Shown: piece after piece, positions 1 to 64,000 of the stretch
Layout of the letters: each line of letters opens with the position of its first letter
Position numbering within the stretch: position 1 is the first letter of the stretch
Assembly: GCA_050950765.1 (NCBI GenBank)
Contig: JBMNIF010000002.1
Location: 800,001 to 864,000, forward strand
DNA length: 64,000 bases
Reading direction: 5' to 3'
Source of the DNA: Bdellovibrionota bacterium
GTDB taxonomy: Bacteria > Bdellovibrionota_C > UBA2361 > JAAYZI01
Program-made: the position numbers and the translations under genes
Notes under the pieces: generated by a model
Databases searched by the model: none
What the model was told of the DNA's origin: nothing
The model's input: only the letters and a program-made list of their open reading frames with translations

Positions 1-2827
1 TGCTAGCTAGAGTGCCTGCTGCCAAAGCAACTTCATTTTCCGTATCTTCGCTTAAGGCGCAGTTTGATGATATGGTTACCTTTTCACTAAAAGTTGTGAG
101 TGTTTCATTCTCTTCATTTTCAGCTGTGATCTGAATATAAAAAGGCACTCCCGCCTCCTGTGCTCCTATGGCAGTGCCGGAGATAGCAGTTCGTATTGAA
201 AAATGATCCAGAGGAGCATCTATCATGATAGGTTTGGCAGTACTTGTTACACCGTGAGAGTAAACGGTAATAAGAGCGGGACCGATAGGGATAGCTGGCG
301 GAACCGTTAAAGTATAGTAAGTAGTATCACTCCATGGACTTGATGGATTTGGTGTTAAGAAAGTTCGATAATCTTTATGTAGTAAACTACGGACCTGTGC
401 TAGAGGATAGTTGGTAGCAGAGGTATTGTTACCAGAGCCACTTGCTTCTGAACTTCCGATAAAATTTTCTCCGCTAAGATTTACCCTTAATCCGTTAAGA
501 AGCGTAGAGGTAGTAATGATTGGTCGTTGAGAGTTGCTGGAAAGGTAATTTGCTTGGAAAAATTCAACACTGTTATTAGCTGCTATGGTAGTGAGGTTCC
601 AGCCGCCTAATAAAACGATGCTATTATGTGGAGAAAAGTGTGCGGTGTGTGCACTCTTCGTAGCTGAAAGGCTTGGTCCTGCTGAAAAATCTTCTGCAAG
701 TGGATCAAAGATTTCGGTGCTTTTAAGAGCAGCGCTATCGCTACTCTGTCCACCTATAACCACTACACGTCCATCAGGAAGGAGTGTAGCAGTGTGTCCA
801 TCTCGTGCGTTTGTTAAAGTTTCTGTGACTGTTGTCCAAGAAGTTCCGTTATAAATTTCAGCAGAGTTAAGCCTGCCCGAGCTGTTTTTTCCACCGATCA
901 ATAAAAGGGTATCGTTTAAAAGTGTAGTTGCTGAGTGATTGGTTCTAGCAACTTGTATGGCAGAAGATGTCCAAAGATCATCAGTTGGATTGTAATCTTC
1001 GGCATTCGATAGATATGTATCTGTTGTAGTATTGTAGCCACCTGCTACCAGCACATGACCGTTAGAAAGTAGCGTTGTAGTGTGACCGTAACGAGCGGTA
1101 TTTAAAGAACCACTTTCTTGCCAACTATCTGTGATGTAGTCATACAGTTGTGTGACATCAGATTCTATGGCAGCAGGAGTTATGGCGCTTTGTCCACCGA
1201 CAATTAAGACTTTGTTGGAATCTAGAAGGATAGCGGAGTGTTTGGTTCTTGCGGTACCGTTAACTGTTGATTCTAAGCCGCTACAACTCTCCCAAGTGTT
1301 GTTGTTGGGATTGTATATTTCAGCAGAGCTTAAAAGAGTACCGTTTAAATCGCTTTCACCACCAACAGCCAAGACCCTACCATCAGGCAAAAGGGTTAAG
1401 GTGTGATTTTGGCGTGGGCTTAACATATCTGCCACGGCTGTGGATTTTGTTAAGGCTGTATCATAAATTTCAGAAGAGGTAAGGACTGTGCCGGAAGCGT
1501 TCCTACCACCACTTAATAAGATCTTGCCGTTAGCAAGAAGTACAGAAGCGTGATTTAGTCGAGGTGCCTTTAGACGTTGCTCTGATGATGCGATATTCGT
1601 TTCATCACTTAAGTAACGTAGCCGCTCTGCAACAGCTAGGGGTGTACCGTTATCACCTCCAACCGTTAAAAGGGTACCATCAGGCAGAACGGTCAAAGTC
1701 AGATTGCTGCGCGCTTGGCTTAGAGTTGTATCCGCTAGCAACGTCCATCTGTTTTGAGACGGTGTATAAATTTCTGCGTTATCGAGGTAAGGAGCCGTTG
1801 CATTTTCTCCACCGAGTACGATTATCCTACCATTTGGTAAGAGTGTAGCAGCGTGATATTTACGGTCGTTGTTTACCTCTCCTGCTTCGCTCCAACTTCC
1901 TAAGCCGCTTGAGGGGGTGTAGATCTCACTCCATTGATAATTTCCGACAACAACGACTTTACCGTTAGGAAGTGTTGTGGCGGTGTGTCCTGATCTCGGA
2001 AGTTGAAGAGATGCTCCCGCAGACCAGCAATCGCTGATCGGATCGTAAATCTCTGTTGAATCAAGATCGTTCCCTTCTGAATCTTCTCCGCCGCAGACCA
2101 AGACCCTACCATCAGTAAGTAGTGTAGCAGTATGCTTCTCCCTACTGGTGGAGAGCTCTGCCGATTGCCCATCTTCCGGTAGTGGACAGGTCGTTCCTGA
2201 AAAACGTTTCTGATTCGGGTTGTAGATCTCAGTAGCTTGGCTATCCAGTCCGCCACAGATAAGAACAGTACCGTTTTTTAAGAGTGTCATGGTGTGGCTC
2301 GCTCTCGGGATCGCCATACTGTTATTTGTTGCAAGCCAAGAGCCTGTTCTAGGATTGTAGATCTCAGCACTACTTAAAGCTGAACCTGAATAGCCGAGAC
2401 CACCACTAATAAGAACATCACCCGTTTTTAGTAGTAATGCGGCGTGATTCTTTCTGGCAGTACTTATGGGAGCACCTGCTGTCCAACTATTTGTAGAGGG
2501 CGAGTATAATAGAGTTGTGTTAAGCACAGTTCCGAAATTATCAACTCCACCTACTACTAAAACTTCCCCTGAAGGGAGGAGGGTGGCACTATGAGCACTC
2601 CGTTCGCCGATAGCTCCAGTAGAAAACCATTTTGAGAGGTTGATCGTTTCAGCACTACATATCTGATTATTTGCAAAGATCGTAAGGAGTGTAAAAAGGA
2701 GACTTAAAAAGAGGTTATAAAGGTGAGGTCTAAATTTAAAGTCGATCTTTATTGTTGCGAAACTAAGATATCTCTCTGCTATTTTGCAGCGATCGACTGA
2801 TTTTGAATATCTTCTTAATAGAAACAT
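1..2827 (-). CDS. Large secreted Kelch-repeat (beta-propeller) protein with downstream Ig-like domains; 3' end runs off the window
   Basis: Absent from the ORF track (no stop in window). Partial manual translation from ATG 2827 (AAGGT upstream) gives MFLLRRYSK, a hydrophobic signal-like stretch, about 14 Kelch units (RxxHTATLLxxGxVLvvGG...E.Y.P....W), then a beta-rich region (ATNYPLAQVRSL...YTLTVP). First and last repeats are in the same frame. Confidence 0.85.
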   Translation of the reverse strand, partial: MFLLRRYSKSVDRCKIAERYLSFATIKIDFKFRPHLYNLFLSLLFTLLTIFANNQICSAETINLSKWFSTGAIGERSAHSATLLPSGEVLVVGGVDNFGTVLNTTLLYSPSTNSWTAGAPISTARKNHAALLLKTGDVLISGGLGYSGSALSSAEIYNPRTGSWLATNNSMAIPRASHTMTLLKNGTVLICGGLDSQATEIYNPNQKRFSGTTCPLPEDGQSAELSTSREKHTATLLTDGRVLVCGGEDSEGNDLDSTEIYDPISDCWSAGASLQLPRSGHTATTLPNGKVVVVGNYQWSEIYTPSSGLGSWSEAGEVNNDRKYHAATLLPNGRIIVLGGENATAPYLDNAEIYTPSQNRWTLLADTTLSQARSNLTLTVLPDGTLLTVGGDNGTPLAVAERLRYLSDETNIASSEQRLKAPRLNHASVLLANGKILLSGGRNASGTVLTSSEIYDTALTKSTAVADMLSPRQNHTLTLLPDGRVLAVGGESDLNGTLLSSAEIYNPNNNTWESCSGLESTVNGTARTKHSAILLDSNKVLIVGGQSAITPAAIESDVTQLYDYITDSWQESGSLNTARYGHTTTLLSNGHVLVAGGYNTTTDTYLSNAEDYNPTDDLWTSSAIQVARTNHSATTLLNDTLLLIGGKNSSGRLNSAEIYNGTSWTTVTETLTNARDGHTATLLPDGRVVVIGGQSSDSAALKSTEIFDPLAEDFSAGPSLSATKSAHTAHFSPHNSIVLLGGWNLTTIAANNSVEFFQANYLSSNSQRPIITTSTLLNGLRVNLSGENFIGSSEASGSGNNTSATNYPLAQVRSLLHKDYRTFLTPNPSSPWSDTTYYTLTVPPAIPIGPALITVYSHGVTSTAKPIMIDAPLDHFSIRTAISGTAIGAQEAGVPFYIQITAENEENETLTTFSEKVTISSNCALSEDTENEVALAAGTLAS

Positions 2828-3094
2828 TACACTACCTTAAAAATGGCAACTTACTGATTTTTTAGAGTCCTTTCCCCTTTTTTTAGGGGGAATACAGGAC
2901 ATACTGTTTAAGATGCGGCTTTTGACTTTTAGGATTCGAAAGCAGCGCAGATAAGGTAGGATGATAGATTTTGCATAGAGGATCTGAGACCTTAGTCTTA
3001 ATGTAAAAAGACACTAGCGTAATCAAGGTCTTAGCAATAACCTTACTATGCAAATTTTTGCATACCTTCTTTATTTTTTTGAATCAAAGGGATC

Positions 3095-4036
3095 ATGATC
3101 GATTTAGTGGATATATTTATTATTTTGTTCGGCTTGATTATCGGTAGTTTTTTAACTGTCTGTATCTATCGTATCCCGTACGGTAGAGAAAAGGGTCCAG
3201 GGAGTTTTTTAGATACTAGTGAAGAAGTAGAAGAGGGAAGTGAAGATCTCACACCACCTGATTCTGAAGAGATAAATCTCACTACTCCCAAACGCTCGTT
3301 CTGCCCGAACTGTAAAAATCAACTTAAGTGGTATCACAACATCCCCCTTTTTAGTTGGATCTTTTTACGTGGTAAGTGTGCTTATTGTCATGCGCGTATC
3401 CCTTTCAGGTATCCGTTAGTTGAGATCTTGTCGGCGCTATTCTGTTATCTCTCCTTTCAGATGATGCCGGACTTACAAACTGCACTTCTGATCTATACGT
3501 TGTGTTGTGCCTTAATTGTGATTAGTTTTATCGATATCGATTACTATATTATTCCGAATGTAATTAGCATTCCAGGGATCTGGCTTGCGATAATAATTGT
3601 CTCTGCTAACTATTTTTTCGTAAGAGCACATTTTATTAAGACTCCCTTTTTTGCTGCTCCTGTGGCGGCCACTTTGCAAGAAGGGTTTTATGGATTCTTA
3701 GCAGGAGGTGGTTTGCTTTACGTTTTAGCAAAGACGTTTGTAATTTTACGAAAAAAAGAGGGGTTGGGTTTCGGTGATGTGAAGTTGATGTCACTGGTAG
3801 GGATTCTGCTCGGACCAGAAGGTGCTATCTATGCTATTATGGTTGGATCTATCTTCGGTTCTGTCTTCGGTATTGTGCAACTACTTTTTCAAGGAAAAAA
3901 ATTAGGATATCCGTTACCTTTCGGACCATACTTAGCACTCGGTACGGTTTTATACCTTTTTACAGATCCGGAAATTCCGATTAATATCTTACACTCTATT
4001 ACGGGAAGTATAGCAACCGCTATTTGGGGAAGTTAG
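3095..4036 (+). CDS. pilD: Type IV prepilin peptidase / N-methyltransferase
   Basis: GSFLTVCIYRIP, CPNC...WYHNIPLFSW...RGKCAYC zinc motifs, IDID and GFGD catalytic Asp motifs, PFGPYL. Has an acidic insertion after the first TM. Confidence 0.93.
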   Translation: MIDLVDIFIILFGLIIGSFLTVCIYRIPYGREKGPGSFLDTSEEVEEGSEDLTPPDSEEINLTTPKRSFCPNCKNQLKWYHNIPLFSWIFLRGKCAYCHARIPFRYPLVEILSALFCYLSFQMMPDLQTALLIYTLCCALIVISFIDIDYYIIPNVISIPGIWLAIIIVSANYFFVRAHFIKTPFFAAPVAATLQEGFYGFLAGGGLLYVLAKTFVILRKKEGLGFGDVKLMSLVGILLGPEGAIYAIMVGSIFGSVFGIVQLLFQGKKLGYPLPFGPYLALGTVLYLFTDPEIPINILHSITGSIATAIWGS

Positions 4037-4041
4037 TGAAG

Positions 4042-5439
4042 ATGGCGGAAGAACCTTTATATAGTGAAAATGGTTGCTCTGTTTTGTTGGTAGGTAGTGA
4101 TCGAGAGCTACTAGAAAATACAGCAGCTGCTTTAGATGCTTGCGGGTATCGTGCCAAGTGTTACTTTGATGGTCTTGAAGCGTTAACAGTATTAGAAAAC
4201 GAAAGGTACGACTTTATAGTTTGTGATGAAGAGTTGCCACGCATAGATGTAGAAGCTTTTATCAGATCGTGTAAGAAGAGCTCTCCTGAAACTTTTTTAA
4301 TTGTTTTAACTGCCAACGGTGATGAAGAGTGGATCTTGTCTGGTATCTTGGGAGGGGTATATGAGTACCTTTCTAAACCACCTTCATTTGATGAATTGTT
4401 ACTATTACTGCGTAAGATAGAATCACGTGAATTCGCTACGGGAGTGACAGTAGGTGATGTTCGTGATTTCGGTGTTTCAGGGATCGTAGCAAAAAGCCCT
4501 GCTATGTTGCAGATCTTTGAAACGGTGCGTAGGCTAGCAAACTTCAACACTACTGTTTTAATTCGTGGCGAATCAGGAACGGGAAAGGAGCTTTTAGCAC
4601 GTGCCATACACGATAACTCTGCACGTAGGAGTAAACCTTTTGTAGCGATAAATTGCGGAGCCATTCCTGAGAACTTGATAGAGTCTGAACTGTTTGGGCA
4701 TATACGTGGAGCTTTTACAGATGCAACTCGTGATAAGGTAGGACTCTTTGAAGAGGCAAATGGAGGTACTGTCTTTCTTGATGAAATAGGAGAGATGCCG
4801 TTACAGTTGCAGGTAAAAATTTTAAGGGTTTTGCAAGAACATCAGATTCAAGCTGTGGGTGATACGCGGGTGCGTTCGATTGATGTGCGCGTTATTGCAG
4901 CAACGTTACGTAATCTAGAAGATGATGTGGCAGTAGGGCGTTTTAGGGAAGACCTCTTTTATCGTTTGAATGTTGTCTCACTTGAGATCCCGCCCTTACG
5001 AAAGCGTGTGGAGGATATCGAAGTTTTAGCTAGACACTTTATAAAAAAACATAATCGTAGGCTTGGTCTCAATATTCGTAGGATTAAACAAGATGCTTTA
5101 GAAGCTTTAAAAAGTTATTACTGGCGGGGCAATGTTCGAGAGTTGGAGAACTGTATTGAGCACGCTATGGTACTTAGTGAAAGTGGAGAGATAGATCTGG
5201 AGTCGTTACCAGATACCGTTAAAAATACCGAATCAAAAGGCAATTCATTCTTTAAGTTTTTAGCTTCCGGTAATTTGAGTATAAAACAGTGTAGTCGCGA
5301 ACTGGAAAAACAACTAATCATCAGTGCTCTCAAAAAAACAAAGGGAAATCGCACGCACGCTGCTAAAGTTCTGGAGATTAGTCATAGAGCTTTACTCTAT
5401 AAATTAAAAGAATACGGGCTTGAAAAAATCGGAAAATAA
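4042..5439 (+). CDS. NtrC/PilR-type sigma54-dependent response regulator
   Basis: Receiver domain, GESGTGKE, ESELFGH..GAFTDA, LDEIGE, WRGNVRELEN, Fis HTH. ATG 4042 preferred over TTG 4024. Confidence 0.9.
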   Translation: MAEEPLYSENGCSVLLVGSDRELLENTAAALDACGYRAKCYFDGLEALTVLENERYDFIVCDEELPRIDVEAFIRSCKKSSPETFLIVLTANGDEEWILSGILGGVYEYLSKPPSFDELLLLLRKIESREFATGVTVGDVRDFGVSGIVAKSPAMLQIFETVRRLANFNTTVLIRGESGTGKELLARAIHDNSARRSKPFVAINCGAIPENLIESELFGHIRGAFTDATRDKVGLFEEANGGTVFLDEIGEMPLQLQVKILRVLQEHQIQAVGDTRVRSIDVRVIAATLRNLEDDVAVGRFREDLFYRLNVVSLEIPPLRKRVEDIEVLARHFIKKHNRRLGLNIRRIKQDALEALKSYYWRGNVRELENCIEHAMVLSESGEIDLESLPDTVKNTESKGNSFFKFLASGNLSIKQCSRELEKQLIISALKKTKGNRTHAAKVLEISHRALLYKLKEYGLEKIGK

Positions 5440-5557
5440 CCCTTTTTACACTACTTGATTCCAAAATGGGGTCGGGTTAAAGTATCAGATTGAATCATAA
5501 AACTTACTCTAATTATTTGATATTTCTTGATAGTTTTTACCTTTTGTATGGTTGGTT

Positions 5558-8071
5558 ATGGAATCAGATCTCACTGTTTCAGTTGATATCGAACGTGAAA
5601 TGAAGCAGTCCTATATGGACTATGCCATGAGTGTGATTATCGGCAGAGCACTGCCAGATGTCAGAGATGGCATGAAGCCCGTACAGAGACGTGTCCTATT
5701 TGCAATGATGGGCGAAGGTCTTCTTTCAACGAAAAAAACATCAAAGTGCGCTGGTGTTGTGGGAGAGGTCTTGAAGAGGCTGCATCCGCACGGAGACTCC
5801 TCTGTTTATGATGCTCTTGTTCGCTTAGCACAGCCGTGGGCGATGCGTTATCCGTTAGTTGATGGGCAGGGTAATTTTGGTTCCATAGATGGAGATCCTG
5901 CAGCAGCTTACCGTTATACTGAATGTAGGATGACAGCACCTGCTGAGATGCTCTTAGAAGATTTAGATAAAGATGCTGTCGACTTCATGCCGAACTTTGA
6001 TGATACCTCACTTGAGCCAGTAGTGTTACCTGCGGCGTGGCCCAATCTTTTAGTTAATGGTACTGATGGTATCGCTGTCGGTATGGCGACTCATATTCCA
6101 CCGCATAACCTCAGTGAAGTTATTGAGGGTGCTATCGCACTAATAAAAGATCATAACATCACGGTTGACGACCTGATGCAGTACATCCCTGGACCAGACT
6201 TTCCAACAGGCGGCATCATCTACGGTCGTTCTGCTATCCGTAGGGCTTATGCGGAGGGGCGTGGCATCTTGAAAGTTTCTGCTAAGGCGCACGTTGAAAC
6301 ATTAAAAACAAAGACGCGTGAAGTTGAAGCGATAGTTGTTACTGAGATCCCTTTTCAGGTCAATAAAGCTAGATTGATTGAAAAGATAGCTTCCTTAGTG
6401 AATGACAAGACGATTGATGGGATCTCTCGTTTACGTGATGAGTCTGATAGGAAGGGTTTGCGTATTGTCATTGAGTTGAAGCGAGATGCTACTGCTAGCG
6501 TAGTGCTTAATCAGCTCTATAAATTAACACCGATGCAGACCAGCTTCGGAGTGATTAATTTAGCGATCGTGGCAGGTCGTCCGATGGTGCTCTCTCTAAA
6601 AGAGATCCTTGATAATTTTATCGGACACCGTAGAGATGTTGTTACAAGACGCACGCAGTTTTTACTTAAAAAAGCACAAGCTCGGATGCACATCTTAGAA
6701 GGGTTGTGTATCGTCTTATTACATATCGATGAAGCTATTCAGATTATTAAACAGTCAGAAACGGTTCAACTCGCTAGACAAGGTTTAATGTCTCGTTTTG
6801 ATCTTTCAGAAATACAAGCACAGGCGATCTTAGATCTCCGTTTACAGAAATTAACCGGACTTGAAAGGTTGGCGATTGAAAAAGAGCGTGATGATTTAGC
6901 TGTTGAAATCCAGCGCTTAAAGGATATCCTTTCTGATGCTTTAAAAGTTGATGGTGTCATTATTGATGAATTGCGTGCTTTGCAGGAGCGTTTCGGTGAT
7001 GCTAGACGTACAGAGATTCAAGAAGCTGAGACGGAAGATTATGAAGATGAAGATCTAATTGAAGTTGAAGATATGTGCGTTGTTGTTTCGCATAAAGGGT
7101 ACGCCAAGCGCACTCCTGTCACGGAGTTCCGTTCTCAAAGACGTGGTGGAAAAGGTGTAGCAGGAACTGCTGCAACGGATGATGATTTTACAGAGATGCT
7201 TTTTGTTGCTTCTACGCATGATGTGCTCTTAATCTTTACGACGGAAGGACGCTTATTGTGGTTGAAGGTATATCAAATTCCTGAAGCAGGACGCACCGCC
7301 AGAGGTCGAGCTCTGATCAATCTGTTAAACTTAAGAGAAAACGAAAAGGTTGCCGCCATTTTGCCGATCTCTGACTTTAATTCAGAAAGTCATGTTTTTA
7401 TGGCTACTAAGCAGGGATACGTTAAGAAGGTTAAACTCTCCGAGTTTAGCAGACCACGCAAGGGTGGCTTAATCGCTTGTGTACTAAATGATGGCGATCG
7501 CTTAATCGGTGTTGAGTTAACGGCAGCAGGTGATGATATTGTGTTAGCAACGAAGAACGGTATGTCGATTCGTTTCGAAGAGAGTGATGTTAGGGCGATG
7601 GGACGTGTTGCACGTGGAGTGCGTGGTATCCGTTTGGATGATGCGGATGAAGCGGTCGGCATGACGGTGGTGAGATCTGCTGAACATCTTGCTGCTATTG
7701 GAGAAGATCCTGCGGCTGAAAAAAGTTTATTAACTGTTTGTGAAAACGGATACGGTAAGAGAACTCTTTTCTCTGATTATAGGTGTCAGAAGCGTGCTGG
7801 AAAAGGTTTGATAGATATTCAAACAGGAGAGAGGAACGGACAGGTTGTCGGTGTTTGTGCTGTTGATGATAATAGTGGACTGATGCTTATCACCTCTGCT
7901 AGTAAGGTCATCCGTATTAGTGCTGAAGGGATCTCGGTGGTTGGACGCAATACGAAGGGAGTCAGACTTATTAACTTGGAAGAAGGCGAAAAAGTTTTGG
8001 CGATCGCTTTTATTGCAGATGATTCTTCTGATGAAAATGGTGATGAGGATGCAGAAGGGGAAGACGGGTAG
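5558..8071 (+). CDS. gyrA: DNA gyrase subunit A
   Basis: [16 protein letters not shown], catalytic AAYRYTE, GyrA-box QRRGGKG, acidic tail. Confidence 0.97.
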
Positions 8072-8073
8072 TC

Positions 8074-8234
8074 TTTTCCATCTCCGAGAGGAGGAGGGGC
8101 AACGGCTGATTTATGGCGTTACCTTATTCAGTATCGGGAGGGAGGAAAAAAGTTTTTTCCATTTTCGAGAGAAGGAGGGCGACGGCTGATTTGAGGCGTT
8201 ACCTTATTCAGTATTGGGAAGGGGAGGAAAAAAA
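8074..8234. repeat. Two diverged ~80-bp tandem copies after gyrA
   Basis: ACGGCTGATTT..GGCGTTACCTTATTCAGTAT at 8102 and 8182. Confidence 0.85.
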
Positions 8235-8277
8235 CTTACTGTCTGTTTCCGAGACTTATTAGTGAAAGTGAAATCTT

Positions 8278-9261
8278 ATGCAGATAGGTGTATTAGGACT
8301 AGGAAATTGGGGAACGGCGCTAGCGCAACATCTGGCGGCAAAAGGTTATGATGTTATGGGCTGGAGTATTGAGCAGGAGGTTGTAAACTCGATCAATACA
8401 CAGCATCGCAATCAGAAGTACCTTAGTCATATTCGACTTTCAGAAAGGATAATAGCGACAACAGACCTTAACCGTGTGGCGGAAGCAGAGATTCATGTAT
8501 TAGTTCTACCCTCTGCTGCATTAGGTGAAGTCTTGCCGAAGATCGGAGATAAAGCAGGTCGACTTGTTATCAGTGCTATTAAGGGGCTAGATTCAAAAAC
8601 TTGCCGCACACCGTTACAGTGTGTAGTTGAACACCTCCCGCAGTCGCGGTGTGTTGTTATCTCTGGGCCAACTTTTGCTAAAGATATTGCTGCGCAGAAA
8701 CCGGCAGGGCTAGTAGCTGCTTCTGCTGATGAGGCTGCAGCTAAAGAGGCTACACTCTTATTTGCCAGTGATTGGATGAAGGTTTATGTCTGTTTAGATC
8801 CTTTAGGTGTTGAGCTAGGTGGAATTGTAAAAAATGTTATCGCCATCGCTGCTGGTGTTTCAGATGGTATGAATCTGGGAGATTCTGCACGAGCAGGTTT
8901 GATCACACGTGGTTTAGCAGAGATGATGCGTCTTGCTATCGCTATGAAAGCAGATCCACAAACTTTAGCTGGCTTATCTGGTCTTGGAGATCTAGTGCTG
9001 ACAGCAACGTGTGATAATAGCCGCAATAGAACGGTCGGATTGAGGCTAGGTAGAGGAGAAAAACTCCCTGATATTATAAGCTCTTTAGGTTCAGTTGCAG
9101 AGGGGGTACATACGGCACCACTTATTTTGAAACTCGCTGAAAAATACGGAGTGGAGATGCCGATCTCAGATCAAGTTAATCGTTTATTAAATGGCGAAAT
9201 TGATCCGCCGACGATGTTAAAGAATTTAATTACAAGACCGTTAAAGAAAGAGTTCTACTAA
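8278..9261 (+). CDS. gpsA: NAD(P)H-dependent glycerol-3-phosphate dehydrogenase
   Basis: GLGNWGTALA, SGPTFA, KNVIAIAAG, GLGDLVLT, SRN, AEG motifs. Confidence 0.96.
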   Translation: MQIGVLGLGNWGTALAQHLAAKGYDVMGWSIEQEVVNSINTQHRNQKYLSHIRLSERIIATTDLNRVAEAEIHVLVLPSAALGEVLPKIGDKAGRLVISAIKGLDSKTCRTPLQCVVEHLPQSRCVVISGPTFAKDIAAQKPAGLVAASADEAAAKEATLLFASDWMKVYVCLDPLGVELGGIVKNVIAIAAGVSDGMNLGDSARAGLITRGLAEMMRLAIAMKADPQTLAGLSGLGDLVLTATCDNSRNRTVGLRLGRGEKLPDIISSLGSVAEGVHTAPLILKLAEKYGVEMPISDQVNRLLNGEIDPPTMLKNLITRPLKKEFY

Positions 9262-9271
9262 AGTTTTTAAA

Positions 9272-10636
9272 TTAAGTATCTGCTAAAGTTCTGCGCAGAG
9301 TCGCTCTATCAATTTTAAGTGCTTTAGCGGCTTGAACCTGATTGCCGTTACATTTTAAAAGCGCCTCTTCAATCAATTTAATTTTAAATTTACGAATCCT
9401 ACTGTGAAAACTTTGATCTGAATCTGCCGTGATAGCTAGATCTGTTTTTATGCAGATATCATCAAGGGTGATAGCGGAACGTGCCTCATACTGCGCGCGA
9501 TAGGCAGCGCCTTCAATAACGGCTTCTAATTCGCGAACATTTCCCGGCCAATTATAGGCGCTTAAACAATCGATGGCTTTGTCGGCGATACTAAAGACAT
9601 TTAAATGTTCTGTGTCGCGCATCTTTTGTAAAATAGTATCAACTAAGAGGGGGATATCGCTTTTCCGTTTTCTTAGTGGTGGTATCTCAATAATAAAATG
9701 TGCAATGCGGTGATAGAAGTCGCTACGCACCTTACCGTTAGTGATACATTTTTGAATATCTTGATTGGTAGCTGTGATAAGACGCAGGTCTATTTCATGA
9801 GTTTTATCACTGCCGATAGGGCGAAACTTTTTATCTTGTAGCACTCCCAGTAGTGCAATCTGTGTTTCAAGAGGAACTTCATCGACTTCATCAAGAAAAA
9901 ATGTTCCCTTTGAAGCTTCAACGAGAAGTCCCAGACGGTCTCTCCCAGCACCAGTAAAAGAGCCTGCTATATGTCCGAAGAGATCGCTGTGCACCATGTC
10001 GGCGCTACCAAAGTGTGGTTGAAAGCGAACGAAATTATACTCTTTGCGTTTACTTAGTTTGTGAATTGCTGCTGCACAAACCCCTTTCCCTGTTCCCGTT
10101 TCTCCGATTAGGAGGACAGGTTGTGAGGTGTGTGCGGCGTATTGCACGGCATCGATGACTTTTTGCATCTCTTTAGAAGTGCCTGTGATTAAATTGTGCG
10201 CTTCTTTATCGGATTGATTCTTTAACATGGTTTGGTAGAGCCGTTTTAGTTGTGCTTGAGTAATGGCATCTTTGATGAGAGCTTTTAAATGAGGAATTTC
10301 GGCAGGTTTTTCAAGAAAATTTGAAGCTCCTAATTGCAAAGCTTTTATACCGTGCTCAAATCCGCCGTGTCCTGTTAGGATAATAATACGGCAGGAGGAG
10401 TCCTCATTTAATAACTGTTTTAATAGAGAGAATCCGGACTCAACGCCGCGATCTTGATCAAGACAGAGATCGAGGATGATTGCTTCAGGGGTGTATTTTT
10501 TTGCGCTTTCAAGTGCAGCGGGAATTTGTGTTACGCCGTGAATCTTTGCTTCCACTCCTGCACTTTTTAAAGCACGGCTTAAGGTAAGTACCACATCTTG
10601 ATCGTCATCAATGATAAGAACGTTAGCGCTATTCAT
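9272..10636 (-). CDS. NtrC-family sigma54-dependent response regulator
   Basis: Receiver (IIDDD, LDL), GETGTGK, GSFTGA, LDEVDE, WPGNVRELE, C-terminal HTH. Confidence 0.9.
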   Translation of the reverse strand: MNSANVLIIDDDQDVVLTLSRALKSAGVEAKIHGVTQIPAALESAKKYTPEAIILDLCLDQDRGVESGFSLLKQLLNEDSSCRIIILTGHGGFEHGIKALQLGASNFLEKPAEIPHLKALIKDAITQAQLKRLYQTMLKNQSDKEAHNLITGTSKEMQKVIDAVQYAAHTSQPVLLIGETGTGKGVCAAAIHKLSKRKEYNFVRFQPHFGSADMVHSDLFGHIAGSFTGAGRDRLGLLVEASKGTFFLDEVDEVPLETQIALLGVLQDKKFRPIGSDKTHEIDLRLITATNQDIQKCITNGKVRSDFYHRIAHFIIEIPPLRKRKSDIPLLVDTILQKMRDTEHLNVFSIADKAIDCLSAYNWPGNVRELEAVIEGAAYRAQYEARSAITLDDICIKTDLAITADSDQSFHSRIRKFKIKLIEEALLKCNGNQVQAAKALKIDRATLRRTLADT

Positions 10637-11216
10637 TTAACGGCACCTCAATAGTGATGCAGACAGTATCGGTGTGTTCGATCGTGATCTGTGCTGCGTG
10701 ATATTTTAGAGCTGTATCGAGTAGGGGCGGAGCAAAGGAGTCTAAGCCTAAAGTGTCGCAGTAGTATTCTGTAAATGATGAGAAGCGGTTGATTAAAAGG
10801 TTTTGAGTTGCAGGTGTCTGATAAGTCAGCCTTAATGAATTATTATTTAGAGAGAGTTCAGGCTTAATATTCGGATGTAGTACCTGAAGGAGTGCTAGAA
10901 GTGATCTAAAGATCTTAACGCTAGCTTTGATGTAAAGTTCGCTACTCTTCGCTAGACACGGTAACTCCAGAGCAGATAGAAACTCTTTAAGGGGGAGGGT
11001 TGAATAATCATCATCGTTTGGGAGTTGAATCAGTCGTAAAATTTGAGAGATGTCTTGGCACCGTTTTGGACTAAGTAGCTTTTCTTCGGGGGGAAAGCAG
11101 CTAAGCTCATTTGAGATAACGGAAAGGGGTGTGCGAATCTTATGCGCAAGTCCGCGGCTAAACGCCCTTAAGCGGTGGTAAGCAAACTTATCTTGTGCGG
11201 TAGGTCTTTTAATCAT
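10629..11216 (-). CDS. Small histidine-kinase-like protein: H-box only, degenerate ATPase domain
   Basis: GLAHKIRTPLSVI resembles the HisKA H-box; no recognisable N/G1/G2 boxes or TM; overlaps the regulator start by 8 bp. Confidence 0.55.
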   Translation of the reverse strand: MIKRPTAQDKFAYHRLRAFSRGLAHKIRTPLSVISNELSCFPPEEKLLSPKRCQDISQILRLIQLPNDDDYSTLPLKEFLSALELPCLAKSSELYIKASVKIFRSLLALLQVLHPNIKPELSLNNNSLRLTYQTPATQNLLINRFSSFTEYYCDTLGLDSFAPPLLDTALKYHAAQITIEHTDTVCITIEVPLNE

Positions 11217-11835
11217 CCCTATTAAAATAACGTTGTTTTGTTTTTTAAGGAAGTAATAAGTTTAGGAGCGATCTTTATCTAGCAGTGACATTAGAGCGGG
11301 CTGCAACTGCAAAGCAGATCGCTAGTTTTTTACGAGATTAAAAATCTGGTGCCACCCACCAGTGACGAAAGACGCTAAAATTACAATAGTTAATAATATC
11401 AAGATATTAGCAAAAGTTATGGGTTTGACAGATCTGGTGCCACCCTTCAGTTTTGGGCAGATCAGCCAAATCTTGGTTGGAGTGAATTTGGTGCCACCCT
11501 TCAGTTTTGGGCAGATCAGCCAAATCTTGGTAGCTGTCATTGGTGCCACCCTTCAGGGACGACAGAACGGGCTGATACTAAAAAACGAAGTAGCTAGTTT
11601 TCTACGAAGGTTAAAAATTTGGTGCCACCCTTCAGGGACGACAGGACGCTAAAATTGCAATAGCTAATAATATCAAGATGTTAACAAAAAGCTAGGATTT
11701 GGTGAATTTGGTGCCACCCTTCAGTTTTGGGCAGATCAGCCAAATCTTGGTAGCTGTCATTGGTGCCACCCTTCAGGGACGACAGAACGGGCTGATACTA
11801 AAAAACGAAGTAGCTAGTTTTCTACGAAGGTTAAA

Positions 11836-13412
11836 CCCTAACTCTTCATATTTCAGGAATATATTTCAATAAAAAATTAAATATCCTTTAAAAAAGGTAT
11901 TGTGCTTTAAAAATATTGGTGTATTATATATTACGTATTGCGTAATACGTTAGGAGATATATATCATGACATATCCAGATTGGGTTTTGAAAGAAAAAAA
12001 GAAAGGCACTGAGGTAGTTCACAGGAACGGCAAATATTATTTGTATAAAATAAGTTCTGTGTGGAATAAGGAAAAGGGACGTGCTCAGAAGGTTACCTTA
12101 GAATACCTTGGCAGGATAACTGAAGATAAGGGTCTTATTCCCCCTAAACGTAGGGGTTCTTACAAAGATGGAGAAGTTTCTGCAAAGGAGTATGGAGCTA
12201 GCAAAACACTTTGTGAGTTAGGAAAAGACATATTAAATCGCTTAGAAGATAGGTTTCCGAATGATTATCAAAAGATTTTTTCTATTGCTGCTTTAAGAGT
12301 AATTGAGCGTTGTCCGTTTAAGGGGATTGATTTTTTGTATGAGAAATCTTTTTTATCTGAACGCTTCGGAAAGCTTGCTCTATCTTCCTCTAGCATATCA
12401 AGGTTTTTAAGGGAGCTAGGTAGCCAGAGACCAAAGTTAGTTGGTTTTATGAAAGAGTATGTTTGCGATGTTGATTATCTTTTTTTTGATTTAACAAATA
12501 TAATAAGTAAATCGGAAAATGTTGAAATAAATAGAGTTGGCTATAACAGTCATCATGATTTTGATCCTCAAATTGGCTTAATGTATGCTTTTTCAGCGGA
12601 TGACAGTTCTCCCACTTATTACAGAGTTATTCCTGGAAATATAAGAGATGTGAGGGCATTTAAGGGGAGTATAGAAGAGGCTGGTATAAAGGATGCTGTA
12701 ATAGTTGCAGATAAAGGGTTTGGCTCACAAGAGAATTTTAAGTTATTAAAAGAAGCTAATTTAAAATATATTGTTCCATTAAGGCGCAATAATTCAAACA
12801 TAAACAGAGAGATTTTAAGATGTGGAGACAAGTCTAAGTTTGAAAATTTTTTCTTTCATAATGCTCGTCCTATATGGCCTTACTCATATAAAATAAACGA
12901 AGATCGTCTTATTGTTTGTCTTGATGAATCGCTTAAGGCTAGAGAAGAGGCTGATTATCTGCGTAGAGTTCAAGAGAATATAGAAGGCTACACAAAAGAA
13001 GGTTTTATCGATAAACAATACCAATTCGGAACGATTACTTTTCAAACAAATCTCGATTTACCATGCGACAAGGTATTTTGTTTATATAAGGCAAGAAATG
13101 AAATAGAGATGACATTCGATTTTTTAAAAAACCTATTAGAGCAAGATCGTGTATACTTGCAAGATAAATATGCGATTGAAGCTTGGGCGTTCATAAACCA
13201 TATTTCACTTATGCTTGTTTATTTGATATATCATAAACTTAAAGAAAGTGAACTTATTTCTAAATATTCCATTCAAGAATTTATTACACATCTTAAATAT
13301 ATAAGTTATTTAAAAATCGGAGACTCGTGGGTAGTAAGTGAGATTTCAGGTAAAACACAAAAAATTTTAGAAAAATTAAAAATTCATATTACGCAAACGT
13401 GAAGAGTTAGGG
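11836..13412 (+). mobile_element. IS1634-family insertion sequence (1577 bp)
   Basis: Perfect 13-bp IRs CCCTAACTCTTCA (11836) / TGAAGAGTTAGGG (13400-13412); 6-bp TSD GTTAAA at 11830-11835 and 13413-13418; removing it restores a 79-bp repeat unit. Confidence 0.92.
11966..13402 (+). CDS. IS1634-family DDE transposase
   Basis: FFDLT, GYN...PQI, ADKGF, Y..R..IE..F..LK motifs; AGGAG RBS; stop lies in the right IR. Confidence 0.9.
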   Translation: MTYPDWVLKEKKKGTEVVHRNGKYYLYKISSVWNKEKGRAQKVTLEYLGRITEDKGLIPPKRRGSYKDGEVSAKEYGASKTLCELGKDILNRLEDRFPNDYQKIFSIAALRVIERCPFKGIDFLYEKSFLSERFGKLALSSSSISRFLRELGSQRPKLVGFMKEYVCDVDYLFFDLTNIISKSENVEINRVGYNSHHDFDPQIGLMYAFSADDSSPTYYRVIPGNIRDVRAFKGSIEEAGIKDAVIVADKGFGSQENFKLLKEANLKYIVPLRRNNSNINREILRCGDKSKFENFFFHNARPIWPYSYKINEDRLIVCLDESLKAREEADYLRRVQENIEGYTKEGFIDKQYQFGTITFQTNLDLPCDKVFCLYKARNEIEMTFDFLKNLLEQDRVYLQDKYAIEAWAFINHISLMLVYLIYHKLKESELISKYSIQEFITHLKYISYLKIGDSWVVSEISGKTQKILEKLKIHITQT

Positions 13413-13661
13413 GTTAAAAATTTGGTGCCACCCTTCAGGGACGACAGAACGGGCTGATACTAAAAAACGAAGTAGCTAGTTTTCTACGAAGGTTAAAAAT
13501 TTGGTGCCACCCTTCAGGGACGACAGAACGGGCTGATACTGAAAAACGAAGTAGCTAGTTTTCTACGAAGGTTAAAAATTTGGTGCCACCCTTCAGGGAC
13601 GACAGGACGCTAAAATTGCAATAGCTAATAATATCAAGATGTTAACAAAAAGCTCTACGTG

Positions 13662-14423
13662 TTATTGCGGCATAGTAGAAGCGAAGACATCGACATTCTT
13701 AGCTCTAAAATATTTTACCATATCTGTTACATATTTAATTGATGTAGAGATCTGGCTTCCGTCAGAGTAACGTTTAATAAACCAACCTTTTTTATCGGCG
13801 GCAGCTTTTTTAGCGATGCTCCTTATTTCAAGGTCACATTTTTTTGGCAAGAAAGGTGGAAGGATATCCCTGTTAAACTTATTTCTTTGAGAAATTTGAT
13901 TTAATTTAACTTGATGGTCAAGTTTCTTTTGCATATCTAAAGCAAGCCAACCGCTCCAAAACTCATTCATGGTGTTACAAACTGCGTTTTCCTGATTTTG
14001 TCCTGTAATAGCGTTGATAGTATCAGCCTCGCGCAAAGCTTCTAAAAACTGAGGGCAGATCCCTTTTTTAATAGAGCACAACAGGTAGCAAGCCCCGATA
14101 TATTGAGCAACGTCAGGAGCTATCGTTGGTATGGTGACAGAGTTTGAAGCCATTAATTTAGGTAGTGCTTGTTGAAGAGTTGTCATGTACTTAATGGCAT
14201 CATCTTGAGTTTTTTGGTACGGGTTCTGTTTTACCTCATCTTGCTCTAAGGCGATAATCCCTTGTTGCGTTGTGTTTTTAACATCTTCTCCGAAGTTTTC
14301 TGCATCACCATCAAGATCTAAAATGCCGATCTGTTCGGCACGAGGGTTTTTCGGTTGCTGTGCAAAAAGTAAACTTGGGATTAATAGTGCAGTTATAACA
14401 ATAGTGAAAATGGTAGCTTTCAT
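13662..14423 (-). CDS. Hypothetical secreted protein
   Basis: ATG 14423 (MKATIF...LLFA) with GGAG RBS and signal peptide is more plausible than the ORF-track start; Cys cluster CYLLCSIKKGIC. Confidence 0.7.
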   Translation of the reverse strand: MKATIFTIVITALLIPSLLFAQQPKNPRAEQIGILDLDGDAENFGEDVKNTTQQGIIALEQDEVKQNPYQKTQDDAIKYMTTLQQALPKLMASNSVTIPTIAPDVAQYIGACYLLCSIKKGICPQFLEALREADTINAITGQNQENAVCNTMNEFWSGWLALDMQKKLDHQVKLNQISQRNKFNRDILPPFLPKKCDLEIRSIAKKAAADKKGWFIKRYSDGSQISTSIKYVTDMVKYFRAKNVDVFASTMPQ

Positions 14424-14617
14424 ACACAATCTCCAAATAAACCCAGATAAATAAACATAAATTAAATAGGGGCAAACGTATTTTAATGCTTTTAAAAAAT
14501 AGATAGATATTAAGAGCACTATAACAACTTTCCCTTTTGTGACAACACCTACTCGTTATGCGACTCTTTCTTGGAGTTAGATGAAGTTGCCCATCATGTC
14601 GAAGCAAAAAACTAGGT

Positions 14618-16153
14618 CTAGTTCAATTTTTCTTCCGTTAATTTAATTAAACTTTCAAACAGCTTTTGATCGTTAATAATGCGTGGCACTTTATTTTGTC
14701 CGCCGAGTTTGCCGCGACTCTTCATCCACTCTGAAAATGTACCCACTGCTGCTACTGTAACAGTAGGATCTTTTAAGCCGAAACCTTCAGCTCTATGCGC
14801 TGCGTAATCTTCATTCCGTTCGCAAAGCCGTTGATCCAGTTTCTTACAAAAGACGGTAAGATCTTCTGCCGTTGGCACTTTGCCGCCAAACTCGACTATA
14901 TAACGATGTCCCCCGAGTTCGCCACTGTGTGCGGGAAAAACAGCACCGACAGAATAATCAGTAACTGTATTTCCAATAGCATCAGCTGCAAAGGATACAG
15001 CATCTTCTATCTCTTCTCCGATTAGGTGTTCTCCAAACGCTGAAAGAGAGTAAGATGTGCGTCCAGTGATTAAGAGGCGTGGTGGAAGTTTATCTATAAA
15101 CTTTACGGTATCCCCGATCAGATAGCTCCAAAGCCCCGCGCAGGTCGTAAGTACGATGGCATAATTGACACCTGTTTCAATGGTGCCGATCCAATGTCGA
15201 GTTGGGTTTGTAGAGTTTATTTCCTCAAGTGGGATGAACTCATAAAAAATATCGTTATCAAGATTTAATCTCAGCCCTTCACCGTATCCGCGGTCTGCTG
15301 TGGCAATAAAACCTTCGCTCGCCGTATATACTTCACGCAGCTCGGTGTTGCTGCCTGCAATCAGATCTTTAAACTGTTTTTCGTAGGGTTTAAAATTAAC
15401 TCCGCCGTGCACGATCATTTCAAGGTTAGGATAAACTGTATTTAAACGACCTGTGGTGTTGGATGTAATCTCAAACAGTTTATTAATGAGGATTAATAGC
15501 CAAGAAGGTACACCACTTAGTAAACGGATATCATATTTTAGTGAAAGACGTGCCAGTAGATCGATCTTCTCTTCCCAATCTTTTATAAGGGCAAGTTTTG
15601 GTGAGGGGAAATAAAATGGTGCCACCCAAGAAGGACGAGTTTTAGCCACGATACCACTCAAGTCTCCGCTGAAAACCCTAGGGGCTTCTTGTACTAAATC
15701 AGTACTACCACCAAGTACAAAACTCTTTCCGGCAAATAACTTTGATTTTGGATTGTTGATAACGTGATAGATTAAGAGGTCTAAACCTGCTTTAACATTT
15801 GATGCCATCATCTCTTTTGTGAATGGTAGATATTTTGTTGTGCCACTGGTTGTGCCGGAGGTAACGGTAAAATACGGCATCCGTTTAGGCCAAGTTAGAT
15901 TATCCAGAAGGGGGTAGGTAGGTTGCCAATATTCTTTCCAAAAATCTTCATAGGTTCGTATCCTAACCTGCTTTTGAAAATCTTCTACCGAGTGAATTTT
16001 AGAGAATTGATGTTGTTGACCGAAGTGTGTGTTTTTTGCTGTGTGAATAAGTTTTAATAGTTGTTGCTTTTGAGTTGCAACGGGATCCATTGTTGAGAGC
16101 TTGTTATAGCGATATTTCGCAAAGAGGCTAAGGAGTGGTGTAAAGTTAATCAT
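14618..16153 (-). CDS. GH3 family acyl-adenylate/amido synthetase-like protein
   Basis: TSGTTSG, YTASEG, YLIGD, GGQNKVPR motifs typical of bacterial GH3 proteins. Confidence 0.88.
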   Translation of the reverse strand: MINFTPLLSLFAKYRYNKLSTMDPVATQKQQLLKLIHTAKNTHFGQQHQFSKIHSVEDFQKQVRIRTYEDFWKEYWQPTYPLLDNLTWPKRMPYFTVTSGTTSGTTKYLPFTKEMMASNVKAGLDLLIYHVINNPKSKLFAGKSFVLGGSTDLVQEAPRVFSGDLSGIVAKTRPSWVAPFYFPSPKLALIKDWEEKIDLLARLSLKYDIRLLSGVPSWLLILINKLFEITSNTTGRLNTVYPNLEMIVHGGVNFKPYEKQFKDLIAGSNTELREVYTASEGFIATADRGYGEGLRLNLDNDIFYEFIPLEEINSTNPTRHWIGTIETGVNYAIVLTTCAGLWSYLIGDTVKFIDKLPPRLLITGRTSYSLSAFGEHLIGEEIEDAVSFAADAIGNTVTDYSVGAVFPAHSGELGGHRYIVEFGGKVPTAEDLTVFCKKLDQRLCERNEDYAAHRAEGFGLKDPTVTVAAVGTFSEWMKSRGKLGGQNKVPRIINDQKLFESLIKLTEEKLN

Positions 16154-16518
16154 AAAAAATCTCCATTGAGAGACGTTTAAAGGCGCAACCTAAAAAATAC
16201 TCAGAGAAAGATAATACAGTATAATCTAAGCATCTTTATTGTAAAAAAGCACATTACTTTGTCTTTTTTCTTTTTAACTGTAAATAAAGTTATTAACGAT
16301 CTAAAAACGATCTAAAGAGGTGCCGTCTTAAAGCGTCCTTTAAAGGTAATATCTATGCAACTTTATAACAAGATTCAAGCCCACTCTCCAAATACCTTGA
16401 GGAATAGACGTAAGCATAAAAAACGGTTTTATCCTAACGATGTTTCTTAATTGTCATGAATTGTTACTCAATGGTATATCAGTAAGGTGTTTTTTTCTGA
16501 TATTTTACCGGAATTGGC

Positions 16519-18651
16519 ATGATGAAATTTATTCAGATAATAATAATGCTCTCTGTACCGTTTCTGTATATAGTTATAGGGAGTCGTTTTTTTAAGTTTT
16601 TCTGTAAGCTTTGTGGTGTCGCCTCAACTAAGCCTGCTACCTTTGCTGTGATGTTTTGCGGTTTGTTGCTGCACATAACATCGATATTTATCCTTAAAAT
16701 TTTTGGTCTGCCGTGGTGTGTAGCGTTCTTTTTACCACTTATACCTCCTCTCTGCATTTTTAAAAGAGAGTGGGAGGGGTTGCGTCCGCAATTTAGTTTA
16801 AACTTTACTGTGTGGTTTTTTGTAATTCTGGCGTTAGGAGTTTCTCTCTTTCAAGTTGTAAACGGTAGTATTGAAACAGCTTGGGTAAATAACTATGGAG
16901 ATCTAACCTTTCATCTGGGGATGATCTCTGCCTTTGTTAAGGGAGATAATTTTCCACCGCAGTTTCATCTCTATGCTGGAGAGACGTTATCGTATCCGTT
17001 CTTTATCAATTTATGGAGCGCTGCTTTATGGTGGTTCTCTCCGGATTTTGAAACTTTACAACATATCTTTGTTTTTCAATGGGTGCTCCTGTGGTGTGTG
17101 GTATTTTTTGCATTAAAAGGAGATCGTTATCGCATTCTACCGTGGGCGATCCTCTTTGGTGGAGGAACGTTTGCCACAGTCGCAACCTATTCGTGGAAAT
17201 TACTCGATAAAGGGAGCCCTTGGACCGTATTTTTAACAACGATCTGGGTGACACAACGCACTGCCCTCTTAGGGTTAGCAGCAAGTTTGGTAGTTTTGTA
17301 CCTTGTATATGAGGGCTATCAGAAACTTAGCTCGAACAATCTAAAAGCGTTCTACCCCTATCTCCTGTTTGTAGGGTTAGTGCTCGGACTTAGTCCACTT
17401 ACTCATGTACATTTCTGTCTTGCTACGGGGCTCTTTGTAGGGATTGTGTTGCTAGGGTGGATCACACTTGATCTTCTTCCTAAATTGTTTAAAGGGTTAC
17501 AGACAACTTTTTACAGAAGCGAAGTCTCTTTGTGGAGAGTGCCCATAGCGATCTCAATCCCCGTTATCTTTCTTGTTGCTTTGGGAGTAATCGCATTTTT
17601 AGCGAAAGACATTGAAAAATTCGGAACTTTCTTTGCGTTTTCTCGAGACATCGATATCGTACCTAATTCAAAAGCCGCCATTCTTTTTTCCTTTCAAGAG
17701 GTCGCTTCCCTCTGTTTCTTGTTTGCTGTGATAGGGTGTGTGTTTGTACTTTGGGCAGAAGGTCTTAGTTGGATAAAGGTATTTTATAAAGTTTTTAGAG
17801 AGGTTTTGCGTCAAAATCCTATAATTAAAATTAAAATTGGGGGGCTACTTCTTTTTGCGTGCACCTCTTTTATAGGCTTAGCTTTTTTGCCGTGGTTATT
17901 AGGGAAGTCAGAGGTATTAAAGATAATTTACGGCTGGAACGTTTCTTTACAACCTAATACGCCTGTGGCTCTTCAATTACAACAAGCGGCTCTGATGTGG
18001 CTTAGGAATTGCGGTTATATTTTTATGGTGTTTGCTGCTTTTTGGTTAGTAGCGCGGAAGCATTTAGAGTGTCTTGCATTAGTGCTCTTATTTTTATTAG
18101 GCAATTTTGTCTCTTTAGCCACTTGGGATTGGGATCAGTTAAAGATCTTTATCGCACTTTATACGATCTTTATCTTTCTCTGGAGTAGGGTAGAGGATAA
18201 TAAGGCAGCTTACAGATTGCACTACCTTCTTATTATCTTGTGTTTACCTGCCATAATTGAAGCAGGGAGACTTTTTTATGTCGGAGATATCTCATCTCCT
18301 TTTTCTAAAAAGGCGTTGGCAGAGGCGCAAGCCATTGAAGATTTAACGCCGCCGACTGCGATTATCGCTGCTGCTCCCGATCACAATAGCTCCGTTCTTA
18401 TTTCAGGTAGGAAGATGTTTATGGGTTATACGGGTACTTTGTGGTCACACCAGATAGATTATGAAGCTAGAGAGCGGGTTTTAAGAGACCTTACGGCTTT
18501 ATGTACGTGTCGTGAAAAAAAACAGATTTCGGATACAGAAAATTGTCCTGATTATCTTTTTTGGAATGATGCTGCCTCTCGTTATTGGCATGGACAGGTG
18601 CCTTGTGGTGATGCGGAGTTTTTAGGAGATGGAGTGTATAAATTAAAATAA
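16519..18651 (+). CDS. Polytopic membrane protein, GT-C-like (putative lipid-linked sugar transferase)
   Basis: Many TM segments; NYGDLTFH...FPP...LSYPF first-loop motif; C-terminal SGRKMFMGY..LWSH domain. Confidence 0.55.
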   Translation: MMKFIQIIIMLSVPFLYIVIGSRFFKFFCKLCGVASTKPATFAVMFCGLLLHITSIFILKIFGLPWCVAFFLPLIPPLCIFKREWEGLRPQFSLNFTVWFFVILALGVSLFQVVNGSIETAWVNNYGDLTFHLGMISAFVKGDNFPPQFHLYAGETLSYPFFINLWSAALWWFSPDFETLQHIFVFQWVLLWCVVFFALKGDRYRILPWAILFGGGTFATVATYSWKLLDKGSPWTVFLTTIWVTQRTALLGLAASLVVLYLVYEGYQKLSSNNLKAFYPYLLFVGLVLGLSPLTHVHFCLATGLFVGIVLLGWITLDLLPKLFKGLQTTFYRSEVSLWRVPIAISIPVIFLVALGVIAFLAKDIEKFGTFFAFSRDIDIVPNSKAAILFSFQEVASLCFLFAVIGCVFVLWAEGLSWIKVFYKVFREVLRQNPIIKIKIGGLLLFACTSFIGLAFLPWLLGKSEVLKIIYGWNVSLQPNTPVALQLQQAALMWLRNCGYIFMVFAAFWLVARKHLECLALVLLFLLGNFVSLATWDWDQLKIFIALYTIFIFLWSRVEDNKAAYRLHYLLIILCLPAIIEAGRLFYVGDISSPFSKKALAEAQAIEDLTPPTAIIAAAPDHNSSVLISGRKMFMGYTGTLWSHQIDYEARERVLRDLTALCTCREKKQISDTENCPDYLFWNDAASRYWHGQVPCGDAEFLGDGVYKLK

Positions 18652-18713
18652 ATTAGGCTAGGTTATTTATTTTAATATAAAGATGTGTTGAATGGTTTAA
18701 CTTAGTTAATTGG

Positions 18714-19045
18714 AAAGTAGGTGAGGGTAAAAAGAGCGTTTAGAGTTCTGTTAGGTTAGTAAAGTAGGTGAGGTAAAAAGCGTTTAGAGTTCCGTTAAGT
18801 TAGTAAAGTAGGAGAGGAAAAAAGCGTTTAGAGTTCTGTTAGGTTAGTAAAGTAGGAGAGGAAAAAAGCGTTTAGAGTTCTGTTAGGTTAGTAAAGTAGG
18901 AGAGGAAAAAAGCGTTTAGAGTTCTGTTAGGTTAGTAAAGGAAGAGAGGTAAAAAGGGTGTTTAGATTTCCGTTAGGTTACTAAAGTGAGTGAGGTAAAA
19001 AGCGTTTAGAGTTCCGTTAATTCACTAAAATAAGAGAGGTAAAAA
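18714..19045. repeat. 44-bp tandem repeat, ~7.5 copies
   Basis: Unit AAAGTAGGAGAGGAAAAAAGCGTTTAGAGTTCTGTTAGGTTAGT at 18714, 18761, 18805, 18849, 18893, 18937, 18983, partial at 19027. Confidence 0.95.
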
Positions 19046-19051
19046 GTGCGG

Positions 19052-20143
19052 ATGAATACTTCAAAAGTTTTTGTACATATCGTTCTTTATAACAGTATGG
19101 CGCAGCACGGTGCGGTAGCGTTAAAAAAAAATATAACGGCGCTATTAGAGCAGGAAGGTTTTACTAACGGGGAAAACCTTAAGATTGTGGTGCGTGACAA
19201 TGGCTCTAAAGATGGTGCAGCAGAGTTTCTGAAGGAAGAGTTTAAAGATAAGGTTGTTATTGAGTCTTTGAAGGAGAATTTAGGTTTTGCGGGAGGGCAG
19301 AATCTAGGAGTAAGAGATTTTCTTGAATCTGATTTTGATCATATTTTGATCTTAAACCCTGATATAAAACTTGAGAAGAGTGCTCTTAAGTATTTAAGTG
19401 TTGCTTTAGAGGAAGACCCCACTATCGGCATGGTTTGTCCGAAGCTTTTTCGTGGTGATGCAGAGCTTAATCCTGTTTATCCATTAAGGCTTGATGCGGC
19501 AGGGATGATTTTAACAGAGACGTTACGCCACTTTGATAGAGGCTCTGAGAGGGAGGATTGTGAAAAGTATAGTAAAAGTGAAGATGTCTTTGGTGGTAGT
19601 GGCGCTTGTTTATTATTAAAAAGGAGTTGTGTAGAGGATCTTTTGGTGGAGGCAGGAGATATAACGGCACCCGACAAAATTTTCCCGCAACTTGCGGCAG
19701 GGAGAGCGGAGAGAGCTCCTCTTTTTGATGAAGCTTTTTTTGCTTATCGAGAAGATGCAGATCTAGCGTGGCGTGCGCAACTTTTTGGCTGGCGGTGTCT
19801 TTATGTTGCAATAGCTAAAGCAACTCATCGGCGTGTCGTGTTACCGGAAAGGCGGCAAGTTCTTCCTGCGGAATTAAATAAGCACAGTGTGCGGAATAGG
19901 TTCCTGTTGCAACTTAATAATTATTCTCTTAGGCAGAGTATTAGTGCATTTTTTTGTGGTGTGTTGTGGCGCAATCTTTTAGTTTTGGTCGGAGTTATTT
20001 TGAAAGAGCGCACCTCTCTTCCTGCTTTGAAAGAGGTTTGGATCTTAAAGGAGCGTGCGTTAGCAAGGCGTAAGGTTATATTGGAAAAAGCTAAACAACG
20101 TAACGGAATTAAACTTATGCGGCAGTGGTTTTATAAGCGTTAG
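19052..20143 (+). CDS. GT2 family glycosyltransferase
   Basis: DNGSKDG, NLGFAGGQN, LNPD, GACLLL, FFAYREDADL. Confidence 0.92.
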   Translation: MNTSKVFVHIVLYNSMAQHGAVALKKNITALLEQEGFTNGENLKIVVRDNGSKDGAAEFLKEEFKDKVVIESLKENLGFAGGQNLGVRDFLESDFDHILILNPDIKLEKSALKYLSVALEEDPTIGMVCPKLFRGDAELNPVYPLRLDAAGMILTETLRHFDRGSEREDCEKYSKSEDVFGGSGACLLLKRSCVEDLLVEAGDITAPDKIFPQLAAGRAERAPLFDEAFFAYREDADLAWRAQLFGWRCLYVAIAKATHRRVVLPERRQVLPAELNKHSVRNRFLLQLNNYSLRQSISAFFCGVLWRNLLVLVGVILKERTSLPALKEVWILKERALARRKVILEKAKQRNGIKLMRQWFYKR

Positions 20144-21108
20144 TTCGGATTTTGTGCAGTCGTTTTGAATTTTGAAAATAGGTTTTTTATCCAACATTTT
20201 TCGGGAGTTTTTTCATAGCAAGGCTCTATGTGTTGAAACATCCCGAGTAGTGAAATTTCAGAATCTGAATTAGAAATAAAGATCTTGGGGAGCTCTCTAC
20301 CGATAAAGAGAGGCGCTGTGTGGTTGATAATCTCCTCACGTAAAGTGGTGCGTGCTTTAGAATCTAAATTATCTGTCTCCACCCCGATAAGAACTCTCTC
20401 TGCAGAGAGGATGTCATCTTTTGAGTGTGCGGCAGTGTTTTGCGTGGTGGGGTGAGGGGTAGTTTCTGCTGTCGTTTCTTCGTCTTCTTTTTGTAAGGGG
20501 AGAGGTAGTTCAGATGGCTTTGTTTGAGCGACGTCTTCTACACCTAAGAAAAGCCGTTTTATGGAGGCGTTCTGTTTTGCTAATTTTTCTAAACACTCCT
20601 TTAAGCTCTGTTCTGAGTTTTTTGGAAGTGGAGTGATGGTTAACGGCATCTGTGCGATGGAGGCTTCTAATTCTTCGATGATAGCGGGGATGCCGGACGC
20701 TCCTCCACGCAAGATATCGATCTCCCATGGGGAGAGCTCTTTCTCTACATTTTGTCCAGAATTGACTGCAATCCACCAATCTTTCGGCATTCGTCCTAAG
20801 AGGACGGCACCACGCACTTTATCAAAAGAAAGGGGCATGCCGCACCACTCTTCAATATATTCAGAGTTTGAAAAAACAGGCACGACGACCCGTTCTTTAT
20901 CTTGCACACCTAAGATATTTAAAAACGGATTGGGGTAGGTAGGAGAATCTGAAAGTGGTTGCTCTTGAAAACGGTGCGGCACATATACAAAGGTATTTAT
21001 CAAAATAGAATAAAAGTTAGCAGCAGCTTCCATTGAACCTAAGGAGGCAGCATCCATAGCACCTTCCAGTTGAGTAGTTTCATTTTGTGCAGCTGTCTTC
21101 TGATCCAT
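20140..21108 (-). CDS. SseB-family protein
   Basis: FY..L....VYVP, VVPVFS, WIAVN pattern plus a C-terminal SseB_C-like region. Confidence 0.6.
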   Translation of the reverse strand: MDQKTAAQNETTQLEGAMDAASLGSMEAAANFYSILINTFVYVPHRFQEQPLSDSPTYPNPFLNILGVQDKERVVVPVFSNSEYIEEWCGMPLSFDKVRGAVLLGRMPKDWWIAVNSGQNVEKELSPWEIDILRGGASGIPAIIEELEASIAQMPLTITPLPKNSEQSLKECLEKLAKQNASIKRLFLGVEDVAQTKPSELPLPLQKEDEETTAETTPHPTTQNTAAHSKDDILSAERVLIGVETDNLDSKARTTLREEIINHTAPLFIGRELPKIFISNSDSEISLLGMFQHIEPCYEKTPEKCWIKNLFSKFKTTAQNPN

Positions 21109-21130
21109 TTTTGTTTCTGTCGTTTAAATA

Positions 21131-21164
21131 AATAACGCATCAACATTGATGCAGATGCGTTATT
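21131..21164. terminator. Hairpin between skp and the SseB-like gene
   Basis: AATAACGCATC...GATGCGTTATT inverted repeat. Confidence 0.55.
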
Positions 21165-21185
21165 ATTAGAGGAGTCTGCGTAAGG

Positions 21186-21698
21186 CTACTCCTTTAACTC
21201 TTTAGCAATAATATTTGTAATATCAACTGCTTCATCACCATAAAGAAGGGGGCTAGTGCCCGTTGTGCCCTTATCTAAAACTAAGGAAATTTTATGAGAC
21301 TTAGCGTATTTTTCAACAACAGTGAGCACTTTACGTGTTAGCTCTTTGTTTACGGTCATAAATTTTTTATTAAAATCCTCCTGTACCTGTGCTGCCGTCT
21401 GCTCGTAATCTCTGATGGCTTTGCGTAAAGCATCAGCCTCTGCGGAATCAGGACCTTTTTTGGATGCTTTAAATTTCTTCTCAAGATCTTTTAACTTTTC
21501 TCGTTTTGAATCGATTGTTTTCTTTGAAGCTTCTCTAATCTTATCCAATTCGGCTTTCTTCTGTTTCGATTCCGGTAGGTTATTTATAAGTTTGTTGACA
21601 TCGATCGTTACAACACGGAAATCATCACATCGTGCGATATGTGGTGTGGTAACTGATACACTAAAAAGGAGTGTGAGAACTAAAATCTTTTTTAACAT
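21186..21698 (-). CDS. skp: OmpH/Skp periplasmic chaperone
   Basis: Signal peptide, VVTIDV, coiled coil, LVLDK...LLYG...DIT..I. Confidence 0.85.
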   Translation of the reverse strand: MLKKILVLTLLFSVSVTTPHIARCDDFRVVTIDVNKLINNLPESKQKKAELDKIREASKKTIDSKREKLKDLEKKFKASKKGPDSAEADALRKAIRDYEQTAAQVQEDFNKKFMTVNKELTRKVLTVVEKYAKSHKISLVLDKGTTGTSPLLYGDEAVDITNIIAKELKE

Positions 21699-21906
21699 AT
21701 AAAATCCTATGAATAACTTTTTTGTAGCGACTCCGCTAATGAGGTGCTTGAGATATCGGCAAAGTGCTTTACTTCAAGATAGTTATGTCATTTATATCTG
21801 AAAAACTCAATATAATACGGCTTTTCAGCGCGGGTCTTTTTTGTCTCTGAAAAATTTAAAGGGGTGTTGTTAAGATGGCAAGGTAGATTTTCGGCAAAAG
21901 GTGATA

Positions 21907-23475
21907 TTAAAAGTCTTTTAACTCATTTGGAATGCTACCTTTAACGATCGGTAGGTATTGGTTGAGCATTTCAACTGCCGTTCTAAAAACACGACGTGCT
22001 TCAAAAGGGACACTCTCATTATTTCCACAATCTGCATAGAGGAAAACATTAGTTTCGTAATTGGCATCAATTGGAGCCAAAGCAAAAGTTTTACTTCCGA
22101 AGGGAGAGGAGACATTTGCTTCAGTACCGAAAGAGAGGATCTTGGAAAGGCGTTGTGATAGTGGCGATAAGATATCATCTAACCGCAAATGTTGCCCGTT
22201 CGTTATGTTTGGTCCACGTGCAGCGACAACGATAGCGTACTTTTTATCTTTAGAAACAACGATTAGTGCTGATTTTTCAAAAAGGTCGATCTGAATAAGT
22301 TTTTCTAAGAGAGATGTAATTAACTCTTCACCGTTATCTATCCCTTGAAAAAGGGTGGTAATCTCACGGATTATCTTTTCACCACTCTTTGTTCGTAGAA
22401 AAATTTTAGGAGGCTCTGTTATCTGAAAACCATCACTACGAGCTTCTTTATCTTTTGAGATATTGTTCAGCCCGAAACTCTCTCCGATATCAAGGTCTTC
22501 AAAAGGATCCTTTTCAGGAGCTTCCTGCGCCACTTCTTCCGTAAGTAAGTCTGATTCAAAAAAGTGGGGGACATTAGGTGTTTTTGAACTTTCTTTTGCG
22601 AGAAGTAGATATTCTGTAACACGATCATAAATTTTTTCGTATTGCGACTCCCTAAATTTAAGTAATCTCAAGGTACTCTTCGAGGGAAGTGTCGTTTTTT
22701 TAGAGAGTTTTTCCCAAGCATCATTGTCAAAGGACTCAACCATTTCAACAGCAGCAAGGCAGATTAGCCTTATAACGAAACGATTTTCTTGTAATGGTTG
22801 CTCTCTGTCTAAAATAGAGGTGATCCTAGCGGGGACACCGTTCGTCTGTAAATAAGTATTGCGTACCGCCTCTACGTCAAAAGAGAAGCGCTTTACCAAT
22901 TGGTAATTGATTTTAGAAAAATTACCGTTAGCTTCATTGAAGATATTAATATATTCAGAATTGAAGATATCTAAAGCTAACATATTGCCAATAGGAGTAA
23001 GTACAGCTGCTGTTTGACACTCATCACTGTAATTTTGTGCTAAGACTTCAGCGATAATTCTGGCAACGATAGCGGCACGTCGTCCGTTATTTCTGAATTT
23101 TTCAAAAGTTTTGCGCACATCATCATCTTCATAAGGTGGACGATCAATTAATTCATTTAAGATCTCTTGAGTATAAATTGACCCCAAGCATGTGATGGCA
23201 GATTGTAAGGATGAAACGGTTGTAGCTCCGCTGGTAGATACCATGTTCGCTTTTTTTAAGATCTCAATAACCAAAACAGGGTCTTGGATAGCGCAAACAG
23301 CAAAATCTGAAACGCGGAAGTTCTTAGCACTGATCAACTTTCTAGCGGTACGCCAGACAACAGGATCTGGTGGAAAGGCCACCTTTAAGTACGCTTTGCC
23401 GATAGCGGAACGCACCCCTGTTATAGATGTTAAAGCTATGTTTTGTTGATTTTTAATATCGTCGTCTCTTGCCAT
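21907..23475 (-). CDS. HDOD-domain signalling protein with C-terminal GAF-like region
   Basis: QDPVL..EILKKAN, VSSLQSAITCLG typical of HDOD; HD-like residues degenerate. Confidence 0.7.
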   Translation of the reverse strand: MARDDDIKNQQNIALTSITGVRSAIGKAYLKVAFPPDPVVWRTARKLISAKNFRVSDFAVCAIQDPVLVIEILKKANMVSTSGATTVSSLQSAITCLGSIYTQEILNELIDRPPYEDDDVRKTFEKFRNNGRRAAIVARIIAEVLAQNYSDECQTAAVLTPIGNMLALDIFNSEYINIFNEANGNFSKINYQLVKRFSFDVEAVRNTYLQTNGVPARITSILDREQPLQENRFVIRLICLAAVEMVESFDNDAWEKLSKKTTLPSKSTLRLLKFRESQYEKIYDRVTEYLLLAKESSKTPNVPHFFESDLLTEEVAQEAPEKDPFEDLDIGESFGLNNISKDKEARSDGFQITEPPKIFLRTKSGEKIIREITTLFQGIDNGEELITSLLEKLIQIDLFEKSALIVVSKDKKYAIVVAARGPNITNGQHLRLDDILSPLSQRLSKILSFGTEANVSSPFGSKTFALAPIDANYETNVFLYADCGNNESVPFEARRVFRTAVEMLNQYLPIVKGSIPNELKDF

Positions 23476-23727
23476 AGTTGAGAAATCTTAATCTTTACGT
23501 AATGAACCACCACTTTAAACGAGATCCTCGACGGGCAGATACGTTTAAAGTAAGCGCTATCGTTTATCGTTTGATGTTTTAAATTATAAGAACGGTGCGG
23601 TTTTTGGCGGTGCTTGTGATAGTCACAGAAGGATGCGTTCTTAGGCAGCGCTGAAGTTTTGTTTTAAATTTTACGTTAGCGATAAAATCTTAAATTAAAT
23701 TAGTAAGTTATTTTATCTTTTAAAGCT

Positions 23728-25452
23728 CTAATCGCGTAGCGGAGCGTAAATTGAGGGGCGTTTTGCATATTCAGCAGGTGTAATTTTAGAAGCGGTTTCA
23801 CGTAGCTGTTTCTGAATCTTGGCGCAGTCCTGATCTTGAATTTTGTGTGGAATGGCAGAGCACTCTTTAAAGAGTGTTAAACCGAGACAATTTTTAAGGC
23901 AGGCAACAACGTAGTGATTGGTTGGGAACTTTTTTCGTCCACCTTTAAAAATAGTGTTGTCAAAGGTGGCGCATACTTGCAGCTCAATTTTTGAACGTAC
24001 CTCTTTTAAGCGGCAGGCGGGGAAGATAATAAAATCGGTATCTGCGAGAAGTGTTTTACTGATATCGTTAGAGTCATCAATAAAGGCGGTGTAAGGTAGT
24101 AAGTCCAGTAGGAAAAATCTATTATAATCCGTTAGAGGTGTTTTCTTTAAAATCGACACTCCGTTTGGGGTAAGGAATGTAACTTTACCTACCCTTGTTT
24201 GAGGATCGTTTTTTTCTAAATGCGTTTTTATCTCAGCGCTAAGGATCTGAGCAACGTATCTCTCTTTTTTCGTAAGCACCTTATCTGCATTAGCAATAAT
24301 TTTTTTGGAAACTTGGAACGTTACTACGGCGAGGTAAGTTAAGAGGATCGCTTTCCACAGATAATTTAAAACCTTTTTCGGGGTTCTGTTTTTAAAGACA
24401 AAGGTGGCGATCTCACTTAAGAAAGCTGCTGCTGCTAAGCAGATGGCAGGATAAGACGGAATGATGTACCAGATCAATTTTGAACTTAGAAGTGAAAAAA
24501 GGATCACAGGGCATATCCCCCATGCAAATAAAAAGATCCAAGCCCCCTCTCTTTTGATTACTTTAAAGATCCAGTACACACTTAGGGGCCATATTAAAGA
24601 GAGTGGTAGTAGGCTACCTTTTAAAAATAATTCATTAAAATAGACTGCTTTTTTTGAAGCGTTGTGCAAGCCACTTCCTAATAAGCGTTGATAGATTTCA
24701 ACAACAAAGGTGTTATAAAAATCAGAGTAATAGTGTGTTAGCACATAGCAGATCCAGATACTGAACGGCACTATGCTAAAAACTGCTATAACGATGAACT
24801 CTTTATACCAGTTGCGGATAAGTTTTTTTAATGGAGTGCTTATAAGAAGGAAGAAGCACCAAGACATAATGGCATAAAGTCCCGCAACGTATTTTGTTAA
24901 TAAGGCTGCGGAAGTGATAACTCCGATTAAGATAGGAAGTTCTGCGGCAAACTTTGGAGAGACTTTTTTCCTCTCATAAAGGATCAGGAAGAGGTATAAG
25001 GAGATAGTAGTGCTTAAGAAGATGGAGCTATCTTGCACAGCCATTCTGGCACAGTGCCTAAGGAGGAATGTTTCGCTCCCTATTAAGAATAGAGTAGATA
25101 AAAAGCCGATTAGGGGAGACTTAAAAAGTTTTAAAGCGATAAGAAAGATAAAAACAAGTGATAGAGTTGAAAAAAGAGCATCAGGGAAGCGTAGCCAGAA
25201 AAGAGACGGCTCAAAAGTTTTAACTAGCGCTAAAGTCCCCCACATCTTTAGAGGCGGTTTGCTTAAGTAAGTGTGAGAGCGGAAGGTGGGATGGAGGAGA
25301 TCTCCCGTTAGGAGCATCTCTTTTATTACTGAAACGTGGATACTCTCATCACCAAAAAATAATTTAGCTTCTCCCAAGTTGTAGAAAAAGAAGAAGGCAG
25401 ATAAGAGTAGGATAAGTGTTAAAAATAATATTTTTGTAGTAAGTTTTTGCAT
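23728..25452 (-). CDS. ArnT/PMT-like (GT-C) membrane glycosyltransferase
   Basis: DE..H...EM...GD, YLSKPPLKMW, LRFPDA, LLTKY, SKL.WYIIP.YP. Confidence 0.85.
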   Translation of the reverse strand: MQKLTTKILFLTLILLLSAFFFFYNLGEAKLFFGDESIHVSVIKEMLLTGDLLHPTFRSHTYLSKPPLKMWGTLALVKTFEPSLFWLRFPDALFSTLSLVFIFLIALKLFKSPLIGFLSTLFLIGSETFLLRHCARMAVQDSSIFLSTTISLYLFLILYERKKVSPKFAAELPILIGVITSAALLTKYVAGLYAIMSWCFFLLISTPLKKLIRNWYKEFIVIAVFSIVPFSIWICYVLTHYYSDFYNTFVVEIYQRLLGSGLHNASKKAVYFNELFLKGSLLPLSLIWPLSVYWIFKVIKREGAWIFLFAWGICPVILFSLLSSKLIWYIIPSYPAICLAAAAFLSEIATFVFKNRTPKKVLNYLWKAILLTYLAVVTFQVSKKIIANADKVLTKKERYVAQILSAEIKTHLEKNDPQTRVGKVTFLTPNGVSILKKTPLTDYNRFFLLDLLPYTAFIDDSNDISKTLLADTDFIIFPACRLKEVRSKIELQVCATFDNTIFKGGRKKFPTNHYVVACLKNCLGLTLFKECSAIPHKIQDQDCAKIQKQLRETASKITPAEYAKRPSIYAPLRD

Positions 25453-25568
25453 CGGTTTTTTTTCGCCAAAAAGATCTTAAGCATCATGATATTAGTAGGC
25501 TTTATTTGCAAGTAAATTGAAGCTATGCTGATGACGTTTTTCCTAATTCTTAGCGGAGAATATAAGAG

Positions 25569-26852
25569 ATGAAAGCCCTTAAAAATCTATTTATCGTAGT
25601 GTCACTTATTCTGTTTTTAGCTTCTTGTAAAATATCAAAAAGAGATGAGAGCGATCAGATCGCTGAAGATGTAAAAAACCTAAAAACGCTACCGTATGCG
25701 GCAGCAGTTAACGTTGAAGATTCTTTTGAAGATGGTGTTAACCTATATAAAAAAGATAAAGTTTTTGCGGGGTATAATCTTTTTTGTTTAAGAAATACAG
25801 CCTATGCCTGTCTGTATGATCTCTCTGGGAAGTGTCTTAAACGGTGGCAAGTTGAAGATAAAAATAGCTTGGATTGGCAATATGTAGACCTTGATGCGGA
25901 TGGGAATCTATTTTTTCTTGAAAAGCCGATGGATACTGCCTCACGCGATGGGCGGCAGCCACTCCTTAACGCTTTAGGGAAGTTGGATAGAGAGAGCTCT
26001 TTATTGTGGTACGTTAAGGGACGTTTTCATCACGATTTTATCTTTATACCTGAAGGTCGAGTAATAACTTTTAGTCGTAAAGAGAGGCTTGTGCAGTGGC
26101 GAGGGGAGGAGGTGCCGATCCTTGATGATAAGATCTTAATTCTAGATAGTGCGACGGGGAAAACTTTAAAAGAGTTCTCGGTTTATGATCTATTGGGGAA
26201 TGATTACATCACGGATAAGCAGATTAAAAGGATAAAACGTCGCTCTGACTTTAATAAGATAGTAGCTGCGCTTAAGGCAAAGTCACAAGATATTTTGATT
26301 ATTAATGATACGGCGGGGGATGTTTTTCATATCAATTCGATACTTAGGATAGATAGAAAGATAGATGGATTTGCAGAGGCTGGAGATTTTTTAATCTCCG
26401 TTAGGGAGCCCAACTTAGTAGCTGTGCTAAAGGGGGATTTTAGTGGATTACGGTGGGAGGTGAGAGACGAGTTTAAAAAACAACATCAACCTTCTCTGTT
26501 AGAGAATGATAATATCCTTGTTTTTGATAATAAATGGAAAGACGGTTTTTCAAGGGTAGTTGAGTTTGATGTGCATTCAAAAAAAGTTGTTTGGCAATAT
26601 GCAGCAGATAAGCCTAATGTATTTTTTAGTGGAACACGTGGCGGAGCGCAGAACCTTCCGAACGGAAATGTTTTTGTAGCAAATAGTAATCAGGGGCAAC
26701 TTTTTGAGGTTACAAGAGAGGGTGAGCTTGTTTGGCGTTATCTGAGCCCTACTTGGCAGAAAGGACGAAGGAAGATGCGTATCGCTATTTATAGAGCGAG
26801 ACGATTTTCTAAAGGAGAGGTAAAAAGCTTGTTCCCAGAGTTGGAGTTGTAG
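25569..26852 (+). CDS. Arylsulfotransferase-family lipoprotein
   Basis: Lipobox FLASC, TLPY, FHHD, FHINS, QH, VFDN, SRVVE, LPNGN. Confidence 0.8.
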   Translation: MKALKNLFIVVSLILFLASCKISKRDESDQIAEDVKNLKTLPYAAAVNVEDSFEDGVNLYKKDKVFAGYNLFCLRNTAYACLYDLSGKCLKRWQVEDKNSLDWQYVDLDADGNLFFLEKPMDTASRDGRQPLLNALGKLDRESSLLWYVKGRFHHDFIFIPEGRVITFSRKERLVQWRGEEVPILDDKILILDSATGKTLKEFSVYDLLGNDYITDKQIKRIKRRSDFNKIVAALKAKSQDILIINDTAGDVFHINSILRIDRKIDGFAEAGDFLISVREPNLVAVLKGDFSGLRWEVRDEFKKQHQPSLLENDNILVFDNKWKDGFSRVVEFDVHSKKVVWQYAADKPNVFFSGTRGGAQNLPNGNVFVANSNQGQLFEVTREGELVWRYLSPTWQKGRRKMRIAIYRARRFSKGEVKSLFPELEL

Positions 26853-26975
26853 TGTTTGTTGTTGCTTGAAGTGGTTTTGTGCAGGTTAAAAATTTCCGGA
26901 AATGGAGTTATAATTGTTGTGTTTGTTGCTTGGAGTGCTTTTGTATAGGTTAAAAATTTTTGGGGTTATAGTGTC
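26843..26975. repeat. Diverged ~60-bp tandem duplication overlapping the stop codon
   Basis: GGAGTT..GTTGCTTG.AGTG..TTTGT..AGGTTAAAAATTT at 26843 and 26904, partial third copy at 26962. Confidence 0.7.
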
Positions 26976-27126
26976 TTTTAGAGATTAATTCCTTATTAAG
27001 TGGGGGAGAGTAGATAACTTTAACCTTGTATTATAGATAGGTATTTCAAGTTGTTGCGTAAGAAAAGCGCTCGCTTTAGATCCTCCTTTCAATATTTAAA
27101 ATATTAAAAAATAAATTAAAAACCCT

Positions 27127-27153
27127 TAAGTTTTTTCATAAGGTAGCCGATCT
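27127..27153 (+). promoter_or_regulatory. Sigma28 (FliA)-type promoter
   Basis: TAAG-N15-GCCGATCT. Confidence 0.7.
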
Positions 27154-27221
27154 CAGTCAGGGATTGATATCTCTCTATTGAAATTAAAGTGCTGAGATTA
27201 GTTTGTTTGTTAAGGGTTTAG

Positions 27222-29819
27222 ATGAATAAAGAATACTTAAAAGATATTAGGGTAGGTTTTGCTGATAGAGGGAGAGCTTTTTGTGTCTGTTTAAATGTTA
27301 TGCAGTTAAATGTTATGCAGATACTTTTTATCTCGGTGCTCCTCTCTTTTATTATCCTGTTTTTTACAAACATTGCTCTCTCTCAAACAGTTACAGCAGG
27401 GTCGCTACAATCAGTAAGTGCTGGGGCAAATCATACCTGCGGCATAACAACAGATAGTAATAAAAATGTATACTGTTGGGGAAGTAATGAGTTTGGACGG
27501 TTAGGAAATGGAAGTGCGGTTGATAGTTCAGTGCCGGTAAAAGTAAAGGGGGGAGGACAGGGGGGAGCTTTTTTAAATGGGGTAAGTCAAGTTGCAGCGG
27601 GGTATTATCATACTTGTGCTGTTACAACAGGTGGAGAGCTCTACTGTTGGAAGGGTAGTTGTATAGGGTGTGGAAGCACTCCTGTTAGAGTTTTAAAAGG
27701 GGAACAAGAAAGTTCTGGCACATATTTAGAAGATATAAGTCAAGTTTCTGCTGGAAGTCAGCATACCTGTGCTGTTACAACGGGTGGAGAGCTTTACTGT
27801 TGGGGAAGTAATCTTTATGGGCAATTAGGAATCGGTTCTAAAGGCTCTGGAGGAAGACCTACTAGAGTTTTAAAAGGGGAACAAGGAAGCTCTGGCTTAT
27901 ATTTAGAAGATATAAGTCAAGTTTCTGCTGGATATGGGCATACCTGTGCCATAACAACAGGTGGGGAGGTTTATTGTTGGGGTTGGAATAATTACGGACA
28001 ATTAGGGATTGATTCTACGGAAAATCAAAGCACTCCTGTTAGGGTTTTAAAGGGAGAGCAAGAAAGTACCTGCTTATATTTAGAAGATATAAATCAAGTT
28101 TCCGCTGGAGGTAATCACTCTTGTGCTGTAACAGGAGGTAGAGAGGTTTACTGTTGGGGATGGAATCGTGTTGGACAGTTGGGGATTAATTCTGCGCTTA
28201 ATCAAAGTATTCCTGTAAGGGTTTTAAAAGGGGAGCAGGCAAGCTCTGAAATATATTTAGAAGATATAAGTCAAGTTTCTGCTGGAAGTCAGCATACCTG
28301 TGCTGTTACAACGGGTGGAGAGCTTTACTGTTGGGGAATGAATTCTCAAGGTCAGTTGGGAATCAATTCTACGTTAGATCAAACTACTCCTGTTAGGGTT
28401 TTAAAGGGAGCGCAAACGGGGAATGATACATATTTAGAAAATATAAGTCAAGTTACTATCGGATTTCTTTCTCTCTGCGCAGTAACAACAGGTGGGGAGC
28501 TTTACTGTTGGGGGAGTAATTTTAAGGGACGATTAGGAGATGGGACAACCACGAATCGTTCAGTGCCCGCTAAAATTTTCGATGGCTCTGGATCTGCGCC
28601 GTGTCAAAATGCCTGTTGTGCGCACTGGGGTTATGAAAATGTAGGAGAGGTTTGCTCCGCTGAGAGGATGTTTGATTGTTACGGAGCAGCAGGAGATTAT
28701 AGTGTAGTTTGTGGGAAAGATATCCCCAGCTGTTACGGAGATGCTAGGTATAATCAGATAGGGCAGTTTTGTACAACAGGTAGCGGAAACTGCATAGCCG
28801 CAGGCGATTATACCTGTTCCGGATCATCTCCTGATTCTTCCGTAGTGTGTGGCATTACTAATGTTGCACCATCTTGTTGCGAAGATGCGCTCTTTAGCAG
28901 AATCGGTAGCGCCTGTTCTAAAATAAATGGTAACTGTACTGCTACGGGTACGTACGTTTGTAGCGGTACTGAAACAGGTAGTAGTGTCAGGTGTAATATT
29001 ACTAATAATGGCGCTGCTTGCTGTGCTGATCCAAATTATATGTTACTAGGTACAGAGTGTTATAGCGGAGAGGGTGTTTGTAGAAGCGCAGGCACTTATA
29101 TCTGTGGAGGTTCTCTTACAAATAGCAATATAGTATGTAATGCAGTTCCGAACCTAGCTAATGCAGTTCTTGAAAATACAGAAGCTCTCTGTACAGATGG
29201 GCTTGATAATGATTGCGACGGTTTGCCAGATGAACTAGATCCTGATTGTGACCTCTGCCCTCTTGATAATAACAAATTATTCCCAGGGGTTTGTGGCTGC
29301 GGCATAGCTGATATTGATAAAAATCGTAATGGCATCATAGATTGTCTTGATCCGAAGTTACCAGCGGCAAAGATAAATAGTATCGTTACTAAAGAGACAG
29401 AGCCTATTAAGCCGCGAGTAGATGTGGTGAGGAGAAAGGTTATCGTTTATATGCAACGTTTTAACCGCGCAGAGTTACAAAACTTAAATATTGCAAATAA
29501 GTATGCTCGTAAGAAGGGTAGAAGAAATAAAAAGAGAGGTGATAAGATTACCTTTAAGTATGAAGTCTCTATGAGGTTAATCTCCGCCAATAAGATAACC
29601 AGTAAGAAAAATACAAATCGTACTAGGAAAAAGGTGCGCTCCCCTATCTCGAAACATAATAAGGTAGTCCTTAAGAAACAACGGAGAGGAGTCTACGAAG
29701 TTAAATACAGAATTAAGATTTATAAAAATGGTAAGTTTTTAAAGAACACAGAGTGGAGTGGTACTAGAAGAGTTGCGGTTCCGAAAAGAATAGTCTTCCC
29801 AAGGAGACCTAACTTGTAA
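27222..29819 (+). CDS. Secreted RCC1-repeat 7-bladed propeller protein A, with Cys-rich stalk, Asp-rich Ca-binding repeats and basic C-terminal domain
   Basis: Signal peptide, 7 x SAG..HTCAVTTGGELYCWG.N..GQLG, CTDGLDNDCDG, DLCP...GVCGCG, Lys/Arg-rich tail. Confidence 0.9.
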   Translation: MNKEYLKDIRVGFADRGRAFCVCLNVMQLNVMQILFISVLLSFIILFFTNIALSQTVTAGSLQSVSAGANHTCGITTDSNKNVYCWGSNEFGRLGNGSAVDSSVPVKVKGGGQGGAFLNGVSQVAAGYYHTCAVTTGGELYCWKGSCIGCGSTPVRVLKGEQESSGTYLEDISQVSAGSQHTCAVTTGGELYCWGSNLYGQLGIGSKGSGGRPTRVLKGEQGSSGLYLEDISQVSAGYGHTCAITTGGEVYCWGWNNYGQLGIDSTENQSTPVRVLKGEQESTCLYLEDINQVSAGGNHSCAVTGGREVYCWGWNRVGQLGINSALNQSIPVRVLKGEQASSEIYLEDISQVSAGSQHTCAVTTGGELYCWGMNSQGQLGINSTLDQTTPVRVLKGAQTGNDTYLENISQVTIGFLSLCAVTTGGELYCWGSNFKGRLGDGTTTNRSVPAKIFDGSGSAPCQNACCAHWGYENVGEVCSAERMFDCYGAAGDYSVVCGKDIPSCYGDARYNQIGQFCTTGSGNCIAAGDYTCSGSSPDSSVVCGITNVAPSCCEDALFSRIGSACSKINGNCTATGTYVCSGTETGSSVRCNITNNGAACCADPNYMLLGTECYSGEGVCRSAGTYICGGSLTNSNIVCNAVPNLANAVLENTEALCTDGLDNDCDGLPDELDPDCDLCPLDNNKLFPGVCGCGIADIDKNRNGIIDCLDPKLPAAKINSIVTKETEPIKPRVDVVRRKVIVYMQRFNRAELQNLNIANKYARKKGRRNKKRGDKITFKYEVSMRLISANKITSKKNTNRTRKKVRSPISKHNKVVLKKQRRGVYEVKYRIKIYKNGKFLKNTEWSGTRRVAVPKRIVFPRRPNL

Positions 29820-29821
29820 GA

Positions 29822-29853
29822 AGTTTTTTAAAAGCGGAAGCTTTTAAAAAACT
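29822..29853. terminator. Inverted repeat, probable terminator
   Basis: AGTTTTTTAAAAGC-GGAA-GCTTTTAAAAAACT; same element after the third paralog at ~35283-35314. Confidence 0.7.
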
Positions 29854-29888
29854 GTCTATCTTGGGGGAAAGTTGGGAAGTTGGCGTTC

Positions 29889-29991
29889 GGAGATGAACGC
29901 CCCTAGTTTTAGGGGTGGGAGCGTCTGATGGTGTAAATATACAATATCACGGGGGAGATGAACGCCCCTAGTTTTAGGGGTGGGAGCGTCT
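29889..29991. repeat. Two identical 38-bp hairpin repeats separated by a 27-bp unique spacer
   Basis: GGAGATGAACGCCCCTAGTTTTAGGGGTGGGAGCGTCT at 29889 and 29954. Confidence 0.9.
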
Positions 29992-30096
29992 AGTTGCCAA
30001 TTTAATTTATACAGATTCAGCTATATTTAATAAGAAACACCTATAAAAAGGTGACACTAAAAACCAAAAAAAGTAACTACAAGGGTAAAAAAACCT

Positions 30097-30123
30097 TAAG
30101 TTTTCCTACGATACTGCCGATAA
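30097..30123 (+). promoter_or_regulatory. Sigma28 (FliA)-type promoter
   Basis: TAAG-N15-GCCGATAA, consensus -10. Confidence 0.8.
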
Positions 30124-30184
30124 AACTAAGGATTGATATCGACTCACTAAAATGGGGTGTGGGATTACTCTCTTAAGGGTTCAG

Positions 30185-32266
30185 ATGAATAAAAAGAATT
30201 TGAAGGATATTAAGGTAGGTTTTGCTAAGGGGGAGGGAGTTTTTAGCAAGCACTTAAAAACCGTAAAGCTCTTTTTTATTCCGATGAGCCTCTCTTTTAT
30301 TACTCTATTTTTTACAAACGTTGCTCTTTCTCAAACAGTTACAACAGAATCGTTGCAATCAGTAAGTGCTGGGGCAGGTCATACCTGCGGCATAACAACA
30401 GATAGTAATAAAAATGTAGAGTGTTGGGGATTGAACTCTTCCGGACAATTGGGGATCAATTCTGCGGTTGATAAAACCACCCCTGCTAGAGTTTTTAAAG
30501 GAGAGCAGGATGGCTTCGGTTTATACTTAGAGGATGCAAGCCAAGTTTCTGCAGGTCATGATCATACCTGCGCCGTAACAGGAGATGGAGAGCTCTACTG
30601 TTGGGGAAATAATAGCACCTCACAATTAGGGAATAATGGTCCAACTGGATATCACACTACCCCTGTTAGAGTTTTAAAAGGAGAGCAAGGAGGTGTAGGT
30701 ACATATTTAAAAGATGTAAGCCAAGTTTCTGCTGGATATGGTCATACCTGTGCCGTAACAACACAAGGAGAACTCTACTGTTGGGGAGATAATGACTATG
30801 GGCGGTTGGGAATAAATCCTTCAACTTGGTCGGCAACCACTCCTGCTAGGGTTTTAAAAGGAGAACAGGGAGGTGCAGGTACGTATTTAAAAGATGTAAG
30901 CCAAGTTTCTACTGGAGCTAATCACACCTGTGCCGTAACAACACAAGGAGAACTCTACTGTTGGGGAGATAATGACTATGGGCGGTTGGGAATAAATCCT
31001 TCAACTTGGTCGGCAACCACTCCTGCTAGGGTTTTAAAAGGAGAACAGGGAGGTGCAGGTACGTATTTAGAAGATGTAAGCCAAGTTTCTGCTGGAGAAT
31101 ATCATACCTGCGCCGTCACAACTCAAGGAGAGCTCTACTGTTGGGGTTTAAATTTCACTGGACAATTGGGGATTAATTCTACCTTAGATCAAACTATCCC
31201 TGTTAGAACTTTAAAAGGTGAACAAGGTGGTGTAGGCACATATTTAGAAGATGTAAGTCAAGTTTCCACTGGGAAATATTATACTTGTGCTGTAACAACA
31301 GGTGGAGAGCTTTACTGTTGGGGATTAAATTCCTCCGGACAGTTGGGGAACTATTCTACCTTAGATCAAAGCACCCCTGTTAGAGTTTTAAAAGGAGCGC
31401 AGACAGGTATAGGGTCATATCTAGAAAATATAAGTCAAGTTACTACGGGGGATATTCACACCTGTGGTGTAATAACAGGTGGTGAGCTTTACTGTTGGGG
31501 CAATAATACTATTGGCGAATTAGGTGATGGCACAACCACTAATTATTTAACACCTGCTAAGATTTTTGATGGTTCCGGATCTGCACCGTGTCAAAATGCC
31601 TGTTGTGCGCACTGGAATTACGGAAATATAGGGGTAGCGTGTTCTGCCGAAAATGTATTTGGGTGTTACGGAGCAGCAGGAGGTTATAGCGTAGTTTGTG
31701 GAGAAGATGCACCGACAGGAACTCCTACTCCTTCTCCTACCCCCACACCTAGTTTAGATGCTTGTCCAGATGATCCGAATAAAACTGAACCTGGAATTTG
31801 CGGTTGTGGCGTACCTGATGTTGATAATAATCATAATGGCATTATTGATTGCCTAGACCCGAAGGTGCCGACGGAGGACGTCGTTACTCCAAAGACTAAG
31901 CCTGCTACTCCTGAAGTAAAGTTAAGAAAAAGAAATAATATCGTTGTTTTTATGCAACGGTTTAAACGTGCAGAGCTGCTGCAAAGATTTAGTAACGTCT
32001 TTAGTTGCGCTAAGAAAAATAAAAAGAGAAGAATTACCTTTAAGTATGAAGTCGTTATAAGACGGGTTCCTGCTAATAAGGTACGTAAGAGTAGCGCTAA
32101 GAAAAAGACGCAATCTCGGATCTTAAAACGTAATAGAGTAATCTTTAAGAAACAGCGACAAGGAACTTATAAGATTAGGTACAGAGTTAAGATCTATAAG
32201 AACGGTAAACTTGCTAAGAACACGAAGTGGAGTAATTCTAAGAGTGTTAAAGTTCCGAGAAGGTAG
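30185..32266 (+). CDS. Secreted RCC1-repeat propeller protein B, with short PT linker instead of the Cys-rich stalk
   Basis: Start MNKKNL homologous to paralogs; 7 RCC1 units; PTGTPTPSPTPTP; DACPDDPNKTEPGICGCG; basic tail. Confidence 0.9.
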   Translation: MNKKNLKDIKVGFAKGEGVFSKHLKTVKLFFIPMSLSFITLFFTNVALSQTVTTESLQSVSAGAGHTCGITTDSNKNVECWGLNSSGQLGINSAVDKTTPARVFKGEQDGFGLYLEDASQVSAGHDHTCAVTGDGELYCWGNNSTSQLGNNGPTGYHTTPVRVLKGEQGGVGTYLKDVSQVSAGYGHTCAVTTQGELYCWGDNDYGRLGINPSTWSATTPARVLKGEQGGAGTYLKDVSQVSTGANHTCAVTTQGELYCWGDNDYGRLGINPSTWSATTPARVLKGEQGGAGTYLEDVSQVSAGEYHTCAVTTQGELYCWGLNFTGQLGINSTLDQTIPVRTLKGEQGGVGTYLEDVSQVSTGKYYTCAVTTGGELYCWGLNSSGQLGNYSTLDQSTPVRVLKGAQTGIGSYLENISQVTTGDIHTCGVITGGELYCWGNNTIGELGDGTTTNYLTPAKIFDGSGSAPCQNACCAHWNYGNIGVACSAENVFGCYGAAGGYSVVCGEDAPTGTPTPSPTPTPSLDACPDDPNKTEPGICGCGVPDVDNNHNGIIDCLDPKVPTEDVVTPKTKPATPEVKLRKRNNIVVFMQRFKRAELLQRFSNVFSCAKKNKKRRITFKYEVVIRRVPANKVRKSSAKKKTQSRILKRNRVIFKKQRQGTYKIRYRVKIYKNGKLAKNTKWSNSKSVKVPRR

Positions 32267-32600
32267 TTTTTTACGTAAGTGATTATTACCCTCCCCTCTA
32301 TTCTGATTAACTACTTAAAAAAGAGACGAGGATATTTTCCCACAGCTTTTTATTATGTTTTTTACAAGGTAAATACTACTAAAACTTTAAGTCAACTTTG
32401 ATCTTTAGACCTATCTCTTTTAAGAGGTAGAAGGTCTCTCTACTATTACCTTTATCCTTCAATAGCCCCCACCTGTCGTTTAGATCTAAGGTTCTGTTAT
32501 TAACAAAAGTATTTAACAAGAGAGGAATTAAAGAGGTTTTAGGTGGGTGATAGCGCCATTCTTTTTAAGGTCTAAAATAGTAAAAATAGATTAAAACTAT

Positions 32601-32627
32601 TAAGTTTTTTCACAATACAGCCGATGT
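32601..32627 (+). promoter_or_regulatory. Sigma28 (FliA)-type promoter
   Basis: TAAG-N15-GCCGATGT. Confidence 0.7.
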
Positions 32628-32694
32628 TGCAGGAGATTGATATCTCTCTATTGAAATTAAAGTGTTGAGATTAGTTTGTTTGTTAAAGGTTTAG

Positions 32695-35280
32695 ATGAAT
32701 AAAGAATACTTAAGAGATTTTGAATTAGGTTTTGCTGATAGAGGGAGAGCTTTTAGCGCCTCTTTAAATGTTATGCAGTTAAGAGTTATGCAGATACTTT
32801 TTATCTCGATGTTTCTCTCTTTTATTACCCTGTTTTTTACAAACGTTGCTTTTTCTCAAACAGTTACAGCAGGGTCGTTACAATCAGTAAGTGCCAGTCT
32901 AAACAATACCTGCGGCGTAACAACAGATAGTAATAAAAATGTATATTGCTGGGGAAGTAACGAATATGGACAGTTAGGAAACGGAAGTGCGGAAGATAGT
33001 TCAGTGCCGGTAATGGTAAAGGGGGGAGAGCAGGGCGGAGCTTTTTTAAATGGGGTAAGTCAAGTTGCAGCGGGGTATTATCATACTTGTGCTGTTACAA
33101 CAGGTGGGGAGCTTTACTGTTGGGGAAGTAATTATTTCGGACAATTGGGAATTAATTCTACCTTAGATCAAACTATCCCTGTTAGAACTTTAAAAGGTGA
33201 ACAAGGTGGTGTAGGCACATATTTAGAAGATGTAAGTCAAGTTTCCACTGGGAAATATTATACTTGTGCTGTAACAACAGGTGGAGAGCTTTACTGTTGG
33301 GGATATAATACTTTTATGCAATTAGGAATTAACGTTTTTGAGTTTGAAAAAACCACTCCTGCTAGGGTTATTAAAGGAGAACAAGTAAGTTCTGGCACAT
33401 ATTTAGAAGATATAAGCCAAGTTTCTGCTGGAGAATATCATACCTGCGCCGTCACAACTCAAGGAGAGCTCTACTGTTGGGGTTTAAATTTCACTGGACA
33501 ATTGGGAATTAATTCTAGAAGAACTATTCTAGGCACTCCTGCTAGAGTTTTAAAGGGAGAGCAAGAAAGTTCCAGCTTATATTTAGAAGATATAAGTCAA
33601 GTTTCTGGTGGAAGTGAATATACCTGTGCTGTAACAACGGGTGGAGAGGTTTATTGTTGGGGATTGAATAATGGACAATTAGGGATTAATTCTACGGACA
33701 ATCAAAGTATTCCTGTTAGAGTTTTAAAAGGGGAACAAGGAAGCTCTGGTTTATATTTAGAAAATATAAACCAAATTTTTGCTGGAGAGGAGCATGTCTG
33801 TGCTGTAGCAACGGGTGGGGAGCTTTACTGTTGGGGAATAAGTGCCTCTGGACAATTAGGAAATAATTCAGATCACGAAATTACTACAATGACTCCTGTT
33901 AGGGTTTTAAAAGGAGCACAAGGAGGCGAGGGTTTATATTTAGAAGATATAAGTCAAGTTGCTGCTGGAGAAAAGCATACGTGTGCTGTTACAACAGGTG
34001 GAGAGCTTTACTGTTGGGGGTATGGAGGTAAAGGGGAATTAGGTTACGGAAATACGAAATATACCTTACTACCCGCTAAAATTTTCGATGGCTCCGGATC
34101 TGCGCCGTGTCAAAATGCCTGTTGTACGCACTGGGGTTATGAAAATATAGGAGAGGTTTGCTCCGCTGAAAAGATCTTTGGTTGTTACGGAGTAGCAGGA
34201 AGTTATAGCGTAGTTTGTGGAGAAGATGCCCCTAGCTGTTACGGAGATGCTAGGTATACTCAGATAGGGCAATTTTGTACAACAGGTAACGGATTTTGTA
34301 TTGCAAGGGGAATATACCAATGTTCAGGTGCGTTTACGACAGATCCTGTGACGTGTAATATCACACTACCTGCTGCTGCTTGCTGCGCCGATCCGAATTA
34401 TACGTTACTAGGTACAGAGTGTTATAGCGGGAAGGGTGTTTGTAGAAGTGCAGGAGAGTATGTTTGTAACGGTGTAGCCTCTACAAGCTCTGTTAGATGT
34501 AATGCAGTTCCGAACTTAGCTAATGCAGTTCTCGAAAATACAGAAGCTCTCTGTACAGATGGGCTTGATAATGATTGCGACGGTTTACCAGATGAACTTG
34601 ATCCTGATTGTGACCTCTGCCCTCTTGATGATAACAAATTATTCCCTGGAGTTTGTGGTTGCGGTGTTCCTGAAACAGATAGCGATGGAGATGGTACGCC
34701 TGATTGTATTGATCTCTGCCCAGCAGACCCTAATAAGATAGAAGCAGGGGTTTGTGGCTGCGGCATAGCTGATATTGATAAAAATCGTAATGGCATCATA
34801 GATTGTCTTGATCCGAAGTTACCAGCGGCAAAGATAAATAGTATCGTTACTAAAGAGACAGAGCCTATTAAGCCGCGAGTAGATGTGGTGAGGAGAAAGG
34901 TTATCGTTTATATGCAACGTTTTAACCGCGCAGAGTTACAAAACTTAAATATTGCAAATAAGTATGCTCGTAAGAAGGGTAGAAGAAATAAAAAGAGAGG
35001 TGATAAGATTACCTTTAAGTATGAAGTCTCTATGAGGTTAATCTCCGCCAATAAGATAACCAGTAAGAAAAATACAAATCGTACTAGGAAAAAGGTGCGC
35101 TCCCCTATCTCGAAACATAATAAGGTAGTCCTTAAGAAACAACGGAGAGGAGTCTACGAAGTTAAATACAGAATTAAGATTTATAAAAATGGTAAGTTTT
35201 TAAAGAACACAGAGTGGAGTGGTACTAGAAGAGTTGCGGTTCCGAAAAGAATAGTCTTCCCAAGGAGACCTAACTTGTAA
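32695..35280 (+). CDS. Secreted RCC1-repeat propeller protein C
   Basis: Same architecture as A; 3' end appears identical to A; one extra DSDGDGTPDCIDLCP repeat. Confidence 0.9.
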   Translation: MNKEYLRDFELGFADRGRAFSASLNVMQLRVMQILFISMFLSFITLFFTNVAFSQTVTAGSLQSVSASLNNTCGVTTDSNKNVYCWGSNEYGQLGNGSAEDSSVPVMVKGGEQGGAFLNGVSQVAAGYYHTCAVTTGGELYCWGSNYFGQLGINSTLDQTIPVRTLKGEQGGVGTYLEDVSQVSTGKYYTCAVTTGGELYCWGYNTFMQLGINVFEFEKTTPARVIKGEQVSSGTYLEDISQVSAGEYHTCAVTTQGELYCWGLNFTGQLGINSRRTILGTPARVLKGEQESSSLYLEDISQVSGGSEYTCAVTTGGEVYCWGLNNGQLGINSTDNQSIPVRVLKGEQGSSGLYLENINQIFAGEEHVCAVATGGELYCWGISASGQLGNNSDHEITTMTPVRVLKGAQGGEGLYLEDISQVAAGEKHTCAVTTGGELYCWGYGGKGELGYGNTKYTLLPAKIFDGSGSAPCQNACCTHWGYENIGEVCSAEKIFGCYGVAGSYSVVCGEDAPSCYGDARYTQIGQFCTTGNGFCIARGIYQCSGAFTTDPVTCNITLPAAACCADPNYTLLGTECYSGKGVCRSAGEYVCNGVASTSSVRCNAVPNLANAVLENTEALCTDGLDNDCDGLPDELDPDCDLCPLDDNKLFPGVCGCGVPETDSDGDGTPDCIDLCPADPNKIEAGVCGCGIADIDKNRNGIIDCLDPKLPAAKINSIVTKETEPIKPRVDVVRRKVIVYMQRFNRAELQNLNIANKYARKKGRRNKKRGDKITFKYEVSMRLISANKITSKKNTNRTRKKVRSPISKHNKVVLKKQRRGVYEVKYRIKIYKNGKFLKNTEWSGTRRVAVPKRIVFPRRPNL

Positions 35281-35430
35281 GAAGTTTTTTAAAAGCGGAA
35301 GCTTTTAAAAAACTGTCTATCTTAGAGTAAGTTGGGGTTTGGCGTTTAGAGATAAACGCTCCTAACTTCCGAACTAAGATACCTTTTAGCTAAAATTGGA
35401 ATTTCTAGGAAGTTAGGAGGGAGCGTAGCC

Positions 35431-36438
35431 TTATCTGATTAACTCTTCTATCTGAGGAGCGATTAAGTCTTTTAAAGCTTCAAGTGGATCTCCTGCTGTG
35501 CCGTGAAAATGAAGGCGGTGTAGTAGAACAAATGGTGCCATAAGCTTCAGATCGTCTACTGAAACATAATCCCGTCCATTTACAAGCGCCCAACCTTGAA
35601 TGGCAGATTGTAACATCAGAGCTGCTCGTGTTGAGGCACCAAACTGTAAGAGGGGAGTGTCTCTAGTAGCCTGCACGATATTTACAATAGCTTGACGCAA
35701 CTTGGGGCTAATAAAGATGTTAGCGGCAACAGACCTAGCACGAAGGACATCACTACGCGAACAAACAGGTGTCGGATGCGTTGCTGCTTCTTTAATCGCT
35801 TGATGGTCTCTTAAGATCTCTATCTCCGTTTCCGTATCAACGTATGACATCGGGATCCTTAGGAGAAAACGATCCAACTGCACCAACGGTAACGGATACG
35901 TTCCCGCTATATCGAGTGGGTTTTGTGTGCCGACAACAAAGAATAGGTCATCAAGTGGATAGGTGTTGTTATCGATCGTTACCTGCTTTTCAGCCATACA
36001 CTCAAGAAAAGCAGCTTGAACCTTTGGACCCGTACGGTTAATTTCATCAGCTAAGACGATATTTGCAAAAACAGGCCCAGATCTAAAGGTAAAGGTGGCT
36101 GTGTGCGGCTCAAAAACTGTTACACCTAAAACATCACCTGGTAACATATCGGGGGTGAATTGAATCCTACTATATGGATGGATCTCAGGACGTTCAGGAT
36201 TATCCTTTGAGATAAGTCCGCCTAACGTTTTTGTTAAGGTTGTTTTACCTGACCCTGGATAGTCTTCAATCAAGACGTGACCATCAACCACTAAAGCAGC
36301 TAGTAGTAACTTAATAGTGTCATCTCTACCACGAATTGCACGTTGTAATCCGTTGATAAGTCGTTGAATGGTCTCCACACCCTCTTTAAACTGCGCATCC
36401 TGTTCAGGTGTTGTTTTATTTTCCTGATAATCGTTCAT
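35431..36438 (-). CDS. MoxR-family AAA+ ATPase
   Basis: EDYPGSGKT, RIQFTPDMLPGD, LADEINR, TQNP, QLDRF. Confidence 0.93.
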   Translation of the reverse strand: MNDYQENKTTPEQDAQFKEGVETIQRLINGLQRAIRGRDDTIKLLLAALVVDGHVLIEDYPGSGKTTLTKTLGGLISKDNPERPEIHPYSRIQFTPDMLPGDVLGVTVFEPHTATFTFRSGPVFANIVLADEINRTGPKVQAAFLECMAEKQVTIDNNTYPLDDLFFVVGTQNPLDIAGTYPLPLVQLDRFLLRIPMSYVDTETEIEILRDHQAIKEAATHPTPVCSRSDVLRARSVAANIFISPKLRQAIVNIVQATRDTPLLQFGASTRAALMLQSAIQGWALVNGRDYVSVDDLKLMAPFVLLHRLHFHGTAGDPLEALKDLIAPQIEELIR

Positions 36439-38393
36439 AGTTCCCTTTTAAAAACACTTAGAGTTAAATCGTTAATGGCTGTTCTTAAATCACTGTTAAG
36501 AACAGTGCGCGTCGGAATCGAAAGATTCTGACATGAAAAAACCAAGCTGTGTTGCTGATCTGCCATTTGTATGTGGTTAAGCAGACAACGTGCCTCTGTT
36601 GACCTTAAAAAGATAGAAGCATTTAGGTTTTTAAGAAGTTCTTCGGAGTTAGTATTAACTTGAACCGGAAATCTTAATCCATAATTTATAAGCTCACTCC
36701 TTGAAATAGAAAATAACTTATAAGCAAGTTTCTGATAGTCTTTACTGTCAACTTGTAGCAGCGATAATTTCAATACTAATATCTTTACTTTCAAGGCGTT
36801 GTCAAAAGGTTCTCTTATGGAAGATAAAACTTCGTTAAGGATCGTGTGCGCCTCCTGTTCTGCGCCGTGCTGAATTAAGTTTTCAGCTAAAAATGTTTTA
36901 TAATAAACCTCTGCCGTAGGTCGCTTATCAAGTTCTTTTACACGTTTTAATCTGTTTTTTAAGAGGCGTGTCGGAATATCTGCTAAAACACTTCCGAGCA
37001 GGGGATATTCAAGCATGCTGTCCGTATTTCTGATATAGATATCTTCAAAGTCATTTAGGTCTTCCATTAGGATCTGTCTGGCGCGACGCATCAACCACCA
37101 AGATCTGATGCGATTTGAAGCTCTCTGATAAGATATTTGAAGTCGCTCTTTTGCTCCGGAAGGAAGATAAAACTTAAGATGATTATTTTTTGCTAATAGC
37201 GCTTGCGCCAATGAGGAGAGGGCAGCAGCCTGCATATCACTTTGATTGGTGCCGATCTTTCCAAAAAATTGCCTTTCCTTAGCGGCTATCTCTAAAGTTT
37301 TTAAAGCTTCATCAATGTCTCCCGTGTGTAGAGCGATACGTCCTAGTGCCATATTCATTAATGATTTATGCTCCTCTTCATTTTTTAACGGAAATTGGGC
37401 ACGACACCTTTCAAACTCAAGTAGATTTTGACGAGCTCCTCTAAAGTTTAACTCTTCGATGTTAAGTGTTGCTAAATTAATGCTAAGTAAGATGTGATCA
37501 CAAAATTTAGGAGAGAGCACGGCACGCTCCCAGTTCCTGCGAGCGTTCCTCTCATCAAAAATTTCACGGTAAACTTCTCCAGCGTTGTTAAGGGGGGAAA
37601 TGACATCACCGTTAGAACCTAGTGCTGCCTCGTAATCATAAGCTTCTTTAAAAGCTTGCAAGCTCGCCTGCTTTTCATCAACGGTTGAGAGCAGAATACC
37701 TAAAATATTTAAAATAGCACCACGTTGCGATCTCCCTAAAAAAAGCCCAAGCCTTGCTACTTTTAATGCCTCTTCATTCCTACCCAGTTTGAATAAGATC
37801 CAAGCACGAGATGATGCTACCCATTCATCAGTGTAGTTATATTTTGTAAACTCATCCAGCGCAGCTAACGCTCCTTCATAATCATCAAGATTAAGTCTAA
37901 TGGCGGAGATAAGATTTAAGATATTCTTATGAAACTCTTTTGTTAAAAGGTTATAATAAGGTGGCTTGCCTTTGATCTTATACAAGATCTGTTCAGCACG
38001 CTTAGCATAACGTAGAGCTAACTTAAAGTGTCCGACATGACGCAGATAATATTCTGATAATAAAAGGTGCGCCCCTAACAAATTCGGATCTTTCTGCAAA
38101 GCTTTGAGAAACTTCGTTCGGGCTTCAAGGAGTTTATCACTCATCTGTAAACTTATCCCCTCCTGTAAAAGGGTCTCGGCAGATTTATTAGCATCAGGGT
38201 CTTTTTTACCTTGAAAGGTGTTAGTAGGTTTTGCGGAAAACGGATTTAAAGGTTCTTGCACCTCCGAGTCATCAAAAAAGAAGGGAGAAGGAGGATCGTT
38301 TTCAAAGTCAGCTTGCACGTGCAGAGGTAGTAGCAGCATACTCAAAAGTAAGGTTGTAAATATGAAAGGTCGTTTTAAAAAGATGTGTTGCAT
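36435..38393 (-). CDS. Exported TPR-repeat protein
   Basis: Signal peptide; TPR-like helices (ALQKDPN, LNILG, LNNAG.VY). Confidence 0.75.
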   Translation of the reverse strand: MQHIFLKRPFIFTTLLLSMLLLPLHVQADFENDPPSPFFFDDSEVQEPLNPFSAKPTNTFQGKKDPDANKSAETLLQEGISLQMSDKLLEARTKFLKALQKDPNLLGAHLLLSEYYLRHVGHFKLALRYAKRAEQILYKIKGKPPYYNLLTKEFHKNILNLISAIRLNLDDYEGALAALDEFTKYNYTDEWVASSRAWILFKLGRNEEALKVARLGLFLGRSQRGAILNILGILLSTVDEKQASLQAFKEAYDYEAALGSNGDVISPLNNAGEVYREIFDERNARRNWERAVLSPKFCDHILLSINLATLNIEELNFRGARQNLLEFERCRAQFPLKNEEEHKSLMNMALGRIALHTGDIDEALKTLEIAAKERQFFGKIGTNQSDMQAAALSSLAQALLAKNNHLKFYLPSGAKERLQISYQRASNRIRSWWLMRRARQILMEDLNDFEDIYIRNTDSMLEYPLLGSVLADIPTRLLKNRLKRVKELDKRPTAEVYYKTFLAENLIQHGAEQEAHTILNEVLSSIREPFDNALKVKILVLKLSLLQVDSKDYQKLAYKLFSISRSELINYGLRFPVQVNTNSEELLKNLNASIFLRSTEARCLLNHIQMADQQHSLVFSCQNLSIPTRTVLNSDLRTAINDLTLSVFKREL

Positions 38394-40591
38394 TAGGCGC
38401 GTCTCCTCTCAAAGATCGTTAAGATAGAGGAGATATTTAAATACGATAAGAGACGTTTCTTTAATGGGATTACGTGTAACGCTCCGTTATCTGCTTCAAT
38501 CCCTTGCAGTAACGCCCCCTCCTTTAACCAAGTTGCATCCCTATCAAACTCAAGACGTGATAGTAGAGAAGCAGTGCTTAATTGCGAAGAATTAAGTAGC
38601 GAGCTGACACGCTCTCTAAACTCTTCATACGTCTCTCCGTATTGTCTACCAAACCCCAAATCGTGTAACTGCACCGTAACGGCACGATAACCTCTGCGGA
38701 GTCGTTTCGGTAGTGAAGAAGGGAGGTGCCAAGCTAAAATAAGATACGCTTTGTAAAGATAAAGTAGTAAAAGCAGCGTGGCTAGTAGTAGTATCGTATT
38801 CTTTAATGAAGGTAAGGGGTAGGTGGAGCTTTCTGAAAACCCTTTTTCACCTGTTGTTAGATCCTCAGGTAGGATCTCTTCGTCAGGGCCGATCAGCCCC
38901 ATCAACTCTTCAAGGAGATCTACATCAACGGGGGTTTCTGCGTGACTTTCTACGTGTTGCGGAGCAAGGTCAAAGGGGATCCACCCTATTTTATTAACGT
39001 AGACCTCTGCCCAAGCGTGTCTATCATTCATGCGTAAGAGGATGTGCCCATCTTTAGCTTGACTTAAATCGGTGGCATAGCCTGTGGCGATACGGGTAGG
39101 AAACCCTAATGATCTTAATAGATATGTGATGGCATGCGCAAAGTGCACACAATAACCACGCATATCTCCAAAAAGAAAGGTCGAAACGGGATCTTCGCCG
39201 TCTTTGATCTCTTGCCCTGGGGTGAGGGTGTAAATTACGTTTTGATTGAGATAGGCGATCAGTAGATTTAATTTAGCAAGTGGAGTATCGCCGTTAGCTG
39301 TGATCTTTTCAGCAAGCTCTTTATAGCGTGGGTCGGGGTTGGTACGTAAATAATACTCACGCACTTCAGGAGTCCAATCTGGATTGTCAAATATAGCAAA
39401 GCTGAGATCCTTTGGAAGAAACGCTGGTGCCATAGAGTAAGCTTTATAGGCTGCTTTGAATTTATTGGTATTATCAGGAACTTTTAAAGGCGTGATATTA
39501 AGTGGATAATCTATGGCAAAAGCATTCTGTTGTTCCGCTAAAAGATAAACTGATTGAACCACAGGAGTTCGGTATTCTAATTCAGTTTTGGCTTTCCGAT
39601 TGTACGGTTGTTGAGGAGTAGTAAAGTTTACATCATCATCAATCTTATGGTCTCCGATGATCAAACTTTTGCCGTCAAAATCAGAGATGGCGGAGTCTCT
39701 AAAATATAACATCGGGGTGTTTGGATTCTCTTTATAGTCGTTATCTAACCTCACCAAAGCCACAGGTTGATTTGAACTGCCGAGTCCTGAATGAAAATCA
39801 AGTGGAGAGATCCCTTCACGAGTATCTTCACCGACACCATTCTTGATCTTACTGGCAGAAGCTTGCTCATGATAGGTGTAAGTTTGGTAGCAGATTAGAT
39901 AGAGCACAACGGCTGCTAAAGTTAAAATGATAGAACCTGAAAGACGATCTTTAGCACCGTTATGTACAAACGTTGAGGTTCGTGCTGCGGAAGAGGTGCT
40001 AAACGGTGTTGCTGCGATAATAGAGTATAGAACAATGGATATCGTAATTGCTGCAATGATTATAATAAGCATGGTCAGTTGCGAAACGCCGAAGTACCAA
40101 GCAACTGAGTTTACAAACTCCAAACGATCAAAGTGATAGTGTCGATGCCCCGCAAGCATCCCTATAAAAAGTATTATTAGTGCAAAAAGCTCAACTGTTA
40201 GAGCGTGTTTATACCTCCAAAAAAAGTAGGTAGAGAGTGTGGCGATCCAAAAAGAGAGCGCTATCAGGTTTAGATGTTGCGTAAAGGAGTAGATCCCAAA
40301 GGTCATTGAGGAGGGTATCAACCTAATGAGTGCTATTATCAAAGAGAAAAGAGGGATGGCGATAATAGAAATCGTTAAAAATCCACGTAGCGCTAAACGT
40401 GTTGAGCTTAAAAACGTTCCCGCCAAGAGCCCTAAAATTGCAGCTAAACTGATTAAGCTTGGAGCGGTACCGAGCTCTATAAATCTATCAAGTGCATAAA
40501 CAAAGAAGGAAAAGAATGCAGCACGTGCTAGTAGAATAAAGATATAAGTAGATCTGCGCCGCTTTAAGTCTGTGTTATTTAGGGGTGTCAC
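38393..40591 (-). CDS. Membrane-bound transglutaminase-like protein
   Basis: Multiple N-terminal TMs; Cys-His-Asp triad GYCVHFA, HAWAEVY, GWIPFD. Confidence 0.88.
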   Translation of the reverse strand: MTPLNNTDLKRRRSTYIFILLARAAFFSFFVYALDRFIELGTAPSLISLAAILGLLAGTFLSSTRLALRGFLTISIIAIPLFSLIIALIRLIPSSMTFGIYSFTQHLNLIALSFWIATLSTYFFWRYKHALTVELFALIILFIGMLAGHRHYHFDRLEFVNSVAWYFGVSQLTMLIIIIAAITISIVLYSIIAATPFSTSSAARTSTFVHNGAKDRLSGSIILTLAAVVLYLICYQTYTYHEQASASKIKNGVGEDTREGISPLDFHSGLGSSNQPVALVRLDNDYKENPNTPMLYFRDSAISDFDGKSLIIGDHKIDDDVNFTTPQQPYNRKAKTELEYRTPVVQSVYLLAEQQNAFAIDYPLNITPLKVPDNTNKFKAAYKAYSMAPAFLPKDLSFAIFDNPDWTPEVREYYLRTNPDPRYKELAEKITANGDTPLAKLNLLIAYLNQNVIYTLTPGQEIKDGEDPVSTFLFGDMRGYCVHFAHAITYLLRSLGFPTRIATGYATDLSQAKDGHILLRMNDRHAWAEVYVNKIGWIPFDLAPQHVESHAETPVDVDLLEELMGLIGPDEEILPEDLTTGEKGFSESSTYPLPSLKNTILLLATLLLLLYLYKAYLILAWHLPSSLPKRLRRGYRAVTVQLHDLGFGRQYGETYEEFRERVSSLLNSSQLSTASLLSRLEFDRDATWLKEGALLQGIEADNGALHVIPLKKRLLSYLNISSILTIFERRRA

Positions 40592-41994
40592 GCAGCATCC
40601 TCCGAAAAAAGTCGCCAGTTATTAGTTGTGGCTAGTTGTAAAAAAGCGATCTTATCCTCCTCTGAAAAAGGTGGTTTCTCTTCAGGGAAAAACCACTCTG
40701 AAAGATGAGCTCTTGAGGCGTTTAGAAAAGAATTGTTGTGTCGAGGTTTGCTTAAAATTATAGGGTGCTCTCCAATCATAAAAAAGATCGGTTCAATCTG
40801 TCTTGCACTAAGGATATCAGCTGTATCAGTCAACGTTTTAATAAAACTGCGATCTGATAGCCGTGCGCTATCAAAAAATAGTAGGATAGATTGAAGGTGA
40901 GCGTTGTGCTGAGCTCCTTTTATATCATCAACAAAGGTTAATACCTCTGAGAGTGGAGAAGCGTTTTTAACGTTCCAAACTTCAGTAACCATACGATCTT
41001 CAGCGATAGTTAAAGAATTTGTTGCTTGCGCCGTAGAGCCCTCGCAATTAAAAACTATTTCAAGGTCGGCACTACTTAGCCGTTGCAGATACGCTGCTGC
41101 CGCCGCCGCTGTACGGTCATCTTCAGCACGAGCAAAACAGAAGACAGCCACCTGCCCCTCCGGTGAAGATGCAGCTTCTTGATGGCGTGACATTAAAGTG
41201 CCGGAACGGGCAAAGATCTTCCAGACGATTTTTTTTATGCCGTCTGATGGATGATACCGTTTTATATCAAGTGGCTCTCCACGTCGTTCTTTGGAAGCGG
41301 TGATGACATCGCCTGCTTTATAAAATGAGCTGAGGATGGGAAGTTTGGCAACAGAGACAGGAGTAGGGAAAACTTTGAAGGATTGAGTCACTTCTGGTGT
41401 TTTTATATCCCACGAAAAAGCGCTAAGTCCAAGTCTGCCCTGAAGAGAACACGTTATCTTTGAGATACGCCACACACCGCGGTGCGGAAAGGTGATAGGA
41501 TAGGTTAGGAGTTTTTTCTCATAAAAGGTGCCTTTTAAGGTGTATTGCAGTGGTTGTGGATCTGCGTCTGCAAAGTGAATGGAGAGGGAGAGGTTAAAGA
41601 GTGGAAGGATCTTACAATGAGGTAGCTTTAATAAAAGAGTTGTCTCTTTACGAGCGTAGGTGCGGTCATTAGGTGTTGCCAGTGGTGGTTGTACAGCGAG
41701 ACTTTGCAACTTTTGCTTTAGGGAAAGTCCGTGTAGGAGGGTTGCAAAAACAGCATAGAGTAAGATTACGAAAAGGGCAGACGCTATGATGGTTGCTGTA
41801 ATATCAGCATCTTTTTTAATGGGAAAGATTAAAAGGAGTAGTAGAAAAAAGAGTAGTAGAACTCCGCGCAGAGTGATCCTGAACTCCATCTTTTTTGCCG
41901 TGTTTTGTATAAATTTAAAAACGTTGAACATATTTAGAACGATACTCAAAAATTGCGGATAGTAAAAGAGAGAAGAGAGATAATAAGGGCGCAA
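40588..41994 (-). CDS. DUF58-family protein (true start probably further in, ~41890-41930)
   Basis: GEPLDIKRYHPSD..K.IVWK..AR motif; N-terminal TMs; heads the MoxR operon. Confidence 0.8.
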   Translation of the reverse strand: MRPYYLSSLFYYPQFLSIVLNMFNVFKFIQNTAKKMEFRITLRGVLLLFFLLLLLIFPIKKDADITATIIASALFVILLYAVFATLLHGLSLKQKLQSLAVQPPLATPNDRTYARKETTLLLKLPHCKILPLFNLSLSIHFADADPQPLQYTLKGTFYEKKLLTYPITFPHRGVWRISKITCSLQGRLGLSAFSWDIKTPEVTQSFKVFPTPVSVAKLPILSSFYKAGDVITASKERRGEPLDIKRYHPSDGIKKIVWKIFARSGTLMSRHQEAASSPEGQVAVFCFARAEDDRTAAAAAAYLQRLSSADLEIVFNCEGSTAQATNSLTIAEDRMVTEVWNVKNASPLSEVLTFVDDIKGAQHNAHLQSILLFFDSARLSDRSFIKTLTDTADILSARQIEPIFFMIGEHPIILSKPRHNNSFLNASRAHLSEWFFPEEKPPFSEEDKIAFLQLATTNNWRLFSEDAA

Positions 41995-42003
41995 CTCCTC
42001 CCG

Positions 42004-42163
42004 TTTTTATGTATAAAACAGGGAAACTCGTATTATAGAGCGTGGAAGGAAAAAAGTCTGCACGGAGTCGGAACGTTATTTTTTTATGTATAAAACAGGA
42101 GAGCTCGTATTATAGAGCGTGGAAGGAAAAAAGAGTCTTTACGGAGTTGGAGCGTTATTTTTT
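42004..42163. repeat. Two ~78-bp tandem copies reaching the response regulator stop codon
   Basis: TTTTTATGTATAAAACAGG...CTCGTATTATAGAGCGTGGAAGGAAAAAA...ACGGAGT.GGA.CGTTATTTTTT occurs twice. Confidence 0.85.
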
Positions 42164-42808
42164 CGTACCAGATCTGATTAATTCGGTTGTTGATTTAAAG
42201 CCCAGTTTTTTTAAGACCCGTGCTAAGTGCGCCTCAACTGTTCTTGAGCTGATAAACAGTTTTTTAGCTATGGCTCTATTAGGTAGCCCAGCTGCAAGGA
42301 GGAGGTAAACTTCACGTTCGCGCTTACTAAGTTTATCTAGAGGTAGATCGTTGGAGGTGTGAGGGGTACTATTTTTTTTATCCAACTCGTCAATAATATG
42401 TTGAAATTGTGGAGGAACGACCTTTTCCCCATCCATGACTCGATCGAGGGTGGCTATTAATTCTTCGGGAGTGAAGTCCTTAAGAACGTATCCCATAGCT
42501 CCAGCAGTGAGAGCTTGCTTTACCATTAACTCATCTTCATGTGTTGTTAGGACTACAATGGTTAGAGGAACCCCCCTCTCTTTTAATTCGTAAATAACTT
42601 CGATACCGGTTTTAGCGGGGAGTTCTATATCAAGTAAAAGGATGTCAGGACGTAATGTTTCTACCAGTTGCGTCGTGGCGTTGGCATCTTCTGTTTCCCC
42701 GATAACTTCGTAACGATCGCTTTCGTCCAGAATAGTTTTAATGTCGTGACGCACAAGAGTGTGGTCGTCAGCGATTATTATAGAAAAGCTTGGAGCATGA
42801 TGAATCAT
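42155..42808 (-). CDS. NarL/LuxR-family response regulator (no adjacent kinase)
   Basis: ADDH, LLDI, GYVLK, LSKREREV...IA..LFIS.RTVE.H. Confidence 0.93.
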   Translation of the reverse strand: MIHHAPSFSIIIADDHTLVRHDIKTILDESDRYEVIGETEDANATTQLVETLRPDILLLDIELPAKTGIEVIYELKERGVPLTIVVLTTHEDELMVKQALTAGAMGYVLKDFTPEELIATLDRVMDGEKVVPPQFQHIIDELDKKNSTPHTSNDLPLDKLSKREREVYLLLAAGLPNRAIAKKLFISSRTVEAHLARVLKKLGFKSTTELIRSGTKK

Positions 42809-43087
42809 TTTTAGTACTTTTTAAAAGCTAACAATATTTTATTACATCAACCGCACAGCAGTGTATCTCTCTGTAATAATATTGTCAGTAAAAATATGTA
42901 TCCGGCGGATGATTGTAAAAATAATGTGTAAAAAGTTTAAACTCCCTTGATGTTAAACTATTGAGGATGCGAATGAGAAGGTATTTTATTGGCGCTAGTA
43001 TTTAATGTCTTGGAAATATTAAATAAAATAAAAAATGTGATGTTGCTGTAAAAAGTAGTGTCAGTATAATTCAGAATTGGAGTTTAG

Positions 43088-45262
43088 TTGGATCTTAAAA
43101 CGAATTTTCAAAATAAAACGGTAAGCTCGCCGATGATCTGTATAAAACAGGGGATTACATTTAAAATTAAAGGTGAGGGAACGGAGTTAACCCTTCCTCC
43201 TTCTGAAATAGTTGTAGCAGCAACGGAAGAAGCCTCTGTTTTGGTGTATAGCCTTGTAAAAGAGTTATCCGCCAATTCTTTAGGTGGTATTAAATCGTTA
43301 CAGTTGGAGCAGGCGCCGTATCGAAGAGACCTTCAAAATGCAACTCCTGTAACGGTTAGCGCTGGAGCATTTCCTATCGTTATCACTTCGGATCTGAAAG
43401 TTGATACCCTCGCAGGTGGAGGGGGGGAGGAGATATTTTTTCCAGCTGAAAGTGTAGGAACTTTGTTCGGTCTAGCAGAGGCGTTAAAAGGTGATTTCTT
43501 ACACAGGTCTGTGCCGTACTGCCCGTGTTGTGGGAAAGAATTAAAAAAAGAGTTTGATTTTGAGGATCTTTCGCACCTTTCAAGTGGAGTGCTTGCAATA
43601 ACATTTGAACTTTCCGTAGATGGTGCACTTTCTTTACGAGACGTCTTAGAGATGTTTGATCTTAATTACGTTGTAATTGATGGCAAACTACTACTGGTTG
43701 ATTCAGTTGAGGTAGAGCCGCTCCTCGAAAAACCTCTGAAAAAGATTAAAAAAGAGGTTTTAGCGGTAGCGCTAACGCAAGCCTTGCCGTTACAGGACAA
43801 GATAGGGGTATCGGAAAAGGTAAAAGAGCTTTTTAAAAGTGGTCTAAAACACCTTGAGTGTCTTTACTTTAAAACACGTCGAGATAAGGGAGAGAAGCTT
43901 TGTGCGATTACGCAGGAGCCGTACTGTTCGGATTGCGCAACTTTTGTGCAGGGAGTGGCAGAATCGCTACGTGAAAACGGTGCTAATTGCTGCTGGAGAC
44001 TTGATAATAAAGAGGTAGCTTATTTTAAGCAGGCTACGGTGGAAGAATTACTGTTATGGGATAAACGCTCTGAGGAGGATTCTCCGTATAAAAGTACGTT
44101 AAAATTACTTTCTGATTTAGGTTTTTCAACCCTGCCCCTTTCAAGTGAGGTGCTAAACCTTTCTCGTGGTGAAGTTGTAAGAGTTGCTTTAGGGGTGTTG
44201 TTAAGCCTTGACCTACACGATTGTATCGTAATTATTGATAGATCTTTTTCGCTTTTTACTTCGGAAGAAAGGGAAAAATATGCACAGATCTTAAGACAAT
44301 TTGTGTTAAACGGTAATACCTGTTTGGTGGTTGATGATGATGTGTGGAACAAAAAATTTTTTGATAAGGAGCTTCTTTTTGATGGTGCTGTTTGGAAGGT
44401 AGCTCCTATCTCTCAAAAAAAATCTCAAAAAAATCCACTTAAGAAAGAGATCATAACACTTAATTCTAAAGGTGCATTCTTGGAAAAAATTCAACAAGGA
44501 GAGGTGATAGCTCTTTGTGGTGCGTCGGGAGGAGGGAAAACGACACTCCTTAACGCCATAAGTGTAGGTGATGATGCGCTACTTCAGAAATTTCATAAGA
44601 TAGAGGCTCCGTATCAAGATAGTGCCAAAGGTAAAACATTGATTGAAATGGCAGGGCTCTCAGATAAGATTGCGGAGAGGTATGCTGCAACTCTAGCGGC
44701 GAGGGTGGCGGGGCTATTAAAGCAGGACTTTTTGCTGGGCAGAGGTCGCTTTGTATGCCCCGTTTGTCAAGGAAGAGGGGTGTCGGAGTCGATCCTAAGT
44801 GGAGGGGTTACGCCTTGTGGGCGGTGTTTGGGAGGTGGATTTACTGAGGGTGTGCAAAGTGTGCAGTTAAACGGGAAAAATATCGCAGAAGTTTTAAATT
44901 ATACTGTAAAAGAGGCGACCTCATTTTTTGCGGATAGCCCTGATATCTATAATAAACTTAAGGGGCTATCTTACTTAGGTTTTGGCGATTTTTGTTTAAA
45001 AACGCCCCGTCTTGTTTTATCATATTGTGAAACACTCAGAATCTCTCTGGTAAATGCTATTTTTAAGAAGAGAGTTAAAAAATCATCTACCTTATTCCTT
45101 TTAGATGATATGCTTTCGGGGTTGTCGCTTAAAAAGTTAGAGGAGGCATCCTTATTTCTTAAGAAGGTGACACAAAAAGGGGATACCGTAGTTATGGTAA
45201 GTAATCGTGGTATCGGTGTGGCGGATGCGGTGTATCGAGTTGAGTATGTAGGGGATAGATAA
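43088..45262 (+). CDS. Degenerate UvrA-like ABC ATPase
   Basis: Zn fingers CPCCG, CSDC, CPVCQG..CGRC; GKNIAEVL.YTV.EA..FF; only the second Walker A (GASGGGKTT) is recognisable; signatures eroded (LSRGE, LSYCE). Confidence 0.75.
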   Translation: MDLKTNFQNKTVSSPMICIKQGITFKIKGEGTELTLPPSEIVVAATEEASVLVYSLVKELSANSLGGIKSLQLEQAPYRRDLQNATPVTVSAGAFPIVITSDLKVDTLAGGGGEEIFFPAESVGTLFGLAEALKGDFLHRSVPYCPCCGKELKKEFDFEDLSHLSSGVLAITFELSVDGALSLRDVLEMFDLNYVVIDGKLLLVDSVEVEPLLEKPLKKIKKEVLAVALTQALPLQDKIGVSEKVKELFKSGLKHLECLYFKTRRDKGEKLCAITQEPYCSDCATFVQGVAESLRENGANCCWRLDNKEVAYFKQATVEELLLWDKRSEEDSPYKSTLKLLSDLGFSTLPLSSEVLNLSRGEVVRVALGVLLSLDLHDCIVIIDRSFSLFTSEEREKYAQILRQFVLNGNTCLVVDDDVWNKKFFDKELLFDGAVWKVAPISQKKSQKNPLKKEIITLNSKGAFLEKIQQGEVIALCGASGGGKTTLLNAISVGDDALLQKFHKIEAPYQDSAKGKTLIEMAGLSDKIAERYAATLAARVAGLLKQDFLLGRGRFVCPVCQGRGVSESILSGGVTPCGRCLGGGFTEGVQSVQLNGKNIAEVLNYTVKEATSFFADSPDIYNKLKGLSYLGFGDFCLKTPRLVLSYCETLRISLVNAIFKKRVKKSSTLFLLDDMLSGLSLKKLEEASLFLKKVTQKGDTVVMVSNRGIGVADAVYRVEYVGDR

Positions 45263-45377
45263 CGAACGTTTTTATGTCGCCATATTTTTTAGATGTGGTG
45301 CGGATCTTTGAGACCTCTTTTAGATGCACAGTGGCTTGGAGTACAAAGCGTGTTGAGGAGACGTTCTTTGTAGTTAA

Positions 45378-46292
45378 ATGGAGACCGTTTATATGAAAAG
45401 AAGAAAGAATAAGAAGGTTCTTAAATCACGTTTGGCTAGGAGTGAGATGCGGGAGATGTTGTATCACGGCAGGTATGTTTTACCGAATGCCGTGACGGTC
45501 GGGAATATGTTTTTCGGTTTTTTGGCTATTATTTATGCAACATCAGGGCGCTTTGATAAGGCGACTTTAGCAATTATCGCTGCTATTATCTTTGATGGGT
45601 TTGATGGCAGGGTGGCACGTAGGTTTAATGCTACTAGTAGGTTCGGCTTAGAGTTTGATTCTCTTGCAGATCTAGTTTCTTTCGGTGTTGCACCAGCGAT
45701 CTTAATGTATCAGTGGTGCTTTCAAAAGATGGCGGATGAGTTCGGTGTCTTGGTTTGTTTTATCTATTGTGTTGGAGCAGCTAGTCGTTTAGCACGGTTT
45801 AATGTTACGGAAACAAACTTGCGCGCCTTTGAAGGACTACCATCTCCGGCAGCTGCCGGTATCGTTGCAGCTGTGGTGTTTGCTACACCTGGGTTTATTC
45901 CAGATGCAAGGTGGCATGTTATGGCTTGTGCGACTTTAATGGTGCTGGTCGGATATTTGATGGTTTCAAGGATAGAATATTTCAGCATTAAACAGTTAAA
46001 AGTGAGGCAGATGCCGACCTTTGTTTTGCTTGCTGTGGCTGCTGTGATCGGTGTGATCTGGTATGAGCCCCGAATTCTAGCACTCATTATTTTCGGTGGT
46101 TATTGTTTAAGTGGACTTGTTGGGGTGTTGTTTAAAGCAGTCGCTACAAGAAAGGTAAAAAAAGAGGTAGTTCCTTCAGTAGAAGTGGTAGAGGTTATAG
46201 AAACACCGACCATAGTAAGTTTAGAGAAGCTACAAGGTAATCCTAAAGGTGAAGATCTTTTAGTGGAGGGGAAGAAAGAGTCTAAGGTTTAG
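45378..46292 (+). CDS. pssA: CDP-diacylglycerol--serine O-phosphatidyltransferase
   Basis: LPNAVT, DGFDGRVAR..FG.EFDSLADLVSFGVAP, RLARFN, FEGLPSP. Confidence 0.92.
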   Translation: METVYMKRRKNKKVLKSRLARSEMREMLYHGRYVLPNAVTVGNMFFGFLAIIYATSGRFDKATLAIIAAIIFDGFDGRVARRFNATSRFGLEFDSLADLVSFGVAPAILMYQWCFQKMADEFGVLVCFIYCVGAASRLARFNVTETNLRAFEGLPSPAAAGIVAAVVFATPGFIPDARWHVMACATLMVLVGYLMVSRIEYFSIKQLKVRQMPTFVLLAVAAVIGVIWYEPRILALIIFGGYCLSGLVGVLFKAVATRKVKKEVVPSVEVVEVIETPTIVSLEKLQGNPKGEDLLVEGKKESKV

Positions 46293-46317
46293 GTTATTAA
46301 GTAAAAAGCGTTTTTTT

Positions 46318-46450
46318 TAAGAAGCTTTTTTATCCTGATATTGTTGTGCTGAACGGTGCCCAGTAAGGTCTTTTTTGTTAAGGAAAAAGATACCTTTTAG
46401 GAAGCTTTTTTATCCTGATATCGTTGTGCCGAACGGTGCCCTGTCAGGTC
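46318..46450. repeat. Duplication (80-bp period) of the methyltransferase 3' end
   Basis: GAAGCTTTTTTATCCTGATAT.GTTGTGC.GAACGGTGCCC at 46321 and 46401. Confidence 0.85.
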
Positions 46451-47077
46451 TAGGGTGTAGACATGGATGGGGAGCATATTTGTCCAGATACTTTTTTTAT
46501 TAATTAGGTAAGGCATCCACTCTTTTTTAATGTAGCGCATAACACCGGAGATGCGTTGCCTCTGATTGTGTAACGGCGACATCTTTTTGGCATCACCTAA
46601 AACTATATATTCATAGTAACTCATCCAAGCTCCGTCTTCAGCGAGACGTTCAGCTTTTTCAAAGATCTCTTTTGTGATGGTGTTATCAAAATTATTAAAC
46701 GGTACGGCACAGACAACAGCATTAAAAGTTTTATCTTCCGGCATCTCTTGTACCGCTCCCAAAAAGAAGTGAACTCTTGAAGCGTGTTTCTGATAATACG
46801 GATTTTGTGCCAGTCGCTCTTTTAAACACTTCATTAAACGGGGATTGATTTCGCAAAGTGTAAGGGAGTCTTTCTCCGTCATCTGCTCAAGTAAAACAAC
46901 GGTTATGGAGCCCGTACCTGGACCGATCTCTAAAATGGAACGAGAACCTCTAATGTGATGTATAGGAGCGCTTAAAGCGAGTGCTGCCTTTCGGCTAGTT
47001 GGCCAAAAAGATCCGGTAGTCTTAAAGTTTCTAAAACATTCAGAAAAGAAAACGAGATTATCTTTTAACATTTGCAC
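46397..47077 (-). CDS. Class I SAM methyltransferase, phospholipid N-methyltransferase (PmtA)-like
   Basis: TGS..PTS..AA, LEIGPGTG, EIN, VP, W.N..P. Confidence 0.7.
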   Translation of the reverse strand: MQMLKDNLVFFSECFRNFKTTGSFWPTSRKAALALSAPIHHIRGSRSILEIGPGTGSITVVLLEQMTEKDSLTLCEINPRLMKCLKERLAQNPYYQKHASRVHFFLGAVQEMPEDKTFNAVVCAVPFNNFDNTITKEIFEKAERLAEDGAWMSYYEYIVLGDAKKMSPLHNQRQRISGVMRYIKKEWMPYLINKKSIWTNMLPIHVYTLDLTGHRSAQRYQDKKAS

Positions 47078-47448
47078 TCAGTATTGAAGAGATCTTAGTC
47101 TATAAGACGAACACTATAAGATCCTACTGCTTTATCTATTCCAATTCAAGTTTATTGCAGCTCTGTTTTCGAGTGAGAGGTTGGGTAAGGGGTTGATTCT
47201 ACAAAGTAAGTAGTTAAATCTCTTTTAATAATTAGAGGTATTAAGAAATAAGATCTTAAGTTTTTTTCAGCAAAGTCAGTAGCTTTAAACCTAAAATAAA
47301 AAGTTGTAGATTGGGGTAGTAAAATTTTTCGCTTCTTTGATGGAGTTGTGTGAATTTATAACAACAGCTAAAGATATCGCGAGGTGAGAGGTCAGGACGA
47401 CATTCCGCCTACACCTTATTATTATTTATTGCAATTTGGGGTTTTAGT

Positions 47449-49029
47449 ATGACACAGAAGATAGATTGGGAGTTGTTCAAGGCGTTGTATTGGCATTGTC
47501 CTTCAATGCAGATCGGTTTTGATATCTCACGCATGGGTGTGGGGAGTGATTATTTTGACGGCAAAAAAGATCAAGTTGCAGCAGCGATTTCAGCCATGAA
47601 AGATCTTGAAAGTGGTGCTATCGCTAATCCTGATGAAAAGCGCATGGTAGGGCATTACTGGTTGAGGAATGCAGATTTAGCGCCTAGTGCAGATCTTAGA
47701 GATGAAATAAAGAAAACTTTTTGTGATGTAAAACAATTTGCAACTGATGTTAGGGCAGGAAAGATTAAAGCTGCGGCAGGAAATTATACCGATGTGCTAC
47801 ATATCGGTATCGGCGGCTCCGCTTTGGGACCACAATTTATCCATGATGCGCTTGGCGGAGATCGTGTTTTAAAGATGCACTTTATCGATAACACAGATCC
47901 GGATGGTGTTTTAAAGGTGCTTTCTGAGATCCCTGATCTTAGTAGAACTTTGGTTGTTGTAGTTTCAAAATCAGGGGGCACTAAAGAGACACGCAACGGA
48001 CAACTTTTGGTGCAGGCAGCATTTAAAAAAGCGGGATTGGATTATAGCAAGTCCTTTGTGGCAGTGACCGGTGTTGGTAGCGCTCTGGATAAAACTGCTG
48101 TGGCAGAGGGGTGGTTAGCACGTTTCCCGATGTGGGATTGGGTCGGTGGCAGAACAAGTTTGTGGAGTGCCGTTGGATTACTACCAGCAGCTCTGGAAGG
48201 GATCGATATTGCAGCTTTACTTTCAGGTGCCGCCGCTATGGATGTTGCTACCCGAGAAGCGAGTGCACTAAAAAATCCTGCTATTATGTTGGCATTAATG
48301 TGGTGCAGAGGTGCTGCTGAAGGAAAGGCTATGGTGGTGTTGCCGTATAAAGACCGGTTGATGTTTCTTAGCCGTTATCTGCAGCAATTAGTTATGGAGA
48401 GTCTTGGAAAGGAGTTTGACCTTGATGGGAAGACTGTTAATCAAGGCTTAACAGTTTATGGGAATAAGGGCTCCACCGATCAACACGCTTATGTGCAGCA
48501 GTTGCGAGAAGGCCCGAATAACTTTTTCACCCTTTTTATCTCTGTTTTAAATGACCTTTGTGGAGAAGGTGGTGCGGAGATCGGAGGTATGGAGGTGGAG
48601 CCGGAGGTTACTTCAGGTGATTTCTTATTGGGATTCTTATTAGGTACAAGAGAAGCTCTATCAGAAAAGGGGAGGCAGAGTATGACGTTGTCTCTACCAA
48701 CTGTGGATGCAAAAAATGTCGGTGCCTTACTGGCGCTTTTTGAGAGGGCTGTCGGCTTTTATGCTTCTTTCGTGAATATCAATGCCTATCATCAACCAGG
48801 GGTAGAAGCTGGTAAAAAGGCGGCAGGTTCAGTCTTGGAAACGCAGGTGCGAATACTGGAAACGTTAAAAGGTTCTTCAGAGCCGCTAAGTGTTGAGGAG
48901 TTGGCTAAACGCCTAAATATGCAGGGTGATGAAGATATTATCTTTGCTATCGTACGCCATCTGGCGGGAAATAAACGGATAAAAGTTCAGGCAGGGGTGG
49001 CGGTTACGGAGGATCGTTATTCTTTTTGA
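47449..49029 (+). CDS. pgi: Glucose-6-phosphate isomerase
   Basis: GIGGSALG, SKSGGT.ET, DWVGGR, QQLVMESLGK, QPGVEAGK. Confidence 0.97.
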   Translation: MTQKIDWELFKALYWHCPSMQIGFDISRMGVGSDYFDGKKDQVAAAISAMKDLESGAIANPDEKRMVGHYWLRNADLAPSADLRDEIKKTFCDVKQFATDVRAGKIKAAAGNYTDVLHIGIGGSALGPQFIHDALGGDRVLKMHFIDNTDPDGVLKVLSEIPDLSRTLVVVVSKSGGTKETRNGQLLVQAAFKKAGLDYSKSFVAVTGVGSALDKTAVAEGWLARFPMWDWVGGRTSLWSAVGLLPAALEGIDIAALLSGAAAMDVATREASALKNPAIMLALMWCRGAAEGKAMVVLPYKDRLMFLSRYLQQLVMESLGKEFDLDGKTVNQGLTVYGNKGSTDQHAYVQQLREGPNNFFTLFISVLNDLCGEGGAEIGGMEVEPEVTSGDFLLGFLLGTREALSEKGRQSMTLSLPTVDAKNVGALLALFERAVGFYASFVNINAYHQPGVEAGKKAAGSVLETQVRILETLKGSSEPLSVEELAKRLNMQGDEDIIFAIVRHLAGNKRIKVQAGVAVTEDRYSF

Positions 49030-49033
49030 TGCT

Positions 49034-49060
49034 TAAGGAGATGCGATAATTTGCCGATAC
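49034..49060 (+). promoter_or_regulatory. Sigma28 (FliA)-type promoter
   Basis: TAAG-N15-GCCGATAC. Confidence 0.7.
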
Positions 49061-49091
49061 TGTAAATACCTTTATAAAAGATAAAGAAGGT

Positions 49092-50060
49092 TTGCAGGTA
49101 ATGGAAAAGAAGTTTTTAACGGCGAATTCAAATACTCAAAAGGTTTTATATCAAGCAGAGAAAGCAGCTCGTGTTGATACCTCTATCCTGATTCTTGGAG
49201 AGAGTGGAACAGGGAAGGAGTTGTTAGCACGCCAGATCCACAGTTGCAGTCAAAGACACGCTAAGCCGTTTGTGGCATTAAATTGTGCGGCAGTACCGGA
49301 GGGGCTTTTAGAGAGTGAGTTGTTCGGATATGAGGAGGGCGCTTTTACAGGTGCAACTGAGAAGAGGATAGGGATCTTTGAATACGCTTCGGAAGGAACG
49401 ATCTTTTTTGATGAGATCGCTGATATACCGCCGTTGGTACAGGTTAAGCTTTTAAGAGCTTTGCAGGAAAATGAGATAAAGAGGCTTGGTAGTAACAGAA
49501 CGATTAAAGTTAATCCGAGAATTATCTCAGCAACGGCGCATAATCTGGAGGATGCTTTAAGATCTGCTCAAATTAGAGAGGATTTTTATTATCGTCTGGC
49601 AGTTGTTACATTACAGATCCCTCCTTTAAGAGAGCGTCCGGAAGATGTCGATCTATTGTCGCAACATTTTATTGAAAAATTTGCGCGTGAGATGAATAAG
49701 AGAAATTTAAAACTTTCTAAGGGGGCAAAAGAGCTTTTACAGCAGTATGCTTGGATCGGGAATGTTAGAGAATTAGAAAATGTGATCGAGCGAGCGGCGG
49801 TTCTCTCTGATGGTGTTATTGATCGAGATAAGATAGAGGGTGGATTAAAGCTTGATCTCGATACTATCGGAGAAGCTTCCTACAATTTACGGGCAATTGC
49901 TGCTGAAGCAGCTAAGCGGGCTGAAATAGAGCTAATTTTACGCACACTTAATCAAACATCAGGAAATAAAGCGAAGGCAGCAAGATTATTAGGAATAAGT
50001 TACAAAACATTGCTGAACAAAGTAAAAGAATATGAGATAACTTCTCCGGCAGCGTTCTGA
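49092..50060 (+). CDS. Sigma54 enhancer-binding protein lacking an N-terminal regulatory domain
   Basis: AAA begins within ~30 aa of the start; GESGTGKE, GAFTGA, DEI, GNVRELEN, Fis HTH. Confidence 0.9.
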   Translation: MQVMEKKFLTANSNTQKVLYQAEKAARVDTSILILGESGTGKELLARQIHSCSQRHAKPFVALNCAAVPEGLLESELFGYEEGAFTGATEKRIGIFEYASEGTIFFDEIADIPPLVQVKLLRALQENEIKRLGSNRTIKVNPRIISATAHNLEDALRSAQIREDFYYRLAVVTLQIPPLRERPEDVDLLSQHFIEKFAREMNKRNLKLSKGAKELLQQYAWIGNVRELENVIERAAVLSDGVIDRDKIEGGLKLDLDTIGEASYNLRAIAAEAAKRAEIELILRTLNQTSGNKAKAARLLGISYKTLLNKVKEYEITSPAAF

Positions 50061-50134
50061 TCTTTTTAAAACGCTGAAAAATATCTAGAATAAAAATAGT
50101 ACAAAGATAATTATTTAAAAGTGAGGAAAGGGCT

Positions 50135-51469
50135 ATGGGGGCTGAACTTGTAGCGTTGGCGGTGTGTGGTGTTGTATCAGTGATAACGTTGGCACTGTTA
50201 ATTGTTTGTTTGGTAAAGATTAACGCTCTCTCTAAAGGGAAGGGTGATACAGAGATCGTTACTGAAGTGCAAAATATTTTACTTAGAGAGTTTAAGGGAA
50301 GTCGGGAAGAGTTAGCATCTTCTTTAAAAGATAATAGGACTGAGTTCTCTGATAGTCTGAATAAATTAAGTCTTAGGGTAGAGAATAAGTTAGATCAAAA
50401 TAGTGAGAGCATGAATAAAAATGCTAGGGAAAATAGGGAAGATCTAATTAACGGATTAAAAAATTTTGGCGAAGTTTTTTCTACGAATGTTAAAGAGTTT
50501 AATGAACTGCAGAGGCAGAAGTTTGATCAGATGACGCAAAGACAGGAAGACTTGGTTAAAACAACTGAAGAAAAGCTGGAAAAGATGCGTGAAACTGTGG
50601 ATGAAAAACTACACAAAACTTTGGAAGAGCGTTTGGGGCAATCCTTTAAGTTGGTCAGCGAGCGCTTGGAAGCTGTTCAAAAAGGGTTGGGAGAGATGCA
50701 GACTCTAGCTAGTGGAGTGGGTGATTTAAAGAAAGTTTTAAGTAATGTTAAGACTCGTGGTGTTTTGGGAGAGATCCAATTGGGTAGCATCCTCGAAGAG
50801 ATTATGGCTCCCGATCAATATGAAGCAAATGTAAGAACGAAGGTCGGATCTAATGATTTAGTTGAATTCGCTGTAAAGCTACCTGCTAAAGATGGAGAGG
50901 GCGGCAGTATTTATCTACCGATTGATGCTAAGTTTCCGCAGGAGGATTATCTCAGGCTGCAGGATGCTTATGAAAATGGCGATAAAGAGGGGGCAGAAGG
51001 TGCTAAGAAAGCGTTAGCCTCTTCCATAAGAAAGTTTGCGAAAGATATTTACACTAAATATATCGACCCGCCGCACACTACTGATTTCGGAATTATGTTT
51101 TTACCAATCGAAGGGCTCTTTGCGGAGGTGGTGCGCCAACCAGATCTCTTAGCAGAGTTGCAGCGGGAGTATAAGATCATTGCAACAGGTCCAACCACGT
51201 TAGCTGCTATTTTAAATAGTTTGCAGATGGGATTTAAGACCTTAGCAATTCAAAAGCGTACCAGTGAAGTTTGGCGTGTGTTAGGTTCTGTTAAGACGGA
51301 GTTCGGTAAGTTCGGAGATGTTTTAGCAAAAGCGCAAAAGAAAATTAACGAAGCTAATAAAGAATTGGATGATTTAGTTGGAAAAAGAACACGGCAGATT
51401 ATCAGGAATTTGAAAAAAGTTGAGCAGTTGCCCACCGATTCTGAAACTCCTGTTATAGGTGAAGAGTAA
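50135..51469 (+). CDS. rmuC: DNA recombination protein RmuC
   Basis: N-terminal TM, coiled coil, KTRG.LGE..L, PIDAKFP, TTDF.IMFLP.E, GPTTL. Confidence 0.93.
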   Translation: MGAELVALAVCGVVSVITLALLIVCLVKINALSKGKGDTEIVTEVQNILLREFKGSREELASSLKDNRTEFSDSLNKLSLRVENKLDQNSESMNKNARENREDLINGLKNFGEVFSTNVKEFNELQRQKFDQMTQRQEDLVKTTEEKLEKMRETVDEKLHKTLEERLGQSFKLVSERLEAVQKGLGEMQTLASGVGDLKKVLSNVKTRGVLGEIQLGSILEEIMAPDQYEANVRTKVGSNDLVEFAVKLPAKDGEGGSIYLPIDAKFPQEDYLRLQDAYENGDKEGAEGAKKALASSIRKFAKDIYTKYIDPPHTTDFGIMFLPIEGLFAEVVRQPDLLAELQREYKIIATGPTTLAAILNSLQMGFKTLAIQKRTSEVWRVLGSVKTEFGKFGDVLAKAQKKINEANKELDDLVGKRTRQIIRNLKKVEQLPTDSETPVIGEE

Positions 51470-51501
51470 CGTCTTGTTGCCGTATAAAGAGGGGTGGCTA
51501 G

Positions 51502-52035
51502 ATGGATAAAAATGCTAAAATTGTAAAAGACTCTGAAATTTTCACGTCCGTAGTTTTTAAATTAGTTAAGCGGGTAGTTGCGCTAGGAGAGAAAACATTT
51601 TTTAGAGATATCGTTCTTCATCCAGGTGCTGTTGTGATTATTCCGCAAGATGAGAACGGTCGACTTGGTATGGTGAGGCAGTATCGTGCTGCATTGGGGG
51701 AGGTTATTTTAGAGTTCCCCGCCGGAACGTTGGAAAAGGGGGAGGCTCCGTTAACTTGCGCCAAAAGAGAGTTAATTGAAGAGGTGAAAAAGTGCGCAGC
51801 AGAGTGGATAGATCTCGGAACGTTGTATCCGTCACCAGGGATCTCAAGTGAGGTGCAGTATTGTTATTTAGCGCGGTCTTTAAAAACGGAGTATGCCGAC
51901 CTTGATGAGGATGAGTTGCTTGATGTGGAGTATCATAGTGTGGAGGAGGTCGAGCGATTTATCTTGAGCGGGGATCTAAACGATGCAAAAAGTCTCGCGA
52001 TCTTTATGCGAGCAAGGCTCTTAAAACTCCTTTAA
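51502..52035 (+). CDS. NUDIX hydrolase (ADP-ribose pyrophosphatase-like)
   Basis: HPGAV, QYR, EFPAG..E.GE.....A.REL.EE, SPG, DAKS. Confidence 0.88.
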   Translation: MDKNAKIVKDSEIFTSVVFKLVKRVVALGEKTFFRDIVLHPGAVVIIPQDENGRLGMVRQYRAALGEVILEFPAGTLEKGEAPLTCAKRELIEEVKKCAAEWIDLGTLYPSPGISSEVQYCYLARSLKTEYADLDEDELLDVEYHSVEEVERFILSGDLNDAKSLAIFMRARLLKLL

Positions 52036-52488
52036 GGTGGGGTGTTAAAGGGTGAGCACTTTTTAACACCAGATCTTCTTTTTAGAAAACCTAAAGATGG
52101 TGGCAATAAAACAGAACTATGTTCTATCAGAGCCGGTTTATCTTAAAATGCTTTCACATTTTATTAACGAGTATATGAGAGATATCTGTGGCACCGATAT
52201 TAGGGGTGACTGTGTAGTTTTACGTCGTAGGGGGAAGGGTGTTGTGCATCAATAATATGGATTATCTAACGGCTTCGAAAGTAAATATTTATGGTTTCGA
52301 TGATGTTTTAATAATGGTATTAGATCGTTGCGCCTTTTTATGTTGTTCAGGGTTTAGATTGTTGGGCGTTCGGGTGTGATGTTTGTTTCCCTTGTCCTGT
52401 TATAGATGCTGTTTTTATATCTGTGTGGGATCTTTTGTAAGTTTTAAGAAACTTATGTCGTGCACTTTACATCTCAAGTGTGTTGTAG

Positions 52489-54316
52489 CCTGAATTCCCG
52501 CGAAATTATACCATACAAACGTGTTTTTAAAGGTAGCTTTCGAGCGGTATAATCTTACTTTTTCTTAAAAATACTTTTTAGAAAGTCATCTTCTTCAATA
52601 TTGAAAATTTTCAAAATATCCTTTTGTTTTTTTGTTAACGGAACCATTAATTTACTACCATTTTTAGTTTCTATAACTTTAATTTTTTGAAGCTCTTTAA
52701 TGACATCAGGTATATTAAACTTTTTTTGCTTTGTATCATTTTTAAGTAAATTAAGAATATAACTTCTAAGTATAAGAGCTAAAAATCCAACAAAAAGTTT
52801 TCCTTCTGTGGTTTGAAGATTATGTGTTTTAAGTCTTCTAAAATCAATTTCATTTTTTAGCTGGAAAAATTGTTTTTCAATTACATCTTTTTGACGATAA
52901 CGAAAAAGTGCTTCACTCGGATTTGAATCACAACCAATACCAATCAAAATTAAGAAGCCACAATTTCTCAAGTATTCATCTATAGCTTCTGATTTTTTTT
53001 CATAAGTGAAACCATCTTCATTTATTTTAATATCAAAATATTTCCTATATTTTTTACGATCCAGCAAAGAGTACTTTAATTTTTTCAGTTCTTCTAACTC
53101 TTCTTCCATTCTAGAAATTTTCTCGTAAAATTGAACTATCTCATATGGCGCCTTTCCCATATTGTAATAAACATAAATCTTTACAGGTTGTCCCATAACA
53201 GTATCTATTACAGAACAACCAAAAGTAGAGGTTCCTTTTATATAATTAGCATCTTGCTTAATAAGTGCAGTGTGATTTTCTAATATTCTTTTAGCGTCAT
53301 TCCAATATAGTGGCAAAGGACAAAGTAGTCCAAACTTTTGCCCTTCTTCATTTGCTACTTCCGCTAAATTATCTTGCGTCACAAAACCTTGATCCGTAAC
53401 AAGGTTAATACGATTGTTAAGACTAATAAATGGAAAGTCTCTTAAAAGAAAACTAAAATATGTCTTATCTGTAATGCTGCCATTATAAACTTGATAGAAT
53501 AAAGGAAGCTTCGTTGTAGAGCCGTAGCACATACCTATATTTATTTGCGGCAATTTATCCATATCCCTATTATAGCCAAACTCCAATATACTTATTTTTT
53601 TACTATAAGAAGATATGGAAGTTACGTCATAATACCAACATTCTTGAGCTAAATATCGCTTCGTCCATTTCTTAAAAAAATTAAGTCTTTTCTCGTAGTC
53701 AATACGTTCAAAAAGACGACTTATTTTTTGACTTGTTAATTCAGAAATTTCATATGGTAAGACACTATCATCTATCCAACTTGAAGCATGTGATACTACA
53801 TTTCCATTTGCTAGAATATAAAACGCTAAAGTTAAAATCTCGTATGTGTCATTTCCAAAAATTGAAAGCAATGTCTTGTCTAACCTTAAATCTTTTACAA
53901 TCTTATTTAAAACATAAGTAAGACCAAAAGATTTATTGCTAATAACATATCTATTAGAATCATCTGGAAACAAATCATAGTAATTTCTATTAGGAATTAA
54001 TTTCTTACCGCTTTCATCTAGCTTCCCTATACCTATTTCATCAAACGTAGGCTCTCCGTTTTCACGACGAAAGTTCATCCTGTAATAGATATAAGTAGTC
54101 CCATTTTTGTTTTTCTTACGAGCAATTTGCCTATCTGGTAAGTCAACTTTTTTAGTTATTTTTTTCATAAAAAACCTCCCTAATATGTATAGGACAATCA
54201 TACCATACAAACAGGAAATGTCAATATAGAAAAATATATAACTAACTAAAATATCAATAAAAAATACGGTGGCTTATTTCTGGAATGGAGAAAAGATAAA
54301 AATTGCGGAATTTAGG
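52489..54316 (-). mobile_element. IS1634-family insertion sequence (1828 bp)
   Basis: Imperfect IRs CCTGAATTCCCGC (52489) / GCGGAATTTAGG (to 54316); 6-bp TSD TTGTAG at 52483-52488 and 54317-54322; more AT-rich than flanks. Confidence 0.9.
52555..54168 (-). CDS. IS1634-family DDE transposase
   Basis: YYDVTSISSYS, FGYNRD...LPQIN, DQGF, YR.KD.IEK.F..LKN; ATG 54168 has a GGGAGG RBS. Confidence 0.92.
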   Translation of the reverse strand: MKKITKKVDLPDRQIARKKNKNGTTYIYYRMNFRRENGEPTFDEIGIGKLDESGKKLIPNRNYYDLFPDDSNRYVISNKSFGLTYVLNKIVKDLRLDKTLLSIFGNDTYEILTLAFYILANGNVVSHASSWIDDSVLPYEISELTSQKISRLFERIDYEKRLNFFKKWTKRYLAQECWYYDVTSISSYSKKISILEFGYNRDMDKLPQINIGMCYGSTTKLPLFYQVYNGSITDKTYFSFLLRDFPFISLNNRINLVTDQGFVTQDNLAEVANEEGQKFGLLCPLPLYWNDAKRILENHTALIKQDANYIKGTSTFGCSVIDTVMGQPVKIYVYYNMGKAPYEIVQFYEKISRMEEELEELKKLKYSLLDRKKYRKYFDIKINEDGFTYEKKSEAIDEYLRNCGFLILIGIGCDSNPSEALFRYRQKDVIEKQFFQLKNEIDFRRLKTHNLQTTEGKLFVGFLALILRSYILNLLKNDTKQKKFNIPDVIKELQKIKVIETKNGSKLMVPLTKKQKDILKIFNIEEDDFLKSIFKKK

Positions 54317-54350
54317 TTGTAGTCGTTTTTTATTGAGTGGGAGAATCGAT

Positions 54351-56915
54351 ATGTTAATTCATGGATTTAAGAAGTCTATGATCTTTTTGGGTGTCTCTGT
54401 GTTTGTGTTAGGTGCTTCATCATCATCTTGGGCACTACCTTTCTCAGCAGAGTCAACTTCCAGAGAGAGCGTTAAAGTTACACGGTTAGGAGATGCTTGG
54501 ACTCCATCTACATATGCGCAGCTTACTAGAGAAAGTAGTGATTTACGTTTCCAGATAACTAAAAATGGACAGATCTTTCTCGCTTTCGTTTCAAAGGATG
54601 CGTCTATTGATGATTTAAATTGGTGTGAAGGTGATGGCGGTAACTGTGGTAACAACCTTTGTACTAATGATAAGAAACACGTCTATTGGGTTGAAAAAAC
54701 AGCAGATAAACCGGCTGTTTGTGTAAGTACCTACGGTAATAAAGATAATAAAATTGAGCTTACTGGAGATAGTTCGAATCCGAGGATCGGCGGTAGCGAA
54801 AGAGAGGGTCAAGCCGGAAGGTATGTCGCTTTTGAGACTTTTGGTTGGAATCAGTGTGAACTAGCTGCCAATGATTGTGCAATACCTGGTGCTAATCAAG
54901 ATACTTGTAAAACATATGCAAATTTTGAAAGAAACTGTACCGCAGGTAGTAGGCAGATAATTATGCACGATAGAAAGTGGGAGGAATCTTGGCTTTCAAG
55001 TGCTAAAGAGTGCGGTCTCCCTAATGATTACACGGGGATTCAAAATCAAAATGAAAAGCTTGTGGATTATACCCAATACTCGGGGGCGGGTGGTGTAATA
55101 GATACACCAGAGAAGTACGCTGCTAACCTTGCCAATCCGCAAGATTATACTCGTTACAAAGATAGCTACCTCTATGCCTTAGGAAAAGATGGTAAAAATA
55201 TCTTGTTTGCTAGTGCTGCTACACAACTTGTGGATAATACAGAACCTAAGTGTGTGGGTGGATTTTCACTAGGTGGTGCCCAGAACCCTATAAAAACGAT
55301 CTACACCAGAGATGGTAGTGGCTGTAAGCAAGGCATCTTAGGAAAATGTCAAACAAATCTAAAGTATGATAGGTATGCTTTACACGCTCATCCGAATGGT
55401 ATCACCGTTCATGATGCTGATGCTTTTCAAATTGCGATGTCTAATGATGCAGCGGATGTGATCGTTTTCGCTACGAAGTCAACTGTTCCTGTACATTATC
55501 AACCTGATCCCCTCGGATTTTCCGATATCTTCGCATGGGAAGACGAGATGTTTAGTTTGATCAGTCAAGTGCAGAGCGTTTATACCAGTGAGTTTGGAGA
55601 GGTTAGTTTAGTTAATATCGGTGGTCCAGCACACGGCAATAGTTATAACCCGACTGTAAGCTCTAATGGTAAACTGATCGCTTTTGATTCTGATGCTGAA
55701 GACCTTGTGCTTGAGCCAGTTTTAGATATTACCGGTGCAGAGACGGGAAATTATATAAACAAGAGCACAAACGGACACCGTCAGATCTTTCTCTTTAATT
55801 ATGACACCTATCGTATTGAGATGGTCAGTGTTAATCCTAACGGCAGAGCTGGTAACGGAGATAGTGAGAGACCGTTTATCAGTGCAGATGGTAGGTTTGT
55901 TGTTTTTGAAACGAGAGCTACGGATCTGATTGAGGGGATTACTACTACTCCGCATAAAAATATAGTGGTCAGAGACCGTGCCGCAAATAAGACCTACCTT
56001 GTAACGACAGGTGTTAATCCAAATTATGATGCCTCACTTGCTACGGATGAGCAGGTTGATCCCCGCACTGTGCAAGGCATAAATAATGATGCCACGATCA
56101 CTGATGTTTCTCCATCAGGGTTAACTGTTGCTTACCAGACAGTTGCAAGTGATGCCATTAACGGCGCTGTTGATAAAGCAGGTCCTGACACTAACGGTGT
56201 GCAAGATGTCTTTTTAGCGCAGAACGGTTGTCCGCGTGATACAGATGGTGATGGCACTCCGGATTGTTTAGATATGTGTCCGACAGATCCGAATAAGCAT
56301 CAAGAAGGTTACTGTGGTTGCTTTGTATCGGAAGTTGATTCTGATAATGATGGTGTTCCTGATTGTATTGATGCCTGTCCGAATGATCCGTTAAAAACAG
56401 AGGCTGGATTCTGTGGTTGCGGTGTTGAGGAAACAGATTCTGATAGCGATGGAGTTCCTGATTGTATCGATGAATGTCCGGCTAATAATCAGAAAGTTGT
56501 TGCAGGGGCTTGTGGGTGTAACGCCTTGAAAGTGGATCCAGGATACTGCGGTTGTGATGTTGAGGATGATGCAGATCTGAATGGTAACGGCAATCCGGAT
56601 TGTGTTGATCCACTCCCTGATTATAGACCGTTAGCACCGAGGATAAGAAAGGTTAAGACTTCTGTCACTACTTCGGATGTCTTCGCTACGGTAAATCCCC
56701 GTGATATCGCCGCCTATAAGAGGAAAGGAGCTAATGTTTCATATATCTTCTTTATTAGGGATACGAAGAGTGCTAAGAGTGTTAGACGTAAAACAACCAA
56801 GAGCTCTATAAAATTAGAAGGGCTGAATAACGGTGTGAGGTATTCCGTACGCTACCGAATTATTGCAGGTAGTGTAAAAACCTTGAAAGGAAGGAAAAAG
56901 AGTTTTACTAAGTAG
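54351..56915 (+). CDS. Secreted TolB/PD40-like propeller protein with thrombospondin type 3-like Cys/Asp repeats and basic C-terminal domain
   Basis: ATG 54351 with GGGAG RBS and signal peptide; P.ISADGRFVVFE.A.DL units; repeated D.D.DG.PDC.D.CP.D..K...G.CGC. Confidence 0.85.
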   Translation: MLIHGFKKSMIFLGVSVFVLGASSSSWALPFSAESTSRESVKVTRLGDAWTPSTYAQLTRESSDLRFQITKNGQIFLAFVSKDASIDDLNWCEGDGGNCGNNLCTNDKKHVYWVEKTADKPAVCVSTYGNKDNKIELTGDSSNPRIGGSEREGQAGRYVAFETFGWNQCELAANDCAIPGANQDTCKTYANFERNCTAGSRQIIMHDRKWEESWLSSAKECGLPNDYTGIQNQNEKLVDYTQYSGAGGVIDTPEKYAANLANPQDYTRYKDSYLYALGKDGKNILFASAATQLVDNTEPKCVGGFSLGGAQNPIKTIYTRDGSGCKQGILGKCQTNLKYDRYALHAHPNGITVHDADAFQIAMSNDAADVIVFATKSTVPVHYQPDPLGFSDIFAWEDEMFSLISQVQSVYTSEFGEVSLVNIGGPAHGNSYNPTVSSNGKLIAFDSDAEDLVLEPVLDITGAETGNYINKSTNGHRQIFLFNYDTYRIEMVSVNPNGRAGNGDSERPFISADGRFVVFETRATDLIEGITTTPHKNIVVRDRAANKTYLVTTGVNPNYDASLATDEQVDPRTVQGINNDATITDVSPSGLTVAYQTVASDAINGAVDKAGPDTNGVQDVFLAQNGCPRDTDGDGTPDCLDMCPTDPNKHQEGYCGCFVSEVDSDNDGVPDCIDACPNDPLKTEAGFCGCGVEETDSDSDGVPDCIDECPANNQKVVAGACGCNALKVDPGYCGCDVEDDADLNGNGNPDCVDPLPDYRPLAPRIRKVKTSVTTSDVFATVNPRDIAAYKRKGANVSYIFFIRDTKSAKSVRRKTTKSSIKLEGLNNGVRYSVRYRIIAGSVKTLKGRKKSFTK

Positions 56916-56990
56916 TTTTTTAGGGAAAAACGCTTTAGTTAAGTTTTACTAAATAGTTTTTTAGAAAAAACTCATTTTACTTGAATAGAG

Positions 56991-57024
56991 ATGGGGGGCT
57001 GCTAAAAACAGCTCCCCATTTTTT
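56991..57024 (+). terminator. Rho-independent terminator
   Basis: ATGGGGGGCTG...CAGCTCCCCAT followed by a T run. Confidence 0.7.
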
Positions 57025-57157
57025 AATGCTCTAATATAGGTGTTCATATTTTTCTCTTTATTAAAGATCCTGTAAAATATACGGTGCTGGTCTTATTTAT
57101 CTTAGCGGGTAGTGTTGTAAAGCGGCTTGCTTAGGATGAACAAAGTATTTTTGTAAG

Positions 57158-57414
57158 AAAAAGTGGTGAGGTAAAAATGTAGTGCAAGTAGAGAGGGGAG
57201 TTTAGAAGTGGTGAGGTAAAAAAGCCGTGCAAGTGGCGGGCAAATTTAAAAGTGGTGAGGTAAAAATACTGTGCAAGTGGCGAAAGAGGCTTAAAAGTGG
57301 TGAGGTCAAAAGTGTCGTATAAGTTGAGATGGAGTTTAAAAGTGGTGAGGTCAAAATACTGTGCAAGTGACGAGGGGGCTTAAAAGTGGTGAGGTCAAAA
57401 AGCCTTGCAAGTGG
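57158..57414. repeat. 44/45-bp tandem array, 6 copies with conserved and variable blocks
   Basis: AAGTGGTGAGGT(A/C)AAAA at 57161, 57206, 57250, 57295, 57340, 57384; second block GTGCAAGT. Confidence 0.92.
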
Positions 57415-57466
57415 ATGTATCTAAATGTAATATCATAACGGTAGTTAAAATTGCTTAAAGTAAAAT

Positions 57467-58174
57467 ATGTCTAAACAAGATATGTTACAACAAGGAACCC
57501 GTTTAGTTGAGAGCTCTGAAACAGTTTCAGCTTTTTGGATTTCCACATATCCTTTTTTTGAAACGACGTTGTATGTCCTCCCTTGTGGAGAGTCGAGGGG
57601 GGAGGTTGCGCAAACGTTTTTAACATTTTTTGATCCTGACGGTGGTGTAATTAATAAAGTTAAGTTGCAACTTCCTGTTGGAGAGATTAAGAAAGTTGAT
57701 CTCAATATGTTGCTCGGATCTTGTAAGATAGAAAGTGGTTTGCGACACGCCGTTATGTTAGTGCGTTCCCCTTTGGGCACAAAACACCTTTGTCGTATTT
57801 CAAATGGGCGTAACTCTTCAGTGTGTGGCGAGTTGCAGATCTTTTCTGATGAAAGAACGGCTTTTCTTCCGCTTTCATTCTCTGAAAAGATGACCTCTTT
57901 AATCCCAATAGTAAACTTTTCAGAAAATGAAGTTAAAGTCAGGTGCGGACTTTTTTTTGGAGAAAAAAATCATAAGTTAGAAGTAACTATTCCTGCACAA
58001 GGCACTAGATTGATCAGTGTTGATGCTGAACTCTTTGAAGTTCTTGAGTTAGGAGATGATGAAAAAAAGATGGCGTATTTGAGGGTTTCAACCCGTTCCG
58101 TAGGACAGTTAGGGCTGCAAATGTTGGAGTGTCTCTCTATAAAAGAGAGCGATGAATATACGATGATATGTTAG
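57467..58174 (+). CDS. Hypothetical protein (beta-rich)
   Basis: 235-aa ORF overlapping the next gene; no family recognised. Confidence 0.7.
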   Translation: MSKQDMLQQGTRLVESSETVSAFWISTYPFFETTLYVLPCGESRGEVAQTFLTFFDPDGGVINKVKLQLPVGEIKKVDLNMLLGSCKIESGLRHAVMLVRSPLGTKHLCRISNGRNSSVCGELQIFSDERTAFLPLSFSEKMTSLIPIVNFSENEVKVRCGLFFGEKNHKLEVTIPAQGTRLISVDAELFEVLELGDDEKKMAYLRVSTRSVGQLGLQMLECLSIKESDEYTMIC

Positions 58175-58857
58175 AGAGTAGTGTTAGTTGGCTCGCTTTT
58201 TGTGTGTCGGGTCAACTTGTAAAAACGATAGTTCATTTTTTCCCTTCAGCAGGGGCGATGGGGGCTCCTTATCAAGCGCTCTGCTCGTTAACATTACTAA
58301 GGTCTGATTTTGAACCGCAAACAGTTATGGCAGAAGGTGCGCGTTTAGGACAGCCGGACGGCTTTAGGTTAGATCTGGCGTTTCCTGATTTCGCAGATTC
58401 TCAACCAGCTGCCCTTTTAATAGAGCTCTCGACCTCTCAAACGAGGCTTAATCTAGCCTCTTCTGATTGTATTATAGAATTCGTTTCGCAATTTTCCACA
58501 ATTAAGTATAGACCGAAAAAGCTTATAAATAGCGCCGTTGATATCTTCCCGATCTTGGAATTGAACGATTCTGAATTAGTAACCTCCTTAATAACTGTTA
58601 ATGTGATGGATGCTGCTGTACGTTTCCCGTTACAGACGTTAGCTGAAAAAAATGATCCGGAAATTAGTAATTTTCGTGAGCTTGCTACTTTGGAGATCCC
58701 TGCGCATTGTGCAAAGGAGTTTAAGTTAGCTGATTTTAAAACACAGCAAAAACCTGATTGTGGAGTTTATATTAGATCAGAATATGTGGGGTTGGCGCAT
58801 TATGCTATATATAGAAATAGAAAAACGCAACAGATCGTGTCGGTGGTAAGATTATGA
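58168..58857 (+). CDS. Hypothetical protein (beta-rich)
   Basis: 229-aa ORF overlapping both neighbours. Confidence 0.7.
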   Translation: MLESSVSWLAFCVSGQLVKTIVHFFPSAGAMGAPYQALCSLTLLRSDFEPQTVMAEGARLGQPDGFRLDLAFPDFADSQPAALLIELSTSQTRLNLASSDCIIEFVSQFSTIKYRPKKLINSAVDIFPILELNDSELVTSLITVNVMDAAVRFPLQTLAEKNDPEISNFRELATLEIPAHCAKEFKLADFKTQQKPDCGVYIRSEYVGLAHYAIYRNRKTQQIVSVVRL

Positions 58858-59654
58858 AAGTAGCAGTATTCACACCATATTCGTTACTAAGTCATGAAGC
58901 GGGAGTGATTTATCTTCTCGCAAATTATCTAGCAGATCTTTATCCTGAATCTGCCGTGCGTCAATTAAAATGTAACGGTGCTTTTTCATTGTGTGGTCAC
59001 GATGCTGAAAGGGGTTGGAAGCGCAATGTTACTTCGTGTTTGTATTGTGCTGTCGGGCAGCAACGGCTAGCTACTTGGGCGGGGATTGATTCTGAGGAGT
59101 TGGCGAAGTATCTGATGCCGCAAGATGTAGAAGATACTTTGCGGTGGGGGTCTTTATTGCACGATGCAGATCTCTTAACGGCACAGTTTGGAGATCGGAT
59201 ATTATACGATTATTGTAAGGGGTCGTTTAAAGATCGTTTTGGTACGGAAAAGCCTGACCTCGACAATAAAAATCATTTACGAGTTCTTAGACGTTTATTA
59301 GTTTCCGCCGCCAGGATGTTTTTAGCTGCAGAACGTTTTTGCAAGGCGGGATCCCCCGAACACGTTTTTGTTCCGTCAGATAGTGATTTTTTAACTACGG
59401 TTTTTCTTGATTGTGCCGCACTTCATGGCGCAATTACAACAGTTTTTAAGTGGGATTTACATTCAAGGATGATGACACTTAAGGCTTCAGCTACTGATGA
59501 TGAATATACGTGTAGTTTACTTTTGGAAGATGTTACAAGTATGCGTTCAGACCCCTGCACGTGGTCCGAGGAGTTGCTCTCTGTTGTAAATGAAATACTA
59601 TCATTTTTAAAGTTGTCTGATACACAACTAACGCTCCCTTTGAGTAATATCTAA
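58854..59654 (+). CDS. Hypothetical protein with Cys cluster, loosely like the N-terminus of capsule-biosynthesis proteins
   Basis: KVAVF...LANYL...LKCNG.FSLC...CLYC; family assignment tentative. Confidence 0.55.
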   Translation: MKVAVFTPYSLLSHEAGVIYLLANYLADLYPESAVRQLKCNGAFSLCGHDAERGWKRNVTSCLYCAVGQQRLATWAGIDSEELAKYLMPQDVEDTLRWGSLLHDADLLTAQFGDRILYDYCKGSFKDRFGTEKPDLDNKNHLRVLRRLLVSAARMFLAAERFCKAGSPEHVFVPSDSDFLTTVFLDCAALHGAITTVFKWDLHSRMMTLKASATDDEYTCSLLLEDVTSMRSDPCTWSEELLSVVNEILSFLKLSDTQLTLPLSNI

Positions 59655-59724
59655 AAGTGTCTTTAGCTTTGTAAAAGCTGTCTAGGTGGAGTGATAAAAA
59701 GTGGTGCGGGGTTAATAAGTTAGT

Positions 59725-60324
59725 TTAATCCTTGTGGGAGTACACTGAACAACTGATTCTAACAGGACATTTTTTACATTTTTGTGGTTGTGGTGTTGCT
59801 ATCGCCTTACTCTTCTTTTGAAGAATGTTTTGCATTTCATCAATGATCCCTTGTAACCAAGCCTGTTTTTCAGGGGTGTTCTGTATTTTTACACGACGGC
59901 GATTTTGTCCGATGATAAGATAGCCATAAGGTGGCCTCTTCCCTTCAAACTCTTCTACAAGGCGCATATGAACAAGTAGTTGAGCGACGTAGCGATCACG
60001 TATTTTTTTGCCTAACGGTTTATGTTCTATCGGGATGATATAACCGTTTTCGCTGATGAGGGCATCAGGCTTTCCTGAAAGGAGCTGCATATCTGAGACG
60101 TAACTCCGCGGCTTTAAAGAATCAGATCCTGTTGGTTTAAGACTCTCTTTTAACTCTTGTTGTGGTAGCCCCGTCTCTTGGCGTTTCTTTTTTGCTGCCA
60201 TGCTTATGGCATCAAGGACAATTACGATACAAGATAAAAGTATAACCGCGATAGCAACGGAGATGTCACAATTAGCTATATCAACCAGTAGATCATAGAG
60301 GTAGTTTTTTATCTGGTCGTGCAT
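59725..60324 (-). CDS. Membrane-anchored Cas4-like PD-(D/E)XK nuclease, catalytic half
   Basis: N-terminal TM, LSGKPD, PIEHK, QLLVH, PPYGYL, C-terminal CKKCPVRISC. Confidence 0.82.
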   Translation of the reverse strand: MHDQIKNYLYDLLVDIANCDISVAIAVILLSCIVIVLDAISMAAKKKRQETGLPQQELKESLKPTGSDSLKPRSYVSDMQLLSGKPDALISENGYIIPIEHKPLGKKIRDRYVAQLLVHMRLVEEFEGKRPPYGYLIIGQNRRRVKIQNTPEKQAWLQGIIDEMQNILQKKSKAIATPQPQKCKKCPVRISCSVYSHKD

Positions 60325-60331
60325 GGCAAGG

Positions 60332-60598
60332 TTATCTCACTGAAAACCGTATAGCGAAAAACAGAACGGTTAAAATAAAGAGTATAATAAGAAGGATAAT
60401 ACTACGTGAAAATTTATTAGCCTCATCCAAAGTTTTCTTCCACTCCTTGTGTAAACGAATACCTTCATCAATACCTTTGGTGTGGATTATAGTTGTTTCT
60501 TCTTCCTTGCTTAGTCGCCAAGATTCGGGACAGACTGTGTAGGTGGCGATCTCTCCAGCAGATAAGATGTATTTTCCAAACTCATTAAGTTTTGCCAA
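60332..60598 (-). CDS. Small membrane protein carrying the Cas4 N-terminal Cys motif
   Basis: LSAGEIATYTVCPESWRL...EGIRLH then a C-terminal TM; TTG start with GGGAGG RBS. Confidence 0.75.
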   Translation of the reverse strand: MAKLNEFGKYILSAGEIATYTVCPESWRLSKEEETTIIHTKGIDEGIRLHKEWKKTLDEANKFSRSIILLIILFILTVLFFAIRFSVR

Positions 60599-60637
60599 AT
60601 TTTTTTCCTCCCTATTTTTTTAGCTCTACCCTTTAAT

Positions 60638-61144
60638 TTAACTGTTACGAATCTTTTCTAAAAGGGTCTTAAATATTTCAGGCAATGTGGTCGGTTTACG
60701 TGTACGTGGAGATGAGGTGTTATAAGAGCTCCCGTGCAAAGGTCGTAGGTCGGGCGCGTGTAAGATCTCATCTTGTCTAGAATCACAGATCGGAATATGC
60801 GCCGTCTCAATAGAATATTGAGCTTCGGGAGCCTGATTGTTGGTTACTCTCCAAAAAGCGTACCGTGCACACGCTGTTAAAAATTCGCACAGTAGTAAAA
60901 ATCTACCGTCTTCTTCCCTATGGATACTTAATGAGATATCGTGGTTTTGTTCTAGCAAAAATATATCTTCAAATGTTTCAATCCACATCTTTTTAGCGCG
61001 ATATGCTGAAAGTTCATCGGAATAAATTCCGTGTAGGGTGATATTTTCTGTGTCAAAGCTGACACCGTCAATAAATGTTGGTTGTGGCGGCTGAGATACA
61101 TTACTAAAATCAGGCGTTTCAGTTAACATGATGATATAACTCAC
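60638..61144 (-). CDS. Hypothetical protein, first gene of the split-Cas4 cluster
   Basis: 168-aa ORF, 39 bp upstream of the next gene on the same strand. Confidence 0.7.
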   Translation of the reverse strand: MSYIIMLTETPDFSNVSQPPQPTFIDGVSFDTENITLHGIYSDELSAYRAKKMWIETFEDIFLLEQNHDISLSIHREEDGRFLLLCEFLTACARYAFWRVTNNQAPEAQYSIETAHIPICDSRQDEILHAPDLRPLHGSSYNTSSPRTRKPTTLPEIFKTLLEKIRNS

Positions 61145-61171
61145 AAAAAATAAAAAAACCTACTATTTCCC

Positions 61172-61198
61172 TCATCGACATTTTATAAATATCTCTTA
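61172..61198 (-). promoter_or_regulatory. Sigma28-like promoter
   Basis: TAAG-N15-GTCGATGA on the minus strand. Confidence 0.55.
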
Positions 61199-61453
61199 AC
61201 GATTTTGCGCCAAGTATTTTTTATTAGTAAAAACAATATGTTAGAAGATTTCGCAGCTTCTCTTGAGGCATTCTCAAAATAATATTGGTGTGTTATAGCT
61301 AAGGATGGGGTACTAACCCTTAGCCCGCATTGTACGGTAATGACTTGGTATAACGGATGTTGCTATGCAGATTTCGCGACATAGGTAAACGCAGTTAATA
61401 CTTTGAGATGCGTTAGGTGTGCGGAGCTTACGAAGGATAATTAGGAGAAAATA

Positions 61454-62179
61454 ATGAGAGGACGAGGAAGAAACGACGGTCGTAATAATAGTGGCCGCCA
61501 GCATGGAGGAAGTAGAAGAGGCGCTCCACGTAATAGTCGTAACGGAGGCAGTAGTTATAGAGATCAAAACAGATCAAGGGGACATGGAAGACATGATCCG
61601 AGAGCAGCTGCAACGAGTGGTAATCAACGTGAACGTATCGCCATAGAAAGTGGAAGTCTTGTTTTAATCGATCAATTTATGTTGGCAAATCCGCAGTTTG
61701 TTGATCGATTATTGGAGATTATTGATGATGGTCCAGAGGTAAAGGATGAATTAATCCGTAAATATGGTGGTGCCGTAGTCGAGCTACCCGTTGGAACGTA
61801 CAAAATTAAGAGAGATCCTTATGCTTATACGATAGTGATTCATCGTGACAACGTTCCAAATTCTAAAGAAGAGTTGATGGAATTAGCAACAGAGTCGCAG
61901 GGGTGTACCTATATTGATACGCGTTGCTTAGCTATGATCGATCGGGAGTTGCTTGATGACAGTTTGCTTTTGGAAAAATATCAACAGCTCTGGTTCGGTG
62001 GTCATGAAAAAGCGTGTCGTGACTTGATTAGAGACAACGGCGGTGCTGTGCGTTACGGCTTTCGTAGATTCGGTGATGAATTAGGTGTCTATACAATTCC
62101 TGATGATGGTGTGGTGTGTTTATGGCCTGATTTAGCTGAAGGTGAAACGATTGAAGAGCAACAGGCTGAAGAGTATTAA
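61454..62179 (+). CDS. Hypothetical protein with disordered Arg/Gly-rich N-terminus
   Basis: AGGAG RBS; ~58-aa RG/N/S-rich tail, then an acidic globular domain. Confidence 0.75.
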   Translation: MRGRGRNDGRNNSGRQHGGSRRGAPRNSRNGGSSYRDQNRSRGHGRHDPRAAATSGNQRERIAIESGSLVLIDQFMLANPQFVDRLLEIIDDGPEVKDELIRKYGGAVVELPVGTYKIKRDPYAYTIVIHRDNVPNSKEELMELATESQGCTYIDTRCLAMIDRELLDDSLLLEKYQQLWFGGHEKACRDLIRDNGGAVRYGFRRFGDELGVYTIPDDGVVCLWPDLAEGETIEEQQAEEY

Positions 62180-62232
62180 CAGTCATAGTCTTAACCTACA
62201 AGATAATAAAGAATATCAATAAGGGATATAAG

Positions 62233-62263
62233 ATGAGGGGCTTTATAACGCCTCTCATTTTTT
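62233..62263 (+). terminator. Probable Rho-independent terminator
   Basis: ATGAGGGGGC...GCCTCTCAT followed by a T run. Confidence 0.55.
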
Positions 62264-62319
62264 TGGTAGAGTTTGGCTTGTTGTTTTTGTAACTAAAAGT
62301 GATACAGGAGAGAGATATT

Positions 62320-63057
62320 ATGCAAGGTAAAGTTGCGTTAGTTACAGGTGGTTCGCGCGGCATCGGTCGTGCTATCTGTTGTGAGTTTGCTAGAAGAGGT
62401 GCTCTTGTTTATGTCAATTATTCTTCGCGCTCTGATGCGGCAGAGGAGAGTGTAAAACTTTGCAAAGAGCTGGGTGGAGATGCACTGCTTTTGCCGTTTG
62501 ATGTAGCTAATTCTGAGGGTGTTGATGCCGCTATTAACGAGATTAAGGATCGTTCAGGAAAACTTGATATTCTCGTTAATAATGCAGGAATTACACGTGA
62601 TGGACTCCTTATTCGTATGAAAGACGATGATTGGCAGAGTGTAATTTCAACCAACCTTTCCGGTGCATTTTATTGTGCACGTGCTGCAGCACGCTTGATG
62701 ATGAAATCCCGTAGCGGTAGAATCGTCAATATGGCTTCTGTGGTTGGGCAAACTGGCAATGCAGGACAGGCGGCATATGTGGCAGCTAAGGCTGGTTTGA
62801 TCGGGCTTACGAAGTCTTTGGCGAAAGAATTAGCTTCCCGTGAGATAACAGTTAATGCAGTGGCTCCAGGCTTTATCAGTACCGATATGACGGAGAAGCT
62901 TCCTGAAGATCTTAAGGAAGCACATAAGAAAAATATTCCGTTGGGACGTTTCGGTACGCCGGAAGATATTGCAGCGGCAGTTGCATTTTTAGCTAGTGAT
63001 GCGGCTAATTATATTACGGGTCAGATCCTTGCTGTAAACGGCGGTATGTATATGTAA
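62320..63057 (+). CDS. fabG: 3-oxoacyl-ACP reductase
   Basis: [39 protein letters not shown]. Confidence 0.96.
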
Positions 63058-63414
63058 ATATCACTGTCTGTTTTTGGTTTTTTGTTTAATGTTTTTAGTT
63101 GGTTATCTTGTAAGGCGGTCGTACCTACAATGCTGTTTTGTTGTGCGAGTTGCCGCTTTTTGTGTTTAAGATATTTTAATCTTTGTCGCAGGGCTTGAAA
63201 AAATTTTTCAAACTGGGCAGGCTTAGATAAAATTAGTTGGCTTGAAAATTATTTTTTAAGCTGTCTTGTGTGTGTTAATTGAACTGAGTAGTCTTTACTT
63301 CTTTTTTATAAAAGATTGAAGTAGTGATCTTCTTAGGATAACGAAAGAATATATTGTAGCGCTGAGAGCTTTACTTATCCGTAGAATGTACTCTCTGATA
63401 AAAGTAACGTTCTC

Positions 63415-63443
63415 TTGACATGTGCGGTGTGTATTCTATAAAT
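63415..63443 (+). promoter_or_regulatory. Sigma70-type promoter candidate for acpP
   Basis: TTGACA-N16-TATAAAT. Confidence 0.5.
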
Positions 63444-63509
63444 GAGAGATTGTGTTGCAGGTAGTTTTTTTGACTACTTGGTTTACGTCATTTTTTGGGA
63501 GACGAAATA

Positions 63510-63752
63510 ATGTCATCGAGTGATGAGATCGCTGAGCGAATTAAAAGTATCATTGTTGAACAATTGAGTGTATCTGCAGAGGAGGTAACTCCTGAGGCTT
63601 CTTTCATAGAGGATTTGGGTGCAGATTCTTTGGATATCGTCGAATTGATTATGGCTCTTGAAGAGGAATATGACATTGAAATTCCGGATGCAGATGCAGA
63701 GAAGATTCAGACGGTTCAAGATGTAATCACATATATTCAGGGTCGCAAGTAA
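63510..63752 (+). CDS. acpP: Acyl carrier protein
   Basis: [27 protein letters not shown] before ATG 63510. Confidence 0.97.
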
Positions 63753-63866
63753 GCAACTTTAACGGCTGTTTACAGAGGTGTGAGCTTTGCTTGTTTTAGA
63801 AGGCTCATGCACTGCGGCTATATATCGTCTGTCAGGTCTTTGCAGGTTTGGCAGACTCATCAAGCA

Positions 63867-64000
63867 ATGCGTTGCCCTAAGTGTAATTCAGAAAATTCTT
63901 CAGTCGTTGACTCTCGTACGGACGGGGTTGTAACTCGGCGACGACGCGAGTGCCAAGGGTGCCACTTCAGATTTTCTACGTTGGAGCGGATTGAGTATTC
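63867..64000 (+). CDS. nrdR: Transcriptional repressor NrdR (5' part)
   Basis: Manual translation: MRCPKC...VVDSR....TRRRREC..C.FRFST.ER. Confidence 0.92.

Follow-up and report, generated by a model that had tools for sequence, protein, structure and literature searches.

The closest described system is that of the fungal receptors of Podospora anserina, in which the NWD/HNWD genes het-d and het-e, acting in self/non-self recognition, carry WD40 repeats, each with a few hypervariable codons that map to the binding face, as described in PMC1805685. The genes examined here (A, B and C, together with a fourth gene, D) resemble het-d and het-e in that propeller repeats are swapped within and between family members over a conserved scaffold. 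Hypervariable sites are likewise grouped on the presumed interaction face, assigned here by UVR8 alignment and strand topology, although a linker on the opposite face varies too. In contrast, the present proteins are of the RCC1 type, bacterial and probably exported, whereas the fungal ones are intracellular NACHT/HET receptors with WD40 repeats; our blades share on average only about 71% of their DNA letters, and a Pfam search of A, B and C found no NACHT or HET match. By analogy, the A–D family appears to work like het-d/het-e repeat shuffling without being a member of that group. It is not a new diversity machine, since repeat exchange and a variable propeller face are established for the fungal WD40 receptors.

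Bacterial propellers with very similar blades were surveyed by Pereira and Lupas, in whose set of highly repetitive propellers the RCC1/BLIP-II type makes up 10%. Their explanation is amplification of one blade, and none of the terms "recombination", "gene conversion" or "concerted" occurs in the main text (PMC9218822). Our propellers are likewise bacterial RCC1/BLIP-II; here, however, pieces are exchanged between genes and the outcome differs between strains. UVR8, human RCC1 and BLIP-II have the seven-bladed fold in common with A, B and C, but they are single-copy with diverged blades, whereas the blades of A, B and C carry two cysteines each and the propeller sits on a stalk with an FN3 tail. 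The Legionella effectors PpgA, PieG and LegG1, which are injected and act on host Ran signalling, contain RCC1 repeats and vary between strains by duplication and splitting; unlike here, no blade-level exchange is reported in that account (PMC7157520). The MAT fibres of Bdellovibrio bacteriovorus are a set of mosaic surface proteins whose binding heads vary (PMC10769870). A mosaic repertoire is common to both, and the label of that lineage is found among our organism's nearest named relatives, but MATs are trimeric fibres, in contrast to a propeller with a Cys-rich stalk, an FN3 tail and no MAT domain. In the literature outside subscription journals, we found no article that describes bacterial RCC1 genes exchanging blades.

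Results and Discussion

The window, a 64,000-nucleotide stretch from an uncultured bioreactor bacterium assigned to Bdellovibrionota, contains the three genes listed in Table 1. Each encodes seven CW[GK] anchors and seven RCC1_2 stretches above the Pfam cut-off, confirming an earlier note that had described three RCC1-propeller genes with seven blades apiece. A and C consist of a signal-peptide-like start, the seven-bladed propeller, a Cys-rich stalk and a basic FN3-fold tail. In B, the propeller is followed by a short stalk, a Pro/Thr linker, one Asp/Cys repeat and the basic FN3-fold tail; its probable start coincides with that of the database protein. The tail is conserved, with 43–44 K+R per 130 residues, and had no feature match at 0.9 or above in a feature atlas. 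Weak NCBIfam matches (TraB, TaeI, acidic double-disulfide repeat) lay far under their cut-offs and were discarded.

Table 1. Features of the A–B–C locus (positions in the window)
Feature	Position	Strand	Remarks
Box before A	27126..27151	+	promoter-like TTAAG-N16-CCGAT; matches Bdellovibrio FliA/sigma-28 consensus
Gene A	27222..29819	+	865 aa ORF; propeller 27402-28595
Blade A2	27573..27725	+	shortened to 51 aa, lacks GQLG loop
86-bp exact tract, copy 1	27722..27807	+	end of A2 and front of A3
86-bp exact tract, copy 2	28253..28338	+	end of A5 and front of A6
A stalk segment	28676..28988	+	joined behind C 33982-34181 in X9 contig (C-to-A chimera); 11 shared letters at joint
579-bp exact duplicate	A 29284-29862 = C 34745-35323	+	tail domain, stop codon, hairpin
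Hairpin after A	29822..29853	+	14 pairs, terminator-like
Box before B	30096..30122	+	TTAAG-N16-CCGATA; perfect match to published consensus
Gene B	30152..32266	+	704 aa ORF; probable start 30185, 693 aa; propeller 30350-31582
354-bp tract	B 30536..30889	+	identical to gene D blades 9-10 and 16-17
Blade B3	30707..30886	+	different blade in allele P0001, 19 differences
144-bp tandem exact tract	30746..31069	+	30746-30889 = 30926-31069; B3 back half = B4 back half
Adjacent 94-bp and 154-bp tracts in B	31077..31325	+	order swapped in C
94-bp tract	B 31077-31170 = C 33413-33506	+	exact
154-bp tract	B 31172-31325 = C 33151-33304	+	exact
Blade B6 loop tip	31352..31372	+	polymorphic; window form in X2 and X3, other form in P0001
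Basic C-terminal domain of B	31874..32263	+	FN3 fold in model, no Pfam match; common to this genome's RCC1 genes
Box before C	32600..32625	+	TTAAG-N16-CCGAT
Gene C	32695..35280	+	861 aa ORF; architecture as in A; propeller 32875-34101
Hairpin after C	35283..35314	+	14 pairs

Copying of tracts of about 70–350 bp has taken place out of register, both inside single genes and from one gene to another, even where the genes lie on opposite strands 33 kb apart. The recurring tracts pointed out previously (154, 144, 94 and 86 bp) are all exact, the coordinates of the 94-bp tract having been off by 1 base. In C, the 94-bp and 154-bp tracts lie 108 bp apart, in reversed order relative to B. Gene D lies outside the window, 33 kb away on the minus strand (G000:C2:783734-793831); it contains three similar propellers as well as three near-identical 1.6-kb units, and has tracts of 354 and 261 bp in common with B. 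Exact tracts of at least 30 nt found elsewhere in genes A–D make up 67% of the B propeller DNA. The exact tracts are far beyond chance: across 17 blades with a mean pairwise DNA identity of 0.71, the longest within-blade identical run was 94, whereas 300 codon-column shuffles never exceeded 50, and seven blade pairs had a run of at least 60, against none in any shuffle.

The ends of the tracts fall at many blade offsets. Because they start and end inside blades, part-blades move rather than whole blades, so that the proposed blade shuffling stands as an out-of-register exchange of pieces and not as a reordering of complete units. Exchange among the blades of A, B and C was correctly recognized, but the note had missed that stalk and tail modules are exchanged as well, and that gene D, outside the window, belongs to the donor pool. 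Nearest-neighbour blades among the 17 mix genes, and front-half and back-half distances are uncorrelated (r = 0.06, p = 0.29), although saturation of the back half could by itself depress this correlation. Mean identity was 0.73 for blades at the same position (n = 16), 0.69 within the same gene (n = 40) and 0.68 for the others (n = 80); A and C thus stay partly collinear, since same-position blades are slightly more alike. The out-of-register tracts, the shuffle test and the mixed-gene neighbours bear out the view that the loops are reassorted by recombination or gene conversion acting through the conserved scaffold.

Strains carry different mosaics. Full alleles were found for B (one) and for neither A nor C. 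Allele P0001 of B, on a 3,450-bp contig, has 24 differences, all within residues 175-234 and 389-397 (blade 3 and the blade-6 loop), and none in the other 624 residues. The back half of its blade 3 equals that of blade 6 in the window, and both compared B alleles keep seven blades. Paralogue E, a control with diverged blades, has an identical propeller in 3/3 alleles; its allele P0367 has lost one 59-residue stalk repeat. In run X9, whose flank differs from the window at 3/1402 letters, a C-to-A chimera was found with 0 mismatches on either side of the joint. X9 also holds loops absent from this genome, and its contig match over B6 begins only at 31373. P0001 and the X9 chimera support the existence of variants between strains.

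Several candidates for further variants were rejected. The X9 letter differences in gene A do not represent an A allele: at the codon level, they spell out the back half of B1 and, behind it, a blade absent from this genome. Gene D accounts for joints 28370-31031 and 32957-30536, and gene E probably for 29478-32086; joint 31826-34677 was also seen, without explanation. A metagenome scan for DNA relatives gave 77 loci, none close (best identity 48%), a search of shorter proteins gave no close fragment (best 45% among the 120 matches listed), and a scaffold 20-mer had no match in viral contigs. GyrA, compared with named genomes, hit only unrelated groups at 46–60% and could not serve for taxonomy, for which a protein search performed better. 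The RNA runs contain only 5–13% of the words.

The B propeller, the only one modeled, is predicted to adopt a closed seven-bladed fold of four-stranded blades (pLDDT 90, pTM 0.90, 28 strands). The closest structural matches are UVR8 (the best, TM 0.76/0.88, 30% identity), HERC and RCC1. The variable columns 11, 12, 30, 32 and 33 align with UVR8 W285/R286, W94/W198/W302, R200 and Y201, and the tryptophans among these residues are described as part of the UVR8 dimer interface (PMC7455749). The idea that the variable loops share one face therefore holds for these five hypervariable positions, as judged from the UVR8 alignment and strand topology, but not for the inter-blade linker, which varies on the opposite face.

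We somewhat favor the reading that the propellers of A, B, C and D form one recombining RCC1 blade pool under ordinary recombination, with loops selected for binding. With RecA encoded in the genome, the exchange would be the work of ordinary homologous recombination or gene conversion, starting in the conserved scaffold that codes for the strands. Selection to keep the propeller closed would hold the blade number at seven. The a-b turn and the c-d loop together make up the face that would bind a partner subject to change, most probably the surfaces of other cells, and such change would favor new loop combinations.

Neutral concerted evolution, in which recently amplified blades recombine on account of their similarity, loops vary because they are unconstrained and mosaics bring no advantage, is a rather unlikely account of the same data. 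The exchange of stalks, tails and a separate, unrelated repeat-protein family in this genome fits such plain recombination among paralogues without selection on loops, as do the opposite-face linker and the stalk repeat lost in P0367. The selection check is divided: pN/pS is 1.74 at the a-b turn against 0.27 in the scaffold, but near one (0.86–0.97; c-d loop 0.94–0.97) in the other three of four variable classes, at sites that are saturated and were picked after their variability had been seen. Against neutrality, the front halves of blades D11 and D25 are identical except at codons 11-12 of the a-b turn, those of B3 and B4 differ mainly at codons 9-12, and all P0001 changes fall inside the propeller. 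Diversifying selection on the loops is only suggested by these patterns.

The same recombination could serve released binders (BLIP-II-like inhibitors, phage decoys or kin-recognition tags) rather than adhesins, which we consider quite unlikely. A signal-peptide-like hydrophobic stretch is present in 3/3 of A, B and C, and the proteins are probably exported, with the propeller held on a disulfide-rich stalk. Pfam and a sequence scan revealed no transmembrane or barrel anchor behind it, a result that favors release and leaves the former designation as a surface adhesin unsupported. The structural matches include BLIP-II (TM 0.44–0.47), which is a secreted inhibitor of the RCC1 type, and the nearest mechanistic analogue, het-d/het-e, serves self/non-self recognition. 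Conversely, the long Cys-rich and Pro/Thr stalks and the very basic, conserved tail would suit tethered display, and each gene has the box that, in B. bacteriovorus, is described as driving cell-surface genes of the free-swimming phase (FliA/sigma-28 consensus TTAAG-N16-CCGATA; PMC3627812).

The box of gene D has one mismatch to this consensus. Ten of the 18 TTAAG-N16-CCGAT boxes lie upstream of genes, compared with 0–1 for each other spacer from 12 to 20; only this pattern, filtered by position, showed a spacer preference, and a looser sigma-28 pattern had none. The genome contains a fliA gene above cut-off. Other boxed genes include rpsB, clpX and a DnaJ-domain gene, and no CCGAT occurs within 400 nt upstream of any of the seven flagellin matches checked. 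Sigma-70 and terminator scans remained at chance level, and Rfam gave 0 matches in the window.

A dedicated high-rate machine (a targeted recombinase, a cis signal or an RNA-templated step) shuffling blades within a clonal population is highly improbable. In its favor, strains near-identical in the flank differ in several blades, and blades exchange pieces far more densely here than in the RCC1 genes of the five relatives compared, where the longest blade tracts were 56, 58 and 105 bp and two had none of at least 40 bp; the relatives' assemblies are fragmented, however, and this conceals exact repeats. The CWG filter behind this comparison extracted no ORF from G003, and tracts of 77 and 71 bp in G026 were discarded as products of overlap between neighbouring frames. 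Against such a machine, a profile search for RVT_1 gave 0 matches in the 94% complete genome (control positive in 3/14) and Pfam revealed no recombinase among 40 window proteins, in line with the note's statement that the window lacks both. The tract ends have no shared site, their offsets in the blades vary, and X2 and X3, from two different studies, both show the window arrangement in their listed pieces.

Known diversification systems differ accordingly. Diversity-generating retroelements are set apart by the missing RVT_1 and by near-identical blade halves here that differ at all four bases, not at adenines alone, or are fully identical, and shufflons by the lack here of a single short crossover site and of a recombinase among those 40 proteins. 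In the cassette conversion of pilE/pilS and vlsE, silent partial cassettes feed one expressed locus; here, there are no silent cassettes, all similar blades found lying in full-length ORFs with their own promoter-like box. Ordinary recombination is the likely cause, because no reverse transcriptase and no fixed crossover site were found; the term "diversification system" in its dedicated sense is not supported. RecA and MutS are present in the genome; low MutS activity was rejected as a cause, since mutS is present. The earlier reading of a loop-reassorting diversification is partly supported.

An origin of the tracts in misassembly, by chimera formation or by collapse of similar blades, is extremely improbable and already largely refuted. 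Short-read assembly of such repeats can go wrong (PMC12222747), the B3-to-B4 junction lies outside all listed contig pieces, and the near-identical units of gene D invite such errors. However, 14/14 internal piece ends in X2 and 12/15 in X3 lie on branch points predicted from the genome's own repeats (76 of 13,001 positions), with 0 mismatches to the window, and the succession of B4, B5 and the front of B6 recurs independently in P0001. The depth of X2 over 30576-31443 is about 3 times that of the flank, as expected because the structure is multi-copy. With contigs from other runs matching letter for letter and breaking at predicted repeats, the tracts are real.

Conclusions

This case contributes strain-level evidence in a cellular bacterium, consisting of the P0001 allele, the stable paralogue E as control and the inter-gene X9 chimera. 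A wider proposal is doubtful: this Bdellovibrionota-like bacterium may deploy a sigma-28-phase combinatorial RCC1 repertoire, differing between strains 99.8% alike in the flank, whose shuffled loops would set cell attachment or recognition, with the FN3 tail as a lineage-specific surface-attachment or export tag. The genome carries hisD, aroC and ilvC, which lends no support to dependence on prey. Should binding specificity reside in the loops, the locus would be a tractable case of cell-recognition variation in an uncultured Bdellovibrionota-like lineage and a natural source of disulfide-stabilised seven-loop binders. If the display repertoire is true, bacteria would have an extracellular equivalent of the repeat shuffling of fungal NLRs, and the family would amount to a natural propeller-binder library.

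Exchange among blades

The propeller genes A, B and C have recently exchanged blade DNA out of register, both within and between genes. The repeat tracts that the earlier note had located in them all held on re-check. Mean DNA identity among 17 blades was 0.71. Identical runs inside a blade reached 94 letters, whereas none of 300 shuffles gave a run above 50, and seven blade pairs, compared with none in the shuffles, shared at least 60 identical letters. A blade-profile search of the genome carrying the window (G000) found seven RCC1 ORFs: A, B, C and the paralogues D, E, F and H, with 7, 14 and 9 blades detected in E, F and H. Gene D, 33 kb from A and on the opposite strand, comprises one E-like propeller, three near-identical propeller units, a Cys-rich and Pro/Thr stalk and the FN3 tail. 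Its three units lie about 1.6 kb apart, and two of them share 1,335 bp exactly. D is the main exchange partner of B (exact tracts of 354 bp in two copies, 261 bp and 171 bp), and it shares 70 bp with C. Of the propeller DNA, 31% in A, 67% in B and 33% in C consists of exact tracts of at least 30 nt. Exchange extends beyond the blades: A and C are identical over 579 bp of tail and terminator, and stalk tracts of D recur in C and E. Genome-wide, 11 gene pairs share tracts of at least 60 nt in at least two registers, four of them among A-D and five in one other repeat-protein family. A second family, of long Asp/Cys-repeat proteins, shares exact tracts in several registers and is located at contig ends (see table).

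Distances of front and back blade halves are uncorrelated (r = 0.06, p = 0.29), while same-position blades, whose strict clustering the earlier note had set against shuffling, retain a slight excess of similarity (identity 0.73 vs 0.68-0.69). Among individual blades, A2 and C2 are nearly identical in their front halves, though the GQLG loop is missing from A2, which has 8 fewer codons than C2. One transposase-like ORF lies directly upstream of gene F, which has no leader; the other separates gene H from a detached fragment of the tail domain. F and H may have been interrupted by insertion sequences.

Assembly collapse could also generate identical tracts. In sequencing run X2, the listed pieces have 14 internal ends, all of which coincide with branch points predicted from the repeats of G000 itself. 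The same applies to 12 of 15 in run X3, where the three exceptions lie away from the RCC1 genes, in DNA of low depth. Among 13,001 positions, 76 are predicted branch points; no piece shows a mismatch to the window. Because the four runs compared were drawn from four studies, no more than one of them could have supplied the window assembly. Contigs of other runs thus break where the repeats predict, which argues against collapse. Junction coverage was judged among the pieces listed, none of which contains the B3-to-B4 junction.

Differences between strains

Strains differ at the level of blades. One allele of B is represented by the database protein P0001 (JGI, 692 aa). It departs from the window sequence at 24 positions, which are confined to blade 3 and the tip of the blade-6 loop; the remaining 624 residues are identical. 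In this one full allele found, the seven-blade count is kept. The back half of its blade 3 equals the back half of the window's blade 6, and no G000 ORF of at least 100 aa contains the P0001 forms of the blade-3 front half and the blade-6 tip. The control gene E, with diverged blades, has an identical propeller in 3 of 3 alleles. In the stalk, the E alleles (L202; P0365-P0367) differ by one residue or one lost 59-residue repeat.

In run X9, whose flank differs from the window in 3 of 1402 letters, a 513-letter contig reads C 33982-34181 and then A 28676-28988, with no mismatch on either side. A 31-letter repeat as the source of this joint was ruled out: only 11 letters are common to A and C at that point, and ahead of it the two genes show 81% identity. 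The X9 contig that covers the end of B agrees with the window from 31373 onward, precisely the position at which P0001 becomes identical to the window again; X2 and X3 carry the blade-6 loop of B in its window form. Three of four X9 loop/linker motifs tested are absent from G000, with likeness set at 85 and a depth of 4-8, and some X9 pieces could come from a paralogue missing in G000.

Protein anatomy

A hydrophobic stretch lies near residues 30-52 in each of A, B and C, with none further on, and we infer that it is a signal peptide. The propeller of B was modeled with a pLDDT of 90, and its best structural match is UVR8. The most variable alignment columns are 11-12, 30, 32, 33, 43-48 and 59-63. 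In the model, the a-b turn consists of columns 11-12 and the c-d loop of columns 30-49. The earlier note expected the variable residues on one face; the predicted antiparallel blade places the a-b turn and c-d loop together, but linker 59-63 varies on the opposite face. In HMMER alignments, column 11 faces the tryptophan of the UVR8 GWRHT motif and column 30 the tryptophans two residues past WG. By our reading of the native numbering, these would be W285, W94, W198 and W302, placed at the UVR8 dimer interface in the available text of PMC7455749. The pN/pS ratio is 0.27 for the scaffold, 1.74 for columns 11-12 and 0.86-0.97 for the remaining variable classes, in each case close to saturation.

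The tail, with 43-44 K+R in 130 residues, has no Pfam match. Its model adopts an FN3 fold (pLDDT 84; Z 11.5 and rmsd 2.6 over 95 residues against DCC FN3 domains). G000 carries it in seven places: six copies end RCC1 ORFs, and the seventh lies near H beyond a transposase-like ORF. Matches occur in 18 of 121 sampled phylum genomes; strong ones are confined to G000 and to family f8 (4 of 4). Among three f8 genomes whose sequences were examined, the tail follows RCC1 propellers in G008 and G097.

Probable promoter box and neighboring genes

TTAAG-N16-CCGAT precedes each of A, B and C, and a one-mismatch form precedes D. The excerpted PMC3627812 gives the same consensus for 92 of 140 B. bacteriovorus attack-phase promoters, assigned to FliA. 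In G000, 10 of 18 boxes at N16 are upstream of genes, three of these being A, B and C, compared with 0-1 at any other spacer tested, and a genuine promoter is the probable reading. Further genes with the box upstream are rpsB, clpX, one with a DnaJ domain and one for a sigma-54 activator (L208, L210, L212, window 49033), an uncommon combination under sigma-28 control. The -10 part of the box is missing at all seven flagellin genes checked. FliA/sigma-28 is a candidate by resemblance. The hairpins after A and C are members of a small family, with 12 hits to the pattern on the two strands together; other runs have identical arms with 35-letter loops between them. The 1,853-aa ORF is probably another large exported protein.

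Coordinates of features in the window and elsewhere in G000
Feature	Location	Strand	Remarks
ORF, 1,853 aa	window 1-2827 (G000:C2:797266-802827)	minus	runs past window start; Kelch-like then Ig-like repeats (by eye)
GH3-family gene	window 14618-16153
Blade A2	window 27573-27725
Hairpins after A and C	window 29822-29853, 35283-35314
Direct repeat between A and B	window 29889-29926 = 29954-29991		38 bp, exact
MoxR-type AAA ATPase, TPR protein, transglutaminase-like membrane protein	window 35431-41994	minus	converge on gene C
Solitary Cas4-like nuclease gene	window 59725-60324
Gene D (L188)	G000:C2:783734-793831	minus	3,365 aa, 28 blades
Loci with transposase-like ORFs at genes F and H (L203 and L204)	G000:C2:316771-320967, 600625-606196		transposase-like by eye
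Asp/Cys-repeat protein family	G000:C1:540312-543887, C2:1241165-1244275, C2:1247905-1252140, C3:2634-8078

Lineage and relatives

G000 comprises 2.64 Mb in five contigs and is 94% complete. The runs in which the window stretch occurs are metagenomes from bioreactors and anaerobic digesters, and at least half of the window's words are present in 9 of 22 listed runs. Named GyrA relatives (64-68% identity, protein search) are labeled Bdellovibrionales, Bdellovibrionota, Oligoflexia, Deltaproteobacteria, Dadabacteria and Pseudomonadota; given these mixed labels, the lineage is placed, as far as can be given, only as Bdellovibrionota-like, uncultured. The genome contains fliA, nine flagellin-domain matches and pilB; the markers hisD, aroC and ilvC, all present, give no hint of a predatory lifestyle.

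RCC1 proteins are numerous in the order, and the post-propeller Cys motif occurs in G026 and G008 as well. Over the selected regions of fragmented genomes compared, long blade tracts appear to be few: G026 (7 ORFs) has tracts of 56 and 44 bp, G008 (5 ORFs) one of 58 bp and G021 (3 ORFs) one of 105 bp, and none of at least 40 bp occurs in G017 (1 ORF) or the blades of G097 (2 RCC1 ORFs).

Mechanism

Retroelement, shufflon and cassette systems failed their tests: no reverse transcriptase was found in the 94% complete genome, no common crossover site at tract ends, which lie at many different offsets along the blade, and no silent cassettes in the genome-wide RCC1 ORF profile search. Since recA is present, these absences lead us to propose that ordinary RecA-type conversion would reassort the blades. 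Podospora het-d/het-e works by similar repeat shuffling, as far as the accessible part of PMC1805685 describes it; unlike het-d/het-e, the A-D family does not have the het-d/het-e domains. The earlier proposal of recombination through the blade scaffold without a reverse transcriptase stands as regards the exchange itself. The proteins would be exported, and selection may act on a putative binding face.
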